DNA from: Schizochytrium sp. TIO01
Taxonomy: Eukaryota > Protista > Bigyra: Labyrinthulomycetes
DNA length: 64,000 nucleotides
Assembly (NCBI GenBank): GCA_004764695.1
Contig: SMSO01000004.1
Location: 310,001-374,000 of the forward strand
Direction of reading: 5' to 3'
Below, piece after piece: positions 1 through 64,000 of this stretch; position 1 is the stretch's first letter; each line of letters starts with the position of its first letter. The notes under the pieces were generated by a model, which was given only the letters and a program-made list of their open reading frames with translations, made no database searches and was not told where the DNA came from. Made by a program: the position numbers and the translations under genes.

Positions 1-50
1 CAAACAAACAAACAAACAAACAAACAAACAAACAAACAAACAAACAAACA
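1..50. repeat. (CAAA)n microsatellite, ~12.5 units, truncated by the window edge
   Basis: Perfect CAAA array read directly from the sequence. Confidence 0.95.
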
Positions 51-1281
51 TTCAGAAAATGGGAAAAGAAAAAATGAATTCTACCTTTTACAAAGAATGT
101 ACGGAATAAATGACATCAAAAAGTCACTACTACGAAGTAGTAACTTGAGTAATAATAATACTAACAATAGTATTTTTTAAAACATCATTTATATTTTATT
201 TAATAACTTGAATCGTGGTTTAGTTGCAAGGTCAAAGCAACTTGTGAATTAAGCCTGACTATACTTGGTTGTCCGAAAGAGGAAGGCGAGTAAAGATACA
301 CACCGTCACTTTTCCATTATCTTTATTAGTTATCGCAGTCCGATTTAATGTGAGAGTATTAGTACTTGGGTGCGAACAATCGAAATAGACCATATGCAAA
401 ACCTTACTACTGATTTCAAACTTTTGAGAAGGTACAGTACGGAGAGTATAAAACAAGGCACGTGCAAATAAGCGCACGGCCTGAATCCTATAACTTGTTC
501 CATTGTCCATGGTCAGTTAGATTTAGCAACAGCATTTTGGAAGGTGAATGATACATGGCAAACGAGCAGGAACATCTGAAAACAGTCGCAACATGTGCGC
601 GCAGCCTTTTGGCTTTTGCACTAGCTACGCAACGAGCCAGTTGTCCTTCGCTGAGTTTTCCTTTTCAAAGGATTTGGCCGGTATCGATGTCTTACTTAGA
701 ATCACCAATTCTATGGGGCTTAAATCGAAATGTGCGTCTATTTCAAAAAGAAAGGAAAAGTGCAAGGTCCTTTATGATGGTATCTTCGTACCTACTCCGA
801 AACATCGTAATTTGACGCAGCTCAGTCAGAGTAACTTAAGAATGAGACTTTCAATATTTGACGCTTCATTTTAAGTTCTGCCCCTCACAATGGGGATCTC
901 AAAGCTGGGTTGCATAATTAGTTTTGCAGGGAGCGTCAATAGCGATCGTTTGATGCTCTATTTCCTACTTAATTACTAAGAGGGCTCCTTTATGTTGTTG
1001 CTTGCCCCTGCCTGGACAGAACTCAACGCTGTCCATGTTCATTGTCTAACTCAGAGCAGTTGCGTTGAACTTGCTTGTAATGATAACTTGCCGCAAATCT
1101 TCCAACTTAAGCACTTCGCTACACGAACCAAAGAGGGAGCCATAAAAGACAGAGCCCTAAAGAAAATCATGACTCCTGTCTTTATTGTCAACTTCTGGGC
1201 AATTCAATCCGTGGCCTCGTGGCCAAACTACAGCACCCAGCAATGCATGAATGGAATCTTGGAACAATAAGCAAATTGAGC

Positions 1282-1407
1282 GTGTGCTTATTACTGGGCA
1301 TGTGCTTCTTGCTGGGCGTGTGCTTCTTGCTGGGCGTGTGCTTCTTGCTGGGCGTGTGCTTCTTGCTGGGCGTGCGCTTCCTACTGGGCATGTGCATTCT
1401 TGAATTC
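1282..1407. repeat. 18-bp minisatellite, ~7 copies (consensus GTGTGCTTCTTGCTGGGC)
   Basis: Head-to-tail units start at 1282, 1300, 1318, 1336, 1354, 1372 and 1390; the outer copies are degenerate. Confidence 0.9.
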
Positions 1408-2693
1408 ATGCGCGCTCAGAAAGAGAACCCAAAGTAAATAAGACAATACACTTCTAAATGTGCGTGAGCTTTTTCTTACAATGATGGCCATCGTTGTTTT
1501 TTCCTTTTTCTATTTCGAATATATATCAATTTATGATCTTCATTTATAGTGAAATATCACTCACAACGCAAATTATCAGATGGAGGAGAGGTCATCTATT
1601 GTACCAAGCAGAACCGTACTTTCGACTACGGAAAGTGTCGCTCTGAATATTTGATAGTAAATGTTTCTCTTGTTTAAATGGAAAGAATAAAACAAAGTGT
1701 GTATAGCCTGACCTAGGTACTAGCTAGGTACTAGCTAGCGTACCTACTACGTGCATAAGAGTGCATAAGAGTGCATCAGCAATTGTTTTCCCTCTAGGGA
1801 TTTTACCAATGCACAAGGTTTATGCAGAAAGAGAGAACTCTTCGTGTCTGTGTTAACCTTGGAATGATAACACTATGGTTCTATTACTTCAAAGAATCCT
1901 TTCACTTAGTATATCGCGCATATCCCTTCGGATAAGTAAGTAGTACACCACGAATCCGAGATTAAAGAAAGAGAAAAACCGATATTATGGTGCATAGCTG
2001 CTCTGCAACGTGAATGGCACAAGGTCTTACCGCCTTGCTAGGAGCCATTAACACCAAACCGTGTTGCATTTGGCGAGTGTTCCGCTTATACTCACAATTC
2101 AATTAAAGACCAAACAAAGCCAACTTGAAATATCATCAATTTGCTTCCTTTCTTCCTTTCTTTCTTTCTTATAAACACACAAAAAATACATTTCCAAGGA
2201 GGGCATTTTTAATTTACTCTTTCAACATTATATAAATAATTTGGAAATATACCTAATAATTCAGGATCCACACGTGGCTCAATTTATAAATCACATTTGT
2301 AAGATGCTACTTCTATATGCTCTTCGCTTACATTGCAAGCAAATTAAACAACACCTACCCCAACCTTCATCTATTCGGAACATATTTTGAAGATTCTATT
2401 ATATCTCTCAAGTTTCTATATTTATATATAAATATTTATTTTAAAAGTAACATTTTTAATTTGAACCATTTGTGTTTAAATTGAAATGATGATTAAAAGT
2501 TCAAAGTATCGCCAACAATTGTAAATCAGCAAGAACTAGTTACACATTGTCCGCAATACTTCCAACTAAACATCAACAAATTGATCAACAGCTATTCCTG
2601 ACGGCCTAAGCTACACAAAACGAAATCTTAAAAAAAAAAAATCAAAATCAAAATCCAGATTTATGCTTCACACAAAACCATCTGATTTCATAA

Positions 2694-5600
2694 CAGATCC
2701 AGCAAACCTAAAGTAGACAACTGCAGAGATTGACAGCAAAGACCTAACTCATTCTCCCTCAATCATCGACAAGGATAAAGGACTGCTAATAAACTGGTGA
2801 GTGCTCAACATGAGTACAAACCAAACATATAGAATCATACGACTGCTCCTTGTGAGCATTGCACTGCTGCTTTCGTGTTATGATTCATATGCCATAAACA
2901 TCAATCTTCCCAATCTCGTCAACGACTATATGAACGCTACGATCGGCTGTGTCTACCAAGGTTCCATTGGTAACAGGGGTAGTGCGATTCAACTTGGCAC
3001 AGCAAGCAATGCAAGTGAGTGCTCTCAAAGTTGTACTTCGCGGTGGCTTAGCTCGCAACTTCGAGGTGTCATTGTGACAGGTATTCGAGATGGCGAAACA
3101 TTTACAGCGTCCTTTGGATCCACCTTTCAATCTGACTCCAGTGTCGACGACATTTTTACAACATGTGTCAGCCTAGTTGGAGACGAGTCATGCACCACAA
3201 CCTATGATGTTTTTGTATCAAATGGCAACGTTCTCACAGACGTTGTGATCAATAAAGCTGAGATCACCGCAGTCACTCTGTCACCGTGTCCCGAATACAC
3301 GATCACAGATGGCTCTGGGGTGATCTTTCAGGATCTCAGTGGGGCAACCATCCCATACCTTCGTCAGCTTGATATGGGTGTGCTAGAAAATGCTACAACA
3401 TTCACAATCTCGGGGGGCTTTTCAAGCTACGCTTGTACCGCATATACCAATGGTCAGTCCTCTGAGTCTTACAAAGGATGCTTATCTTGGGTTTATGACC
3501 CATCGGCCAACACCTGTACCTTGTACAATGACGCAGTCGATGGTGCAGACACTTGGACATATGCCACCGATACAGAACAACCCATATTTGGTAATGCAGT
3601 ATGCGAAAGCCTTGAAAAGGATGTGCAAGGCTTCGTTGCCACAATGGAAGCTACCAAAGGATGCGTTCTCCCAAACGCCAATATTCCTTATGAAGACGTC
3701 GCTACACCTACTACAACATCTGACTTCCATGAATGTCGCCGCATTTGTCAACAGACCGATGACTGTGTAGCATTTGTATTCAATGAAGAAACAAGCCTAT
3801 GTTGGCCTAAAAGTCCAGAAGCAATGAACAATTATGCTGAAAAGTCTGTTACAGCTACAGGAACAGCTTATTGCTCTACATGTCAAACGGGTTACTACTT
3901 TAGATTTATCGCATCATTAACAGATAGTTGCTATCCATGCGAACGAGGCTATTACTGCTCAAACAATGTGCGCTATCAATGCACGGCTGGCGACTACTGC
4001 ATTGAAAGGCTGCTCGAGCAGCCTGAAACGTATGGTGGAAACAATGTTTGTCCTGACAGTCGTACAGGCGTAGCTTGTCAGCATCATGTGTGCCAGATGT
4101 CTAGCACGGGCCAAGCCTTGCTACAGCAAAGCTTTCAAGAGCCAGAAGACTTCGACTATGCCACATATCAAGCAGATTCCATTGTATCTACTCAAGTACT
4201 CGATGAGGAATCTTGGACACTGTCTTTTGACACTGTCATCAAGACCGGAGTCCTTCCAGACACAATGGAATACATGGTAGTTGAGGCACGCCAGACTCAG
4301 GGTACCTCATATAGCGTTCTAGACAGCATGCGTACGCCTGTTCCCAATAGTCTTGAATGTCCCACCATCACTTATGAAGTCACAGGACTTGCTCAGAACG
4401 AACTCCAACCCGGCACCGAAGTTGTCGTGTGTGCAACCGCTTCATGGACGTCGAATGCGAAGCCTACATCCTGGTTTAACCTTACCTCAGAGACGACCGA
4501 TACGAAAGAAGTGGCTTCCTCATGCTATACTCTTGACATCCAGCTCGTGACCAAGCTCAGCATCGACTTAAGCAATATTCATGGATCTATCAGTGTAGGC
4601 GCAGTCGTGGTCACCTACTCTCTTGATGATAGCTCTGAAATCAAGTCTTTGACACTCGACGCAGATGGAGAGTACGAAACGATACTACAGGGTCATTCAA
4701 CAATTACAATCCACAGTGCTACAAAGAGTGGAGTGAATACTAATATTACCTACTGTGCTCTCGGAGATACTTGTTCCGAAAGTCAGGTCAGCGTGTTTCC
4801 TCAAACCATCTCTCTCAATCACCTGGAAAATACAAATATCTACCTCAAAGACGTTAACGGCAGAGTCATCTCTGGAACTATCGATTATCCAAACCTAATG
4901 CAGAAGACGAATGTGACAAACTGCCCTGTGTATAACGCAACCGTTTCTGTTGTCACTACAAGTGCAGGAATTGTTATCGATACGACCACTACAGATGAAT
5001 ATGGAAACTTTCAATTGGCTGTGCAAAACGGAACAACTACTAGCCTGGTGATTGACTACTACGAGCACAGCTTTACAGGAAATGACGCCAACTCCAAGAG
5101 CTTGCTCACAGGCGTATTGGTACAAGATGATATATCTGGAATCTCATTCAGTGACTCCGCGGTGCCTGTAGTAACATTTAATACTGGTGCAACCTTGTGT
5201 AACTATGATATTGGAGATGTCAAAATTTCGATTTCGTCGTCTTCCCCAAACTGTCCTGGAGAAACAAGTGTTACCGCGGAGTCAGCCACGACCGAATTTC
5301 AACTGAGCGGAGATTCATTCACATACTCACTTGAATACATTGACAACCCAGATTTCCAAGAGAGCTTTGATGCGATCTCGATGCATACGTTCAGCGTCTT
5401 GGATGGCGACATAGAGATCAATGCGCAGTACCAGCCAGTACCAGAGCTCACTGTCAGCTTTCCCGACGCTGCTCTTGATTTCGATGATTGTGGCTCTACA
5501 CTTCCTTTTGATGTGATGCTGGAAGGGAGACAAAACACTAGCGTCACAGTCAGGGGCTTTCAAACTTTCAACAAGCAAACCTGCTATTCTCTACCGAGTA

Positions 5601-8321
5601 ATACGACGCTCCATGTAGTGAGCGACTTGGCACTTGAATGGGGTGAGTATGGATGTATTGAAGACGCAGATTGCACTGCGTCATTCAACCGCGTGGCAGA
5701 TACGTATTCTTCAAGAAGTTCCATAGCTACGATGTACTTAATGGTTGGCGACCCAAAGGCTCCTCAGCAAACAGGTACAGGCATCGACCCTACCTCGATT
5801 ACTCGAACAGTCACATTCCGTGTTGAAAATGATCAGATTTGGAATTCAGATGATGAAGCTACTGCAAAGGCTTTGACTACGGAGACTGGGGTGCTTGTGA
5901 TTGGGATCACATCGTTAGAAAGTAACGGCGGAGTGAGTTTTCCAAGTGAGGACTCTGTGCCATTGTATTATCTGTATGCGCCGCCGATGACCTCTGAAGA
6001 CTCTGTAGCAAGTGTAAGTTTTACGGGTTCGTTCTCTACAGAAACTACCACATATGCGGAAGTTGTCAACGAGAACGATGTTGGCGCATCTGTTGAGGTT
6101 TCAGCTGAAGCTGGGTTCTGGTTTGTCCATACATCTGTAACAACGTCAACCAGCGTTGACTCCGTTTCTACTAATGTTGAGTCTCTGGATGACCGGGTCT
6201 CTACAAGCACAGATGAAACAACGTATACATTTGAGACCACCAGTGCTGGAGAGGATCTAGTTCTCTTCATGGGTACTGTCGCTGATTTGACAGAGGCTGT
6301 TGATCTCTCGTTCGATCAGAGTACATGCACTGTAGCCGCAGAGAACACAATGACCTGGGGTGCAGAAGTGAGTACACTCACAGTGTATTCGCGCTCCGCT
6401 TGTGAGCGTGATCTTGCTACCGCAAACAGATTCATCCGCCTGTACAAAAACGACGTATCCAGAGCTGATCAGGTGCAGAATATGCGATTTCAGCGAGACA
6501 ACTGGCAGAGTTTACTTTCTCACTGGGATAATGACAAGCGTGCAGCGCAAAACTATCCTGTTGATTTGTCGAGTGCAGGCGGTTCTGGGGCATCTGGAAA
6601 TACGCTCACCGTGAGCGGGGCATCTGTGTCGTTTTCCGAAACGCTGTCGAATGAGAACTCCGCGGTGACTGATTATGACTGTGCATCTGGCAGCGACACA
6701 TACTCAGCGAGCGTCACTGCATCCGCTAATGTGGATGCTTTCTTCGTCAAGGCGTCTGGATCAGCAACTGTATCAGGGTCGTTCTCTAGGTCATATACCA
6801 GAGAACTAAAGACCACCGAGGGAAATGCAGTCGATGTCACTCGTTCAGTCACCTTCAACACTGGTAACGAGCTGAACCAGCTAACTATGAATGCGTATCG
6901 GTCTCCACATTCTCAATCGTACGTCTTTGATGTAACAAGTGGCCAGACCATGTGCCCACACGTTCCTGGCACCACTCAGATTGAGAACTTTTCTCTGGAC
7001 TATAAGGAAAAGCCTGCAAGTTTATTAAGCAGCGACAGCGGTTCCTTTGCATTTGATATCATTCCGTTGATTCCCAGTGGGCTTGATTTAGATTTGGATC
7101 TGGTCATCTCAGTCGATTCGGCCAGTGCAACTGGAAATATTGCTTATACAATTGGATCTGCCACAGTAAATCAACCCTTCTATGTTAGTGTAGGGGACAC
7201 GCAGACAGTATATGTCTATTTTGAACGTCTTGATTCGCGCATTCGCTCCTCAACTGTGCTTATGCAGGTTGCATCGCAGTGTGATGATAATATTGTCAAA
7301 ACAATCTCATTCAAATTAACATGGGACTCGCCATGTGTTGATGTCGAGTGGGATGGTGATTTGACCAATTTGACATCTTCGTGGTTTTTAACCAATGAAT
7401 CGCCTGAGCTGACACTAGCATACACCCAGGAAGGCTCGTCTGAGACAGGCGATGATAACAAGATAGAGTCTACTGTTGAAGTGTGGGGTCTCCCTTATGA
7501 AGACAGCGTTACTGTGGCAACTACAGAATGGATAAATCTGGGGACATTTGCTAGTGGTTCTCGTGAGCTGACCCTAAATGCTGGAACTGCAAGCTTTCCT
7601 GACGATGGGCGCTATGTCTTGGAGCTCCGTCGCAGTTGCAGTGGTGGGTCCATGGGTTTTCTTGGAGCAACAAAATCAAGTCAACGTTTGGGTATTTTTG
7701 ATACAGCAAGTCCTGAAGTCTTGTCTTGGATCTCTCCCAAAACTGTTTCGACAGCTGTCTCTGCACTACAAGCGATGACATTTCGATTTAATGAGCCTAT
7801 TGACTGTTCTTCCTCGGATCTTTCTGCAAACATTTCAAGGACGAGTGGTAATACAGTAGTTCTTGGGGAAGTTGGGATCTCATGTTCATCCAGTCTCACG
7901 GACGTTTCTGTGGTTCTGATGCTGTCGTCAGAGGCGGAGATGACGGCATGGAGCATGTCACAGGTTACCATTGGGCTATATGGCGTTGAAGATCTTCATG
8001 GAAATGCTTACAAGAGCTCTGCGGGAGATCCGTATCTGGAGCGGACCTTTGTGTTGCCTTCTTTACCACTTCCGGCTTCGGGTAGTACTGCAGTAGGTTC
8101 TGGTGTTCCGAGCGCGACAAAGATGGCATCCATGGTAAGCTCTGTGCGGGAGGCTCTTATTCCAAGTGGGCAAGCCATAAAGTCAACATACATTGAGACT
8201 GGAGATGAGAGCGATGACAACAGTGGTCTTAGTAAAGGTGCAAAAGCAGGCATTGCTGTTGGTGTGATAGTTGGCTCTCTTCTTGTGATTGGCGCAGCAG
8301 TGTTTGCTTGGAAGCGCTACC
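2694..8321 (+). repeat. Segmental duplication unit A (paired with 15788-21414)
   Basis: Near-identical to 15788-21414 (offset ~13.09 kb) from ~115 bp upstream of the ATG to the codons just after the TM helix. Flanks outside these limits are unrelated. Confidence 0.95.
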
Positions 8322-8482
8322 AAGTTAACTCTGGTTTAGGAAATAGCAGCTTCGGGTCTGGTGGAATGGCTAGCAAACCTGCAGGGTGGGCACGGGCTGC
8401 GAAAGAAAAGGTAAAAGGTATGAGTAACCGTACTAACAAGAAGAATGAGATCTCCCCGACAAGGGTAGAAGATATGTTGTAA
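2810..8482 (+). CDS. Giant type I membrane/surface protein, copy A (~1,890 aa): signal peptide, PAN/Apple-like and Cys-rich modules, beta-sandwich repeats, S/T-rich beta-hairpin region, single TM, short cytosolic tail
   Basis: Uninterrupted ORF, first ATG at 2810. N-terminal hydrophobic stretch RLLLVSIALLLSCYDSYA. PAN-like CRRICQQTDDCVAFVFN..C. Cys-rich CYPCERGYYC. TTTTDEYGNF (carboxypeptidase-regulatory/SdrD-like beta domain). TM AGIAVGVIVGSLLVIGAAVFAW followed by KR. Confidence 0.85.
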   Translation: MSTNQTYRIIRLLLVSIALLLSCYDSYAININLPNLVNDYMNATIGCVYQGSIGNRGSAIQLGTASNASECSQSCTSRWLSSQLRGVIVTGIRDGETFTASFGSTFQSDSSVDDIFTTCVSLVGDESCTTTYDVFVSNGNVLTDVVINKAEITAVTLSPCPEYTITDGSGVIFQDLSGATIPYLRQLDMGVLENATTFTISGGFSSYACTAYTNGQSSESYKGCLSWVYDPSANTCTLYNDAVDGADTWTYATDTEQPIFGNAVCESLEKDVQGFVATMEATKGCVLPNANIPYEDVATPTTTSDFHECRRICQQTDDCVAFVFNEETSLCWPKSPEAMNNYAEKSVTATGTAYCSTCQTGYYFRFIASLTDSCYPCERGYYCSNNVRYQCTAGDYCIERLLEQPETYGGNNVCPDSRTGVACQHHVCQMSSTGQALLQQSFQEPEDFDYATYQADSIVSTQVLDEESWTLSFDTVIKTGVLPDTMEYMVVEARQTQGTSYSVLDSMRTPVPNSLECPTITYEVTGLAQNELQPGTEVVVCATASWTSNAKPTSWFNLTSETTDTKEVASSCYTLDIQLVTKLSIDLSNIHGSISVGAVVVTYSLDDSSEIKSLTLDADGEYETILQGHSTITIHSATKSGVNTNITYCALGDTCSESQVSVFPQTISLNHLENTNIYLKDVNGRVISGTIDYPNLMQKTNVTNCPVYNATVSVVTTSAGIVIDTTTTDEYGNFQLAVQNGTTTSLVIDYYEHSFTGNDANSKSLLTGVLVQDDISGISFSDSAVPVVTFNTGATLCNYDIGDVKISISSSSPNCPGETSVTAESATTEFQLSGDSFTYSLEYIDNPDFQESFDAISMHTFSVLDGDIEINAQYQPVPELTVSFPDAALDFDDCGSTLPFDVMLEGRQNTSVTVRGFQTFNKQTCYSLPSNTTLHVVSDLALEWGEYGCIEDADCTASFNRVADTYSSRSSIATMYLMVGDPKAPQQTGTGIDPTSITRTVTFRVENDQIWNSDDEATAKALTTETGVLVIGITSLESNGGVSFPSEDSVPLYYLYAPPMTSEDSVASVSFTGSFSTETTTYAEVVNENDVGASVEVSAEAGFWFVHTSVTTSTSVDSVSTNVESLDDRVSTSTDETTYTFETTSAGEDLVLFMGTVADLTEAVDLSFDQSTCTVAAENTMTWGAEVSTLTVYSRSACERDLATANRFIRLYKNDVSRADQVQNMRFQRDNWQSLLSHWDNDKRAAQNYPVDLSSAGGSGASGNTLTVSGASVSFSETLSNENSAVTDYDCASGSDTYSASVTASANVDAFFVKASGSATVSGSFSRSYTRELKTTEGNAVDVTRSVTFNTGNELNQLTMNAYRSPHSQSYVFDVTSGQTMCPHVPGTTQIENFSLDYKEKPASLLSSDSGSFAFDIIPLIPSGLDLDLDLVISVDSASATGNIAYTIGSATVNQPFYVSVGDTQTVYVYFERLDSRIRSSTVLMQVASQCDDNIVKTISFKLTWDSPCVDVEWDGDLTNLTSSWFLTNESPELTLAYTQEGSSETGDDNKIESTVEVWGLPYEDSVTVATTEWINLGTFASGSRELTLNAGTASFPDDGRYVLELRRSCSGGSMGFLGATKSSQRLGIFDTASPEVLSWISPKTVSTAVSALQAMTFRFNEPIDCSSSDLSANISRTSGNTVVLGEVGISCSSSLTDVSVVLMLSSEAEMTAWSMSQVTIGLYGVEDLHGNAYKSSAGDPYLERTFVLPSLPLPASGSTAVGSGVPSATKMASMVSSVREALIPSGQAIKSTYIETGDESDDNSGLSKGAKAGIAVGVIVGSLLVIGAAVFAWKRYQVNSGLGNSSFGSGGMASKPAGWARAAKEKVKGMSNRTNKKNEISPTRVEDML

Positions 8483-9788
8483 CGAAGTTTCTCAAATTGA
8501 CGCAACTAAAGTATAAAAGAAATTATTGAAGTAAGATACATCTAAATGTTTAATCTGCCTAACCGAAGCTAACCTAGCTCTCCTTCCACACTAATGAGAT
8601 GTGGTTCTGATTCTTTAGAGGTAATTGAGGAAATGTCTGTATCTGTATTGCTTCTCGGTACACACTTTCATCCTGCCCTTATACAGAACAATCATCCTCT
8701 TTCTCTTTCTCCTGAGTTCACCAGACCCGTCAGACTACCTCTGCATGTTTCACTGCACAAGCTCGTTCCCAATAGAATTATATCTCTCAGAATAAAATGA
8801 GGTTGTGTGGTGTACGGGATCGGAATGGCACGCGAATGTGAATTTGTTGGGAAGGTTTATGTTACCTTTTTTAATCTTATCGTATTTGTCCACGTTACAT
8901 TTATGCTGTATCATGGTTATGCGTACTTTTAGAAGTTGTACTCGTTTTCGGGTGAAGTAGTGCAGATACAGAGCATGAGGCTTAGATATGATTCTAATTG
9001 ACAAACAAACACATAGAAATGGTTTTACTAGTGAGCGTTTTCAGAATTTTTAACTATATTATTAGATTTTTTCTGATATAGTGTTTATATGTTTTGAGAG
9101 GGGTTTTAGCGATTGTTCTGACGGCGTAGTAGCTGTCTGTACCTGGTTTTTTGGCATCCTTTCTTTATTCAACTGAATCGGGGCCTACCTTTTAATACTA
9201 CCTACAACTATTCGATTTCCATTGAAGTTATAGCTACGGTTGTTTGAAAGACTATTAAAGCTGCCGATTGCCTGTATGACAAATTGTGTGTCACATAACA
9301 CGATTAAAGGCCGTGTTTTCTGGTCCCAACTTGGCTTCATCTTCGAATGCTACCACAAATGTGGTTATGAAACCACTTCATAGTTTGCGCAAATACCACG
9401 AACGTGTAACTGAACTCGAGAAGCAACATTTGGAGGTTCTAATCAACGGGGCTCATAATTGCGATGATTATCAGTCAGAGCTCAATACAGTGGACGATCG
9501 CGATTGTGCTCAGAAATCGCCCAATTTATGCTCCGGATGGGTAATCCACGATTCCATGAGCTTACACTGAAATTATCAACAAAAGAAAGGTTGATCTTTC
9601 TGAACGGAAATGAACGTTACGAGGAGATATTAGAAATCCTCAATACTGTTGTGGGCAACGTATCTACTTATTTTCTATAAATCCTCAGAAGTCTTAAGTT
9701 GCGTTTTTGTATGTTTCAGTCCCGGCATCGAAAGCTATCCAGACAGATTGAATGCTGTTATTGAAAAGAAAAGAAATATTTCAATAAG

Positions 9789-9834
9789 AAGGCTTTTACA
9801 GTTTGCGATCAAAGGCTTTTACAGTTTGCGATCA
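9789..9834. repeat. 23-bp perfect tandem duplication (AAGGCTTTTACAGTTTGCGATCA x2)
   Basis: Read directly at 9789-9811 and 9812-9834. Confidence 0.9.
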
Positions 9835-10364
9835 CTGAAAGAACGGTGACTCCAAATTGGGTCTTCAAGAGGATTGAGACAAATCTAGATGTCGTTAGCT
9901 TGAGCTTACTTAGTTACGATTAATTTGGGTGTCAACTTAGGACTTTAACAGTTATCACATTACTTTGGCCGCCTGGTCAAGGTGAAGGTGCCTTGCTGCT
10001 TATTTCCTCGCTGGAGAGCATAGTTGGTGTGGTGAAGGGGAAAGTACACCAATGCGTACTCCACGTGCTGACCCAGCTGTAGTGACTTTGTCTATTAGAT
10101 TGGAGGAAGTTCATGATCAGTTAATTGGAAGGAGTGTGAAGTCTTTAGTGATATTCATGTTAACCCAACTTATCGATTAGCAAGTCTAGAAACAGAAGTG
10201 AGAAGTTCTTTGGATGAAAGACTAAAAGATCAAGTAGACTTCGTTGATGAACGTTGAACCAATTTGTTTCAAGACGTGGGTCATAAGCAGATGTGGAGAG
10301 GAACGTCGAATACAGCGATTATAATTCTGACTTGATTCCACCAAAATAGATATTAATCAAAAAC

Positions 10365-10605
10365 AACCTTGAGGTAAGCCACAAAAGATTGTAGCATCAG
10401 TCTACATTAGTCTCTTCCTCATAAGTTAGAAGAAGCTCTTCCAGAATGCATTATAAACAAATTCAAAATTATAAACTCTTGCGAATAAGTTCTGTCTAAA
10501 ATGAAAATATGCTTTTGTTGCAACTGACGAAACCCGCTTGTAAGATCTATCTTGGACGTGGAGGATTTATGAATCGAGGACAGGTTGTTAGTCCTTTCGA
10601 ACATC
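10365..10605 (-). mobile_element. Degenerate Ty3/gypsy-like reverse transcriptase fragment
   Basis: Minus strand reads SKIDLTSGFRQL...IMHSG with the same spacing as gypsy RT SKIDLxSGYHQI...VMPFG. Stops follow, then FVAYLKV where YxDD is expected. Confidence 0.5.
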
Positions 10606-10617
10606 CTTGGAGAAATG

Positions 10618-11376
10618 TTAACGTTGCGCCCAATCGTTAACACCAATGACGCATTCTTGAAAGTATGGAAGTGTTTGAGCAGCCTGACCTTGAACGTGCT
10701 CGCGCACATTTTGCTGATTTGAGTTCAAAGCAAGGTGGACAACTTGTTTTTGGAATAATGGTCCACTCACAATTGTCATCCGAATGTAACCAGATCTACC
10801 GCTTCGAGATGCTCGATTGTCCATATAGCTATGTAAATTGAAGATCTGGGCAATGGTCAAAGACTGCACTTGCCAACATTCGTACCTTCCGTCATTGAAC
10901 CCAATGCTCTCTTTCAGGGTATCTATGTCTCCACTTCGGTCTACAATATCTGCAGGATATTCATCACATACCCGTGGGTTGAATGGGTTCATTGTGGTCA
11001 GGTGGGGTTCAAAGTGTGCCGTATCCAACTGTTGTGGACGATTCCGTGGAGGATTTATAACTTCGCGAAAGTGATTGATTTCTCTCTCACCAAGATTATA
11101 GGTAGTAGCCACCCAATCGATGAGAGCATAGCCCATAGCAGTAGAGAAGTATCTCGCGCCTCCTACCCGACGTAGATCAATAAAGATGATGCAAGGACCA
11201 TCACAAGGGGTGAACAACGCCGCATCATTTCTTGGCCCAACTTTGTTGACTTCTTCTTTCACTTCTCCCTTAGGTTCCTCCTTCAGTTGAACTCCTTCAA
11301 GAAGCTTGTAGACATCGTCCATGCTAGGAACTGGCACCGAGTTGTTTATGCCTGCTTGTGTAGTGCGTGCAGCCAT
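10618..11376 (-). CDS. Hypothetical protein, 252 aa, candidate 2H-phosphoesterase fold
   Basis: ATG-initiated intact ORF in an otherwise decayed region. Motifs AHFEPHLTTMNPF (H125) and KQVVHLAL (H214) are 89 aa apart. A possible 5'UTR intron spans 11392-11544 (CAG|GTAAGT ... ATCAG). Confidence 0.6.
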   Translation of the reverse strand: MAARTTQAGINNSVPVPSMDDVYKLLEGVQLKEEPKGEVKEEVNKVGPRNDAALFTPCDGPCIIFIDLRRVGGARYFSTAMGYALIDWVATTYNLGEREINHFREVINPPRNRPQQLDTAHFEPHLTTMNPFNPRVCDEYPADIVDRSGDIDTLKESIGFNDGRYECWQVQSLTIAQIFNLHSYMDNRASRSGRSGYIRMTIVSGPLFQKQVVHLALNSNQQNVREHVQGQAAQTLPYFQECVIGVNDWAQR

Positions 11377-12074
11377 GATTAGGTAGTATAGCTGATTGAA
11401 TAATTCTTTGGCCTTGAATTGCAGTTTTGCTCATGGGGGAGCTAGAGGTCGAAGGAATTTCGTCTATACCACTCGAAGTTACTATGGGGTAGGCATCACG
11501 ATAGTACTTTCATTAGGATAGATCTTGCTAAAGAGTTGACTTACCTGGCCAAAATCAAGAAAAGTTTAAGCTTTGAGCCAGGACCTAAATTAAGGTCTGC
11601 GATTTTATTCGGCCTTTTTGTCGACTAGTGCTACCTACCTTATTCTACTACTTAACACCCACACACTCGATCTTTCGACTCGTAATACTAAGAGGTGTGT
11701 ATTAATTATCATTGCGTAAACTGAATTTTCCCCTCTGAAGCGTCTTTTCTGATTTCCATCAGGAGCCTCCTGTGACAAATAGATACCTTCGTAAGCTTTA
11801 GACAGATCATCAAAATGGCATTGTGCAAGGTCCCCTTTCGAGAGGGTAGTGTACTCTGATTAGTCCTCTTGTGTATCTTGGTGACTGGCAGGTTTAATCG
11901 AGAGGAATCAGAGTGTTCACAATTTGATGAGGTCTACCTAGGTACACAGTTTGAAGTTCTTTGTATGTATCCTATTTGGTGCATTTCTATTTTTGTTGTT
12001 ATTGTTGTTGAAGGCAGACAGAACTACTTGGCGTAAAAGCCCGCCTAGTAGGAATCGCCTTCTACCATACTCTC

Positions 12075-12170
12075 ATTCCTCCAAAGTCACTCCTATCAAT
12101 TCTTTGACTTCAGTAAAGCTCAAGCTAAACCAATTTCTCATGACCTTCTACTACACCTCATCATGAAGGT
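12075..12170 (+). mobile_element. Possible non-LTR (LINE) reverse transcriptase relic
   Basis: From 12100 the frame reads FFDFSKAQAKPISHDLLLHL, resembling LINE RT (F/L)DFSKAFDxVxHxLLLxKL. No long ORF survives. Confidence 0.35.
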
Positions 12171-15100
12171 TAGGGTGAGGCGATCACCAAAAGATAGCGT
12201 AGGTAGAGAGATGAAGGGAAATAATAGTTAGCATTAACATTTGGGAACTGCTGACATGGTCCATTGTCCAGGTCTAGGAATTGTGCACGTTCTACTTGGG
12301 TGTTCTCATAAATACACACCTATGTACACACTTAGCTGTTATGCTTCAATATAACACAAGACTGCGAACGCTATAGTTTTTACCAAATGAAACATGATAC
12401 CCTGATGTTGAAAGATAAGTCTGGATGTATGAAAGTCGATTCTAATGATGGAGGCTTAGAAATGCTTATAAGTTAAATTTGTCATTAAAACCTAGCGATC
12501 TACAGTTCTTGAAGTTGAATTCTAGACCTGTCAATTAATGTTAAATTTGGAGACTAAACCATGCTTTCACAAATGTTACTTTATCTCTTCAAGATTCTAA
12601 AAACATTATTTTGAATGCATATCTAGGATCTTCTTTTAATCTTAAATACCTTGGGTTCACAATTGCACTTCTGGTTGCAAAGTATAATCACATGTAAATC
12701 TTAGTTCTTTTGAGGACGTATAAATCCACGCCATAATTCTAGCTATGTGTTTTATTTCATTTATTCCTTGAATTATATGTATTTGTATATGTGTTCGTAT
12801 ATTATTTTTCTCTTGTCAAGATATTTGTTCTATCAGAGATTACGGTACATGGTATACGAGAACATCTCTATTTACTTAAAAGTCTTTTTTGAGATTCCCA
12901 GTTTTAGGTCCATGAGAACAAGCCATGGCCAGAATCCTGACAAACTTTTATGAGTCTTATGCTGTTAGGAATAAAAATTAGAAGAGTTTAACTATCAAAT
13001 ACAAAGGTGTGAGACCAAGAAAATCCAAGACTGAAAGTGCGCTAAATAATAAACCTATTATTGACTGAGGAAACAAGTTAATGGTTAAGTAATACAAATT
13101 AAGTATGGCTTAATCTCCTAATTACAATATTAACCGATTGACTTTGATGTTCATCTTCAAGGTAAGAGTATGAGATAACTAACTTTACAAGCCTACTTAT
13201 ACGAGCTCGTGTTTATGATCTAACAATTCAGAAACATGTTATATAAAAGTTGATGTACTCATTAGCCTACTTACACAGAAATGATATATGCACGAATCAG
13301 TTTTCACAGTGATTACTGAGAAAGAATACAGATACAACACTACGGGATGACTTTGCAAAGCTTAAAAGAACACCTCTTTGAGATCATGACATGATCACTG
13401 ATGTGTAACACCGCATGAGATGCATTCATACTAAGGAACGAAGGGAACAAAACAAGCTTCGAGAGCAGCTTACAAAGCAAATCCGACAGCAGATCCAAAA
13501 TACTGCAAGCGACCCAAAGCATTTGGATCAACTCAAGCGCACATTCAATAAGACAATTGACAACCCTAGTCTCAGTACTAAGTAACTACTACCATCTTAG
13601 ACCTTTCCTCAAATACCTCTAAATAATCATATCCGCGTTACAATAGTGATCATCAAAACCAACACAACTCAAGCTTCATACTTACAGCTTTCTAACGTGC
13701 TCATGGCACTCCTCTCATAATTTTTAGCACGATAGAACACCAACTGAATATTGACCATGGTCTTCATTTCCCTGTAGAACCTTCTGTGTTTAAGCTATTG
13801 GCAAAGAAAATCTCTCTTTAAATTAAAGATGCTGCTGATCTCCGATAAGTGGCACTTTCTACAAAGCTTCATGGGTGATCTCATAATGGGCTTCATAACT
13901 TGCGTTATTTCTGAGAGACGGACGATATTATTAAGCAGCATTGTTTTAAGAATAATTTAGGATGAGGATATTGTGAAATGAGATCACTTCCTTTTAATAA
14001 TTTAATTGTGTAACATATGTTGTCCTAAATTAGCACAGTGTTCTTTACGATTCTAAATATACTTTATATTTACAATTATGTGTACATATCCTTGAACGAT
14101 TCACTTTCCACTTATTGTTGTCAATCATTCTTTAGAAAGGATGGGTATAACAGCTTGGAACTCGTAGCTAGTTTGTTGGCAAGCACATACCTGCACATGC
14201 TAAAGTGCACGACAAGCCACACGCTCAAGCAACTTGAAACCATGCAAAATAATTTGGAAGCAACATAGATATTTAATATCTAGGTACTACCAGCTATAAC
14301 ACCCTCTTTCACACTGGTCGTTTGAGTTGCTCATAGCCAGTGTGAACTTTAAAAATAAAATTAAAAAATGCACCTTTAATAATATTTTTAAGTTAAATAA
14401 AAATAACTATCACATGTACCTTTAAAATGAAGAAAAGACGCAGTATTCCACAGATTAATCACTTGCGTCATTCAGATTAGTTCTGAGCACAGAACTCAAC
14501 CGAACGTTGTAATCATACAATTGGTACTGCATGAGCTTTATGTGCTGTGAAAGGTCTCAGCTGCATTGAACGTCAACGAAACCAACTTTATGACAGAGGG
14601 GGCACAACAATGAATTTAAACGTAGGTACGCAAAATACCAGTTCAACATGCTCTAGTTGAAACATGCACATACCTTCAATAGTTCACTGACTTGGAACCT
14701 TAACACGCTCACCCCATGACTTGTGTATAAATTGTGGTGCTGGAACTATCATATCTCTTGAATCGTCCTACTTTTTTTTTTTTCTTTCTTAACTTTTTTA
14801 AAATTAAATTTCAAATATAACAAATTATAAAAATCAGGAAGGGAAAACAACTTATCAATGGGGCAACTTTTCATAGCTGGTCGTGAATCAGAAGCCGAAG
14901 CGGGGTTTATAGACAGGCTCTTAGAGCCTAGATAGATTCTGAATATGCATAAAAATCTCCCTAAACCAGCGCGGCTGAGAAATATGTAAGGTGTTTAGGA
15001 AGAATTGCAACCTTGTGCGAGGGAATCAACGCAGTTTTGAAAGTGCATGGAATCATCTTCAAGCACACACTGAAAAGTCGAAGGGTGCCTGCGTGCATTT

Positions 15101-15787
15101 TTGACTAGAGAGTTTAGCACTCATCTTTGACTAGTAACCTAGTCTCGGCGCGCGCAAAAATAGCTTACGCCTCTTTTTGCATTCTTGGAAATAAAAATAT
15201 TATAAAATAAAATAAAATAAAATAGTAAAAATAGTAAAAATATGTTTCTGAGGACGTGGGAATCTGCTTTATAGCATCCAAAACTTGTATTTTGGCCTTA
15301 CTTTTTTTCTATTCGAGAATTTTGTCCAGATCGGCCGTAGTAGTCCAATGACACTATGTGCAATTAGCATGTCTAAAAGCCGACAAAACACCACAACCAT
15401 CATTTCACAGTATTCTACGTCCATGCGTAGCATATGACCAATCTCCAACTATCGATTTTCACTCGCTCGCATTGGTTTGTGCAGTACACCAATGTGCTTT
15501 GCTGAAAATATCCCTCCTTGGCGGTTCCTTTTAGTTTTATTCTTTCTTCTTTGAATCTCACAAAAAAAATAGTATCCTGATTTTAATTTCAAATAAATAA
15601 AAAACGTTTTTAAATAATTAATACATAAGCAGGCCCAACAAACTATTCACCTCCCACCCACATAATCTAATTTAATAAGATTTTCAAAAAGGAATTCAAA
15701 ATCTCCTGTCAGTAGCAGCTTTAAAGCCCATATATAAATTAGGTTCCTATGTCACTTTCCATTCAAGGAATCACATCAGCGATCAAG

Positions 15788-18700
15788 CAGATCCAACAAA
15801 CCTCAATTAGACAATTGCAGAGATTGACAACAAACACCTAACTCATTCTCCCTCAATCATCGACAAGGATAAAGACTGCTAATAAACTGGTGAGTGCTCA
15901 ACATGAGTACAAACCAAACATATAGAATCATACGACTGCTCCTTGTGAGCATTGCACTGCTGCTTTCGTGTTATGATTCATATGCCATAAACATCAATCT
16001 TCCCAATCTCGTCAACGACTATATGAACGCTACGATCGGCTGTGTCTACCAAGGTTCCATTGGTAACAGGGGTAGTGCGATTCAACTTGGCACAGCAAGC
16101 AATGCAAGTGAGTGCTCTCAAAGTTGTACTTCGCGGTGGCTTAGCTCGCAACTTCGAGGTGTCATTGTGACAGGTATTCGAGATGGCGAAACATTTACAG
16201 CGTCCTTTGGATCCACCTTTCAATCTGACTCCAGTGTCGACGACATTTTTACAACATGTGTCAGCCTAGTTGGAGACGAGTCATGCACCACAACCTATGA
16301 TGTTTTTGTATCAAATGGCAACGTTCTCACAGACGTTGTGATCAATAAAGCTGAGATCACCGCAGTCACTCTGTCACCGTGTCCCGAATACACGATCACA
16401 GATGGCTCTGGGGTGATCTTTCAGGATCTCAGTGGGGCAACTATCCCATACCTTCGTCAGCTTGATATGGGTGTGCTGGAAAATGCTACAACATTCACAA
16501 TCTCGGGGGGCTTTTCAAGCTACGCTTGTACCGCATATACCAATGGTCAGTCCTCTGAGTCTTACAAAGGATGCTTATCTTGGGTTTATGACCCATCGGC
16601 CAACACCTGTACCTTGTACAATGACGCAGTCGATGGTGCAGACACTTGGACATATGCCACCGATACAGAACAACCCATATTTGGTAATGCAGTATGCGAA
16701 AGCCTTGAAAAGGATGTGCAAGGCTTCGTTGCCACAATGGAAGCTACCAAAGGATGCGTTCTCCCAAACGTCAATATTCCTTATGAAGAGGTCGCTACAC
16801 CAACTACTACATCTGACTTCCATGAATGTCGCCGCATTTGTCAACAGACCGATGACTGTGTAGCATTTGTATTCAATGAAGAAACAAGCCTATGTTCTCC
16901 CCAAAGCGCAGAAGCAATGAACAATTATGCTGAAAAGTCTAATACAGCTACAGGAACAGCTTATTGCTCTACATGTCAAACGGGTTACTACTTTAGATTT
17001 ATCGCATCATCAACAGATAGTTGCTATCCATGCGAACGAGGCTATTACTGCTCAAACAATCTGCGCTATAAATGCACGGCTGGCGACTACTGCATTGAAA
17101 GGCTGCTCGAGCAGCCTGAAACGTATGGTGGAAACAATGTTTGTCCTGACAGTCGTACAGGCGTAGCTTGTCAGCATCATGTGTGCCAGATGTCTAGCAC
17201 GGGCCAAGCCTTGCTACAGCAAAGCTTTCAAGAGCCAGAAGACTTCGACTATACCTCATATCAAGCAGATTCCATTGTATCTACTCAAGTACTCGATGAG
17301 GAATCTTGGACACTGTCTTTTGACACTGTCATCAAGACCGGAGTCCTTCCGGACACAATGGAATACATGGTAGTTGAGGCACGCCAGACTCAGGGTACCT
17401 CATATAGTGTTCTAGACAGCATGCGTACGCCTGTTCCCGATAGTCTTGAATGTCCCACCATCACTTATGAAGTCACAGGACTTGCTCAGAACGAACTCCA
17501 ACCCGGCACCGAAGTTGTCGTGTGTGCAACCGCTTCATGGACGTCGAATGCGAAGCCTACATCCTGGTTTAACCTTACCTCAGAGACGACCGATACGAAA
17601 GAAGTGGCTTCCTCATGCTATACTCTTGACATCCAGCTCGTGACCAAGCTCAGCATCGACTTAAGCAATATTCATGGATCTATCAGTGTAGGCGCAGTCG
17701 TGGTCACCTACTCTCTTGATGATAGCTCTGAAATCAAGTCTTTGACACTCGACGCAGATGGAGAGTACGAAACGATACTACAGGGTCATTCAACAATTAC
17801 AATCCACAGTGCTACAAAGAGTGGAGTGAGTACTAATATTACCTACTGTGCTCTCGGAGATACTTGTTCCGAAAGTCAGGTCAGCGTGTTTCCTCAAACC
17901 ATCTCTCTCAATCACCTGGAAAATACAAATATCTACCTCAAAGACGTTAACGGCAGAGTCATCTCTGGAACTATCGATTATCCAAACCTAATGCAGAAGA
18001 CGAATGTGACAAACTGCCCTGTGTATAACGCAACCGTTTCTGTTGTCACTACAAGTGCAGGAATTGTTATCGATACGACCACTACAGATGAATATGGAAA
18101 CTTTCAATTGGCTGTGCAAAAAGGAACAACTACTAGCCTGGTGATTGACTACTATGAGCACAGCTTTACAGGAAATGACGCCAACTCCAAGAGCTTGCTC
18201 ACAGGCGTATTGGTACAAGATGATATATCTGGAATCTCATTCAGTGACTCCACGGTGCCTGTAGTAACATTTAATACTGGTGCAACCTTGTGTAACTATG
18301 ATATTGGAGATGTCAAAATTTCGATTTCGTCGTCTTCCCCAAACTGTCCTGGAGAAACAAGTGTTACCGCGGAGTCAGCCACGACCGAATTTCAACTGAG
18401 CGGAGATTCATTCACATACTCACTTGAATACATTGACAACCCAGATTTCCAAGAGAGCTTTGATGCGATCTCGATGCATACGTTCAGCGTCTTGGATGGC
18501 GACATAGAGATCAATGCGCAGTACCAGCCAGTACCAGAGCTCACTGTCAGCTTTCCCGACGCTGCTCTTGATTTCGATGATTGTGGCTCTACACTTCCTT
18601 TTGATGTGATGCTGGAAGGGAGACAAAACACTAGCGTCGCAGTCAGGGGCTTTCAAACTTTCAACAAGCAAACCTGCTATTCTCTACCGAGTAATACGAC

Positions 18701-21414
18701 GCTCCATGTAGTGAGCGACTTGGCACTTGAATGGGGTGAGTATGGATGTATTGAAGACGCAGATTGCACTGCGTCATTCAACCGCGTGGCAAATACGTAT
18801 TCTTCAAGAAGTTCCATAGCTACGATGTACTTAATGGTCGGCGACCCAAAGGCTCCTCAGCAAACAGGTACAGGCATCGACCCTACCTCGATTACTCGAA
18901 CAGTCACATTTCGTGTTGAAAATGATCAGATTTGGAATTCAGATGATGAAGCTACTGCAAAGGCTTTGACTACGGAGACTGGGGTGCTTGTGATTGGGAT
19001 CACATCGTTAGAAAGTAACGGCGGAGTGAGTTTTCCAAGTGAGGACTCTGTGCCATTGTATTATCTGTATGCGCCGCCGATGACCTCTGAAGACTCTGTA
19101 GCAAGTGTAAGTTTTACGGGTTCGTTCTCTACAGAAACTACCACATATGCGGAAGTTGTCAACGAGAACGATGTTGGCGCATCTGTTGAGGTTTCAGCTG
19201 AAGCTGGGTTCTGGTTTGTCCATACATCTGTAACAACGTCAACCAGCGTTGACTCCGTTTCTACTAATGTTGAGTCTCTGGATGACCGGGTCTCTACAAG
19301 CACAGATGAAACAACGTATACATTTGAGACCACCAGTGCTGGAGAGGATCTAGTTCTCTTCATGGGTACTGTCGCTGATTTGACAGAGGCTGTTGATCTC
19401 TCGTTCGATCAGAGTACATGCACTGTAGCCGCAGAGAACACAATGACCTGGGGTGCAGAAGTGAGTACACTCACAGTGTATTCGCGCTCCGCTTGTGAGC
19501 GTGATCTTGCTACCGCAAACAGATTCATCCGCCTGTACAAAAACGACGTATCCAGAGCTGATCAGGTGCAGAATATGCGATTTCAGCGAGACAACTGGCA
19601 GAGTTTACTTTCTCACTGGGATAATGACAAGCGTGCAGCGCAAAACTATCCTGTTGATTTGTCGAGTGCAGGCGGTTCTGGGGCATCTGGAAATACGCTC
19701 ACCGTGAGCGGGGCATCTGTGTCGTTTTCCGAAACGCTGTCGAATGAGAACTCCGCGGTGACTGATTATGACTGTGCATCTGGCAGCGACACATACTCAG
19801 CGAGCGTCACTGCATCCGCTAATGTGGATGCTTTCTTCGTCAAGGCGTCTGGATCAGCAACTGTATCAGGGTCGTTCTCTAGGTCATATACCAGAGAACT
19901 AAAGACCACCGAGGGAAATGCAGTCGATGTCACTCGTTCAGTCACCTTCAACACTGGTAACGAGCTGAACCAGCTAACTATGAATGCGTATCGGTCTCCA
20001 CATTCTCAATCGTACGTCTTTGATGTAACAAGTGGCCAGACCATGTGCCCACACGTTCCTGGCACCACTCAGATTGAGAACTTTTCTCTGGACTATAAGG
20101 AAAAGCCTGCAAGTTTATTAAGCAGCGACAGCGGTTCCTTTGCATTTGATATCATTCCGTTGATTCCCAGTGGGCTTGATTTAGATCTAGATCTGGTTAT
20201 CTCAGTCGATCCAGGCAGTGCAAGCGAGAACATTTCATATACAATTGGATCTGCCACAGTAAATCAACCCTTCAATGTGAGTGTAGGGGACACGCAGACA
20301 ATATATGTTTATTTTGAACGTCTTGATTCGCGCATTCGCTCCTCAACTGTGCTGATGCAGGTTGCATCGCAGTGTGATGATAATATTGTCAAAACAATCT
20401 CATTCAAATTAACATGGGACTCGCCATGTGTTGATGTCGAGTGGGATGGTGATTTGACCAATTTGACATCTTCGTGGTTTTTAACCAATGAATCGCCTGA
20501 GCTGACACTAGCATACACCCAGGAAGGCTCGTCTGAGACAGGCGATGATAACAAGATAGAGTCTACTGTTGAAGTGTGGGGTCTCCCTTATGAAGACAGC
20601 GTTACTGTGGCAACTACAGAATGGATAAATCTGGGGACATTTGCTAGTGGTTCTCGTGAGCTGACCCTAAATGCTGGAACTGCAAGCTTTCCTGACGATG
20701 GGCGCTATGTCTTAGAGCTCCGTCGCAGTTGCAGTGGTGGGTCCATGGGTTTTCTTGGAGCAACAAAATCAAGTCAACGTTTGGGTATTTTTGATACAGC
20801 AAGTCCTGAAGTCTTGTCTTGGATCTCTCCCAAAACTGTTTCGACAGCTGTCTCTGCACTACAAGCAATGACGTTTCGATTTAATGAGCCTATTGACTGT
20901 TCCTCCTCGGATCTTTCTGCAAACATTTCAAGGACGAGTGGTAATACAGTAGTTCTTGGGGAAGTTGGGATCTCATGTTCATCCAGTCTCACGGACGTTT
21001 CTGTGGTTCTGATGCTGTCGTCAGAGGCGGAGATGACGGCATGGAGCATGTCACAGGTTACCATCGGGCTGTTTGGCGTTGAAGATCTTCATGGAAATGC
21101 TTACAAGAGCTCTGCGGGAGATTCGTATCTGGAGCGGACCTTTGTGTTGCCTTCTTTACCACTTCCGGCTTCGGGTAGTACTGCAGTGGGTTCTGGTGTT
21201 CCGAGCGCAACAAAGATGGCATCCATGGTAAGCTCTGTGCGGGAGGCTCTTATTCCAAGTGGGCAAGCCATAAAGTCAACATACATTGAGACTGGAGATG
21301 AGAGCGATGACAACAGTGGTCTTAGTAAAGGTGCAAAAGCAGGCATTGCTGTTGGTGTGATAGTTGGCTCTCTTCTTGTGATTGGCGCAGCAGTGTTTGC
21401 CTGGAAACGCTACC
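15788..21414 (+). repeat. Segmental duplication unit B (paired with 2694-8321)
   Basis: Near-identical to 2694-8321. Confidence 0.95.
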
Positions 21415-21518
21415 GGGATCGGAGTCAGCTATCAGATTTTACTTTGAGTTCTAACAGCCATGGTGTTAATACAATGACATCTGGGAAAAAAAGTAAACAT
21501 GTTGAAGACATGTTATAA
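15903..21518 (+). CDS. Giant type I membrane/surface protein, copy B (~1,871 aa), paralog of 2810-8482 with a different cytosolic tail
   Basis: Uninterrupted ORF, first ATG at 15903. About 26 aa differences from copy A up to the TM (manual count). Tail is unrelated except for the terminal VEDML. Confidence 0.85.
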   Translation: MSTNQTYRIIRLLLVSIALLLSCYDSYAININLPNLVNDYMNATIGCVYQGSIGNRGSAIQLGTASNASECSQSCTSRWLSSQLRGVIVTGIRDGETFTASFGSTFQSDSSVDDIFTTCVSLVGDESCTTTYDVFVSNGNVLTDVVINKAEITAVTLSPCPEYTITDGSGVIFQDLSGATIPYLRQLDMGVLENATTFTISGGFSSYACTAYTNGQSSESYKGCLSWVYDPSANTCTLYNDAVDGADTWTYATDTEQPIFGNAVCESLEKDVQGFVATMEATKGCVLPNVNIPYEEVATPTTTSDFHECRRICQQTDDCVAFVFNEETSLCSPQSAEAMNNYAEKSNTATGTAYCSTCQTGYYFRFIASSTDSCYPCERGYYCSNNLRYKCTAGDYCIERLLEQPETYGGNNVCPDSRTGVACQHHVCQMSSTGQALLQQSFQEPEDFDYTSYQADSIVSTQVLDEESWTLSFDTVIKTGVLPDTMEYMVVEARQTQGTSYSVLDSMRTPVPDSLECPTITYEVTGLAQNELQPGTEVVVCATASWTSNAKPTSWFNLTSETTDTKEVASSCYTLDIQLVTKLSIDLSNIHGSISVGAVVVTYSLDDSSEIKSLTLDADGEYETILQGHSTITIHSATKSGVSTNITYCALGDTCSESQVSVFPQTISLNHLENTNIYLKDVNGRVISGTIDYPNLMQKTNVTNCPVYNATVSVVTTSAGIVIDTTTTDEYGNFQLAVQKGTTTSLVIDYYEHSFTGNDANSKSLLTGVLVQDDISGISFSDSTVPVVTFNTGATLCNYDIGDVKISISSSSPNCPGETSVTAESATTEFQLSGDSFTYSLEYIDNPDFQESFDAISMHTFSVLDGDIEINAQYQPVPELTVSFPDAALDFDDCGSTLPFDVMLEGRQNTSVAVRGFQTFNKQTCYSLPSNTTLHVVSDLALEWGEYGCIEDADCTASFNRVANTYSSRSSIATMYLMVGDPKAPQQTGTGIDPTSITRTVTFRVENDQIWNSDDEATAKALTTETGVLVIGITSLESNGGVSFPSEDSVPLYYLYAPPMTSEDSVASVSFTGSFSTETTTYAEVVNENDVGASVEVSAEAGFWFVHTSVTTSTSVDSVSTNVESLDDRVSTSTDETTYTFETTSAGEDLVLFMGTVADLTEAVDLSFDQSTCTVAAENTMTWGAEVSTLTVYSRSACERDLATANRFIRLYKNDVSRADQVQNMRFQRDNWQSLLSHWDNDKRAAQNYPVDLSSAGGSGASGNTLTVSGASVSFSETLSNENSAVTDYDCASGSDTYSASVTASANVDAFFVKASGSATVSGSFSRSYTRELKTTEGNAVDVTRSVTFNTGNELNQLTMNAYRSPHSQSYVFDVTSGQTMCPHVPGTTQIENFSLDYKEKPASLLSSDSGSFAFDIIPLIPSGLDLDLDLVISVDPGSASENISYTIGSATVNQPFNVSVGDTQTIYVYFERLDSRIRSSTVLMQVASQCDDNIVKTISFKLTWDSPCVDVEWDGDLTNLTSSWFLTNESPELTLAYTQEGSSETGDDNKIESTVEVWGLPYEDSVTVATTEWINLGTFASGSRELTLNAGTASFPDDGRYVLELRRSCSGGSMGFLGATKSSQRLGIFDTASPEVLSWISPKTVSTAVSALQAMTFRFNEPIDCSSSDLSANISRTSGNTVVLGEVGISCSSSLTDVSVVLMLSSEAEMTAWSMSQVTIGLFGVEDLHGNAYKSSAGDSYLERTFVLPSLPLPASGSTAVGSGVPSATKMASMVSSVREALIPSGQAIKSTYIETGDESDDNSGLSKGAKAGIAVGVIVGSLLVIGAAVFAWKRYRDRSQLSDFTLSSNSHGVNTMTSGKKSKHVEDML

Positions 21519-22569
21519 AATTGATGATGGTGTTCCTTCAATTCAAGGTTCGCGCATTTATTTTTAAAGGAAGAAAACGATTGAGATATTTTTTAGCATT
21601 TGATAAACTTGATTTCAGAATATTAATGTCTACAAAGAAGCATTGAAGCTTTTGCCTTATTTAGGTAATCTATTTCAAGTTTATTTTATCTACGTTTAGC
21701 CAATGAAAGGTTGATGATTCTTGTTTGAGAGGAGTTTAATTGAAAGACATAGTGAAGTTGTGTGAGGTGTCAATGCATGTACTTCGGCCAAGGTGAGGTT
21801 ACTATCAATGTCATGAGACAGTCTTTAGTTTATCTGTGATACTATATGCAAAAAAAAATCAAAAAATCGAGAGGTTGAAGACGCTTTCATAATCTGTTAT
21901 AATGCTGTTGTAGATCATAAACAACATGAGGCAATATTTTAATCCTTGATATGGATGGTTTGTGGCATAGTTTTGTTGTTGTCTTTGTTTTATATGCGCA
22001 CAGCTTTCCACTAAAAAATAATTCCTCTTGGACACTATTGCAGAATAGCTTGTGCTGTGAAGTGTGCAGAGGTAGTCTGACAAGGATAGCGAAGGAGAAA
22101 GAGGGTGGTATTTGAGTGATTGGGGTTTCGGGTCTGCAGACAGGCAGGATACATGTATGAACAGAAAAGTTTGTTAGATTAGGTTGTATATTACTTCAAT
22201 AGATACATTGCGCAGCACTTGTAAGTTTGAAGTTTATAATTTGGTGTTTTATTTTTTAATTAAAAAAGGTCACAGGTAAAATGAGCCATAGTGGAGAGTA
22301 AGCCACCACCGGGCCTACAATGCCGGAAAGAGGGCCTGCCGAGAAGAATTGAGCATGGGCGCCAACGGGGACTGCCCTGATGTTCCTTAAGATTTGACAA
22401 CCTTGGTACTCTTTTCTCAATATAAAATTAAAAGAAGAGAATAGCAAAGCGCAGTTGATTGAAGACAATCACATTGCAACCAAGTATGTGTCTCCTCACT
22501 ATTGTTTCGTTTTGCTTCTGCGTTGGACACAGGGTTGGAGATTCAAACATGATTGACATAGAAAGTTTC

Positions 22570-23598
22570 TTATTTTGGCGAGGAAGCAGCATAGTCCTTT
22601 GCCTTGGCATACAAAACGACACCAGCGATTGCCAAAGTAATACCGAAGGCATTTATGGTCGAAACATGGTTTCCAAAGTACCACACGGAAAATAGGATTG
22701 TCACAACACGACGAAAGGCATTCGCAACGCCGTGAGTCACCATGCGAACCCGCGAGAGCACATAGAAGGAAGTCTGATTGTAGATTACGTAAGTCACACC
22801 GTTCAAGATTGCCAGCTTAAACATGTTGGCATTTACGAGCATATCGAGGTTGGAGCGGACCGTATAATGATGTTGCACCTTTGGTGCACTTGAAAGATTC
22901 TCCTCAACTACCCAGAAAAACTCTGCCACTGTCCCAAGCACCTCCAGCACGACAAGAAGCGCCACTAGCAGCACCATGCCCATGCTTGAAACTCGGTAGA
23001 AGACATTGAAGGCGTCGCCATCATACACTTGCTTAAGTTTCTTGGTGTACATGGACCTTAGACTAAAGCTCAAGTTAGAAATGCACACAAAAAGTAGGCC
23101 CAAGCCACTAAACGAGCTATCGCCAAGACTTGAAAGTGCGCCTCCTAGCACGATCGGAGCCATGCTATACATTTCAAGCTTGGACACAGGCTCTGATTTC
23201 AAGAAGAAGAGCGCAAGAACCACGGTCACAAGCGGTTCTGCGGAACGAAGGGTTTCTGCAAGCGAGACATTGACAACGACATAGCCAGCGTTCACAAAAA
23301 GAAAACCAAGAGTGTAGACCACAGTCAGCTTCAGCAGCGGTTCACGAGCTTCCGCAGGGACCTCACGAATAGGTTTGAGCTTGAGGATTTGTAACGACAC
23401 GAAGCCAAATATGGTCGCGGTAACAAACTGAGATAAAGTTAGCAGTACCGGCATGGGCACTGCAGTAAGTAGCTTGCGAGCTGTCGTGTTAGCCACGGCT
23501 GAGCTCGAGTACCAGATCAAGATGGACACCAGGATCTCCATCACGAAGGCAGCACCGCTGCTGCTCTTTGGACCATCGTCCTTGCCGGTGTCCAGCAT
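22570..23598 (-). CDS. Triose-phosphate/nucleotide-sugar transporter family protein (TPT / SLC35E1-like)
   Basis: Multiple TM helices. Motifs ILIWYSSS, VNVSLAETLRSAEPLVTV, YNQTSFYVLSRV, THGVANAFRRVVTI..SV.YFGN. First ATG at 23598; a stop lies upstream of the track's TTG start. Confidence 0.88.
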   Translation of the reverse strand: MLDTGKDDGPKSSSGAAFVMEILVSILIWYSSSAVANTTARKLLTAVPMPVLLTLSQFVTATIFGFVSLQILKLKPIREVPAEAREPLLKLTVVYTLGFLFVNAGYVVVNVSLAETLRSAEPLVTVVLALFFLKSEPVSKLEMYSMAPIVLGGALSSLGDSSFSGLGLLFVCISNLSFSLRSMYTKKLKQVYDGDAFNVFYRVSSMGMVLLVALLVVLEVLGTVAEFFWVVEENLSSAPKVQHHYTVRSNLDMLVNANMFKLAILNGVTYVIYNQTSFYVLSRVRMVTHGVANAFRRVVTILFSVWYFGNHVSTINAFGITLAIAGVVLYAKAKDYAASSPK

Positions 23599-24473
23599 AG
23601 TTCCCAACAAAAAGTTCCACGTTCCTCCTAGCCACAGACTGTGTTCCAATCCGGCCCGAAGCTACTTGAGGTTTGCTGCACCCCGCAAGCAAAATCCTCC
23701 TTGCTTGCTCTCTCTCCCAAAATCGAAATGATTTTTTGCGCTGCGATTCGATCGTTTGTTTACTCTGATTTCTTCTTTAACTTGTGTTACTAGTAAGCGC
23801 CTATAACTACCTACTGCAATTCAGGCTTTACAACAACTAGTTAGTCATAAGGCCAAAAACGTGTAGGCAAGCTATGTTGTTGATTATCAGTTCCAAAACC
23901 GGAGCATTCTCCCCGTCTCTCCAATATCTGTCCAAATCAATTTGCTCTCTGAAGAGCAGACGACAGCTAAAAGTACAAGTTCTGCAGCACGAATAAATTA
24001 AGTTTTTCTCTTTTCAGGACTCATTATAGGCAGGCGTGAAAGGACTCCTATTGTAACACATAGCACGGGGTCTACAGGAGACTATCGCGATCGTCTTTAT
24101 TATTCCTGGTGCTACATTCGTCATTCTTACACGAAGCCGTCCCTTGCACGGAAAGCAGCCAGTCGTAGAGCTCCAAAAGCTGTAGACATCATGAATAAAA
24201 CGGAAAATTTACGAGCCTTTGAGACCCTTTGGGAGCCCCACGTATAAACAAAACTAGAAACGTGTTAATTAGGAGTCTACCTGGTTTAGTTTTCTCGATT
24301 CACGCCTTTGCAAGATGATAATTCTAGCGGAGGCATGCCAACTAAGGTACCCAGCGCATGTTTTTCTTCATGTTGTAGGCTCCAAAGTCAGCTATCTCCC
24401 GTCGCTCTCTTCCCGAAAGCCGTCCCTGCCAAGCCTCGATTCGCCTTGAACACCCGTCGATCGATAGACAGTG

Positions 24474-24502
24474 TCATTCATTCATTCATTCATTCATTCA
24501 TT
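24474..24502. repeat. (TTCA)n microsatellite, ~7 units
   Basis: Read directly from the sequence. Confidence 0.85.
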
Positions 24503-25412
24503 GATATATTAGTTAGTCCAGTGGTTTTAGAGTCAATTTTTATTATTATTTTCGAAGGCGATTCTTTTATTTGTTTCAAGTTCTTTGTTTATTTGATGTG
24601 ATTTGATGTGATTGTTATTAAATATGCTACGCCGTTCCCATGGTCGAGCGCTGCAAACCTCTTTGTGAGCACGTTTCTGTCACGGCGACATTTTTCTTCG
24701 CAATTACTAGCTAGGTGCGCCATCAACTTGAAGCTTCATTCCTCGCTTTCAAAGCTTACTTTTATGATGCATAGATTTTAGCACTGTCAACCAAAGAGCT
24801 GGCTAGCTAAGTAGGGTATCATTTAGAAGGTAGCTAAGTGGATGCCTTTTTTTTTTTAAATTGTGTGTTTTCATTCAAGTTGTTTTCAATTCTTTTTAAT
24901 AAAATCCAATTAAAACCGCACGCGAGCGCACGTGCACTATGACAGCAGGCAACGATACGCGAACGGAACGCCGAATGCCTCGGTTGCATTATGAAAAATA
25001 TGAGACCGTAGAGAACATCACAAGGATCGTAGAGTGAGGGAAAATGCGAGGAAAATTAATCGCAGCAGTCAGTGTAACAACACCAAGTCATCCATGCACA
25101 GTTGTGGTGGCGTTAATAGAGATCATGTAATTGTTTTGACTTGCGTGTTTTAAAAAATGCACAAATAGCGAGATTAATTTAGGAATTATGTGGATTTTTG
25201 CATACTTTTAGAAGAAATAAAGATAGGATAGAATTACGAAGGTCAAATTGTGGTTAATTATGATTTAAATGTGTTTATGCAACGATGTAACGTGAATGCT
25301 ACATGTAAAAAGTAAGTAGAGAAATGTAAGACAACAAATGAAAAGGAAACTTTCCGAGTAGATCGTAGTGATAAAGTGTGGGGGGTATTGGCAATGCCAG
25401 ATCAAGAACAGA

Positions 25413-26621
25413 TTACTTGCCCTTAAGCTTGGCAAAACGAGCAGCGAGTTCATCATAATCTGGGACAGCACCCTTGTCAGTGCCATAAGTGGAAGGGTCA
25501 TCCTGTTCATCACCATCAACTTCACGAGCCTTGCTAATACTGGAATGGTGAGTTTTGGCAGTCGGAGCTGATCCGCTCATGCCAAACCCCCCGGCACTAG
25601 CGCCACCCGTAGGAGGCATTGGGGCGTCATCGATGTCCAAGTCTGCGTATCCAGAGCCCCCGCCACGACCACCAGGTCGTGCTCCACCTGCACTGTGGCC
25701 TGACGGACTTTCGTAGCCACCAGCCGTTGAGGAGGCTCCACCATTACCCATACCGCCGTAGCCACCGTATCCACCGGCACCACCATCATCGTCTCCACCA
25801 TATCCTCCATGTCCACCATTACCCATACCCCCATAACCACTAGGAGCACCAGGAGAGGCAGCCCCAGATGGATATCCTGGAGAGCTGTCTGGTGCTCGGG
25901 GAATATCTTCGTCTGGAGACATGTAACCAGGTGGGGTCTGACCAGGACTCAAGATGCGACCATCGGTGTAGCGGTAACCAGAAGCACCGAGGCCGCTACC
26001 AGCGCCTGCGCTGACAGTTGCACCTGTAGGAGGGGCCATCGCAGTATCAAAGCGAGCACCGATACTCATGGTCGCCTCATCTGGTTGCCAGTCTACATCA
26101 TACTCCTCGGCAAGCTCTTTCATATAGTTGAGCACCAAAAATGCATTTGGCGGCTGCGCAGAGAGCTTGGCTACAACACGCTCATTGACGCATCCATTAT
26201 GGTTTCTGTCGGCCTTCTCCATGAACTCCTTGCCATATTTCTTTGTGAGCTGGTCGCGGACCTGGACGAGCTCCTTGATTTCTGTGCGTTTGGCTGCATA
26301 AATTAACGTACAGACTGCCTCGCGCATATCGAAGGGGCATTCCTTCTCTCCATCCAGAAGTCGAATGCGCTCCATCACAAGCTCGCACAAGAGCTCAATG
26401 ATATCATATGTCTCAATGAGAAAATCTTCGCGTACGATATGTTCCGTGGTGATACGGGCCTTTTCTGTCTTGCCTTCACGCAAGAGGTCTGCGACCATCT
26501 TCTTGCTCTTCTTGATAGCAGCCATTTTCTTGTTTCTCAAGAGTTGAATGCGCTGAATTGACATTTTGAGCGCAGGTTTGATCTTCTCGACCTTAAATCT
26601 GCCAGAAAAAAAGGATGCCAT
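25413..26621 (-). CDS. IST1: IST1 homolog (ESCRT-III-like regulator of Vps4)
   Basis: N-terminal Ist1 domain (KARITTEHIVREDF, IIELLCEL, EAVCTLIYAA, ELVQVRDQLTKKYGKEF), Gly/Pro-rich linker, C-terminal MIM1-like DYDELAARFAKLK. Confidence 0.93.
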   Translation of the reverse strand: MASFFSGRFKVEKIKPALKMSIQRIQLLRNKKMAAIKKSKKMVADLLREGKTEKARITTEHIVREDFLIETYDIIELLCELVMERIRLLDGEKECPFDMREAVCTLIYAAKRTEIKELVQVRDQLTKKYGKEFMEKADRNHNGCVNERVVAKLSAQPPNAFLVLNYMKELAEEYDVDWQPDEATMSIGARFDTAMAPPTGATVSAGAGSGLGASGYRYTDGRILSPGQTPPGYMSPDEDIPRAPDSSPGYPSGAASPGAPSGYGGMGNGGHGGYGGDDDGGAGGYGGYGGMGNGGASSTAGGYESPSGHSAGGARPGGRGGGSGYADLDIDDAPMPPTGGASAGGFGMSGSAPTAKTHHSSISKAREVDGDEQDDPSTYGTDKGAVPDYDELAARFAKLKGK

Positions 26622-27149
26622 CGTGCCTTAAAGAAGATATTCGCTAGAAAATTGACCCAGCCAAATTCTATGATTCAAACAAGCTCAAGTTTCTCAAACA
26701 ACGCCTTGTCAATTTCCAACCAGCTGGAGCCAAATCTCAATATGCCCAACCAAGCAAGCAAACTACAGTCGCAAAGAGCTTGACGCTTTTCCTTTGTCCA
26801 CGCTGTACCTCCGTGAGCCAAATCGAAGTAAAGATTTCCAGCTCAAAGCGGCAGAGGTCTAGCTCAGACCGCTGTCTCAAAAAGGCAAAGGGTGCAGGTC
26901 GGGGAGAACTTCAATGGCGCTTACTTGCACGCTTTAGTCTGGGCCCAACGCGATTCGAGTTTGCTGATGCGATGATACGGACTGCGAAAAGAAGGCGAAG
27001 AACCTTTTAAGCTGAGCTCGCTCTTCCGAAGTGGAAACACGGCATAAAAAGGTATATTACTCAACTCTCCCATATACAAAATAGGTAAAAAGCTTGGACA
27101 CTCGGAGTCAGAATACCTCGAATACCTGTGCAAGAACAACCTCGCGAGA

Positions 27150-27700
27150 ACACAAGAGCAATGAAGAGTTAAGATGGAGTACTTCTATGTGGATACAAAC
27201 TTTTACCAAGATCTCAAGTCTGGTTGAGTCTGTGCTCCAAGAACTGTGCGGGTTGTTAACGGAAGATGGAGAATTTAAAAAGTGGCAGGTTCTGTCAGAC
27301 GTCACACCGAGCCATGGCAAAAGCCGGTGCCTGGGACTGAATCAAAAACCATGAAAAAACTGCGACAATAACCACAGCCAAAATGGCAGCAACAGAATAT
27401 AAGGCTTGACCTGGCCTGGACGATTCGATTCGTACTACAATGCGATTTTAACTTTAGAGACTTGGGTATCATAGTAAAGGAATATATATAATGATCTATC
27501 TGTCGTGAACCGTTCAAGAACGCCACGACAGTGCTTGCTGGTTAGGTAGGCACCTAGCGTTGTTCTTAATAGTGGAAATTTCAGACTTCAGAATTGCAAG
27601 ATTGCGAGACGGTCCTTGCAAGGTGGCTATGACCTCGACGGAAGACGGAAGACTCAATGCGAAATGCAAATTATAATGATAACCAGAGGTCCTGTGGTAC
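27150..27700 (+). pseudogene. Probable decayed protein kinase pseudogene
   Basis: Ordered, frameshifted relic motifs: VLQELC (subdomain V-like), VVNRSRTPRQCLL (catalytic-loop-like), VEISDFRIAR (DFG to DFR, one G>A change) and PEVL (APE), interrupted by stops. Confidence 0.45.
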
Positions 27701-27803
27701 GTTTTCCCCATTTTGTTGAGTTGATGTGTATTTTAAGAAAAAACAAAAGAGACGAAGTTTGGAAACATTAGATTAATAGAGGTTTTCCAATCAAAAAGGA
27801 TGT

Positions 27804-29411
27804 TTATACCTGCACTATTTGTGCATGATTGGCGAATGGTTGGCGCAAGACATCAAAAAAGTTGCGCCAAGATGTATAGAGTAATTCATAGTGATGTACA
27901 AAAGTATCTTCAGGTTTCGTACAAATTAAAAGGTCTTTTTGCGCGAGGCCGTTGTCTTTTGCTGTATTTTTCTTCTGAAGTGGGAAGCTGCTCGCAAAGG
28001 TGCCGAACACAGCAGAATCTACACCGCCGTCCATTGCAAGAACTGGCCGAGCTAGAATATTGGCGAGGATCTGACGCCATACAGAAGATTGTGAGCCACC
28101 CCCCACAACAACCACAGCTTCAGTTTTGTCTATAAACATATTGCCTGCTTCAGCTAGCCATCGTAAATGAAATGCTACACCTTCAAGAACAGCACGGGCC
28201 ATTTCTCCTTGAGAGGTGGATCCTTGAATGCCTAAGAACGCAGCTCGGACATGTGGGTCGTTGATTGGCGCACGCTCTCCATTTGGGTGTGGCAGGTACA
28301 ACAGTCCATTAGCACCGGGTTGACAAGAACTAACAAGATCATCAAGTCTTCTAAGATGCGTTATATCACCATCAGGGTCGCTCAGCACAGCTCGAATCCA
28401 TTCAATGTTTCCACCACATGTAGTCATGGGTGAAGCCACAATATCTACACCGTGTTGTGGGTGCGCAATTCGAAAAAGTCCTGGTGGAGTCTCAGCCTGT
28501 TTGCAATCCTTTGACCGAACCTCTGTACGTGCAACCCAGCCTGAGGTACCAATATAGAAGTAGCTTTTGGAAACATGCAGATCACAATGATTAATGTAAG
28601 TCTGTAAAGCCTGCGCACCCATAGTTGTAGAGCCAAGATCTCCAGGCCCATGATAGATTCTTATCTCTCCGCCAAAACGTTCAGTAAGGTTACTATCAAT
28701 CCCTGGTATACAACTGAGCGATGAGATAGTTGCAAGTGGTTCTTCTACATCCATGAGTTCGGGCAGCAGCTCTTGCCAACGCCCAAGTTCTTTGTGCACG
28801 GTATCATTCTTGAAAATATCTTGCCCCCATGCAGATGCGTCAAGATTTGTGAAACTTGTGGTTTGCGCTGTAGTGCGGTCACACGCAGCACGCCCAGTGA
28901 GTCTCCAAGCAACGTATCCATGAGCGCCAAAGACGACGTGTTTGGCCTTTTCAACAATGTCCGGCCGATGGCGTGAGATCCAGAGTGCTTTTGCAAGGCA
29001 CGAAGCAGCCCCTTTAAAATTGCCACACATTTTCTCCAGCGTTTCTCGACTACCAAACGCATTTTCGAGTTCTTTGGCTTCTTCCACAGCCCGTGTATCC
29101 GCATATAAGATTGCTTTTGCAAGAGCATCTTTGTCGTCTACCGCCACGACAGCTTGCATTTGGCCCGAGATAACAATTGCCTCAATCTCATGTTTCGTGG
29201 GATCTAGCCTTTTGATCACCACTTCTATAACATCCTTGAATGCATTCGTCCACACCTCAGGATCCTGCTCGACAAAGCCGCTCTCTGTGAACTCCGCTGA
29301 GTAGGTGCTACTTGCTGCCACGTTCAGTGCATCACCCGCATCGATGCAAAATGCCTCTGCTTTCGCAGACCTCGAGCCCAGGTCTACGGCCAGTGCCACA
29401 CGCCTAGCCAT
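27804..29411 (-). CDS. xylB: FGGY-family carbohydrate kinase, xylulokinase-like
   Basis: LAVDLGSRSAK, VEQDPEVW, ISGQMQ, AILYADTRA, YIGTSGW, LYLPHPNGERAP, RAVLEGVAF, VGGGSQS..WRQILAN. First ATG at 29411. Substrate is not certain. Confidence 0.8.
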   Translation of the reverse strand: MARRVALAVDLGSRSAKAEAFCIDAGDALNVAASSTYSAEFTESGFVEQDPEVWTNAFKDVIEVVIKRLDPTKHEIEAIVISGQMQAVVAVDDKDALAKAILYADTRAVEEAKELENAFGSRETLEKMCGNFKGAASCLAKALWISRHRPDIVEKAKHVVFGAHGYVAWRLTGRAACDRTTAQTTSFTNLDASAWGQDIFKNDTVHKELGRWQELLPELMDVEEPLATISSLSCIPGIDSNLTERFGGEIRIYHGPGDLGSTTMGAQALQTYINHCDLHVSKSYFYIGTSGWVARTEVRSKDCKQAETPPGLFRIAHPQHGVDIVASPMTTCGGNIEWIRAVLSDPDGDITHLRRLDDLVSSCQPGANGLLYLPHPNGERAPINDPHVRAAFLGIQGSTSQGEMARAVLEGVAFHLRWLAEAGNMFIDKTEAVVVVGGGSQSSVWRQILANILARPVLAMDGGVDSAVFGTFASSFPLQKKNTAKDNGLAQKDLLICTKPEDTFVHHYELLYTSWRNFFDVLRQPFANHAQIVQV

Positions 29412-30028
29412 CGCAGCTTCCAGCTTCACCTCGATACTTGCCGCTCAAGCAAGCTCTACAGAAAGATGATTAATTCGATCGGAATCGTAATTGTAAGTGC
29501 TATATCTTAAAAGTTCAACCATGAGTCCTCACAAATGTATAAGCACCTGGCCAAGAAGCAAAAAGGGAATGAACTTTCAGAATGAACCAATGGGTTACAC
29601 GAACTATTTATTTATTTCATAAAATAGAAGTTTGTTAAGTCCAAGCACTCAAACCCAGGCTGCATCCTTATTTGGCGAGCCTACACCAATCGTAATCGCA
29701 ATTGCACAATCGTAGTCCCTACGAAATTCGCATTTTCGATCACAAAGAAACGAATGAACATCTGCAATTATTAGATCCTACTGCAGTGTGGGCAAGCAGG
29801 CTAAAGTAGGTTCCTCCAATAGAGTATTATAGTATACCACTATGTAAAATATGCTATACTATAGGTTATACATTGGATTGTCTACTGTATGTAATTTGGG
29901 AAGTGGATTAAGCGGCGAAGGCGGAGAAGACACGAAAAGTTTGTCAAGATCGTGAATCGCCTGTAGCAAACAGCAGGCAGATCCCCAACTCGACACCGTT
30001 TTGCGGTGTCGTGCATATTGTATACGCG

Positions 30029-31957
30029 ATGGGCCAGGAGTCTGTTGAGCTGAAGCGGCGCGTGGATGCTCTTGAGGCGGAGAACCGCGAGCTGAAGCGG
30101 TCCGTCTTCGAGCTGTCCACACGGCTTGGCCAACTGCAATGGCTACTCAACAAGGCTCGGGCCAGACCATTTGAGGTTGAGGCACCAGAAATTGCGGCAG
30201 CACCAGAGATATTTCACGCTAGGACTGCTGCTGGAGGCAAACACGCTAATCCTGGTGCCCTCCACACCAACAACAGCCATGTCGTCGGGGGTGATATCGC
30301 GCTGCCAAAATCTGCAATCGACAGCATTTCTAACATCAACTCGTCTGCAAGCGCTGGTTTTGGGCAACACATGCAACACCAGAATGGATCAAACTCGGCC
30401 TCTCATAGAGATGGGCGATCCCTGGATCAGCATATTCAAGAAGGCCAGGGGCAGCATATATCAGCAGAAAATAAAACGGAGCAGCAGCAGAATGGTGAGA
30501 ACAATAGCATGCCTCTAGCCGGCGGTAATTTGAGGCCGAGAAATGCTTCAATCTTCAATGCGGAGCCTGGAACGCCGCAAGGTGGACCCTTCGGAGAGCT
30601 GCCCGGAAATTCACGCATGATGTCATCGTCAGCATACGAGGATGGCCGGTTTGGACGTGATTCAGTTGTGGAGAGAGCAATTAATGCTTTCATGCTACCG
30701 CTGGAAACTCAACGCAGTTCGCATGCTGTTTCCTATTTAAACCCTCTCGAGCGCAGCACTGAGTTCACTGAACATGCAGGAGCTGTATATTGTTGTAAAT
30801 GGGCGCCGAATGGGCGCTGGCTGGCGTCGGGGTCCTTTGATAACTCCGTAGTGGTGCGACCCATTGACGTAGATAACCTACGAACCTCTGCGGATACTAA
30901 GATTAAGCCTGCTCAAGATTCTTCTAGCTCTGCAAGTGCTGGGGAGACGTCGAGGAGGCTTACAGGCCACACCCAGCTTGTATCAGACGTTAAGTGGAGC
31001 TGTGATGGTTCTATGGTACTGACTGGCAGCTTTGATCAAACAGCACGTGTCTGGGACCTCACACGTGCACATGCCGCCTCGACAAGTAATAGCACTGCTG
31101 GGGGCTCTCCACATGTCGGCCCTTTGCAAACTTTCAAGCTAGAGGGTTTTGTGCAGACAATTGAAACTGACCGCACACAACCCATGGTGTTTTACGCTGG
31201 TACAAGCAAAGGGAATATTGTCGTCCTCGATGGACGTTCTAATGGTGGTTCTACAGCGCACTTTCGCACATCCAGAGATGAGGCTGCAGCTTCCGGAAAT
31301 TCCAATACAGCTTCTTTGGGCATGATCAATGTCTTGCATATTCCTAGCCACGCCTCACAAGTTCTTTTAAGTGGAAGCGCAAAGGGTGTCGTGCAAGCAT
31401 GGGATATGCGAATGCAAGCGCCTCTCGAAAACTTTACTCCTCTGCTTAATGAACACGCAGGAAGACCTATCACGAACTTGACAACTACGATGGGAGCAGA
31501 TGGACGGCATTTGTTGGCTGTAAATTGCTACGATAATGTACTTCGGGTTTATCACTCTGAGAATATTTTGGCCCGCAATGGCAGCCTAGAACCTAGTTTG
31601 GGCCACTCGGTCTTCAATTTGCTTGGTCATCGAAACAAGAATTGGCCGATCCGTGCTTCCTTCTTCAGCCCCCATGCTTCCCCAGAGCTTGCGGTAGCTT
31701 CAGCATCTCCTCGAACAGTTAATGCACCACGCATTGACCCACTGGGCCGCCCCCTCGCAACTTTATTAGCCACTGGCAGCGCATCAACAAGTGTCTACGT
31801 ATTTAGCCTCACCTCGCAAGAGGCACAGCTCTTGTATAAGCTTAAAGGTCACTCTGGCCGTGTGTATGCGTGTGAGTTCGCACCATCAACTGACTTTCCC
31901 TTACTCGCAACATCCTCAGCAGATGCCACTGTACGTCTTTGGTTGCCCGCAGTTTGA
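30029..31957 (+). CDS. WD40-repeat protein with N-terminal coiled coil
   Basis: Coiled coil ELKRRVDALEAENRELKRSVFEL. WD repeats EHAGAVY..W.PNGRWLASGSFD, GHTQLVSDVKW...TGSFDQTARVWD, GHSGRVY...ATSSADATVRLW. First ATG at 30029. Confidence 0.85.
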   Translation: MGQESVELKRRVDALEAENRELKRSVFELSTRLGQLQWLLNKARARPFEVEAPEIAAAPEIFHARTAAGGKHANPGALHTNNSHVVGGDIALPKSAIDSISNINSSASAGFGQHMQHQNGSNSASHRDGRSLDQHIQEGQGQHISAENKTEQQQNGENNSMPLAGGNLRPRNASIFNAEPGTPQGGPFGELPGNSRMMSSSAYEDGRFGRDSVVERAINAFMLPLETQRSSHAVSYLNPLERSTEFTEHAGAVYCCKWAPNGRWLASGSFDNSVVVRPIDVDNLRTSADTKIKPAQDSSSSASAGETSRRLTGHTQLVSDVKWSCDGSMVLTGSFDQTARVWDLTRAHAASTSNSTAGGSPHVGPLQTFKLEGFVQTIETDRTQPMVFYAGTSKGNIVVLDGRSNGGSTAHFRTSRDEAAASGNSNTASLGMINVLHIPSHASQVLLSGSAKGVVQAWDMRMQAPLENFTPLLNEHAGRPITNLTTTMGADGRHLLAVNCYDNVLRVYHSENILARNGSLEPSLGHSVFNLLGHRNKNWPIRASFFSPHASPELAVASASPRTVNAPRIDPLGRPLATLLATGSASTSVYVFSLTSQEAQLLYKLKGHSGRVYACEFAPSTDFPLLATSSADATVRLWLPAV

Positions 31958-34900
31958 TGATCATGTAACAATTTATAGTAGTGTCCCCCCTTTCCTTTTT
32001 TTATTTTACAAACGTGCTGGGTTTTTGTAAGCTGATGTTTTAGAGCTCTAAATATCAAATGGTATTATGACTTAGTTCAATGTTCGTGGAATCCTTGTCT
32101 CAAACACATGTGCTATGTTTTTAAAAGTATTAAAAATTGTCGAGAATCACAATGAATAGAAGGCCATACAATCTTTCACGATAAGGTCTTCAGAGACTCA
32201 ACAACTCTCGTTGCTTCATGTGTTGGTCATCTTGTATCTCCTTCTATTAGTTTAAAGGACCAAGAGAAAATAAGGCTGATAACTGGATAGATCCGAACTA
32301 ATTTTCAGACGAGAAGGTGTTAATAAACATCAATTCAACAGATTGAGACTTTTTAGAAAAGTCTATAAACGACTCAACAGTAGCGTGATCATTGAAAGTG
32401 ACTAAAACAAACTCCACACAAATAAATACGAATCATACTCTGTAGGGCAAACTAATACGGAAACACTTGCTTCGAAGTTAAGGCTTTGATATGGGCGCAT
32501 AACAGATGGATTGGTCTTAACATAAAGCATCTATCAGAAAACAGAATATTCTTTCCCAGTTAGCTATTAGAATGTTAGGTCGCTAGAATGCAGACTAATG
32601 CGACATGATCTAGTGATGGATAAAGGGGTCTTATCATGATTAGAATCATCACAAACTCTTCCAGCTCTTGATAGAATTCGAAACGCTTCGTTACTCACTG
32701 GGTGCCATTTTGTGACGTTTGTGGTATCCTGAAGCCACTCAGATTAAGTCAGCAAGCAATGAAAGATTTATGACAAAACAAAGCGCAGTAGTATCCACCA
32801 CAACAACTACTAGCCATAACTGTAATGATGAACTTTTGTGTCCGAAGGAAAACACAGGTCACCAGATGATTTTTGCACTGTCGAGAACGATCTTGGCAAA
32901 AGGGTACATCTAGATAGACAGCTATCTAATTACTGCACGATGAACAACAACACCATTACAAAAAAAGAAGGCATTTTAAAGCTCAGTAGTTACAACACAA
33001 GACTTGTTGGCTCAAGTTGTGGTTCAACTCTGCAAGCGTCCTATTTACTACTAAAAAGAAGAGTTTCTAATCTAGAATAAAACTATCAATTGATCCTGAT
33101 AAAAGACCTTCCTTCGGTTTCTGTTATTTTCTATTCTTTGGATTCATGTCCGCCCTAGCCACCAGTCAATTTCTTTTACTTTCTGCTGTTCACCTAAGTA
33201 CACCTTAAAGCAGCTAACGAAGTAGGTGGACAGGGTACAATCAGTTTTCGTTGGCGCTGTAATGTATATAAATAGCTGACCAATTGTCTTTTGATGATGC
33301 TTGGTGCATCACTCGATGGCGACGACCTTTTACAAAGGAAGAAAGAGCCTCGATTATCACAAGTCACAACTTTTCTCATGATTCTTGTTTAAAATTCACT
33401 ACTGTCAATTCATTATGGTCATAAATAGAAGGTTTAAGTTCATCGAAAATTCCCTTCTTTACTAACCCTGAATGCTTTGCTCGCAAATGACAGGCGAGCA
33501 GATGTCTCAATTTCGAGCATTTCTAATGCGACAGCTGCAACCACCAATAATGCATATATTCACCACACCTTTCATTTTCAATGAAGAAAGATAACTTTAA
33601 AAAATAACTCAAGCTCGATTCCTACCAAATCAACAAAAAGTATACGCTATCGAGAAAACACCTGTCACTTGTCTCAAACTGGACCCCAAACATCGCATCG
33701 TTGCCTTGAGGTGGGCCTGAACAAGGACAAAACGGGGCCGGCGGGGATTTCTTTGCCGAGGATCGGTGCCAAGAGCTGTCTTTTCTCCCTAATGAAAAAT
33801 AATTACTAGAAAAAAAGTGCACCTTTCGGGGAACTTGAAGAAACGAAATTTCGAAACACGACTCTACAAGGAAAGTGGTGTTCTGAATCGAGCAAACAAA
33901 ACATTTTTATCACAACGTATGTATTATCTAACCAAGTTCAAGTAGTGAAGTTATTGTACTCAACCAAAGATTATGTTTAGAAACCTTCTGGTACTTTTAA
34001 TTTCTTAATTCCCCTTAATCTTTAAATTAATTAAAATAAAATGATGCGAACTTTGAATTAGTTTTAAGGTCAAAATAGGTACCTAACTCTATTCTAAATA
34101 TTTCAGATTGAGGTTTTCAGGAACTGGGCCAAACTAGTCCATTCGATTGGGATGGGTCACTCCGCGCAAACGACCAAGTTGCTCTATGGCTGGTATGCAT
34201 TTGTGTTGTTAAGAAAGGCAACACATGACGACTCTTTTTGCCTCAATAAAAAACCATACGTTTATATCAGTTCCCATTCAAAATGACCATATCAAAGTTT
34301 TTGCAAAGCTGGAGAATCACTTCAAGGAAGAACAAGCGTTGAGAATCTAAGGAGTTATCTTCTGTGGTTAAGCTCTTCCGAGGAATCTCATCAATGTTGC
34401 CGAAGCTCAAGGTGGCGCTTGCTGCAATTTGGTTTCGTACTTACCTCTGTGATTTATGTACACGTATTCCCAGATGATAGCCAACCTTGATCCTTAGTTT
34501 TCGAAAGTGATTTCAATGTAGCACTCTCCGTGCCAAATGATTACCGAGATCAATCGACGCGCCGCTGTTTATAAAGCTGTGTTTTTAAGTATTTTCATTG
34601 TAATGACAAATAACCTGAACTTGAAAAGAAAAGAAATAAACAAATCTTACTTCTTTAAGCTCGTAGCACCATCGGGCGTGGGTGCCATTTATCACGCCGC
34701 CAATTCGGTCAGCCACTTCAGAAGGCCATGCTGACTATTGTCAGCATTGCTACCGCGGAGGCCATCAGCTTTAAAAGCTACTGGCGGTGGTGAAATTCAT
34801 TTTGAACAAAAACCATCATTCCAAAGTGTCTCTTGAAAGAGTCTCGCGTCGCATACGCAAGCTTGTTTGGATTGTCTTCCAGGCGCGACGTCATCATGGT

Positions 34901-36835
34901 TCCGAGTTCCGCTTCACTCATCACCTTTTACAATTTTTATTCTTTAAAATGAAAATGAGAATACATAAATTGAAAGTATATTCATCATTTTAAAATGGTA
35001 CACTTTAAACACTGGAGTGAGATTGGATAAAGATGTTTAACTTAGTAGGGTACTTAGGTAGTACTATGTATATGAAGAAATTCTCATTATTTTATATAAT
35101 ACTTTCTATGTCACATCATAGTAGTATGATCCTTATTAAATACATCAATTTCTACTTCTAGTAATGAAAATAAGAATGATAATAATAAGAAAATAGCACT
35201 GGATATCTTCTATATTTGAGATGGGAGGATCGACGCAGAAGCAGTGGTTTGATGCTTCCCAAGGGTCTTCATGCGAGAGGTTTGCGAGCGCAGGAACGTC
35301 TACAAAAAAGACGCCGGTGGGAAATGACGTTCGACTCCTGCTTCTGTGCGCATTGTAGAGTTTATTAAAGTCATGGTGTGCCATAGAAGTATCTGTTTTC
35401 TAAGTTTTATACTTGCATTTTGCCTAGCTAATCTTGTCTGTCTCCAGTTCAATCAACAACAAACCTTAGCGCTCATCGGTCTGGCTGCGATGACATAAAT
35501 GTTCGTGTGTAGCTTCAATCTATCTACCTATATACAGTCCAGAGAGTGCTTCGGTTCTTCGATCAATCTGCTCTCTCGCTGTCGGCTCTGTGCATCCTCG
35601 TTGCTGTTTATATCGAGTCTACAGCCTGGCCTATGGATCTTGCAGCGGCACAAACTCAACAAATAGCTCAGCAAAGATTGCGCGATGCTGGCGATTCGTG
35701 GACCGCATAATTAATTGCTTTCTTATGTTCGATGAAGTCTTCTTTCTTTCTTTTCACTTTCATATTTTCTTTCTGATTATAATAATCATATTGCCCTTCC
35801 GTATGAGAGATAAACTTGTTAATTTCGTAATTTTTTATTTTTCTAAACAAAGCTTTTCAAAAATGTCATATATGTATATATGAAGAAGAGACAGAGGATG
35901 CATGGTTCGATGGACTTTCCGGACTCCCCGATCTTTATATAGAATTTCATAGCTTTATACACCTTGAACTCAAGCTTGCCGCATTAGCCGCTCACGGAAG
36001 ATCTCTAGCGACTGGGCGCTCGTTTCTTCATAAGGCTCATCTGGTAAGCTGTCAATTCTATCTCACGCGAGCTTTCAATCGTGATTTTGCCTTCAATGGG
36101 CGCTTAATTTTATTTACTCTTTTTTCTTTTCTTTTTAATGAAAAAAATGAAAAAATGAAAAAATGAAAAAATAGTAGCAATAATACCATTGGAGATAATA
36201 ATAATAAATACACAGCTTGTTTTACTTTGAATAAGTATAGACAACAGTGTGTTTGCAATTGCGCTTGCAATTGCACAATATCTCGTGCACTCAGTACATG
36301 CTGACGATTCTACGGTATCGCGCAGGCCCAGTCCAGCGCAACAGGTCCTAGCAAGCCGCTCGTTGCGTGCGGGTGTGCTCGGCCGCCCTCGCTCGCACGG
36401 CGGACGGATGCCTGAATGGCTGTAAAATTATGCAACTTGAAGTTCTAAAATCCGAATAACCGCGGCGCTGACTTTATTATTACAGCTCTTGGCTCCAGCA
36501 TAAACTGATTTACATTCTTATTCCTATTCCGCGTTATAATCATGTATTGAATGCGAAACGTAAGGCAGGGATCCATCATATAATTCCGACTGGCAAATAA
36601 GTAGTTCATTCAAGTTCCTCTTGTGGGGCCCGCCGCCTGAGCTGCGTCATCTCCCAATTTACACGCCGCCGATTAGAGCTGCTTCTGCAACTTGGAGGGC
36701 TTTGAGCGTGCTCCCGCTTGCCACTCCGAGACGCTCAGGCCCGTCACCACCGCAGTAGTTTTGGGAAAGAAGTAGAACGCGACGATGGCGATCCTTCGAT
36801 TGTACATGTCAGTTCTTGTCGTGTCTTGATATCGT

Positions 36836-36855
36836 ATGATATGATATCATATCAT
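36836..36855. repeat. 20-bp perfect palindrome ATGATATGAT-ATCATATCAT
   Basis: Self-reverse-complementary; built from (ATGAT)2(ATCAT)2. Confidence 0.85.
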
Positions 36856-38153
36856 GTGATGCTGTGACTGCGCGAGTACAGGAGGATAGGACCATCGCTT
36901 TATCGCTTTTATAATTTGTAATACTGCGACTCTAAATGAAAACTGTTTGTGACGAAGCGCTCTGCTTCCGCGCCTGTTAGAGGCACCTACCTACACATGA
37001 TATGCGTGTGAATTGAATGCTATGTTGAACTTTCGTGGAATGGTTGCTTTACTTTTTTGGAGATTAGTCTGTTCTGCAAATTGTTGCGAGATATCGCTCG
37101 TTCCCAAAGTTCGCAAGCACAAGTTGAACTTTCTTCCGAAGTCTCTTTGAGCGAGTTCTTGATGACGCCTGCAGAATCGCAGCGTCGAGGCGCACACTGG
37201 CTACGCCTTCAGGTCCACGCTTAGACTTGTGAACAGTGGCAGTAAGCAAAGGATTAGAAGGCTGCAGACAGTTTTTGCACATGAAACAGTGGCTGTGATC
37301 AGTGGCTTTGGTCAACTGTTTATCTCAAAGAGAAGGAAAGAGGGAGAAGGCTATCTTGCCTTTGCAAGAAAGGTCTTGGCCATTATTAAGGCTGGCCTCG
37401 CTCTGTACTGTGTGGAGATGCAAAACGAAGGAGCAAAACTTGAGGGGCTACAGCAAAGGCCTCGCATAGCATCTGCACTGCTGTCGCCGCAGCCGTGCCG
37501 TTATTGCGATTGTTCTGCAGCTTCAAGACAAGCGGCCCGAAGCCAACGAATAAAAATTCCAAACCAATTAATTTCTTTTTTCTTTCTTTCTTTTTTTCTT
37601 CTGAACAATAACAAAAGAATCAGCACCTAACAGGCGGAGGCTAGCACAACCTCTTCTCTTGCTCAATCAAAACTCCATAGACCACGATCGACTTTTATGG
37701 ATCGATTATTTTCAGCCAGGTTCCTCGCAACGATTTGGATTCTATCCTGCAACCATGCAGATTCCCATGAGGCCTTTGCATCCCTGTAGACCTTTATGAA
37801 AAATGGGCACACTGTGTCTCGCAGTTTCGGTCCTAGAGAAGAATAGATGGGTTCTATCAGCTACGACTGATCTAAAATCGGCCCTGTTTTATTATTTATT
37901 TTAAATTAAGTCTGATTTTTTTTTAAGTTAAGATGTTTCCATCTTCGTTCTGCTCCTCTCTTTTATACTTTATCACATGCTCTTTTTTTTTCTTTTTTTT
38001 TAATAATAAACTAAAAAATAAAGTTTTGTTTATTCTTATTTTCATATCCTATCCTAAAGTAGTTTCTCAGTTAATAGGTGATATACCGGTGATAGGTAGG
38101 TAGTTCTAAGACTAGTTTGTTTTAAATAAAGGTATCAACAACCGTGACTTGAA

Positions 38154-38177
38154 GAAAGAAAGAAAGAAAGAAAGAAA
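38154..38177. repeat. (GAAA)6 microsatellite
   Basis: Read directly from the sequence. Confidence 0.8.
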
Positions 38178-39216
38178 ACTTACTGGATCAGTGAACCCTG
38201 GAATTCTCCAGACGGCGAACGATCGATCAGGCTGCTGAGAGCTCTAGGAAACCACTTCTGCTAAGGCCACACGCAGAGAAGGCCCTTTGTCGGGACACCA
38301 TTTGAGCCTGCGCGTCCTCGAAGCGAAGTCGCATCAGCGGTGCGGAGAAAGCAAAGGAAAGGAAAGGACTTGGAGAGGACCAGGAGAGCTAGGAAAACCG
38401 CTATAGGGGCAGTACTAGGACTATGGATGTTGTAGGAGGAGTGCTTCATGTTCATGCCTTCCGTGAAAGACGGCTACTACAACCAAAACAAGAGAACAGC
38501 TTCGACTCAAATTGTGTAGCAATCCTTGTCTCGTGAAGAAGAAGAAGAAGAAGATGATGATGATCCGTGGTCCTAAGATTGTCACGAACAAGGACAACAT
38601 TGTATGAAAATTGTGATCCTGTGAACACCATATATCTGTTGAGCGCTTTCACCATCCTTCGATTAGATTCATTGCTTCATCTGCAGTCCGCGTCACCTGC
38701 TCGCTTAAGGGGCGCATATCGCAGAGCAAGACGCAAGCGATCCCGAATCGTGGAGAAAGCGCGTGAGTAAGTGATGGATGATTGATAATCAGTCTTCTTA
38801 TGATTCTGGTTGTAAACCAAGTGAAGTTCCCATTCCTTTCATGACCATCGTTCCCTTTTTGGCATGTATCGAAGTGGGTCGAATAACTTGAAAGTTGGAT
38901 AATTTTAATTCTGATTGAATTGCGATATTCAAAAGAAAGATCATCGAAAGTAAAGACTTGAAGACTTGGAACTTGGAAGAAGCCGAGAAGTAAAAGATGA
39001 ATTAATAAAAATAAAAGTAAATAAACGAATGAAAGAATTCTTTGAGGCGTAATAAATGCCGAACAAATAAATGCTTCGATTGAGCAGAGTCGAAACAAAT
39101 CCAAACCCGAATCCAGGTGCTCTGGACGCGAAGGCCCAACTCCTTCGCCTCAGCACCTTAGGTGAAGAAACAGAAGCAGCAGTAGAGTCCGAAGCAGAAT
39201 CCTACGCTAAGCCAAC

Positions 39217-41148
39217 ATGCAGCAGCAACTCCGTCGCGGCGCCCAGACCCTGGCCGGACGCGGTGCCTTTCTTGGCAAGAGCTCCAAAAATCTCAACAAG
39301 CAGCTCCTGCAGATTCAGTCACCCTGCTCAATTCGTGGATTCCGCAGCTCTGCAGCGGTCTTGAACAACGAAGAAATCGAATACGTCGCATGGGAAGAGG
39401 CTGGTCACAGACTGCTTGAGAACCCAATTTATAACAAAAGCACGGCATTTGATGAGGAGGAGCGCAGGGCCCTCGGCCTTCGTGGTCTACTCCCACCACA
39501 TGTGGAGACCCTTGAGCAGCAGCTCGACCGCGCATATGCGTCTTACAAATCCAAGACAACCGATTTGGAGAAGCACATTATGCTCCGTCAGCTGCAGGAC
39601 ACGAATGAGGTCATGTTCTACGCTTTGCTGTCCCGCCACATTTCAGAGATGATGCCCATCGTCTACACCCCCACCGTTGGCCTCGCCGCCATCAAGTTTA
39701 GCCAGATCTGGCGTCGTCCTCGTGGAATTTTTATCTCATACCCGCTCCGGGCACAGATGCGCGATATGTTTAAGAACCTTATTGCTCGTGGTCACACTGG
39801 TGCTCCCGTAGATGTCGATACGCGTCTCAATGTCAGCACAATTGTGGTAACCGACGGAAGCCGCATCCTCGGTCTTGGCGACCTCGGAGCTAACGGCCAA
39901 AGTATTCCTATCGGTAAGTGCTCGTTGTACACGGCAATTGGAGGCATCCCCGGACCCGAAACCCTTCCAGTATTCCTTGACGTCGGAACCGACAACGAGG
40001 CTATCCTCAACCAGCCCAGTTACATCGGCTGGCGTAACAAGCGTCTTCGTGGCGAGGAGTATTTTAAGTTTATCGACCAGTTTGTGAATTGCGTTAAGGA
40101 GTTCTTTCCCAACGCTCTTCTCCAGTGGGAGGATTTCGATATCCAATCTGCATCGCCTATCCTGAAAAAATACCGCAACGAGCTTTGTACTTTCAATGAT
40201 GATATCCAGGGAACCGCTACCATTGTTCTTGCGACACTCCTGGCTGCTTGCAAACAGACCAACATCTCGCTCAAGGACCGCGATATCGTTATGGTTGGTG
40301 CAGGAAGCGCTGGTTGTGGTATCGCTGAAATGATTAAGAAGGGTATGGTCCGCGAAGGTCTCACTGAAGAAGAGGCTCGAAGCCGAATTTACATGGTCGA
40401 TCGCTATGGTCTTGTGCATGACGGACAAGAAAACCTTCTTCCCTTCCAGCGCGATCTCGCAACCCCACTCGCAGAGTGCAGCAACTGGCGTGGTGGCGAG
40501 GATGGCCAGTACAGCCTTGTGGACGTGATCAAGAACGTTAAACCCTCTGTCATGATCGGAGTCACCGGTATGCCAGGACTCTTTACAGAAGATGCTGTCC
40601 GCGCTATGGCCGCAGGTTGTGCCCGCCCTGTTATCTTCCCTCTCAGTAACCCGACTCATCGTGCTGAGGGTACCCCTGCTGACATGATGGCATGGAGTGA
40701 TAACCGTGCTGTTGTGGCGACTGGCACTCAGTTTGAGCCCACTGAGGTTGTTATTGCTCGCACCAAGTATACTCGCACACTCAAGACCTTTGTACACTCT
40801 ATGGCCAACAACTCTTGGATTTTCCCTGCAATTGGCCTTGCCTGCAAGGTCGTTGGCGCCACCCGTGTGACCGATGAAATGCTCATGGTTGCCGCACAGT
40901 CTCTGGCTGAGTGCAGCCCTGGTCGTAACGGCGACCAGGATGCCCCACTCCTCCCACCTAATGAAGAGCTTGTGAACGTTACCAAATATATTGCTACTCG
41001 CGTCTGCCAGGAGTGTATTCGCGAAGGCCACGCCTCTAAGAATGGTGAGGATGGTGACTTTGAGCGTCTCAAGAAGATTGTGGATTCGACGTTCTGGCAC
41101 CCCAAGTACAAGCGCGTCGAAATCGACTCTGCCATGTGGACTAGGTAA
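39217..41148 (+). CDS. maeA: Malic enzyme (malate dehydrogenase, decarboxylating), SfcA/MaeA-like, with predicted mitochondrial presequence
   Basis: MMPIVYTPTVG, VVTDGSRILGLGDLG, IPIGK, LQWEDF, FNDDIQGT, GAGSAGCGIA, IFPLSNPT. Arg-rich, acid-free N-terminus. Strong C-ending codon bias. Confidence 0.95.
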   Translation: MQQQLRRGAQTLAGRGAFLGKSSKNLNKQLLQIQSPCSIRGFRSSAAVLNNEEIEYVAWEEAGHRLLENPIYNKSTAFDEEERRALGLRGLLPPHVETLEQQLDRAYASYKSKTTDLEKHIMLRQLQDTNEVMFYALLSRHISEMMPIVYTPTVGLAAIKFSQIWRRPRGIFISYPLRAQMRDMFKNLIARGHTGAPVDVDTRLNVSTIVVTDGSRILGLGDLGANGQSIPIGKCSLYTAIGGIPGPETLPVFLDVGTDNEAILNQPSYIGWRNKRLRGEEYFKFIDQFVNCVKEFFPNALLQWEDFDIQSASPILKKYRNELCTFNDDIQGTATIVLATLLAACKQTNISLKDRDIVMVGAGSAGCGIAEMIKKGMVREGLTEEEARSRIYMVDRYGLVHDGQENLLPFQRDLATPLAECSNWRGGEDGQYSLVDVIKNVKPSVMIGVTGMPGLFTEDAVRAMAAGCARPVIFPLSNPTHRAEGTPADMMAWSDNRAVVATGTQFEPTEVVIARTKYTRTLKTFVHSMANNSWIFPAIGLACKVVGATRVTDEMLMVAAQSLAECSPGRNGDQDAPLLPPNEELVNVTKYIATRVCQECIREGHASKNGEDGDFERLKKIVDSTFWHPKYKRVEIDSAMWTR

Positions 41149-41976
41149 ATACTTGGTGGTGCGGAGTTTCTTTTGCTGTATTCTAAATCACAAGAGAGTA
41201 CACTGCAGTGCAACCTGCCTCAAAAATCTCAAACGATACACACATGACTACAGAAATTTGATGGCTTCAGTTTTCAAGATGCAACAATGGGTTTAATGTT
41301 TCCACGTATTTCTCCCTCCTTCCGGTCAAGCCGTGTACAAGGTTCACTGTTTGTACATGCTGCGAGTATGTCAGCATGTCTAGGCCTTCCAGTGTGATGA
41401 CGCGTTTACAAACCAAGCTCTTTAATAATATTTTTTTTAATTGAGCAAGCAACTCTAGGAGAGTACCTAGTGTATCAATCCAGACCAAGCTGAGCATAAG
41501 ATCCCGAAGTGTCGCGTCAATATCGATCAATAACCACTGACAAGCAAGTACAACCTTATGTTTAAAGTAGAAGTCAGGTTGGGCAGATTACACTTCGAAC
41601 TACACTTCTACTGTCTTAACGAGTTAAAGACACAGGTGTTCGCACACACGTAAGATTCACCATCTCAATATAGTAACATTTACAACCAGCACTCTGTTTT
41701 TCTTATCTCTACTTTTTCACAATTTCTAGAATATTCCGAAGGCAATCACATGTAGAAAATAGCTCCTCAAGTTGATTAGTTGGTGTACGGAACAAGTCGC
41801 TGGTGTTTCGATGGAAATAGAACAGTAAACATAAAATGATCACAATGAATGATTTTCTTTATTTCTGCGAGCTGTAAGAAGAAGAAAAAAAGATATTCGC
41901 TTCATAGATGTTCATCTTGTCATGTCTAAATTGCATGCAACGTTGTCAACGTTACTCTGAAAATACATCAACCAGC

Positions 41977-42701
41977 TTACTGGTACTTGACTCCATCCAT
42001 AAAAGTGCGTGGGTCCGGGGCAGAACCACTAAACTCAGCACCACTAAAATCGAATCCGGGATGCTCCTCCTGAAACCTTTCAAGGGTCATCTTTTTCTGT
42101 ACTTCTGCCTTTGCCAAAGGATCTAAGGTGCCATGTCCGCGCAGCGCGCTTTCCCAAGTCGCTGCCTTGCGCATTTTTTTCAAGTTGATTTCGATCTCAC
42201 CATCATCAATTGTCCACATTGACTCTCCTGCCTCGCAGCTATCGCCAAGATCCTCCTGTATAAATTGCGAACGTACATTGACATTACCGTCCAGGAAGAG
42301 AAAGAATCACGTTATCGTCAACGGTACAGCAAACAAAAGACCAGACCATGAAATGGCGTCGCATAATGCATACCCAAAGTATTATACAGTGAGAATTCGT
42401 TCAATTTAAATCGATACTCTGCTTTATTCAAGTGCCTGGCAGCTTCTTATGTAAATCTTGGTAACTTGAACATTGGAAAGGTCAAAACTTGCCTTCAGCA
42501 GGAACAACAACTTACATCAATAAAAGGCGGGTTTCCCTTGATACCAAGCGTGAGGTGGGTTTTTGTAATTTTGCAATCAATCATCTTACCCGTGACGCCA
42601 GGAGGTGGTCTCACATAGATGAGAACCTCGTCCAGGTTCTGCTCCCATTCGTAGATGAGCTGGCCATTGTGCTCAAACCGCAACCGCTTCGAGTCGCCCA
42701 T
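41977..42701 (-). CDS. NUDCD2: NudC domain-containing protein 2 (CS/p23 co-chaperone), 2 exons: 42701-42516 and 42255-41977 (154 aa)
   Basis: YEWEQNLDEVLIY, ESMWTIDDGEIEINLKK, LERFQEEHPGFDFSGAEFSG. A GTAAGT...TACAG intron at 42515-42256 joins the two ORF pieces in frame. Confidence 0.9.
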
Positions 42702-43066
42702 GATGGCTTCTTAAAAACTAAGAACTGAAACTCCGCGTGAAAGGACACTATAAGAGAGGAGATACCGAGGTCTGGACTCTTGATTAAGCCCCTCCAAATG
42801 TCGCGGTCAGCGACAGGATTATCTCAGCAAATCAAGCTTTGCCTGCCCTTTTCCAAACGCTCTTTGAACAAAAGTTCAACTTTTCTTCTCTTCGAGCCGA
42901 CTTTGGAAAGGAACATGTCAAAGTGAACAAAGAGAACACCCTCAACTTGATTTTAGAAGGAAAGAAGAAAAAAGAGACGACAAGATGTTTCGCATTAATG
43001 CAAATCAAATCGAAAACCCGAGTTTAGGACGTACTGGCTTCGTGTCTTGGCCAAGGTCAAGGCAGG

Positions 43067-43968
43067 ATGCCACGCGCTGAGATTGCTACGGAGAAGCGGC
43101 ACAAGAAGCCGCCCGGGTACTGTTGGTACTGCTGGTGGTGCATCAATAATGAACATTCTTGGATGTTTGGGGTTCCCATCCTCAATCTTGTTTTCACGCT
43201 TGTGCTTCTTGGTATCTTCGTTGCGTTTCGGCAGATCACAGTGTCAGTAGACGGAACGACGTACTATTTTGATATCTTTAGCCCGAGCTTTGACAGCCTC
43301 TTTGAGTTCACGTACTATGGAAATTGCTCCGTAGTCAGCGATGACATCATGGTCGCCCTCAAGGCGGCACCGTCATGGCAAATCTCCTCCATTTTTTACG
43401 TCCTTTTTCTTATATTTGGTATTTTAATGAGCTGTCCTCTCATTTGGCTCGCCAATGCAGAGGTTCAAGGTAATATTGACGTCCAATCGTTTGAGCCTGG
43501 CCACCGCTATGCACTGATTGTCTATTCTTCTGTGTACCTTTTCGTCTATATTATAATTCTTGTCGTAAGTTTGACTCAATCAATACGTGAGCAAATGCTC
43601 AACACTACTGTCCTTTGCTCATTCCAACAAACGAAAACGTTGTACTAACACAGCTGCATAATCTCTCTCTGCCTCCGCCTGTTGCGCAAAATTGCTTCTT
43701 TGTTTAGATTGGAGGAAATGCTTCATATCCGTATTGGTGGGGTTGCTTTGATGAGGTGGACTCTCTCCTTGCCTCTGTTGACAGCTCTGCGAGCTCATCT
43801 CTCGAGGGTGCCCAGTACCCAATGATTGCCAATTGGGCGATCGACTGGGCTACCATGGTGCTGGCTTTGATTCTTACCGTTGTCTTTCTTTTTGTTCTAG
43901 GCAAACCAAGGCCGTTCTATGACCCAATTGCATGGGATCCACAGTACGAGCTTTCCCGAGGAGGATAG
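43067..43968 (+). CDS. Uncharacterised ~4-TM membrane protein, 2 exons: 43067-43564 and 43708-43968 (~252 aa)
   Basis: Donor GTAAGT at 43565, TACTAAC at 43643, acceptor TTTGTTTAG ending 43707. The phase-0 join links hydrophobic ORFs 43067 and 43756. Confidence 0.7.
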
Positions 43969-44441
43969 AAAAGGTTTGTCTAGAGCTATTTTATGCAGAT
44001 ATACATATATATGCCTAGTCTCAGATGCCCAGAAAATAAATTTGTCATCCGTGACTGCGGACCGACTCAACTAGATTTACTACAAGGCGCTATCTCCAAT
44101 GGTAAAATGCTAGATCCTTTCCCATTTCTAATTAGAACGGGGGGAAAATGAGATTTATTGCTAATATCTCGAGGAAACCCGTTCTTCATTTGCATGGAAG
44201 TTCAACACTTCGTACCCTATTCTCAATATGTTTTAAATTCTTTGCATCATTTCAAATCCTATGAATTTTGCATAAAGACCTAATTCTTGATATATATTTT
44301 TTACCGCGCACCTTGGCAACGCATCCTTAACTCAACCCGAAGAGCCCAAACAACAGAACAGAAATATAGTGGTGTTAAAATTAGGAACTGTGTTTTACAA
44401 ATAGAGCAGAAATGACTACTTTCGAATCGTATTTCTGACCA

Positions 44442-47400
44442 TCAGAGATCATCTTCATCGATATGATGGACCGACTCGGATTCACTCGAAGGCTGCTGCC
44501 GCGACACAGGTGGGGGAGGGGGTGCCCTCCGCTGGGCAAGTTGAAGAACAGACAGCATTTGACCAGTTGCAGCATTGTAGTAGTATCCGTCGCCTGCTGC
44601 GCGCCAAAATGAACTTGGAGCAAACTGACGAGGAAATTGTGGATTAGGCTCATCTGAAGAGCCACGAGGAATCTCGGCCCATGAAATACGACGAGAGAGG
44701 TTATGTGATAACCGCGTCCGATCACGCATACGAACTGCCGCAGGTACGCGCTCCATGGTAGTTTGATATGCCGGACGTCTAGGGTGTTTCGGGATATCAG
44801 CCTCAGAGTAGTCGTCGAACCCTGAGATTCTTTTCTGAGGCTTGGACATTTCCTCAAATGCAGCCTGCTCTTCGGCCGCAGCTTCTACCAGCTCATCCTT
44901 GAGTTCAAGGAAAGAAAGAGCAGTTACACGATGGTACATGTCAACTTTTCTCCAGTACACAAGCAATCTCATAAAGCGAGTGAGTCTCACAATCATTGCA
45001 AGAATAATTTGTGTAATGAGGCTTCCTTCTGAAGCAAAGACTTGAGACGTAAGAGCGAGGTCTGCAACTGACAAGAAGCCCAAGAAGGCATCTCGAGAGC
45101 CATACCATGTACAATCAAGTTTGCCATCGAGAGTTATAGGGATAAGGAAGAAGAGTTGCAAAAAGAAGTACAGGCCGTACAATATTGAAATGGAAACCGA
45201 AGCCACAATTACACCTGGCTCAAGTTTTGGAACTTCTGCTCCACAAATATACATCGTACTGAAAAAGTCCGAAAGAAAAAGCAAAAGGGCCATGTTACGA
45301 TCAAGTATAAATGCGACCACTGGATGTTGAAGGAATGAAAGTCGGCTGCCTCGCGTAACAGACTCCTCCGAAAACTCCGAATGTGGTCCTTTCGGTGTCC
45401 CCTCGCTTACAATGTGATCAACTCGATTTTGCGAGAGGTTGAAATCTGAAACATGAGGCAAGGGGCTTGGTGTAAGGCTTACAGTACCAGTTCTAGGGGT
45501 ACGAGGGTTCCGGGTAGTCAGAGGGGTTGAGTAAGTAGACAACTTAGCTGCTGTTTCGCTACGTTTCATCGTCGGCGTTTGTGCTTCAAGCATAGTTCCC
45601 ATAGTATTGTTCTTTGGTGTTGCCAACAAGCGTCGACGCGAGCCTTCATCAAAAACTAAAGCAATATTGGATGGCCTCATTCGCGTCTCGTCATCCACTG
45701 TGCGTCGTTTAACACGGTCTCCACGCTTACGTACGTATCGAATGTAAAAGTCTGCAGCGCTAAGACCTCGAAAGACCATTACAAAGATCATAAGCACAAG
45801 GATGCACATGTATTCGTCTCGATTGTCATAAGAAAGGCTCCTTAAAATCACGTCGCCAGTCCGGGATGCCTTTTCAAGTGTCGTAAGGTCACTACCTGCA
45901 AAAAGTTGAACGCCTGCAAGGTCATTAATAAGGGTCGCTACAAAAGACCAATAAGTGACCATAATATAGGGAATCCATTGTAGGTATGTCGGCAAGTCGC
46001 TTAATCTTACAATGAAACCATTAAATAGTGCACCAAGACCAAGGAGCCCAATCTCTAACATTGCTGCAATGCGCACGTTGTCACGGTCAATTTCGATAAG
46101 TACATTCTGGCATAAGACGACGAGTGAGGTCAGCGCCATGGTCAGTAAGAAAATGCCGAACCGCTCTGGGTCCGGGTTCAATCCGCCAATCCAATATACT
46201 GGAATAGAAAAGGCAAGGGCTTCGAGTGTGGAGCTTACTGCATCACGCATAAACTGGCTCAACAAAAAGGCAATCCATGAGCGAAAGGTACCAGCATCTG
46301 CTTCATAATCATACATACGTTTCTCACCAAGGTAGCGGTCGCCAAGAAATGTACCTTCAATGAATGTCATGGTCGCCACTGTCAAATACGCCAGTGCTGT
46401 ACGAGAGCTGTACGTGTTTACATCTACAAATATGACTCCTACTAAAACACCTCCGCCCAACGAAAGTAGTGTCGTTGTGGTAATTTCAAAGCCCCCGCGA
46501 AGAATCGATCGCGAAAGATGTACCCACGCCAACGTGGCTGCTGACGACGACTCAGACCATGACCAGCGTCCCTCTGCAAGGGAGTTTTCCACAAGAATCT
46601 CCTTGAGGTCTTTTAGCATTGCCGGGGTCAACTCAGCTGTTTCGTACTCCATTTCCTCTTGTACAGCTTCTCCTAAAGCTCCCTGCTCATATGCATATTC
46701 GAAATTATGAACATGCTCATCCGAGCAAGTCTGCAGCATATCAAGAATATCGTTAGCGACGTTCGTAGCGGCTGGCGAGATACCAAAGTGCCTTGGTGCT
46801 TCTCTTGCCTCACCGGAAAATACAACTCGCCCACTAACAAGAAAACTAAGACGGTCAAAGTACTCAAATATTTCGCGGCGTGGTTGATGAATCGTCATAA
46901 TAACATTCACGCTTGCTTCGTGAGCCATAACATGCAGAGATTTTATCAGTAACAGTGCATTTGTGGAATCCAATCCTGATGTCGGTTCATCAAGTAGAAG
47001 GACTGCTGGCATTTTAAGTAATTGAGTGGCAACAGACACACGCCGTCGCTGTCCACCCGAGATACCTCCCTCCACAGTGACGCCTCCGTCGCCACAAATT
47101 GTGTCAGCACATTCTCTAAGCTCCAGTAGCCTCATTACTTGCCAGACGCGCCGTAGCTTCGCTTCTGCTGTCATGTATTGAGGGAGCATCATCCAAGCTG
47201 CGTGGACGAGGTGCTCGCGAACAGTCAGGCGAGGGAAAATGACATCAGCCTGCCTTACATAGCTGGTGTTATGACGAAGCCACTGTCTTAAGAATTTGCA
47301 GGATGGCGAGTCTGATGCAACGCCATTTATGTAATGACCTCCTGAAATTGATCCCATATCTCTTGTGAGAGCTAGAATATCAAGCAGCGTCGATTTGCCA

Positions 47401-49331
47401 CTGCCAGAGGGCCCCATGATGGCATGTACCATACCAGGGGCAAATGCTAGACTCACATCTTCCAAGATTTTGTAAGGCTTATCCCGACGAGATCTTGGGA
47501 GAGCCCAATAGGATAGGTACTTGACCATGAGATGGATTCTGCGATACTCTGTACTGCTTGCCTCGTTTAAAAGCTGTTGTTGGACTTCCTTAATACCTTC
47601 TTCATGATCATCACTTTCAACCAGCTTTACGCGTCTCCAATACGCATCAACTGTTCGTCGAAAGCGCCGTACCTGATGGTAACTTAAGCCAAAGGCAACG
47701 TGAAAAATCAAAAGAGTCATTGCTCCGTAAAACAACACCATATACTGTACGCAATGACTCAGGGATGACGCAACAGAGAGCGCTTCAACCTTGGTCAGGC
47801 ATTTTTCATTACACAAGAATGAACCGCATGAGTCTTGAAGAACATTTAAAGGTGTAGAAAGTGCAACACCCGAAGCTGTTTCCGAAATCCCGCCTGTACC
47901 ATTTAAAGCAATGAAGCTTTTCACAGCAGTGCGCACACTAAGCCCATCAATGGCGACGTTTTCCCAGACTTCATAATCGCGTTGAAAGGTGATTGTCCCA
48001 AAGTCTTCGATAGTCTCAACACGTTCTGTGATTCGATGCAATGATGTTGGAACAATGTACCCATGTTGCGCACAGGCCGTGACAAAAAAGTAATGGCTTG
48101 CGGCAATGCCGCGCAGGTCAACCGCATCAAGCACATCTGCCCGAACCATATCGCCATATGTCTCGATATAGATGCTTGCAGCAGATGCGAAAGATGCTGA
48201 ATCGTAATACGAATCGCGTTTCGTAGCATTAAGCAGACCAAGGAGCTCAAGCTGGATTAGATCATACCGACTTTGAATAAACAATAACTTTTCATTCCCT
48301 ACGTCTTGCAAGAGCTCATAAGGTAGAAAGCACCGCCAACGCAAGTCGCGCTCACTCGTGCCTCCAACCCTGGTCAGACAGTCAGCGTTAAAAGCGGCGC
48401 CATCTATCCAATCTTCAGTTTGTTTACGAAACAGATTCTCCACTAGATAAATATCGTCAGGAACGGCTGTATCTGGAGAAAATCCTTCAGTATTGAAAAA
48501 CCAAGGTGAGTCAAGCACAGCAAAGAGATCACGTTCACGTCCTGTATCTGTTGGGTCAAATTCATCATGAATGGCTTCTAAATCGTCTCGAATCCTATTG
48601 ATGAGGTTCATGACAGCAATAGCCCCCCCACGGGTCCCTCCAAAAATGACCCTGCTGGCCAATGTGAGATTATAGTTATATGTTAGCTCCATAAGTACAT
48701 TACGAAGGACACGTTGGCCTCGGTGTCTTTCGTTAGAGCCTGTCCCGTTCCCTAACCACCAATCGAGAGTGCAGGAAGGTATGAAAACTCTCCTGAATTT
48801 AGCAATGTCGTTGTCGTCGGGGCACAATATGGTTTGCGGCGTTACACGAGGATACGTATTCCACCAGTCGCTTGTACATATGACTCGTGAGTACAGACAT
48901 TGAGCTAACTCTTCTGAAATCTCACCACTTGTCAAAGTGTACAAAGCGTTGTCTCCAAAAAAGTCTTTGTTGGAATAGCCGTCACAGACTGTGTCGTCAT
49001 TATTTGCTCCCTTCACTGTGCCATTGCACAGCTCATCGCATTGGTTTCCAGAGCAGAGCTCCGAGTCTCCGAGCCATATAATATAATCTGCAGCGCCATC
49101 CTCATTAACAGAGTCTGATTCACCAAAATAAAAACCGTACTGTGATCCATCAGCGCAGCTTGCGTTCTCCGAATAATAATAAGACGACGACTCATACAGC
49201 GTTGTATTGAAGTCAGAATCACTTTCATATAGAACCAACTGTTGTGATGCTGTGCATTTTGTGCCTTGCGTTCGCTGTGTTGTGCCCGCGAGCCATATTC
49301 CCACAATCACAAAGCTTAGACTCCACCTCAT
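44442..49331 (-). CDS. Multidomain fusion: signal peptide + pectinacetylesterase/Notum-like (pseudo)hydrolase + TM + ABCG half-transporter (NBD-TMD) + voltage-sensor-like 4-TM domain
   Basis: Single 1,629-aa ORF. Hydrolase motifs ASCADGS, RVFIPSCTLDWWLG, RHRGQRVL, LDSPWF, FIQSRYD, CAQH. ABC motifs GPSGSGKST, YVRQ, ISGGQRRRVS, LLLDEPTSGLDS, TIHQP. ABC2 TMD. S4-like IVRLTRFMRLLVYWRK. Confidence 0.88.
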   Translation of the reverse strand: MRWSLSFVIVGIWLAGTTQRTQGTKCTASQQLVLYESDSDFNTTLYESSSYYYSENASCADGSQYGFYFGESDSVNEDGAADYIIWLGDSELCSGNQCDELCNGTVKGANNDDTVCDGYSNKDFFGDNALYTLTSGEISEELAQCLYSRVICTSDWWNTYPRVTPQTILCPDDNDIAKFRRVFIPSCTLDWWLGNGTGSNERHRGQRVLRNVLMELTYNYNLTLASRVIFGGTRGGAIAVMNLINRIRDDLEAIHDEFDPTDTGRERDLFAVLDSPWFFNTEGFSPDTAVPDDIYLVENLFRKQTEDWIDGAAFNADCLTRVGGTSERDLRWRCFLPYELLQDVGNEKLLFIQSRYDLIQLELLGLLNATKRDSYYDSASFASAASIYIETYGDMVRADVLDAVDLRGIAASHYFFVTACAQHGYIVPTSLHRITERVETIEDFGTITFQRDYEVWENVAIDGLSVRTAVKSFIALNGTGGISETASGVALSTPLNVLQDSCGSFLCNEKCLTKVEALSVASSLSHCVQYMVLFYGAMTLLIFHVAFGLSYHQVRRFRRTVDAYWRRVKLVESDDHEEGIKEVQQQLLNEASSTEYRRIHLMVKYLSYWALPRSRRDKPYKILEDVSLAFAPGMVHAIMGPSGSGKSTLLDILALTRDMGSISGGHYINGVASDSPSCKFLRQWLRHNTSYVRQADVIFPRLTVREHLVHAAWMMLPQYMTAEAKLRRVWQVMRLLELRECADTICGDGGVTVEGGISGGQRRRVSVATQLLKMPAVLLLDEPTSGLDSTNALLLIKSLHVMAHEASVNVIMTIHQPRREIFEYFDRLSFLVSGRVVFSGEAREAPRHFGISPAATNVANDILDMLQTCSDEHVHNFEYAYEQGALGEAVQEEMEYETAELTPAMLKDLKEILVENSLAEGRWSWSESSSAATLAWVHLSRSILRGGFEITTTTLLSLGGGVLVGVIFVDVNTYSSRTALAYLTVATMTFIEGTFLGDRYLGEKRMYDYEADAGTFRSWIAFLLSQFMRDAVSSTLEALAFSIPVYWIGGLNPDPERFGIFLLTMALTSLVVLCQNVLIEIDRDNVRIAAMLEIGLLGLGALFNGFIVRLSDLPTYLQWIPYIMVTYWSFVATLINDLAGVQLFAGSDLTTLEKASRTGDVILRSLSYDNRDEYMCILVLMIFVMVFRGLSAADFYIRYVRKRGDRVKRRTVDDETRMRPSNIALVFDEGSRRRLLATPKNNTMGTMLEAQTPTMKRSETAAKLSTYSTPLTTRNPRTPRTGTVSLTPSPLPHVSDFNLSQNRVDHIVSEGTPKGPHSEFSEESVTRGSRLSFLQHPVVAFILDRNMALLLFLSDFFSTMYICGAEVPKLEPGVIVASVSISILYGLYFFLQLFFLIPITLDGKLDCTWYGSRDAFLGFLSVADLALTSQVFASEGSLITQIILAMIVRLTRFMRLLVYWRKVDMYHRVTALSFLELKDELVEAAAEEQAAFEEMSKPQKRISGFDDYSEADIPKHPRRPAYQTTMERVPAAVRMRDRTRLSHNLSRRISWAEIPRGSSDEPNPQFPRQFAPSSFWRAAGDGYYYNAATGQMLSVLQLAQRRAPPPPPVSRQQPSSESESVHHIDEDDL

Positions 49332-49519
49332 TGCCTCGTCGAAATCTATTTGCTACAAATTCTGTGTTTTCCTTCTACAGTCGAACCTCTATTCCATAGA
49401 TAATCAGCGTTATCGCGTCTCTCTCAAAACAGTAGCACTCCTGGATCACCCTAACAAAAGCATCTAAGCCGCTCGCGTTTGGCAGTACTTGACAACGTTT
49501 GTCTCCAGGAGCATACGTT

Positions 49520-49880
49520 CTTCAAGTTCAAGCTTTGCCAACTCCAACACCCAAGCCGTCGCTACTAGAGCTGAGAGTTCTTCCACTCTCAATGACGGCC
49601 TTCGTGGGACCGACACTCCAAAATCCGTACTGCAAGTTCGAGAATTGCTTTTGAAGTGCTCTGGAGTAACCTCTAGCCTGTCCGCGGTTTCATATTGCCA
49701 GGTTTGCCACATTTCGATTGAAGTACTTCAACACCCTTTGCTGTGCGAATTGAATCGCTCATCAACATTACAATCCGTCAATGGGGGTATTCTGTAACAT
49801 ATTGCAAAATTTACATCACCATATTCCATATAACTCAAATCGTCAAGTTTGGACAGAGCTTCATGTAAATCCCAAAGTGC
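49520..49880 (-). pseudogene. Possible decayed protein kinase pseudogene
   Basis: Across frameshifts the minus strand reads SYMEYGDV, TAKGVEVLQSK..GNMKPR and TDFGVS in kinase subdomain V-VIa-VIb-VII order. Confidence 0.35.
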
Positions 49881-51518
49881 CTCTTTTAGGTCTCAGGAGA
49901 TGCTTGCGCGCAAACCTCGCGACGGCCGCTATTTTCAAAGTTTAACAGCTTCAAGTTCGAGCTCCACTCGTGCGAGATAGCTCCTAGCGCGTATCATAAA
50001 ATCCCACCTGACATACTTAAGGTTCCCGCAATCTTCAAGAGTGCATTTTGGTGCGGTTCTGCTGAAGGTCAGACTTGCAATCAATTCTGAGGCAACTTGA
50101 AGTATGTACTTACCTTGTAACTAGGTACCTACCTATCCATTCCACTTTGCTAGTATACAACGACGATGCAGATTGGTTTTAACGCGCACGCCTCTCTTGA
50201 GGCTCGCGTATGCCTCCACAGCAGAGCATACATGTCTATACAAACTACCCTGAGAATAGACGGTAATCAATTTGATTATCGAAATGGATTTAAGATGAGA
50301 AAGAATTGTTATTGTAGCACGTTTTTTTTTTAAGATTAGTATTTTCTAATTTTATTTTTTATTTTTTTAATAGAACGTATAATAAGTTATCATACCTTAT
50401 TTTTCACGACCATTTTCATATTCATTTCATATTGAATACTGCCATTGAGGCCCTTAGTACTGCTGATACTGCTGCTGCTGCTGCTAAGGCGAGACTCGTA
50501 CTAGGTACCTACCTAGGTATCCCCGAGACGGGCCTTAAGATTGTGAAGTCGTGCTGGAAGCTCGATTTGATCTTGCGAGCTGGCAGGGGTCCAGGATGGG
50601 TGCTAATCCAGTCCTATATGTTTTTTGTAGGACACACCCTCTCAAGAGCTTTCACTGCACATTTATAAACTCTTCCCGAGTCAGCTCTACTTCTTCTGTT
50701 AGAGTGTCCAAGAACTCCGGTCAAGCCAAATGTGAGCTCCCTTAGCAATAAACTCTTTATGGTTGCAAATCTCTAAGAATCTTTATAGCTTCTTCAGTCG
50801 TTCACTTCTATGATTTCTCAAACTTCTGGTTCTCGTGTTGCGCCCCTAAAAACTCCACCCCAATCAAAAACTCTGATCACCTATTCAAGTTGCCATTTTA
50901 AGGGTCTCTATTGAATTGAACCTACGAGTTATTCTGCTTTAGATCGATCGTCATGTAAGGATAGGCCTTTATTTAGACTTGTTTATACACACATGCACAC
51001 TTGAATTTTTCATTTTTGCGCGCGTGCCGCTGTCAAGTTCGAGGAAGTGATTCCTACTCCAACTCCGTTCGTCATTTCTACCGCTAGATTTGTAGTGCGG
51101 CGCTCGCCGCGCCACAGCAGTCGTGCAAATTGGCATCTTCGCTGGAACTCTTGTCCAGGCAGGAGCAGCTTGGATCGCAGACCTATGCATCATCCTCAAA
51201 GCATTGTTCGGTGATTCTCGTTGTTCACACATTTCTCTTTTCTCCCCAGGTAGTGTACATCAGCCCGGTGGTCTTGTAGAAAGGCCATAACTGCTGATCA
51301 TCAGCCTGGATTCCAGCGACGCGGCAAGCAACACAGTAGACCCGCCGGCGTCCCTCTCTCTCAACCTTGGAGATCTTCTTGCGCTTGACCTTGAGTTTCT
51401 TTAGATTACCTTGTCGATTACATTCGAACGACTTAGTTTGACTGACTGAGAAAGCAGCCAAGACGAAGAGCAACTTGACGAAGACTGCCTCGAGACGGCT
51501 CGTGCGGCGGCCATAAAT

Positions 51519-54500
51519 ATGCCGCGGAATAGCAAGACGAAAGCATGGGACCTGCCCAGAGTTCTTTCCAATTTTTACAAAGTCTATGCCCCGGAGAAAA
51601 TCGATGATGTGGATCGAGTTATTGCCCATTTTCAGGGCCGAGAAGATGACCTTATTGAGACGCTCGAGGACAAATACTCAGTGGCATTCAATCGTGACGG
51701 ATCCTTCGAAGATGTCATTCTTGAAGATGAGGATGATGACACACGGAACCCTGGTCTCGGAGACGAACTTGATGGCGAAGAAGAAGACGAGTCCTACACA
51801 TACGCAACGGACTCTGACGAAGAGGATCGTACCATTTCAGACGAGAGCTATGACTCAGATGAATTTGAACCGGACCCTGAACTCAAAGAAGAGTTGGAGT
51901 TTTCTATGAAGTCAGAAAAAGCGAAGGCTGCAGACTTTGCTCGGGCTGCAGCCGCTGTTATTGCAGCCAGACAACCACGGCAGCGCACTATTACAGAAAC
52001 ACTTGAAGACAATACCCGCAAATCAAAAAGTCGAAGCGTCTCGCACTCAGTCCGAAGTAGCAGACGGAACGTGCGAGCTTCCTCCAAACTCCGAAGAGCA
52101 TCCAAAGTTTCAACGTCGAGTCATTCCTCAAAATCGCGACGGCCTTCGCTTCACAAGTCTACGAGTAAAATGAGTCGTAGAAGTAGTGTGAGCAAGAAGG
52201 GCCTTAAAGCTAATCGTGACTTTGGATTTGTCGAGGTTGGTATCTCTGTTGCCGAGAAAGCAAAGTATCTAAGCAAGACTGGAACTGAAGTGTGGATTCG
52301 AGATGCTGACGAAGCTTGGATTTCTGGTGTAGTTGCTAATTCCAAAGCCGATGGGGAGGTGAGCGTTAAGATTAGCAACGGTCGTCGTAGCCAAGTCTTG
52401 TCTGTAGAACCTGACGACGTGGAGCCAGTCTTGGAACCCACTTCAAGCCTATACAAGGTAGACGATCTCACAAAGCTCAAAGCACTGCACGAACCTTCGC
52501 TTCTACAAGCTTTGCAAGAGCGATTTGCGCGTGATTCCATTTATACCTATACTGGACCAATTTTACTGGCCGTCAACCCTTTTAAGCCTCTTAACATTTA
52601 TGGCGAGGCAGTTGCTTCTCAATACACGGAGTCCAGTAAAGGCTTCACATCAAAAGGCTCCAGACTCAAACCAGTCGACCTGCCTCCTCACGTTTATAAG
52701 CTTGCTGACGATGCTTATCGTGCACTCATCGAGCGTGGTGGACGCAACCAGAGTATCCTTGTTAGCGGTGAGTCTGGCGCCGGCAAGACAGAAACTGTCA
52801 AAATTGTTCTAAATTACCTATCTTATGTAAGTTCCTTTGGACGCAAGCTTGGCAAGGTATACGCTGCAGATCGTGTTTTACGAGCGAATCCAGTATTAGA
52901 ATCCTTTGGTAATGCCAAAACACTACGCAATGACAACTCTTCTAGGTTTGGCAAATTTATTCAAGTTCAATTCGACGAGAATAAAGGTGACCTGAAAGGT
53001 GCATACATAGAGACATACCTTCTTGAAAAGGCGCGTGTTGTTCACCAAGCTAAAGGAGAAAGAAACTATCATATATTTTATGAGTTAGCAGCGGGAGCTA
53101 GTTCTGAGCAAAGGCGGCGTTGGAACTTTCCAAAGTCTCTCAAGTCTTGCCGATACACATGTCAAAGCGGAACAATGAAGCGATCAGATATTGATGATCT
53201 TGCTCAATTTCAAACAACAGTTGGAGCTATGGAAGTTCTCAACTTCTCACCTTCTGATGTTGAGCGGATTTTTCGATGCGTCGTTGCGGTGTTGCATCTC
53301 GGAAACATCGATTTCGACGAGACCATCAATAAGGAGGGACTTTCAGCGGCGTTTGTAGTCAATCCGGAGGAGTCCACTGAGCTTGCCTCCGAATTGCTCG
53401 GCATTGACGCGGGCCACTTGGAAGAAGTTCTCACCACGCGCATCATCAACATTTCTGGAAGCGAAAGTATGGTCAAGCCTATGAGTATGATTGAGGCAGA
53501 AGATGCTCGCGATGCGCTCGCTATGAACCTATATGAACGTGTCTTTGGGTGGGTTGTTTGGCGTACAAACCTAAGTATTGGCATGGATGATAAACAATAC
53601 GAGGCTATGCTCGCTCGGCAAGAACAGCAGCGACAGTACCTTGAACGAGCTCGGCGCCGCGGTGAAGAAGAGGATTTGGAAGAACTCGCTGCTGCTGGTC
53701 CTGTCCCAGCGGAAATCACCTCTGTAGGTGCCTCCCTTTCAATGAATCCATTTCGTATCAGCATTAATAAAGCATTTGCGCATGCTTTGCGAGTTTCTGG
53801 TCTCGCACGGCAATCAGACAGCGATCGTGAGCCTGCACATGACTATCTTATTGGCTGTCTCGACATCTTTGGATTTGAAGTCTTTCAAACAAACTCATTT
53901 GAACAGCTTTGCATCAACTACACGAACGAGCAACTTCAGCATCAGTTTAACGAGTTCGTGTTTCAGTATGAGCAAGAAGAGTATGTACGTGAGGGTATCG
54001 ACTGGACATTTGTCACATTTCCTGATAATGCAGAGTGCATATCCATGATCGAATCAAAACCAATTGGACTTCTCTCTCTAATTGACGAGGAGTGCTTATG
54101 GCCAAAGGGTACAGATGCCTCGCTTTGGGCCAAGCTGGAAACCAATCTTCCCAAAAAGTTCCCCGATCACTTTCTTATCACACGCTTTGATAGAGCAAAC
54201 TCGTCATTTACTATCCGTCATTTCGCAGGGGATGTATCATACTGTGTCACTGGATTTTGCATCAAAAATAAGAATGAACTACGCCAAGAAGCTGTAGATC
54301 TTATACGTTCTTCAACAGATCGCCTCGTCAGTATGTTACTACCAGCGAGTGCTGAAGCAGCAGCTGGAGGTGCTGATATGGCGGCTCATTTTGATAGCCT
54401 AATGTCTGAGAGCGGGAAGCCAACCCGACGCGCCCGAGGTGGCTCGCTCTCAGGACCTGCACCTCCTCAACGAGGCACCAAGATTCTTAAAACGACTGTA

Positions 54501-55754
54501 GGATCTAACTTCAAGAATCAACTCGCAAGTGCGATGGCAGTCATCCGTGGCAGTGACCCGCACTACATTCGATGTTTGAAACCGAATGCTGAAAATAAAC
54601 CGGGTCGTTTTGAGCGTCTCAGTATGATGAGTCAATTGCGATACTCTGGAGTGATTGAACTCGTTCGAGTTACCAAAGCTGGCTATCCAACACGGTTTTC
54701 ATTAGGCGACTTCATCGAGCGATTTGCAGTTCTTAGCTATGGTTTGCAAAAAGCAGCAAAGAAGGGCTCACAGCTTGCACAAAGTGGTAATCTCAGCGCT
54801 CAACGTGCTATGTGCAAGAAAATTTGTGATAACGTCAAAATCAAACACGGCGCGGACTATCAAATTGGGCATACAAAGATGTTTCTGCGCCAAGCTACTC
54901 TGTCATACTTGGAGATGAAGAAAGCTGAACGTACCTACGACAGTATTGTTCGAATCCAAAGGGCATTTCGTCAGTATCGAGCTGAGTTCAAGAAACGGTA
55001 TGCTGCGATTGTGATTCAGAGAAATGTCAGAGGATATCTAGTTCGTATGGAAACTGAAATTCTCTTGGAACGACGTGCACTTGCTGCTGAGATAATTCAG
55101 ACCAACCCTCATTTTCAACGCTGGCTTGATTGGGTTATGCGAAAGTCGAGAGCAGAGCGTCGCCGTCGCCGTCGTCGAGCAGTTCAGCGGCTTCCCTTTA
55201 CATGGCATACCCCGCCATGGGTGGAAAACAATAAAGATATTCTCATGTGGGTTGCGCCGGGTCTTTTCCTCTATTTTCTTCCATCCATTTTAAGATTAAT
55301 CGGCTCGGTCGTGCATAACTTCAACTTATTGCCGCTATTCGCTGCGATGCTAGCTTCAGGGATGTTTTTTGGGGGTCTGGGTATGCAACATGTAGAAGAC
55401 ATTTTGCATCATTTTCGGTCTGCGGCAATTGCAAGTGCATCTGCATCTTCTCGGAGGCATGCACGTGCAAGAAAATCAACAGCCCGTCGACGGTCTGTGG
55501 ATGATCGCTCGACCACAAGTCGTCGTAGCAGGGATCGTAAGAATAGGACCTCGTCGAGGAAGTCCCGCCGACGCGATGCTAACAGACGAGAAAATATTCG
55601 CGGTGTAGAAACCTCTGCTCGCTTCAATGCAAGAGCCACACGATTGCGTGCCGAAAAAGCCAAGTCAAAGCGCCGTTCTCAATCTTTTGAAATGTCTGCG
55701 TCAGGGGCTCGTGCACAGCCCAAATTTAGAGGTATTTATCTTTCACGGAAATGA
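51519..55754 (+). CDS. Unconventional myosin with N-terminal extension, SH3-like domain, motor, 2 IQ motifs, C-terminal hydrophobic segments and basic tail
   Basis: P-loop SGESGAGKT, switch I NDNSSRFGK, GERNYHIFY, switch II LDIFGFE, FEQLCINYTNE, PHYIRCLKPN. IQ motifs IQRAFRQY and IQRNVRGY. Confidence 0.93.
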   Translation: MPRNSKTKAWDLPRVLSNFYKVYAPEKIDDVDRVIAHFQGREDDLIETLEDKYSVAFNRDGSFEDVILEDEDDDTRNPGLGDELDGEEEDESYTYATDSDEEDRTISDESYDSDEFEPDPELKEELEFSMKSEKAKAADFARAAAAVIAARQPRQRTITETLEDNTRKSKSRSVSHSVRSSRRNVRASSKLRRASKVSTSSHSSKSRRPSLHKSTSKMSRRSSVSKKGLKANRDFGFVEVGISVAEKAKYLSKTGTEVWIRDADEAWISGVVANSKADGEVSVKISNGRRSQVLSVEPDDVEPVLEPTSSLYKVDDLTKLKALHEPSLLQALQERFARDSIYTYTGPILLAVNPFKPLNIYGEAVASQYTESSKGFTSKGSRLKPVDLPPHVYKLADDAYRALIERGGRNQSILVSGESGAGKTETVKIVLNYLSYVSSFGRKLGKVYAADRVLRANPVLESFGNAKTLRNDNSSRFGKFIQVQFDENKGDLKGAYIETYLLEKARVVHQAKGERNYHIFYELAAGASSEQRRRWNFPKSLKSCRYTCQSGTMKRSDIDDLAQFQTTVGAMEVLNFSPSDVERIFRCVVAVLHLGNIDFDETINKEGLSAAFVVNPEESTELASELLGIDAGHLEEVLTTRIINISGSESMVKPMSMIEAEDARDALAMNLYERVFGWVVWRTNLSIGMDDKQYEAMLARQEQQRQYLERARRRGEEEDLEELAAAGPVPAEITSVGASLSMNPFRISINKAFAHALRVSGLARQSDSDREPAHDYLIGCLDIFGFEVFQTNSFEQLCINYTNEQLQHQFNEFVFQYEQEEYVREGIDWTFVTFPDNAECISMIESKPIGLLSLIDEECLWPKGTDASLWAKLETNLPKKFPDHFLITRFDRANSSFTIRHFAGDVSYCVTGFCIKNKNELRQEAVDLIRSSTDRLVSMLLPASAEAAAGGADMAAHFDSLMSESGKPTRRARGGSLSGPAPPQRGTKILKTTVGSNFKNQLASAMAVIRGSDPHYIRCLKPNAENKPGRFERLSMMSQLRYSGVIELVRVTKAGYPTRFSLGDFIERFAVLSYGLQKAAKKGSQLAQSGNLSAQRAMCKKICDNVKIKHGADYQIGHTKMFLRQATLSYLEMKKAERTYDSIVRIQRAFRQYRAEFKKRYAAIVIQRNVRGYLVRMETEILLERRALAAEIIQTNPHFQRWLDWVMRKSRAERRRRRRRAVQRLPFTWHTPPWVENNKDILMWVAPGLFLYFLPSILRLIGSVVHNFNLLPLFAAMLASGMFFGGLGMQHVEDILHHFRSAAIASASASSRRHARARKSTARRRSVDDRSTTSRRSRDRKNRTSSRKSRRRDANRRENIRGVETSARFNARATRLRAEKAKSKRRSQSFEMSASGARAQPKFRGIYLSRK

Positions 55755-56168
55755 GGTAGCTTGTAATTCCGTGCTTTGATTTCAATGTCTACTTGTGTTT
55801 TTTATTGAAAAGTAAACTATGAAATTTTCGTTTGTGTTTTCTGTTTTTCATCGTTTGCTTATATTCGCATTGTTTAAGCCATCTTGTGAACAAGTCTTTT
55901 TCCAAATATCTTGCTTCCAAGAAACTTTGACAATTGAACAACCTACTTGCCATTTTCTATATTTCCACCTTTAATTTTAGAATCAGGCCAAAGTTATAGC
56001 TAAAATTAGGTGGTGAAGTACTTCTGGAAAGTTGGAGATGGCAAATCGGTATAGAGTAGGAGAGTGAAAAAAAATATGAATATAAAGAGAAAAAAATAAG
56101 AGTGTGTTGAATAAAAGGAAACCGAAGAAGACTACAGCGCCACATATACACATCCACTAAAACTATAG

Positions 56169-59100
56169 CTAACGACGGCGCGTTCGTGTGCTTCGAGGTT
56201 GATACACCTCCTCTTCCTCGCCATCTAGGTCTTCATCATCATCGAATTCATCTTCCTCGGAATCCACATAACCGTTTCGATGGCCATATTTGATAGCGCT
56301 CTTTGCGCGTTTTGGAGCACCTCCGCCTTTAGAGGCTGTTCTTGTGCGTTTAGTACCTCTGGAACCAGTAGATACACGTGCAGGGCGCCGGCGGTTTGAC
56401 CTTTCTCCATAATTATCGTCATCGTCATCATCTTCATCGTCAGAGTTATCGAAGTCTTCTTCCTCATCTTCGTCTTCCTCATCGTCTTCATCTTCGTCGC
56501 TTTCTGCAGCTGCGCGTCGTTTAGGCGCCTTTGCTTTGCTCTTGCTAGGGCCCTTGTCTTTGCTTGATTTTCCCCCGAACTCGGACGAATCGAGATTTGA
56601 CAAGGGCAGAGACACCCAGCTAGCCAAGCCTACTATGTCTGTCGCGACCTTCGGGATTTCTCTGTCAACCATGTTTTTCCCATTAATCGCAGCACGGTAC
56701 ACTGGCGTACCTTCCTGATTAAACAACACTGCATTGTCAAATACCAGGGTCAGATCAGCCTCATAGGCCTTCATGATAGCAACAGCAGTGGATTCGGAAA
56801 GGAGGGTATTTCTGCCAGTGGCATCATTACCATATTCACCATCCTCAAGTTTGTCTACAATTGTGCTGAAGTCCATTGGTTGGCTGATAATATCCAAATA
56901 ACCAGGAACAACAGTCGGGTCAACTGGCTCCGCAAATATTTTTTGCCGGTCTTGTTTCTTCAACTTAGCCAAGACACCGCGAAGACCTGTCATGAGAGCA
57001 GAAGAACTCACAGTATCCCCAGCTGTAGTGGCTGAAATTGTTGCACCTCCGCCCGGAAGAGCTCGCCTGCGGCGTCCATGACGACCCAAATCTTGCTCTG
57101 ACATTTGTCTATCCTTGCTTTCGATTGCATCGCCATCGCCATCGCTATCATCGCTATCATCATCATCGTCATCTCCATCATCATCAGTGGCATTACCACC
57201 ATTCTGTTGATATGATTGTTGTTGTTGCACATGGGAAATAGACGATGAGGATGAAGAACTCGCATTCCTGTTAGAATCTGTCATATCTTGCTGGGGTTGT
57301 TCCTTGGCAACTTCCTTGCGAATAACATCAAGCAAGATACGTTGGAGCTTGTCAGCATAAGCACAGATCTGCGAACGGCTATCATTGTAAATAAAGCAAT
57401 CTTGGCGAATAAGTTTGACGTCACGTTCAATGGCCTCTACGTGACGATAATAGTGGCCACGCAAGCGGTTCACAATTGTCAACATATCCATGGGAAGCGG
57501 AACCATTGTTCCATACATAGGGACAGAATGGAGATTCACTGGTTCGATAAAGGGCTGGGCACAAGGATGCTCAATTTGAATTTCATCAAACTTGCTAGCA
57601 ATGCGATTCGCAAGTCGCTTACTTACTCCATCATTTGCCGATAAATCCACGCAAAAGGCCTGTACGCGGTGCTCCTTACGAAGTTCCCATGCAGATTGAT
57701 ATTCGTCGTCATCGGCGCCAGTCTCATTCCAGCGCACACAAATTGTTTGCCAAGGTGACCCTGGCCACGAAGAATCAGAAGAGCTGATTTCCTGCACCTG
57801 GCCTGCATAGAGTACAGATTCTCCATGGGTGCCAGTATAAATCGCATACACTGTGTCTCTCGGTTTGATACTTTGCTGCATACCGGCTTCAAAACGCTCA
57901 CGTAGAAGGATAAACTCTGCATCATCAAAAGCATGATAAGTCACTTTGAATCGAGCGCGCTTTGACACAACTACCTCAGGTGGATTGGAACTCCAAAATG
58001 ACCCTTCAGGAACAGGTATTGCGCCTTGAAGAAGATGTTGTGAAGGAACAGAGACAACCGTCAACTCGAGACGAGATTCAACTCTCGGATCTTGTCCTTC
58101 ACCCACCTGCCGCTGATGTTCATCACTTGGAAAAGTGTAGTCAACTTTATCAACACGACAGAGAACGACCGGCCATGTTCTCTGCCACCAACTTGACTGC
58201 CAAGGTGCAACTTCCGAAATAGGATAGGTTCGCAGGTAATGGTGATGTCCTTGGGCGCAATAGACCACAATATCACCTACTTGAGGACAGTACGGGTCAC
58301 TGGGAATGCGACCCACAGTCTTGCGCAGCCATTCACGATCATAGAAACGAAGCACTGATACAGTGTTACTTGGTTCCTCAACAGAGCTACGTCGTCGGCT
58401 ATTGGTAGAAGGACGGCTTCCACGCTTCGCCTTCGTACTGCGTTGAGGACGTTGCGGAAGTTCCTCGTCCTCGTCCTCTTCTTCTTCATCTTCGAGATCA
58501 TCCTCATCATCTTCTTCATCTTTGGCATAAATAACATCATCCTCGTCGTCATCGTAGTAATGTGAGCTACGTCTTGTGGAGCGAGATGCACGAGCAGATC
58601 GGCGTTGCGGGAGTCGGCGTAATGCTCGGCCACTGCGTGTGCGACGAGGCTCGCCATCCTCAGAACCATTTTCCATATCATCATCTTCTTCCATAGCGTC
58701 TCCACCATTTTTGTCATCCCACTGCTCATCAGCATCATCTTCACTGTCGCTACTCAGGTTAGGTCCGCTCATTGTTGGTGGAAGATTTTCGAAATCTTCA
58801 ATACGGCGAATCTGATTCCGAGCCTGGCGAGCAGCAGCGCGACCACGACGTTGGTTCTGTCGACCAGTACCATTGCTAGCATTAGTTGCTTCGGCCTCCT
58901 CGCGTCTGTTCGCATTTTCACGCAGTTGTTGAAGTTGTTCTTGTTCCGCACGTTCGCAAGCAAGAAGGCCAGAAGAACTGTTTCCAGGTGCAGGTGCATA
59001 GCCCATTACACCACTAGATTGTGGTGCGCGCGAAGGCGCAATAGCGGTATTTGGAACATTTGTTGGCTGTCGCATGCGAACCACATCACGAGTAACTCGC

Positions 59101-61982
59101 ATGCTTCGAGCTGGAGTGAGCTGGGTTTCCGCGTTTGATCGAGCAATGCGCTCATCTACTTCTTGGAACTTTTCTTCAAGCTTTTCCATAGCCGCCTTCT
59201 CGTTGTTGTGAAGCTGCTTCTCGATTTGACGAATAATAGAACGTCTTTCGACACGCATTGCTTCAGCATTTTGTGCAGCCGAGCCGTTTCCTTCAACATG
59301 TCGGACCTGTACAGCATACTCGGCACCCTGGCTGTCCACCAGCGGGACATTGGTAATCATATGAGGGGGGCGCTGTGTACGAGCGTCGAGAACGTTGCCA
59401 AAAGCATCACGCAAGAGTTCAGAATAATCAGTGGAGAAGAATTGTTCTGGATAAGCTCCTGCATATACAGTAGTATCCTGGGATCCAATAAGAATAAGAC
59501 GACCACCCACATCAGTCACGACAATTGCAGCCGAACTAGATCCTTGCGGGGTAAATGCACCATCAAGGATTGTCAACGGACCATACTGCGAAGAAATTGG
59601 GATTTTGCAAAGCAACTTTCCACTGTAGACATCCCAAACGCATATTTGTCCATCATAACCACCAGTCATGAACAGACGTTTATCTGTAGGATGGGCGCGT
59701 AGAACAAATGCAGGTTTGCGATGAGCCCCAACATTATGCATCAACTCACCAGTGTAAGAGTCAAATATCAAAACACGCTGGTCGAAGAATTCTGCAAGGT
59801 CCTCGTATTCGGTTTGATCCCAATTTTTCCTTAGTTTCATCGATTGTAACACGATGACGAACTGGTCATCTCCACTCCACGCGCAGGCATCAAGGGTTGG
59901 AAGTCTGTAACGATTTGTCGAGCGACGACGACCTTCAGGTCCACTGTGTGCTCCTTGCGTGCCGGCGAAAGCTGTGTTTGTGTTGCGTGTAACGCCAAGC
60001 ACGCGGTGGTGAGGCGTTGAAAAATAGTCTACAGATTGGTCTATAGTTGAGCGTTTTGGCCAATACCAAATCCGCACCGTACCATCCTGCACAGAACCAG
60101 TAAGCACACGATCACCTTTTTTAGACCACTCGGCTTGAGTAACTGAATCGGTATGTCCGCATAACGTGCAAATGAGCCTTCCGCTTCCATCGACATACTC
60201 CCCATTCACAAGATCAGGTTTAGTCACCGCGTCAGGTACTGCGGAGCAACCCTCTGGAATGTTCCGCGATACAGCCCAAATTCTTGCAATGCCGTCGTCA
60301 CACCCTGTGACCACGAGGCCGCCCTGAGGGGCCGCAGACATAACATTGACTTCCACAGACGGTGTTTCACTCGGAATTGGGGCCTTTTGGCGTAGATGAG
60401 GTAGTACTATGGGGACGCGTGGGGACAAAAATCGTGTGGTGATACCGGCAGCGGCCACGACGTTTGCAGACACAACAGGCCCAGAACCTTGCAGGCCTTC
60501 GCCCCCCGACAAGGATGACGACGAGTGCTGCCCACTACCTCCTACTGAGGTCTGCTCAGCTGCCCCTGGTGTTTCATGCCCATTCCTACTTGTTGAGGAG
60601 CTGCTGGATGATGATGATGATGATGATGACGAGTTTGTGCTTGAACGAAGTTGAGAAATCTGCAGTTCGACTTCGTCAATGATACGTTGTGTGTCCCAAA
60701 CGCAAATCATGCCATCATCGCTTGCGGACATGAGAAGATTCTCCTTGGCATCGAAGTTGACTACGTTAATGCACTTACGGTGCGGACGGAGTACAGCAAT
60801 GTGGCGGCCCGTCATGAGCTCCCACAAGCGCACAGTTTCATCAACGGATGTAGATGCTAGATAACGATTGGTCTTGTCAATGGCTACGTCACAAATCATT
60901 TTTTCGTGAGCACGAAAAGTTACCGAGAGCTGACCAGTCCGCGCGTTCCAGAGTTTACATAGAGCATCATCTGAGCCAGTCACAATCCACCGGCCAGTCT
61001 TGTCGACTGCTACACAAAAGACGTAAGCTCTATGACCATAGATCTTTTTCATGACCCGAAGGCGTTTGCAGACGAGATCCCGAGCTGGCCCATCTAGCTT
61101 TTGTTCAATTCTTGCACCAAGTTGGGCTCCACTGACAAGATCTGTGACGCTAGAGGAAGCTCTTCGCCTGCTGACCAGGTCATCGCGGAGTGCTTCTTTG
61201 GCAGCAACAATCGCACGTTCGACACGTTCTAGTTTGTTCCGACGATCACTGATGCGTTTCGCAAGGTATGCGGGGACGTTCGTTTCGTTGTTCTTGCTAA
61301 GGCTTCGGCCTACACGGATCAGTTCTGCCTCAATGTTTCGTTTCTCCTGGCGCAGACTGATGAGCGTTGACGGACGGAAACTCTTTGCTCCACTCCCCGC
61401 GGAGATGTGTGGCATAGAGGGCATGCCATAATCCACCTCGCCATTCTTGTGGGCTTCCGCATCGGGTGCGAGTAGGTCAGCTGGGTTTCTGAGTAAACTG
61501 GCGGGCAAATTTGTCCGTAGGGACCTCATTCGCGCGGCTTCCGGGCAGGCTTCCACTTCAGCCTCGGCATCAGCTCCGCGAAGCGTAGCTGCGGCGGCAG
61601 CTGATTCCCGAGCAGCTCTCTCACCGTCTTCTAGAGCAGCTTCGCGCACGTGCAGAGCCTCTATAAGGACTCTTCGAAGCTGATCAGGCGCAACCTCAGC
61701 GTATCTGCCACGAAGGTCCTCGAATGAAGCATTCCTCAACTCCCCGCTCCAGCCCGTAGCCTTTCCAAAAAGCCCTCGCGCCTGCATCTCCTCATTCATT
61801 GCTGTCACGCTTTGCATTTGAAGCGAGTTGTTGCTCAAATAGTTTGCAATCAAGAAGTGAAGCTGTCGATCGAGGGCTTCTTGAGTCTTTTCATTATGGA
61901 GAGAAGACTTCATCTCCAAGGCGTAGCCAACGCCATTGCCGCCTGTAGTGCCACCGCCCAGGTTTTTCGTACCGTTCTCCAT
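56169..61982 (-). CDS. PHIP: Bromodomain and WD-repeat protein (BRWD/PHIP family)
   Basis: LisH-like LHFLIANYL. WD40 propeller (GHRAYVFCVAVDKTGRWIVTGSDD). YCPQVGDIVVY..QGH and WPGSPW Tudor-like region. Two bromodomains retaining the conserved Asn (CFIYN, AVLFN). Acidic tail. Confidence 0.9.
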   Translation of the reverse strand: MENGTKNLGGGTTGGNGVGYALEMKSSLHNEKTQEALDRQLHFLIANYLSNNSLQMQSVTAMNEEMQARGLFGKATGWSGELRNASFEDLRGRYAEVAPDQLRRVLIEALHVREAALEDGERAARESAAAAATLRGADAEAEVEACPEAARMRSLRTNLPASLLRNPADLLAPDAEAHKNGEVDYGMPSMPHISAGSGAKSFRPSTLISLRQEKRNIEAELIRVGRSLSKNNETNVPAYLAKRISDRRNKLERVERAIVAAKEALRDDLVSRRRASSSVTDLVSGAQLGARIEQKLDGPARDLVCKRLRVMKKIYGHRAYVFCVAVDKTGRWIVTGSDDALCKLWNARTGQLSVTFRAHEKMICDVAIDKTNRYLASTSVDETVRLWELMTGRHIAVLRPHRKCINVVNFDAKENLLMSASDDGMICVWDTQRIIDEVELQISQLRSSTNSSSSSSSSSSSSSTSRNGHETPGAAEQTSVGGSGQHSSSSLSGGEGLQGSGPVVSANVVAAAGITTRFLSPRVPIVLPHLRQKAPIPSETPSVEVNVMSAAPQGGLVVTGCDDGIARIWAVSRNIPEGCSAVPDAVTKPDLVNGEYVDGSGRLICTLCGHTDSVTQAEWSKKGDRVLTGSVQDGTVRIWYWPKRSTIDQSVDYFSTPHHRVLGVTRNTNTAFAGTQGAHSGPEGRRRSTNRYRLPTLDACAWSGDDQFVIVLQSMKLRKNWDQTEYEDLAEFFDQRVLIFDSYTGELMHNVGAHRKPAFVLRAHPTDKRLFMTGGYDGQICVWDVYSGKLLCKIPISSQYGPLTILDGAFTPQGSSSAAIVVTDVGGRLILIGSQDTTVYAGAYPEQFFSTDYSELLRDAFGNVLDARTQRPPHMITNVPLVDSQGAEYAVQVRHVEGNGSAAQNAEAMRVERRSIIRQIEKQLHNNEKAAMEKLEEKFQEVDERIARSNAETQLTPARSMRVTRDVVRMRQPTNVPNTAIAPSRAPQSSGVMGYAPAPGNSSSGLLACERAEQEQLQQLRENANRREEAEATNASNGTGRQNQRRGRAAARQARNQIRRIEDFENLPPTMSGPNLSSDSEDDADEQWDDKNGGDAMEEDDDMENGSEDGEPRRTRSGRALRRLPQRRSARASRSTRRSSHYYDDDEDDVIYAKDEEDDEDDLEDEEEEDEDEELPQRPQRSTKAKRGSRPSTNSRRRSSVEEPSNTVSVLRFYDREWLRKTVGRIPSDPYCPQVGDIVVYCAQGHHHYLRTYPISEVAPWQSSWWQRTWPVVLCRVDKVDYTFPSDEHQRQVGEGQDPRVESRLELTVVSVPSQHLLQGAIPVPEGSFWSSNPPEVVVSKRARFKVTYHAFDDAEFILLRERFEAGMQQSIKPRDTVYAIYTGTHGESVLYAGQVQEISSSDSSWPGSPWQTICVRWNETGADDDEYQSAWELRKEHRVQAFCVDLSANDGVSKRLANRIASKFDEIQIEHPCAQPFIEPVNLHSVPMYGTMVPLPMDMLTIVNRLRGHYYRHVEAIERDVKLIRQDCFIYNDSRSQICAYADKLQRILLDVIRKEVAKEQPQQDMTDSNRNASSSSSSSISHVQQQQSYQQNGGNATDDDGDDDDDDSDDSDGDGDAIESKDRQMSEQDLGRHGRRRRALPGGGATISATTAGDTVSSSALMTGLRGVLAKLKKQDRQKIFAEPVDPTVVPGYLDIISQPMDFSTIVDKLEDGEYGNDATGRNTLLSESTAVAIMKAYEADLTLVFDNAVLFNQEGTPVYRAAINGKNMVDREIPKVATDIVGLASWVSLPLSNLDSSEFGGKSSKDKGPSKSKAKAPKRRAAAESDEDEDDEEDEDEEEDFDNSDDEDDDDDDNYGERSNRRRPARVSTGSRGTKRTRTASKGGGAPKRAKSAIKYGHRNGYVDSEEDEFDDDEDLDGEEEEVYQPRSTRTRRR

Positions 61983-64000
61983 ATTTTATTTTCAAAGTTC
62001 GTAGTAGTATCAACAAAAGTCGAAATTCTAGCTCGCTCCAGGGCTAATCTGGGTTAGAATCCTTATCCTGGCGGTGAAGAGGCTGATGACTTATGCACTA
62101 AACTCAGGCCCAAGATCTTCAAAAGGTCAACTTTGATTTCTGAAGAAAGAATTTGGATTTGGAAATAATAATAATAATAATAATCTTTCAAATCCAAGAC
62201 CAAGGTGGTTAGAGTCTCGAGGTCCTCAAAGTCCAGAGACTTTCCACTCCCTCTCCTCTGCCGTCTTTTTTTAGACAGTTGCTCTTCAGTTGACTCTTAG
62301 GCGTCAGAGGCCTCCCGGTGCCCCCTCCAAGCAGTTTTCCCTCGAGGTAGAGCCCCTCCACTTCCCAAGCAGCTCGCGCTCTCGTAGACGCTGCCGCTGG
62401 CGTCGCCGCCGCCGAAGGTGAAATGAATTGAAACCGAGTGACAGATAACGCTGTGCCGCCCAAACGAAACGCGTCGCTGCAAGCGCGCTTCCAGAGGCGC
62501 GCCTCCGAGGGGGCGAGCAAGTCACCGCGATGACCCTCTGCCAACGCCGGCTGCCCAACGCCGCAACCGGGCCGCGCCGAAGCTGTGCGCCGTCGATCGC
62601 GATTTGAATTAGTTCAAACCAAAGTCGCTCTCTCCAAAAGCCTCCGCGCTCCTTCTTTTACCTCCTTTTAAACGCCCTTTTAATCCTCTGTCTTTCGCTA
62701 ACTAAAATCTTTTCAAGGTCCTTTTAGTGCTCTTTCAAGGGCCCTTCCCCTTTCGCATTTCTTCTTTTCTCGAGCCACCTATGGTAAGTACTGCTGCTAA
62801 GAATGGCCCTGGAGCAGGCAGGTTTCAAGAACCTGCGCCCGGCTTGCGCTCTGTCTGGCCTGGCGGAGCTTCGCAGCTCCTCCCAGCAAGAGGAAACTGA
62901 AGTTCTTGCTTTTCGAGGATGGAGAAGGCAGACCATCTTTGGAGATGAAAAAATCTTCGGTACTGCTGTTCAAGTTAATTTGTTTGTTTGTTTGACAGGA
63001 AAAAATGAATAAATTCGCGATTGTGCTATGAAAGCTTAAATGACCCTTAGCAGAGGCTGCCAGTTTGAACGCGCACATCTCTCAGTGGTAGCTACTTTTC
63101 CCCTCTCTCATGATATATTTTAAAACATTGAGACGTCAATCTTCTCCTCTAATCCCCACTGAAGACATTCTGCTCTGAAGGCCATGCAGTGGAGCTGTGG
63201 GGCCTTACCCTCTTGAATTTTTTTCCCGCCGTGCCAAAACCGGGCAACAAAAGGTCTCTAGCATGGGATCCCTGATTCAGAAAAGCTCAAGATTGTACAA
63301 AACGCTTGTTCAAGCTGGTCTTGGCCTTTGTATCAAGTCATGGCCTCATCCCTTCATAATGGATTGAGCGAGGCTGCTCATGCTCTCGCCGTAGTTAGCC
63401 TGCAAATCTCTCAGTTTGTTTTAAAAACGTTTTATATTTTCCCTCAGCTCCTCCTATCCCCACTAAAGTGACTTCAGTCACATTCCTTCCCACATCTTCT
63501 CCTCCTAGACTATCTTTTCTGAGCAATTTTAGTTTTTTTTTTTTTCTCTTTTTTTTCCTATTTTAAATCAAGAGTCGAGGAGTGCGCTATCAATGCCTAA
63601 GGTTTATACTAACGTTAATATCGAAGGTTTAGTTGTCACACATTTGATCGACATCGATTGCGCTTTCCATGTGCAGATCAACATCGGGACCCAAACCCTC
63701 TATAGCTTAGATTTTTCTGAGTCCATACATACGAAAGGTCGCTAAAAAGTTTGCGTGGTAGCATCTCTGCAGGTTTTCCACCGCCCGGCTTTAGATTGAG
63801 CGAGATTGCATCCATTTTGGTCCGGCGGTTTAATGAGGTCCAGCAATGGCCATTTCGTTGTTGGCGGGCACAAGCGCTCTCAAAACGCGCTGGGAATTTG
63901 CGATCTTGGCCTTTCGACGTTTTTTTTTTTCTTTCCAAATTCCTCGGGCGCACCTCTTTCATTTGGCCTCGATTCGAGCTTCTTCCGGTTGCCGCCTATT

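Follow-up and report, generated by a model that had tools for sequence, protein, structure and literature searches.

An ABCG half-transporter gene of Schizochytrium sp. TIO01 with a Notum-like, probably non-catalytic ectodomain and a C-terminal four-helix module that suggests a voltage sensor

The gene, from the marine thraustochytrid Schizochytrium sp. TIO01, lies on the minus strand of a 64,000-nucleotide stretch of contig SMSO01000004.1 (the window, to which all coordinates refer). From the N-terminus onward, its product consists of a predicted signal peptide, a disulfide-rich ectodomain of the Notum/pectin acetylesterase (PAE) type, an anchor helix, a complete nucleotide-binding domain (NBD), an ABCG transmembrane domain (TMD), a linker rich in S/T-P sites, a four-helix bundle, and a tail with WW-like and polyproline sequence. 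The features, with the evidence for each, are:

44442..49331 (-), the whole gene, an intron-free single ORF of 1,629 aa (coordinates include the stop codon)
49263..49331 (-), predicted signal peptide, aa 1-23 (hydrophobic N-terminus by eye; orthologs begin alike)
47772..49262 (-), Notum/pectinacetylesterase-fold ectodomain, aa 24-520, rich in Cys and N-glycosylation sequons (Pfam, phmmer, AF2/Foldseek)
48624..48641 (-), nucleophile elbow GGTRGG, aa 231-236, within the ectodomain (alignment to Notum GSSAGG)
47685..47741 (-), TM0 anchor helix, aa 531-549, between the ectodomain and the cytosolic NBD (hydropathy; AF2)
46881..47465 (-), nucleotide-binding domain, aa 623-817 (Pfam ABC_tran, E 9.5e-26; motifs; ABCG2/ABCG1 matches)
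45747..46508 (-), ABCG-type transmembrane domain, aa 942-1195 (Pfam ABC2_membrane at aa 942-1136, E 2.8e-16; ABCG1 match)
45321..45746 (-), cytosolic S/T-P-rich linker, aa 1196-1337, in which the motif NTM..ML..QTPxMK is conserved (translation; orthologs)
44937..45320 (-), family-specific, voltage-sensor-like four-helix membrane bundle, aa 1338-1465 (AF2, invariant residues, hhalign, Foldseek)
44847..44936 (-), long cytosolic helix continuing S4, aa 1466-1495 (AF2 helix, model residues 119-176)
44508..44612 (-), degenerate WW-like motif (W1576...GYYYN..TGQ) followed by a PPPPP run, aa 1574-1608 (ortholog conservation)

That these parts belong to one fused gene is confirmed. The reading frame begins with ATG, contains no internal stop over 4.9 kb, and is covered without joints by contigs of four public runs, two of which each have a single contig spanning it. 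The stop-free 1,629-aa ORF reported in an earlier note on this DNA stands, and the positions given there for motifs and domains were correct when we re-checked them by motif position, hydropathy and Pfam; the interpretation offered there is partly supported. That note also advised looking for the architecture elsewhere, and Hondaea fermentalgiana has it, as do at least five further full-length proteins, so that neither chance nor a faulty assembly can explain the ORF. A paralog on contig C6 has the same order as well, and because the architecture is kept both across species and in this paralog, a fusion artefact is ruled out. We give almost no credence to the idea that the long ORF is made up of separate genes or of unspliced pre-mRNA, with a mature protein that would lack one of the terminal modules. 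RNA-like evidence is limited to contigs of one run, X6, whose RNA status is a guess (the contigs tile 44382-49700 at a depth of 2-7 with no joints, and the neighbour depth is 299), but the unbroken frame, the absence of joints in all four runs, the recurrence of the continuous architecture in six other full-length proteins and the paralog, and the clear conservation of the terminal modules all argue against it.

For sequence comparisons we used the full-length orthologs P0002, P0003 and P0004. A full-length profile search for homologues was dominated by generic ABC matches and added only P0020, and a scan of metagenome contigs with the single protein found no relatives. Both genes of this genome that encode a PAE fold are of the PAE-ABCG form.

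Judged by sequence, the core of the protein is a complete ABCG half-transporter in which every ATPase motif is present. The NBD had been described as complete, and we located Walker A (GPSGSGKS, from residue 640, window position 47414), a Q-loop (YVRQ), the signature motif (ISGGQ, residue 757, position 47063), Walker B (LLLDEP, residue 778) and an H-loop (IHQP, residue 814). The Pfam match to ABC2_membrane agrees with the ABC2-type TMD that had also been claimed. The order of the two domains, NBD before TMD, and the nearest similarity are those of ABCG proteins: ABCG2 aligns across both domains with E 7.5e-54, ABCG1 aligns over nearly its whole length in a match that extends to query residue 639, and the best solved relatives are ABCG2, CDR1/PDR5, ABCG1 and ABCG5/8. 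The hydrophobic segment that the earlier note had placed after the ectodomain is TM0, which has a hydropathy peak of 1.99 and corresponds to helix 503-520 of the AF2 model.

With ABCG half-transporters such as human ABCG2, ABCG1 and ABCG5/G8 and plant ABCG25, for which dimers are expected, the protein shares the domain order, the ATPase motifs and the ABC2-type TMD. Unlike them, it has a predicted signal peptide, an ectodomain of 500 aa and an anchor helix before this core, and a C-terminal extension of 430 aa with four more TM helices after it. In yeast Adp1 and Arabidopsis ABCG24 and ABCG28, too, a signal peptide, a domain outside the cell and one more TM helix come before an ABCG half-transporter. 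To our knowledge, their ectodomains are not PAE/Notum-like (Adp1 has EGF-like repeats there), and a four-helix module at the C-terminus is absent.

The proposal of a Notum/pectinacetylesterase-like ectodomain was upheld at the level of the fold, which profile matches and a predicted structure identify as a true Notum/pectinacetylesterase fold. With the whole protein as query, Pfam PAE (PF03283) matches residues 174-425 (E 2.8e-13, 50.1 bits), and the ectodomain alone scores 55.1 bits, the curated cut-off of this family being 26.6 bits. By phmmer the match to Notum has an E-value of 0.0015, and in Foldseek the AF2 model of the ectodomain (pTM 0.80) matches Notum with E 3e-16, a probability of 1.0 and TMt of 0.78-0.82. 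The 16 Cys residues and seven of the protein's 11 sequons that fall within the ectodomain are consistent with an extracellular location.

Notum (the Wnt palmitoleoyl-protein carboxylesterase) and the plant pectin acetylesterases have this fold and its conserved Asp and CxDGS motifs in common with the ectodomain. The ectodomain differs from them in being tethered to the membrane and fused to a transporter, in carrying additional Cys-rich inserts and, next to the membrane, a CxxFLCNxxC segment, and in the loss of the nucleophile. In an alignment without gaps on either side of the elbow, Arg234 occupies the position of Notum Ser232; 10 of the 11 family members have Arg at this position and one has Leu, so that Ser is found in none, and the Ser-Asp-His triad with its Ser in G-x-S-x-G is missing. 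Asp357 is invariant among the 11 members, and the His at the catalytic position is kept in seven (His423 here) and lost in four. Because Ser is replaced while the fold and the profile match are retained, the ectodomain belongs to the PAE family by descent but is a probable pseudoenzyme, most likely a binding module rather than an enzyme. We think it unlikely that it is an active esterase that uses another residue as nucleophile and couples extracellular deacylation to transport; Thr233, which is Ser in P0018, would be a candidate if G-x-[ST]-x-G were read in a register displaced by one residue. GGTRG can be read as G-x-T-x-G, with GGSRG in P0018, but the ungapped alignment to Notum sets Arg234 on the nucleophile position; similarly, Asp357 and His423 are both present in this protein, but the His is missing from four members. 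Thr nucleophiles are, moreover, unusual in alpha/beta hydrolases.

Beyond the linker, we found the four further TM helices and the tail that the earlier note had described. Hydropathy shows four hydrophobic segments at residues 1338-1460, and the AF2 model of the module (pLDDT 85, pTM 0.74) has four helices, at model residues 26-45, 53-76, 92-114 and from 119 onward. The predicted topology is N-in/C-in, with basic residues beside the cytosolic ends. S1 contains D1355, S2 contains Y1385 and F1389, and S3 has W1409 and D1414 at its start and D1424 further on. S4 reads R1449-x-x-R1452-x-x-R1455, followed by K1462; R1452 and K1462 are invariant, and the paralog subfamily has only two S4 arginines. 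The helix after S4 begins within a conserved KVDxYHxxRAxSFL (K1462-L1475), in which K1462, V1463, H1467 and A1471 are invariant. Sequence identity of the module to the three orthologs is 61, 47 and 42% (61% being the Hondaea protein), compared to 42, 23 and 20% for the linker. The module is very rare: a search of 1.84 billion representatives gave 13 matches, each of them either a PAE-ABCG protein or a short sequence, most from small contigs, and the short matches (P0009, P0010, P0012 and P0019) are probably fragments. A homologue search limited to the module region returned only P0001 and P0002. We considered whether the four helices arose by duplication of part of the ABC2 membrane domain and rejected this (hhalign probability 0.3% or less).

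The identification of this module as voltage-sensor-like survives in part: the four helices, their N-in/C-in topology, the Arg triplet in S4 and a collinear hhalign alignment speak for it, whereas Pfam gives no Ion_trans match and structure searches are not specific. Every third position of the S4 motif is basic. In hhalign comparisons to voltage-sensor profiles, S1 to S4 align collinearly and the Arg triplet, the S2 aromatic residue and the S3 Asp are in register (Y1385 with Shaker F290, and D1414 with D316), at P-values of 3e-4 to 9e-4 and a probability of only 14-25%. The scores are 6-10 standard deviations above those of within-segment shuffles, all 100 of which scored lower, and about twice those of decoy TM profiles. 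At the position of Shaker E293 this protein has Tyr; most members have Gln, and one of the 19 compared has Glu. The top Foldseek match of the module is Ci-VSP, a weak match, and the Hv1 chimera 3wkv aligns to model residues 16-173 (133 residues). In the ESM Atlas the module's top matches are Ion_trans clusters (0.87), which we take as a lead only. On balance, we think it fairly probable that the module is homologous to voltage sensors.

The same bundle could possibly be a lineage-specific accessory membrane domain that did not derive from a voltage sensor, although we consider this on the improbable side. It would then have a role like that of TMD0 in ABCC transporters, in assembly, trafficking or partner binding, and RxxRxxR would be an interfacial or positive-inside motif. 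This reading draws on the lack of an HMMER-level match: Pfam searches with the C-terminal 372 aa and with short family members, at E-values up to 10, found neither Ion_trans (PF00520) nor any other meaningful family, and an Ion_trans search of the organism's own genome did not match the locus. A comparison of the module profile to PDB sequences yielded only noise and a weak WW match (PRPF40A, E 1.6). Voltage-sensor domains are enriched among the top Foldseek matches, which argues against an unrelated bundle, although generic four-helix bundles rank above them in the structure searches and the E-value of the Ci-VSP match is 0.36. Likewise, the collinear alignment with its key residues in register, and the scores relative to shuffles and decoys, point away from an accessory domain, but hhalign probabilities below 30%, the subfamily with two S4 arginines and a second member for which the ESM Atlas gave no usable match (P0015) point toward it. 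That S4 extends beyond the membrane on the cytosolic side, which is also seen in Hv1, TMEM266 and SLC9C1 (PMC13095418), favors a voltage-sensor origin. That the module is an Hv1-like proton pathway, with an ABC pump and a proton channel joined for pH coupling, is highly unlikely: the module lacks RxWRxxR, the signature of Hv1, and L038, an Hv1-like gene of this genome, is a poor match to the family (hhalign probability 1.4%). A prediction of an Hv1-like dimer from two copies of aa 1320-1500 scored 0.00, which counts neither for nor against binding.

Among known four-helix modules, Ci-VSP, Hv1 and TMEM266 have in common with this one the N-in/C-in bundle (predicted here), the S4 Arg triplet and a long cytosolic S4 helix; the module differs from them in reaching no significant sequence or structure score and in lacking, besides the Hv1 signature, the acidic S2 residue of the charge-transfer centre. 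The TMD0 of ABCC transporters (MRP1, SUR) is also an additional helical bundle joined to an ABC core, with a role in regulation or in binding partners and not in transport, but it is N-terminal, has five helices, is unrelated in sequence and has no periodic arginines, whereas the module here is C-terminal and has four. The closest functional analogy is the sperm Na+/H+ exchanger SLC9C1, a dimer in which a single chain contains a transporter and then an S1-S4 module with a long S4 that leads on to regulatory elements in the cytosol (PMC13095418). SLC9C1, however, works by secondary transport and has a cyclic-nucleotide-binding domain and a clear Ion_trans-type sensor whose gating currents have been measured, whereas the protein described here is an ATP-driven pump whose sensor identity is only suggested. 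A literature search for PAE-ABCG or voltage-sensor-ABC fusions found nothing relevant, and the combination of an ABCG pump with a probably disabled Notum-like ectodomain and a four-helix module is without earlier description.

Taken as a whole, we lean toward reading the gene as encoding an exporter in which a type-I-anchored ABCG half-transporter, a dead-esterase pocket and a diverged voltage-sensor regulatory module are combined. By analogy to other ABCG half-transporters, the protein would form a homodimer and use ATP to export or flip a substrate that is lipid-like or amphipathic. The dead-esterase ectodomain, above the exit, may act as a non-catalytic binding or acceptor pocket, and the conserved Arg of the elbow hints at a ligand whose head group is anionic, such as a carboxylate, sulfate or phosphate. 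The bundle at the C-terminus would most likely be a diverged voltage-sensor domain used as a regulatory module as in SLC9C1, its state being relayed to the pump through the conserved helix after S4, and the phosphorylatable linker and the WW-like/polyproline tail could add cytosolic control. A bolder version, which we find doubtful, is that this is the first ABC transporter with a built-in working voltage sensor, a primary-active counterpart of SLC9C1 confined to labyrinthulomycetes, in which the gating of an ABCG lipid exporter would depend on membrane potential, or on pH via an Hv1-like module, and the dead Notum pocket would receive or select the cargo.

A 2024 review names ion channels, proton channels, one family of phosphatases and a single secondary transporter, SLC9C1, as being under the control of voltage sensors, and it lists no ABC transporter (PMC13095418). 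Should the module prove to be a working sensor, primary active transport would join the processes controlled by voltage, and the gene would offer a compact natural fusion of sensor and pump for study. Even without voltage sensing, the family would show a pump that has taken over the Notum/PAE esterase fold as an extracellular module without catalytic activity. DHA, squalene and carotenoids are produced industrially with thraustochytrids, and an exporter of lipid type that is specific to this lineage and unusually regulated would therefore be of practical interest as well.

The linker, which the earlier note had called S/T-P-rich, contains seven [ST]P sites. Its identity to the orthologs is low, and M1244, L1248, Q1251, T1252, P1253 and M1255 are invariant among the four orthologous proteins. 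In the tail, the motif around W1576 is best described from its sequence as WW-like. A WW domain (PF00397) is recognised by two signature Trp spaced by about 20-22 residues, a Pro at its end and a match to the profile; here the second Trp is absent and Pfam finds no WW domain in this protein. In the relatives P0015 (4.8e-4) and P0009 (4.5e-3) there are weak Pfam WW matches, below the cut-off. The WW-like and polyproline segment is 83, 71 and 51% identical to the orthologs.

The ABCG gene is one uninterrupted reading frame, and the architecture that the earlier note had read from it (Notum/pectinacetylesterase-like ectodomain, membrane anchor, complete NBD, ABC2 membrane domain, S/T-P-rich linker, four further helices and a tail) is borne out by translation, motif positions and Pfam:

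44442-49331, minus strand: whole frame, 1,629 aa, ATG start, no internal stop
aa 174-425, minus strand: PAE (PF03283), Pfam E 2.8e-13, bit score 50 (curated cut-off 26.6)
aa 531-549, minus strand: anchor helix, a hydrophobic segment ahead of the NBD
aa 623-785, minus strand: ABC_tran, Pfam E 9.5e-26, above the curated cut-off
aa 640 (window 47414), minus strand: Walker A
aa 757 (window 47063), minus strand: signature ISGGQ
aa 778, minus strand: Walker B
aa 814, minus strand: H-loop
aa 942-1136, minus strand: ABC2_membrane, Pfam E 2.8e-16, above the curated cut-off
after the ABCG membrane domain, minus strand: linker with seven [ST]P sites
aa 1338-1460, minus strand: four hydrophobic segments downstream of the linker, then the tail

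The gene has no joints in contigs from four public sequencing runs, and in two of these a single contig spans it. Its core is an ordinary ABCG protein: in phmmer searches of solved structures it matched ABCG2 with an E-value of 7.5e-54 spanning NBD and TMD, and ABCG1 almost end to end, followed by CDR1/PDR5, ABCG5/8 and plant ABCG25/16. Because the ATPase motifs are all intact, the sequence reads as that of a competent ABCG half-transporter. Such half-transporters need pairing to function, and by analogy we infer that this protein must also pair to work.

The ectodomain is related to Notum by structure as well as by its Pfam match. Modeled by AF2, aa 24-544 (pLDDT 71.7, pTM 0.80) matched Notum structures in Foldseek (E 3e-16, probability 1.0, TM-score 0.78-0.82 on Notum length). 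The domain is a true Notum/PAE fold and a member of that family by descent. It contains 16 Cys (many invariant) and seven of the 11 N-x-S/T sequons in the whole protein, which fits an extracellular or lumenal location. The nucleophile is gone: Notum G-S-S232-A-G-G pairs with G-T-R234-G-G-A, with no gaps on either side of the elbow, and the nucleophile position is Arg in 10 of 11 family members and Leu in the other. D357 is invariant among the 11, and the His is missing from four. Shifted by one residue the elbow reads G-x-T-x-G, as an esterase with an unusual Thr nucleophile would have it, but we consider this improbable; going by the residues at these positions, the ectodomain is almost certainly not an esterase. 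The conserved Arg at the former acyl-ester site instead suggests a putative binding site for an anionic head group.

The four-helix C-terminal module (S1-S4) is better conserved than its surroundings. Its identity to three orthologs over aa 1338-1465 is 61/47/42%, compared with 42/23/20% for the linker and 37/31/9% for the tail. The family-wide features of the module are:

D1355: in S1
Y1385, F1389 and Q1392: in S2
P1398 and W1409: in the S2-S3 loop
D1414: at the start of S3
D1424: within S3
R/K1449, R1452 and R1455, then K1462-V-D-x-Y-H1467: in and after S4

When the module was compared by phmmer with all 1.84 billion representative proteins, only 13 matched; each is either the C-terminal portion of a PAE-ABCG protein or a short sequence, and none is an ion channel. 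Most of the short matches lie on small contigs (~1-4 kb). The exception, P0009, which combines the four-helix module with a WW, probably reflects a gene model that was split; its contig is exactly as long as that of P0005 (PAE plus NBD), which suggests one gene in two models. AF2 folds the module as four antiparallel helices (pLDDT 85, pTM 0.74); a small hairpin sits between S2 and S3, in their loop, and the last helix extends ~30 residues beyond the membrane. Because the ABCG membrane domain terminates in the cytosol, the module is predicted to be N-in/C-in, as voltage sensors are; the self-consistent topology proposed earlier agrees with this bundle and with the Cys- and sequon-rich ectodomain.

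We compared the family alignment by hhalign with a voltage-sensor profile made from 29 channel domains of the host genome, later widened to 36 sequences with seven additional Ion_trans-matching loci, mostly sensor-only; the signal rose with the broader profile. With 36 sequences the local alignment scored 27.5 (P = 8e-4, probability 25%, 88 columns, S2-S4) and the global alignment 21.3 (P = 5e-4, probability 14%, 151 columns). S1-S4 are collinear and three module arginines fall on three profile S4 arginines, in a register that pairs Y1385 with Shaker F290, position 1388 with E293, and W1409...D1414 with the S3 "WN..D" (D316). In 100 control shuffles, with columns permuted within their own helix or loop, local scores were 11.8 ± 2.5 (maximum 21.3) and global scores 4.3 ± 1.7 (maximum 8.9), and decoy transmembrane profiles (pore S5-S6, ABC2 domain pieces) scored 9.5-14.4 locally and at most 7 globally. 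Language-model features pointed to Ion_trans for the window protein (0.87, a lead only), but those of a second family member did not. Against a sensor, the S2 acidic residue is absent, the paralog subfamily lacks the third arginine, Pfam finds no Ion_trans match in the module segment or in six short family members, and none of the 86 Ion_trans (PF00520) matches in the host genome lies at the ABCG locus. The voltage-sensor-like domain of the earlier note stands as a collinear alignment with arginines in register, but not as an Ion_trans match, and the hhalign probabilities are low. Several weak lines concur, each of them not significant alone, and we lean towards descent of the module from a voltage sensor; actual regulation of the pump by voltage or pH, a putative role, is rather doubtful.

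Two cytosolic elements flank the module. Inside the otherwise poorly conserved linker, NTM..ML..QTPxMK (window 45566-45611, aa 1241-1256) is conserved, a candidate site of proline-directed phosphorylation or docking. The tail contains W1576...G-Y-Y-Y-N-x-x-T-G-Q with a PPPPP run behind it; nothing else downstream of the NBD is as well conserved (83/71/51% identity). Pfam WW matches weakly in relatives (P0015, 4.8e-4; P0009, 4.5e-3) and not in the window protein, because the second Trp is absent; the motif reads as a degenerate WW-like element on the cytosolic side, adjoining a potential WW/SH3 ligand.

A mechanism built on the observed architecture, intact ATPase motifs, Notum fold minus nucleophile, conserved four-helix bundle and consistent topology would be a homodimeric ATP-driven exporter or flippase whose substrate is amphipathic and probably lipid-like. 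In it, the pseudo-esterase would be an extracellular acceptor or selector, the linker and WW-like/polyproline tail would be cytosolic control sites, and the module would be a regulatory sensor coupled through the conserved post-S4 helix. The model for this coupling is SLC9C1, whose long S4 extends into cytosolic regulatory helices (PMC13095418).

The closest named relative is Hondaea fermentalgiana P0002 ("ABC transporter G family member 22", 1,668 aa), with 65% identity in the alignment and the same architecture, which places the host among the thraustochytrids. PAE, ABC_tran, ABC2 and the four-helix tail occur in that order in full-length P0002, P0003, P0004, P0014, P0015 and P0018, and P0020 and P0007 likewise belong to the PAE-ABCG family. 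In P0007 (H. fermentalgiana, 2,181 aa), this part is preceded by EF-hands and GTP cyclohydrolase II domains, and the protein is probably two adjacent genes fused by the gene model. A metagenome scan found no relative of the window protein. In the host genome (64 Mb, 37 contigs) there are exactly two PF03283 matches, both PAE-ABCG genes, so there is no free-standing PAE. The second is an intact paralog (L044, G000:C6 1940-6358, plus strand, 1,472 aa counted from the first ATG) with 40% identity across the core and its parts arranged alike: signal peptide, PAE (GGTRG), TM, NBD, ABC2 and four-helix module. In S4 it carries just R-x-x-R and a K, and the WW-like tail is absent.

ABCG proteins with extra ectodomains, as in the window protein, are known (Adp1, ABCG24/28). 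The literature searched yielded no PAE-ABCG fusion and no ABC transporter with a voltage-sensor-like module, and a 2024 review of voltage sensors covers only channels, VSP, Hv1, TMEM266 and SLC9C1 (PMC13095418). The earlier claim of an undescribed three-domain fusion holds for the literature searched, but the proteins are already in public databases under automatic names, and a sensor identity for the third domain is only somewhat favored. It is the reading of the architecture that is new.

The voltage-gated channel set of the host, with its 86 Ion_trans matches, is rich for an osmotrophic protist; among its members are several four-domain channels whose open frames run to 1,809-2,245 aa. Outside the window, L038 (G000:C3:1845612-1845869) is Hv1-like and encodes a voltage sensor only, with FVRLWRLLRV as its S4 signature and then a coiled-coil-like helix; from its sequence, the host thraustochytrid seems to possess a voltage-gated proton channel.

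In one public run, X6, contigs tile the ABCG gene from 44382 to 49700 at a depth of 2-7, and a neighboring contig ending at 44265 (window 44100-44265) has a depth of ~299, a very high representation of something downstream of the gene. The pattern looks like RNA, with the RNA status of the run itself a guess. The sole ORF near 44265 (43067-43648, plus strand, 193 aa) has no Pfam match. The other neighbors are unrelated to the ABCG gene, and the malic enzyme, myosin and BRWD1-like genes share no functional link with it:

2801-8482, plus strand: PAN-domain giant 1, ~1,880 aa, weak PAN match at ~aa 291-352
15894-21518, plus strand: PAN-domain giant 2, ~1,880 aa, weak PAN match at ~aa 291-352
39217-41148, plus strand: malic enzyme
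51519-55754, plus strand: myosin, motor domain E 1e-212
56169-61982, minus strand: BRWD1-like WD40/bromodomain protein

The two PAN ORFs look like tandem paralogs encoding a giant secreted or membrane protein.
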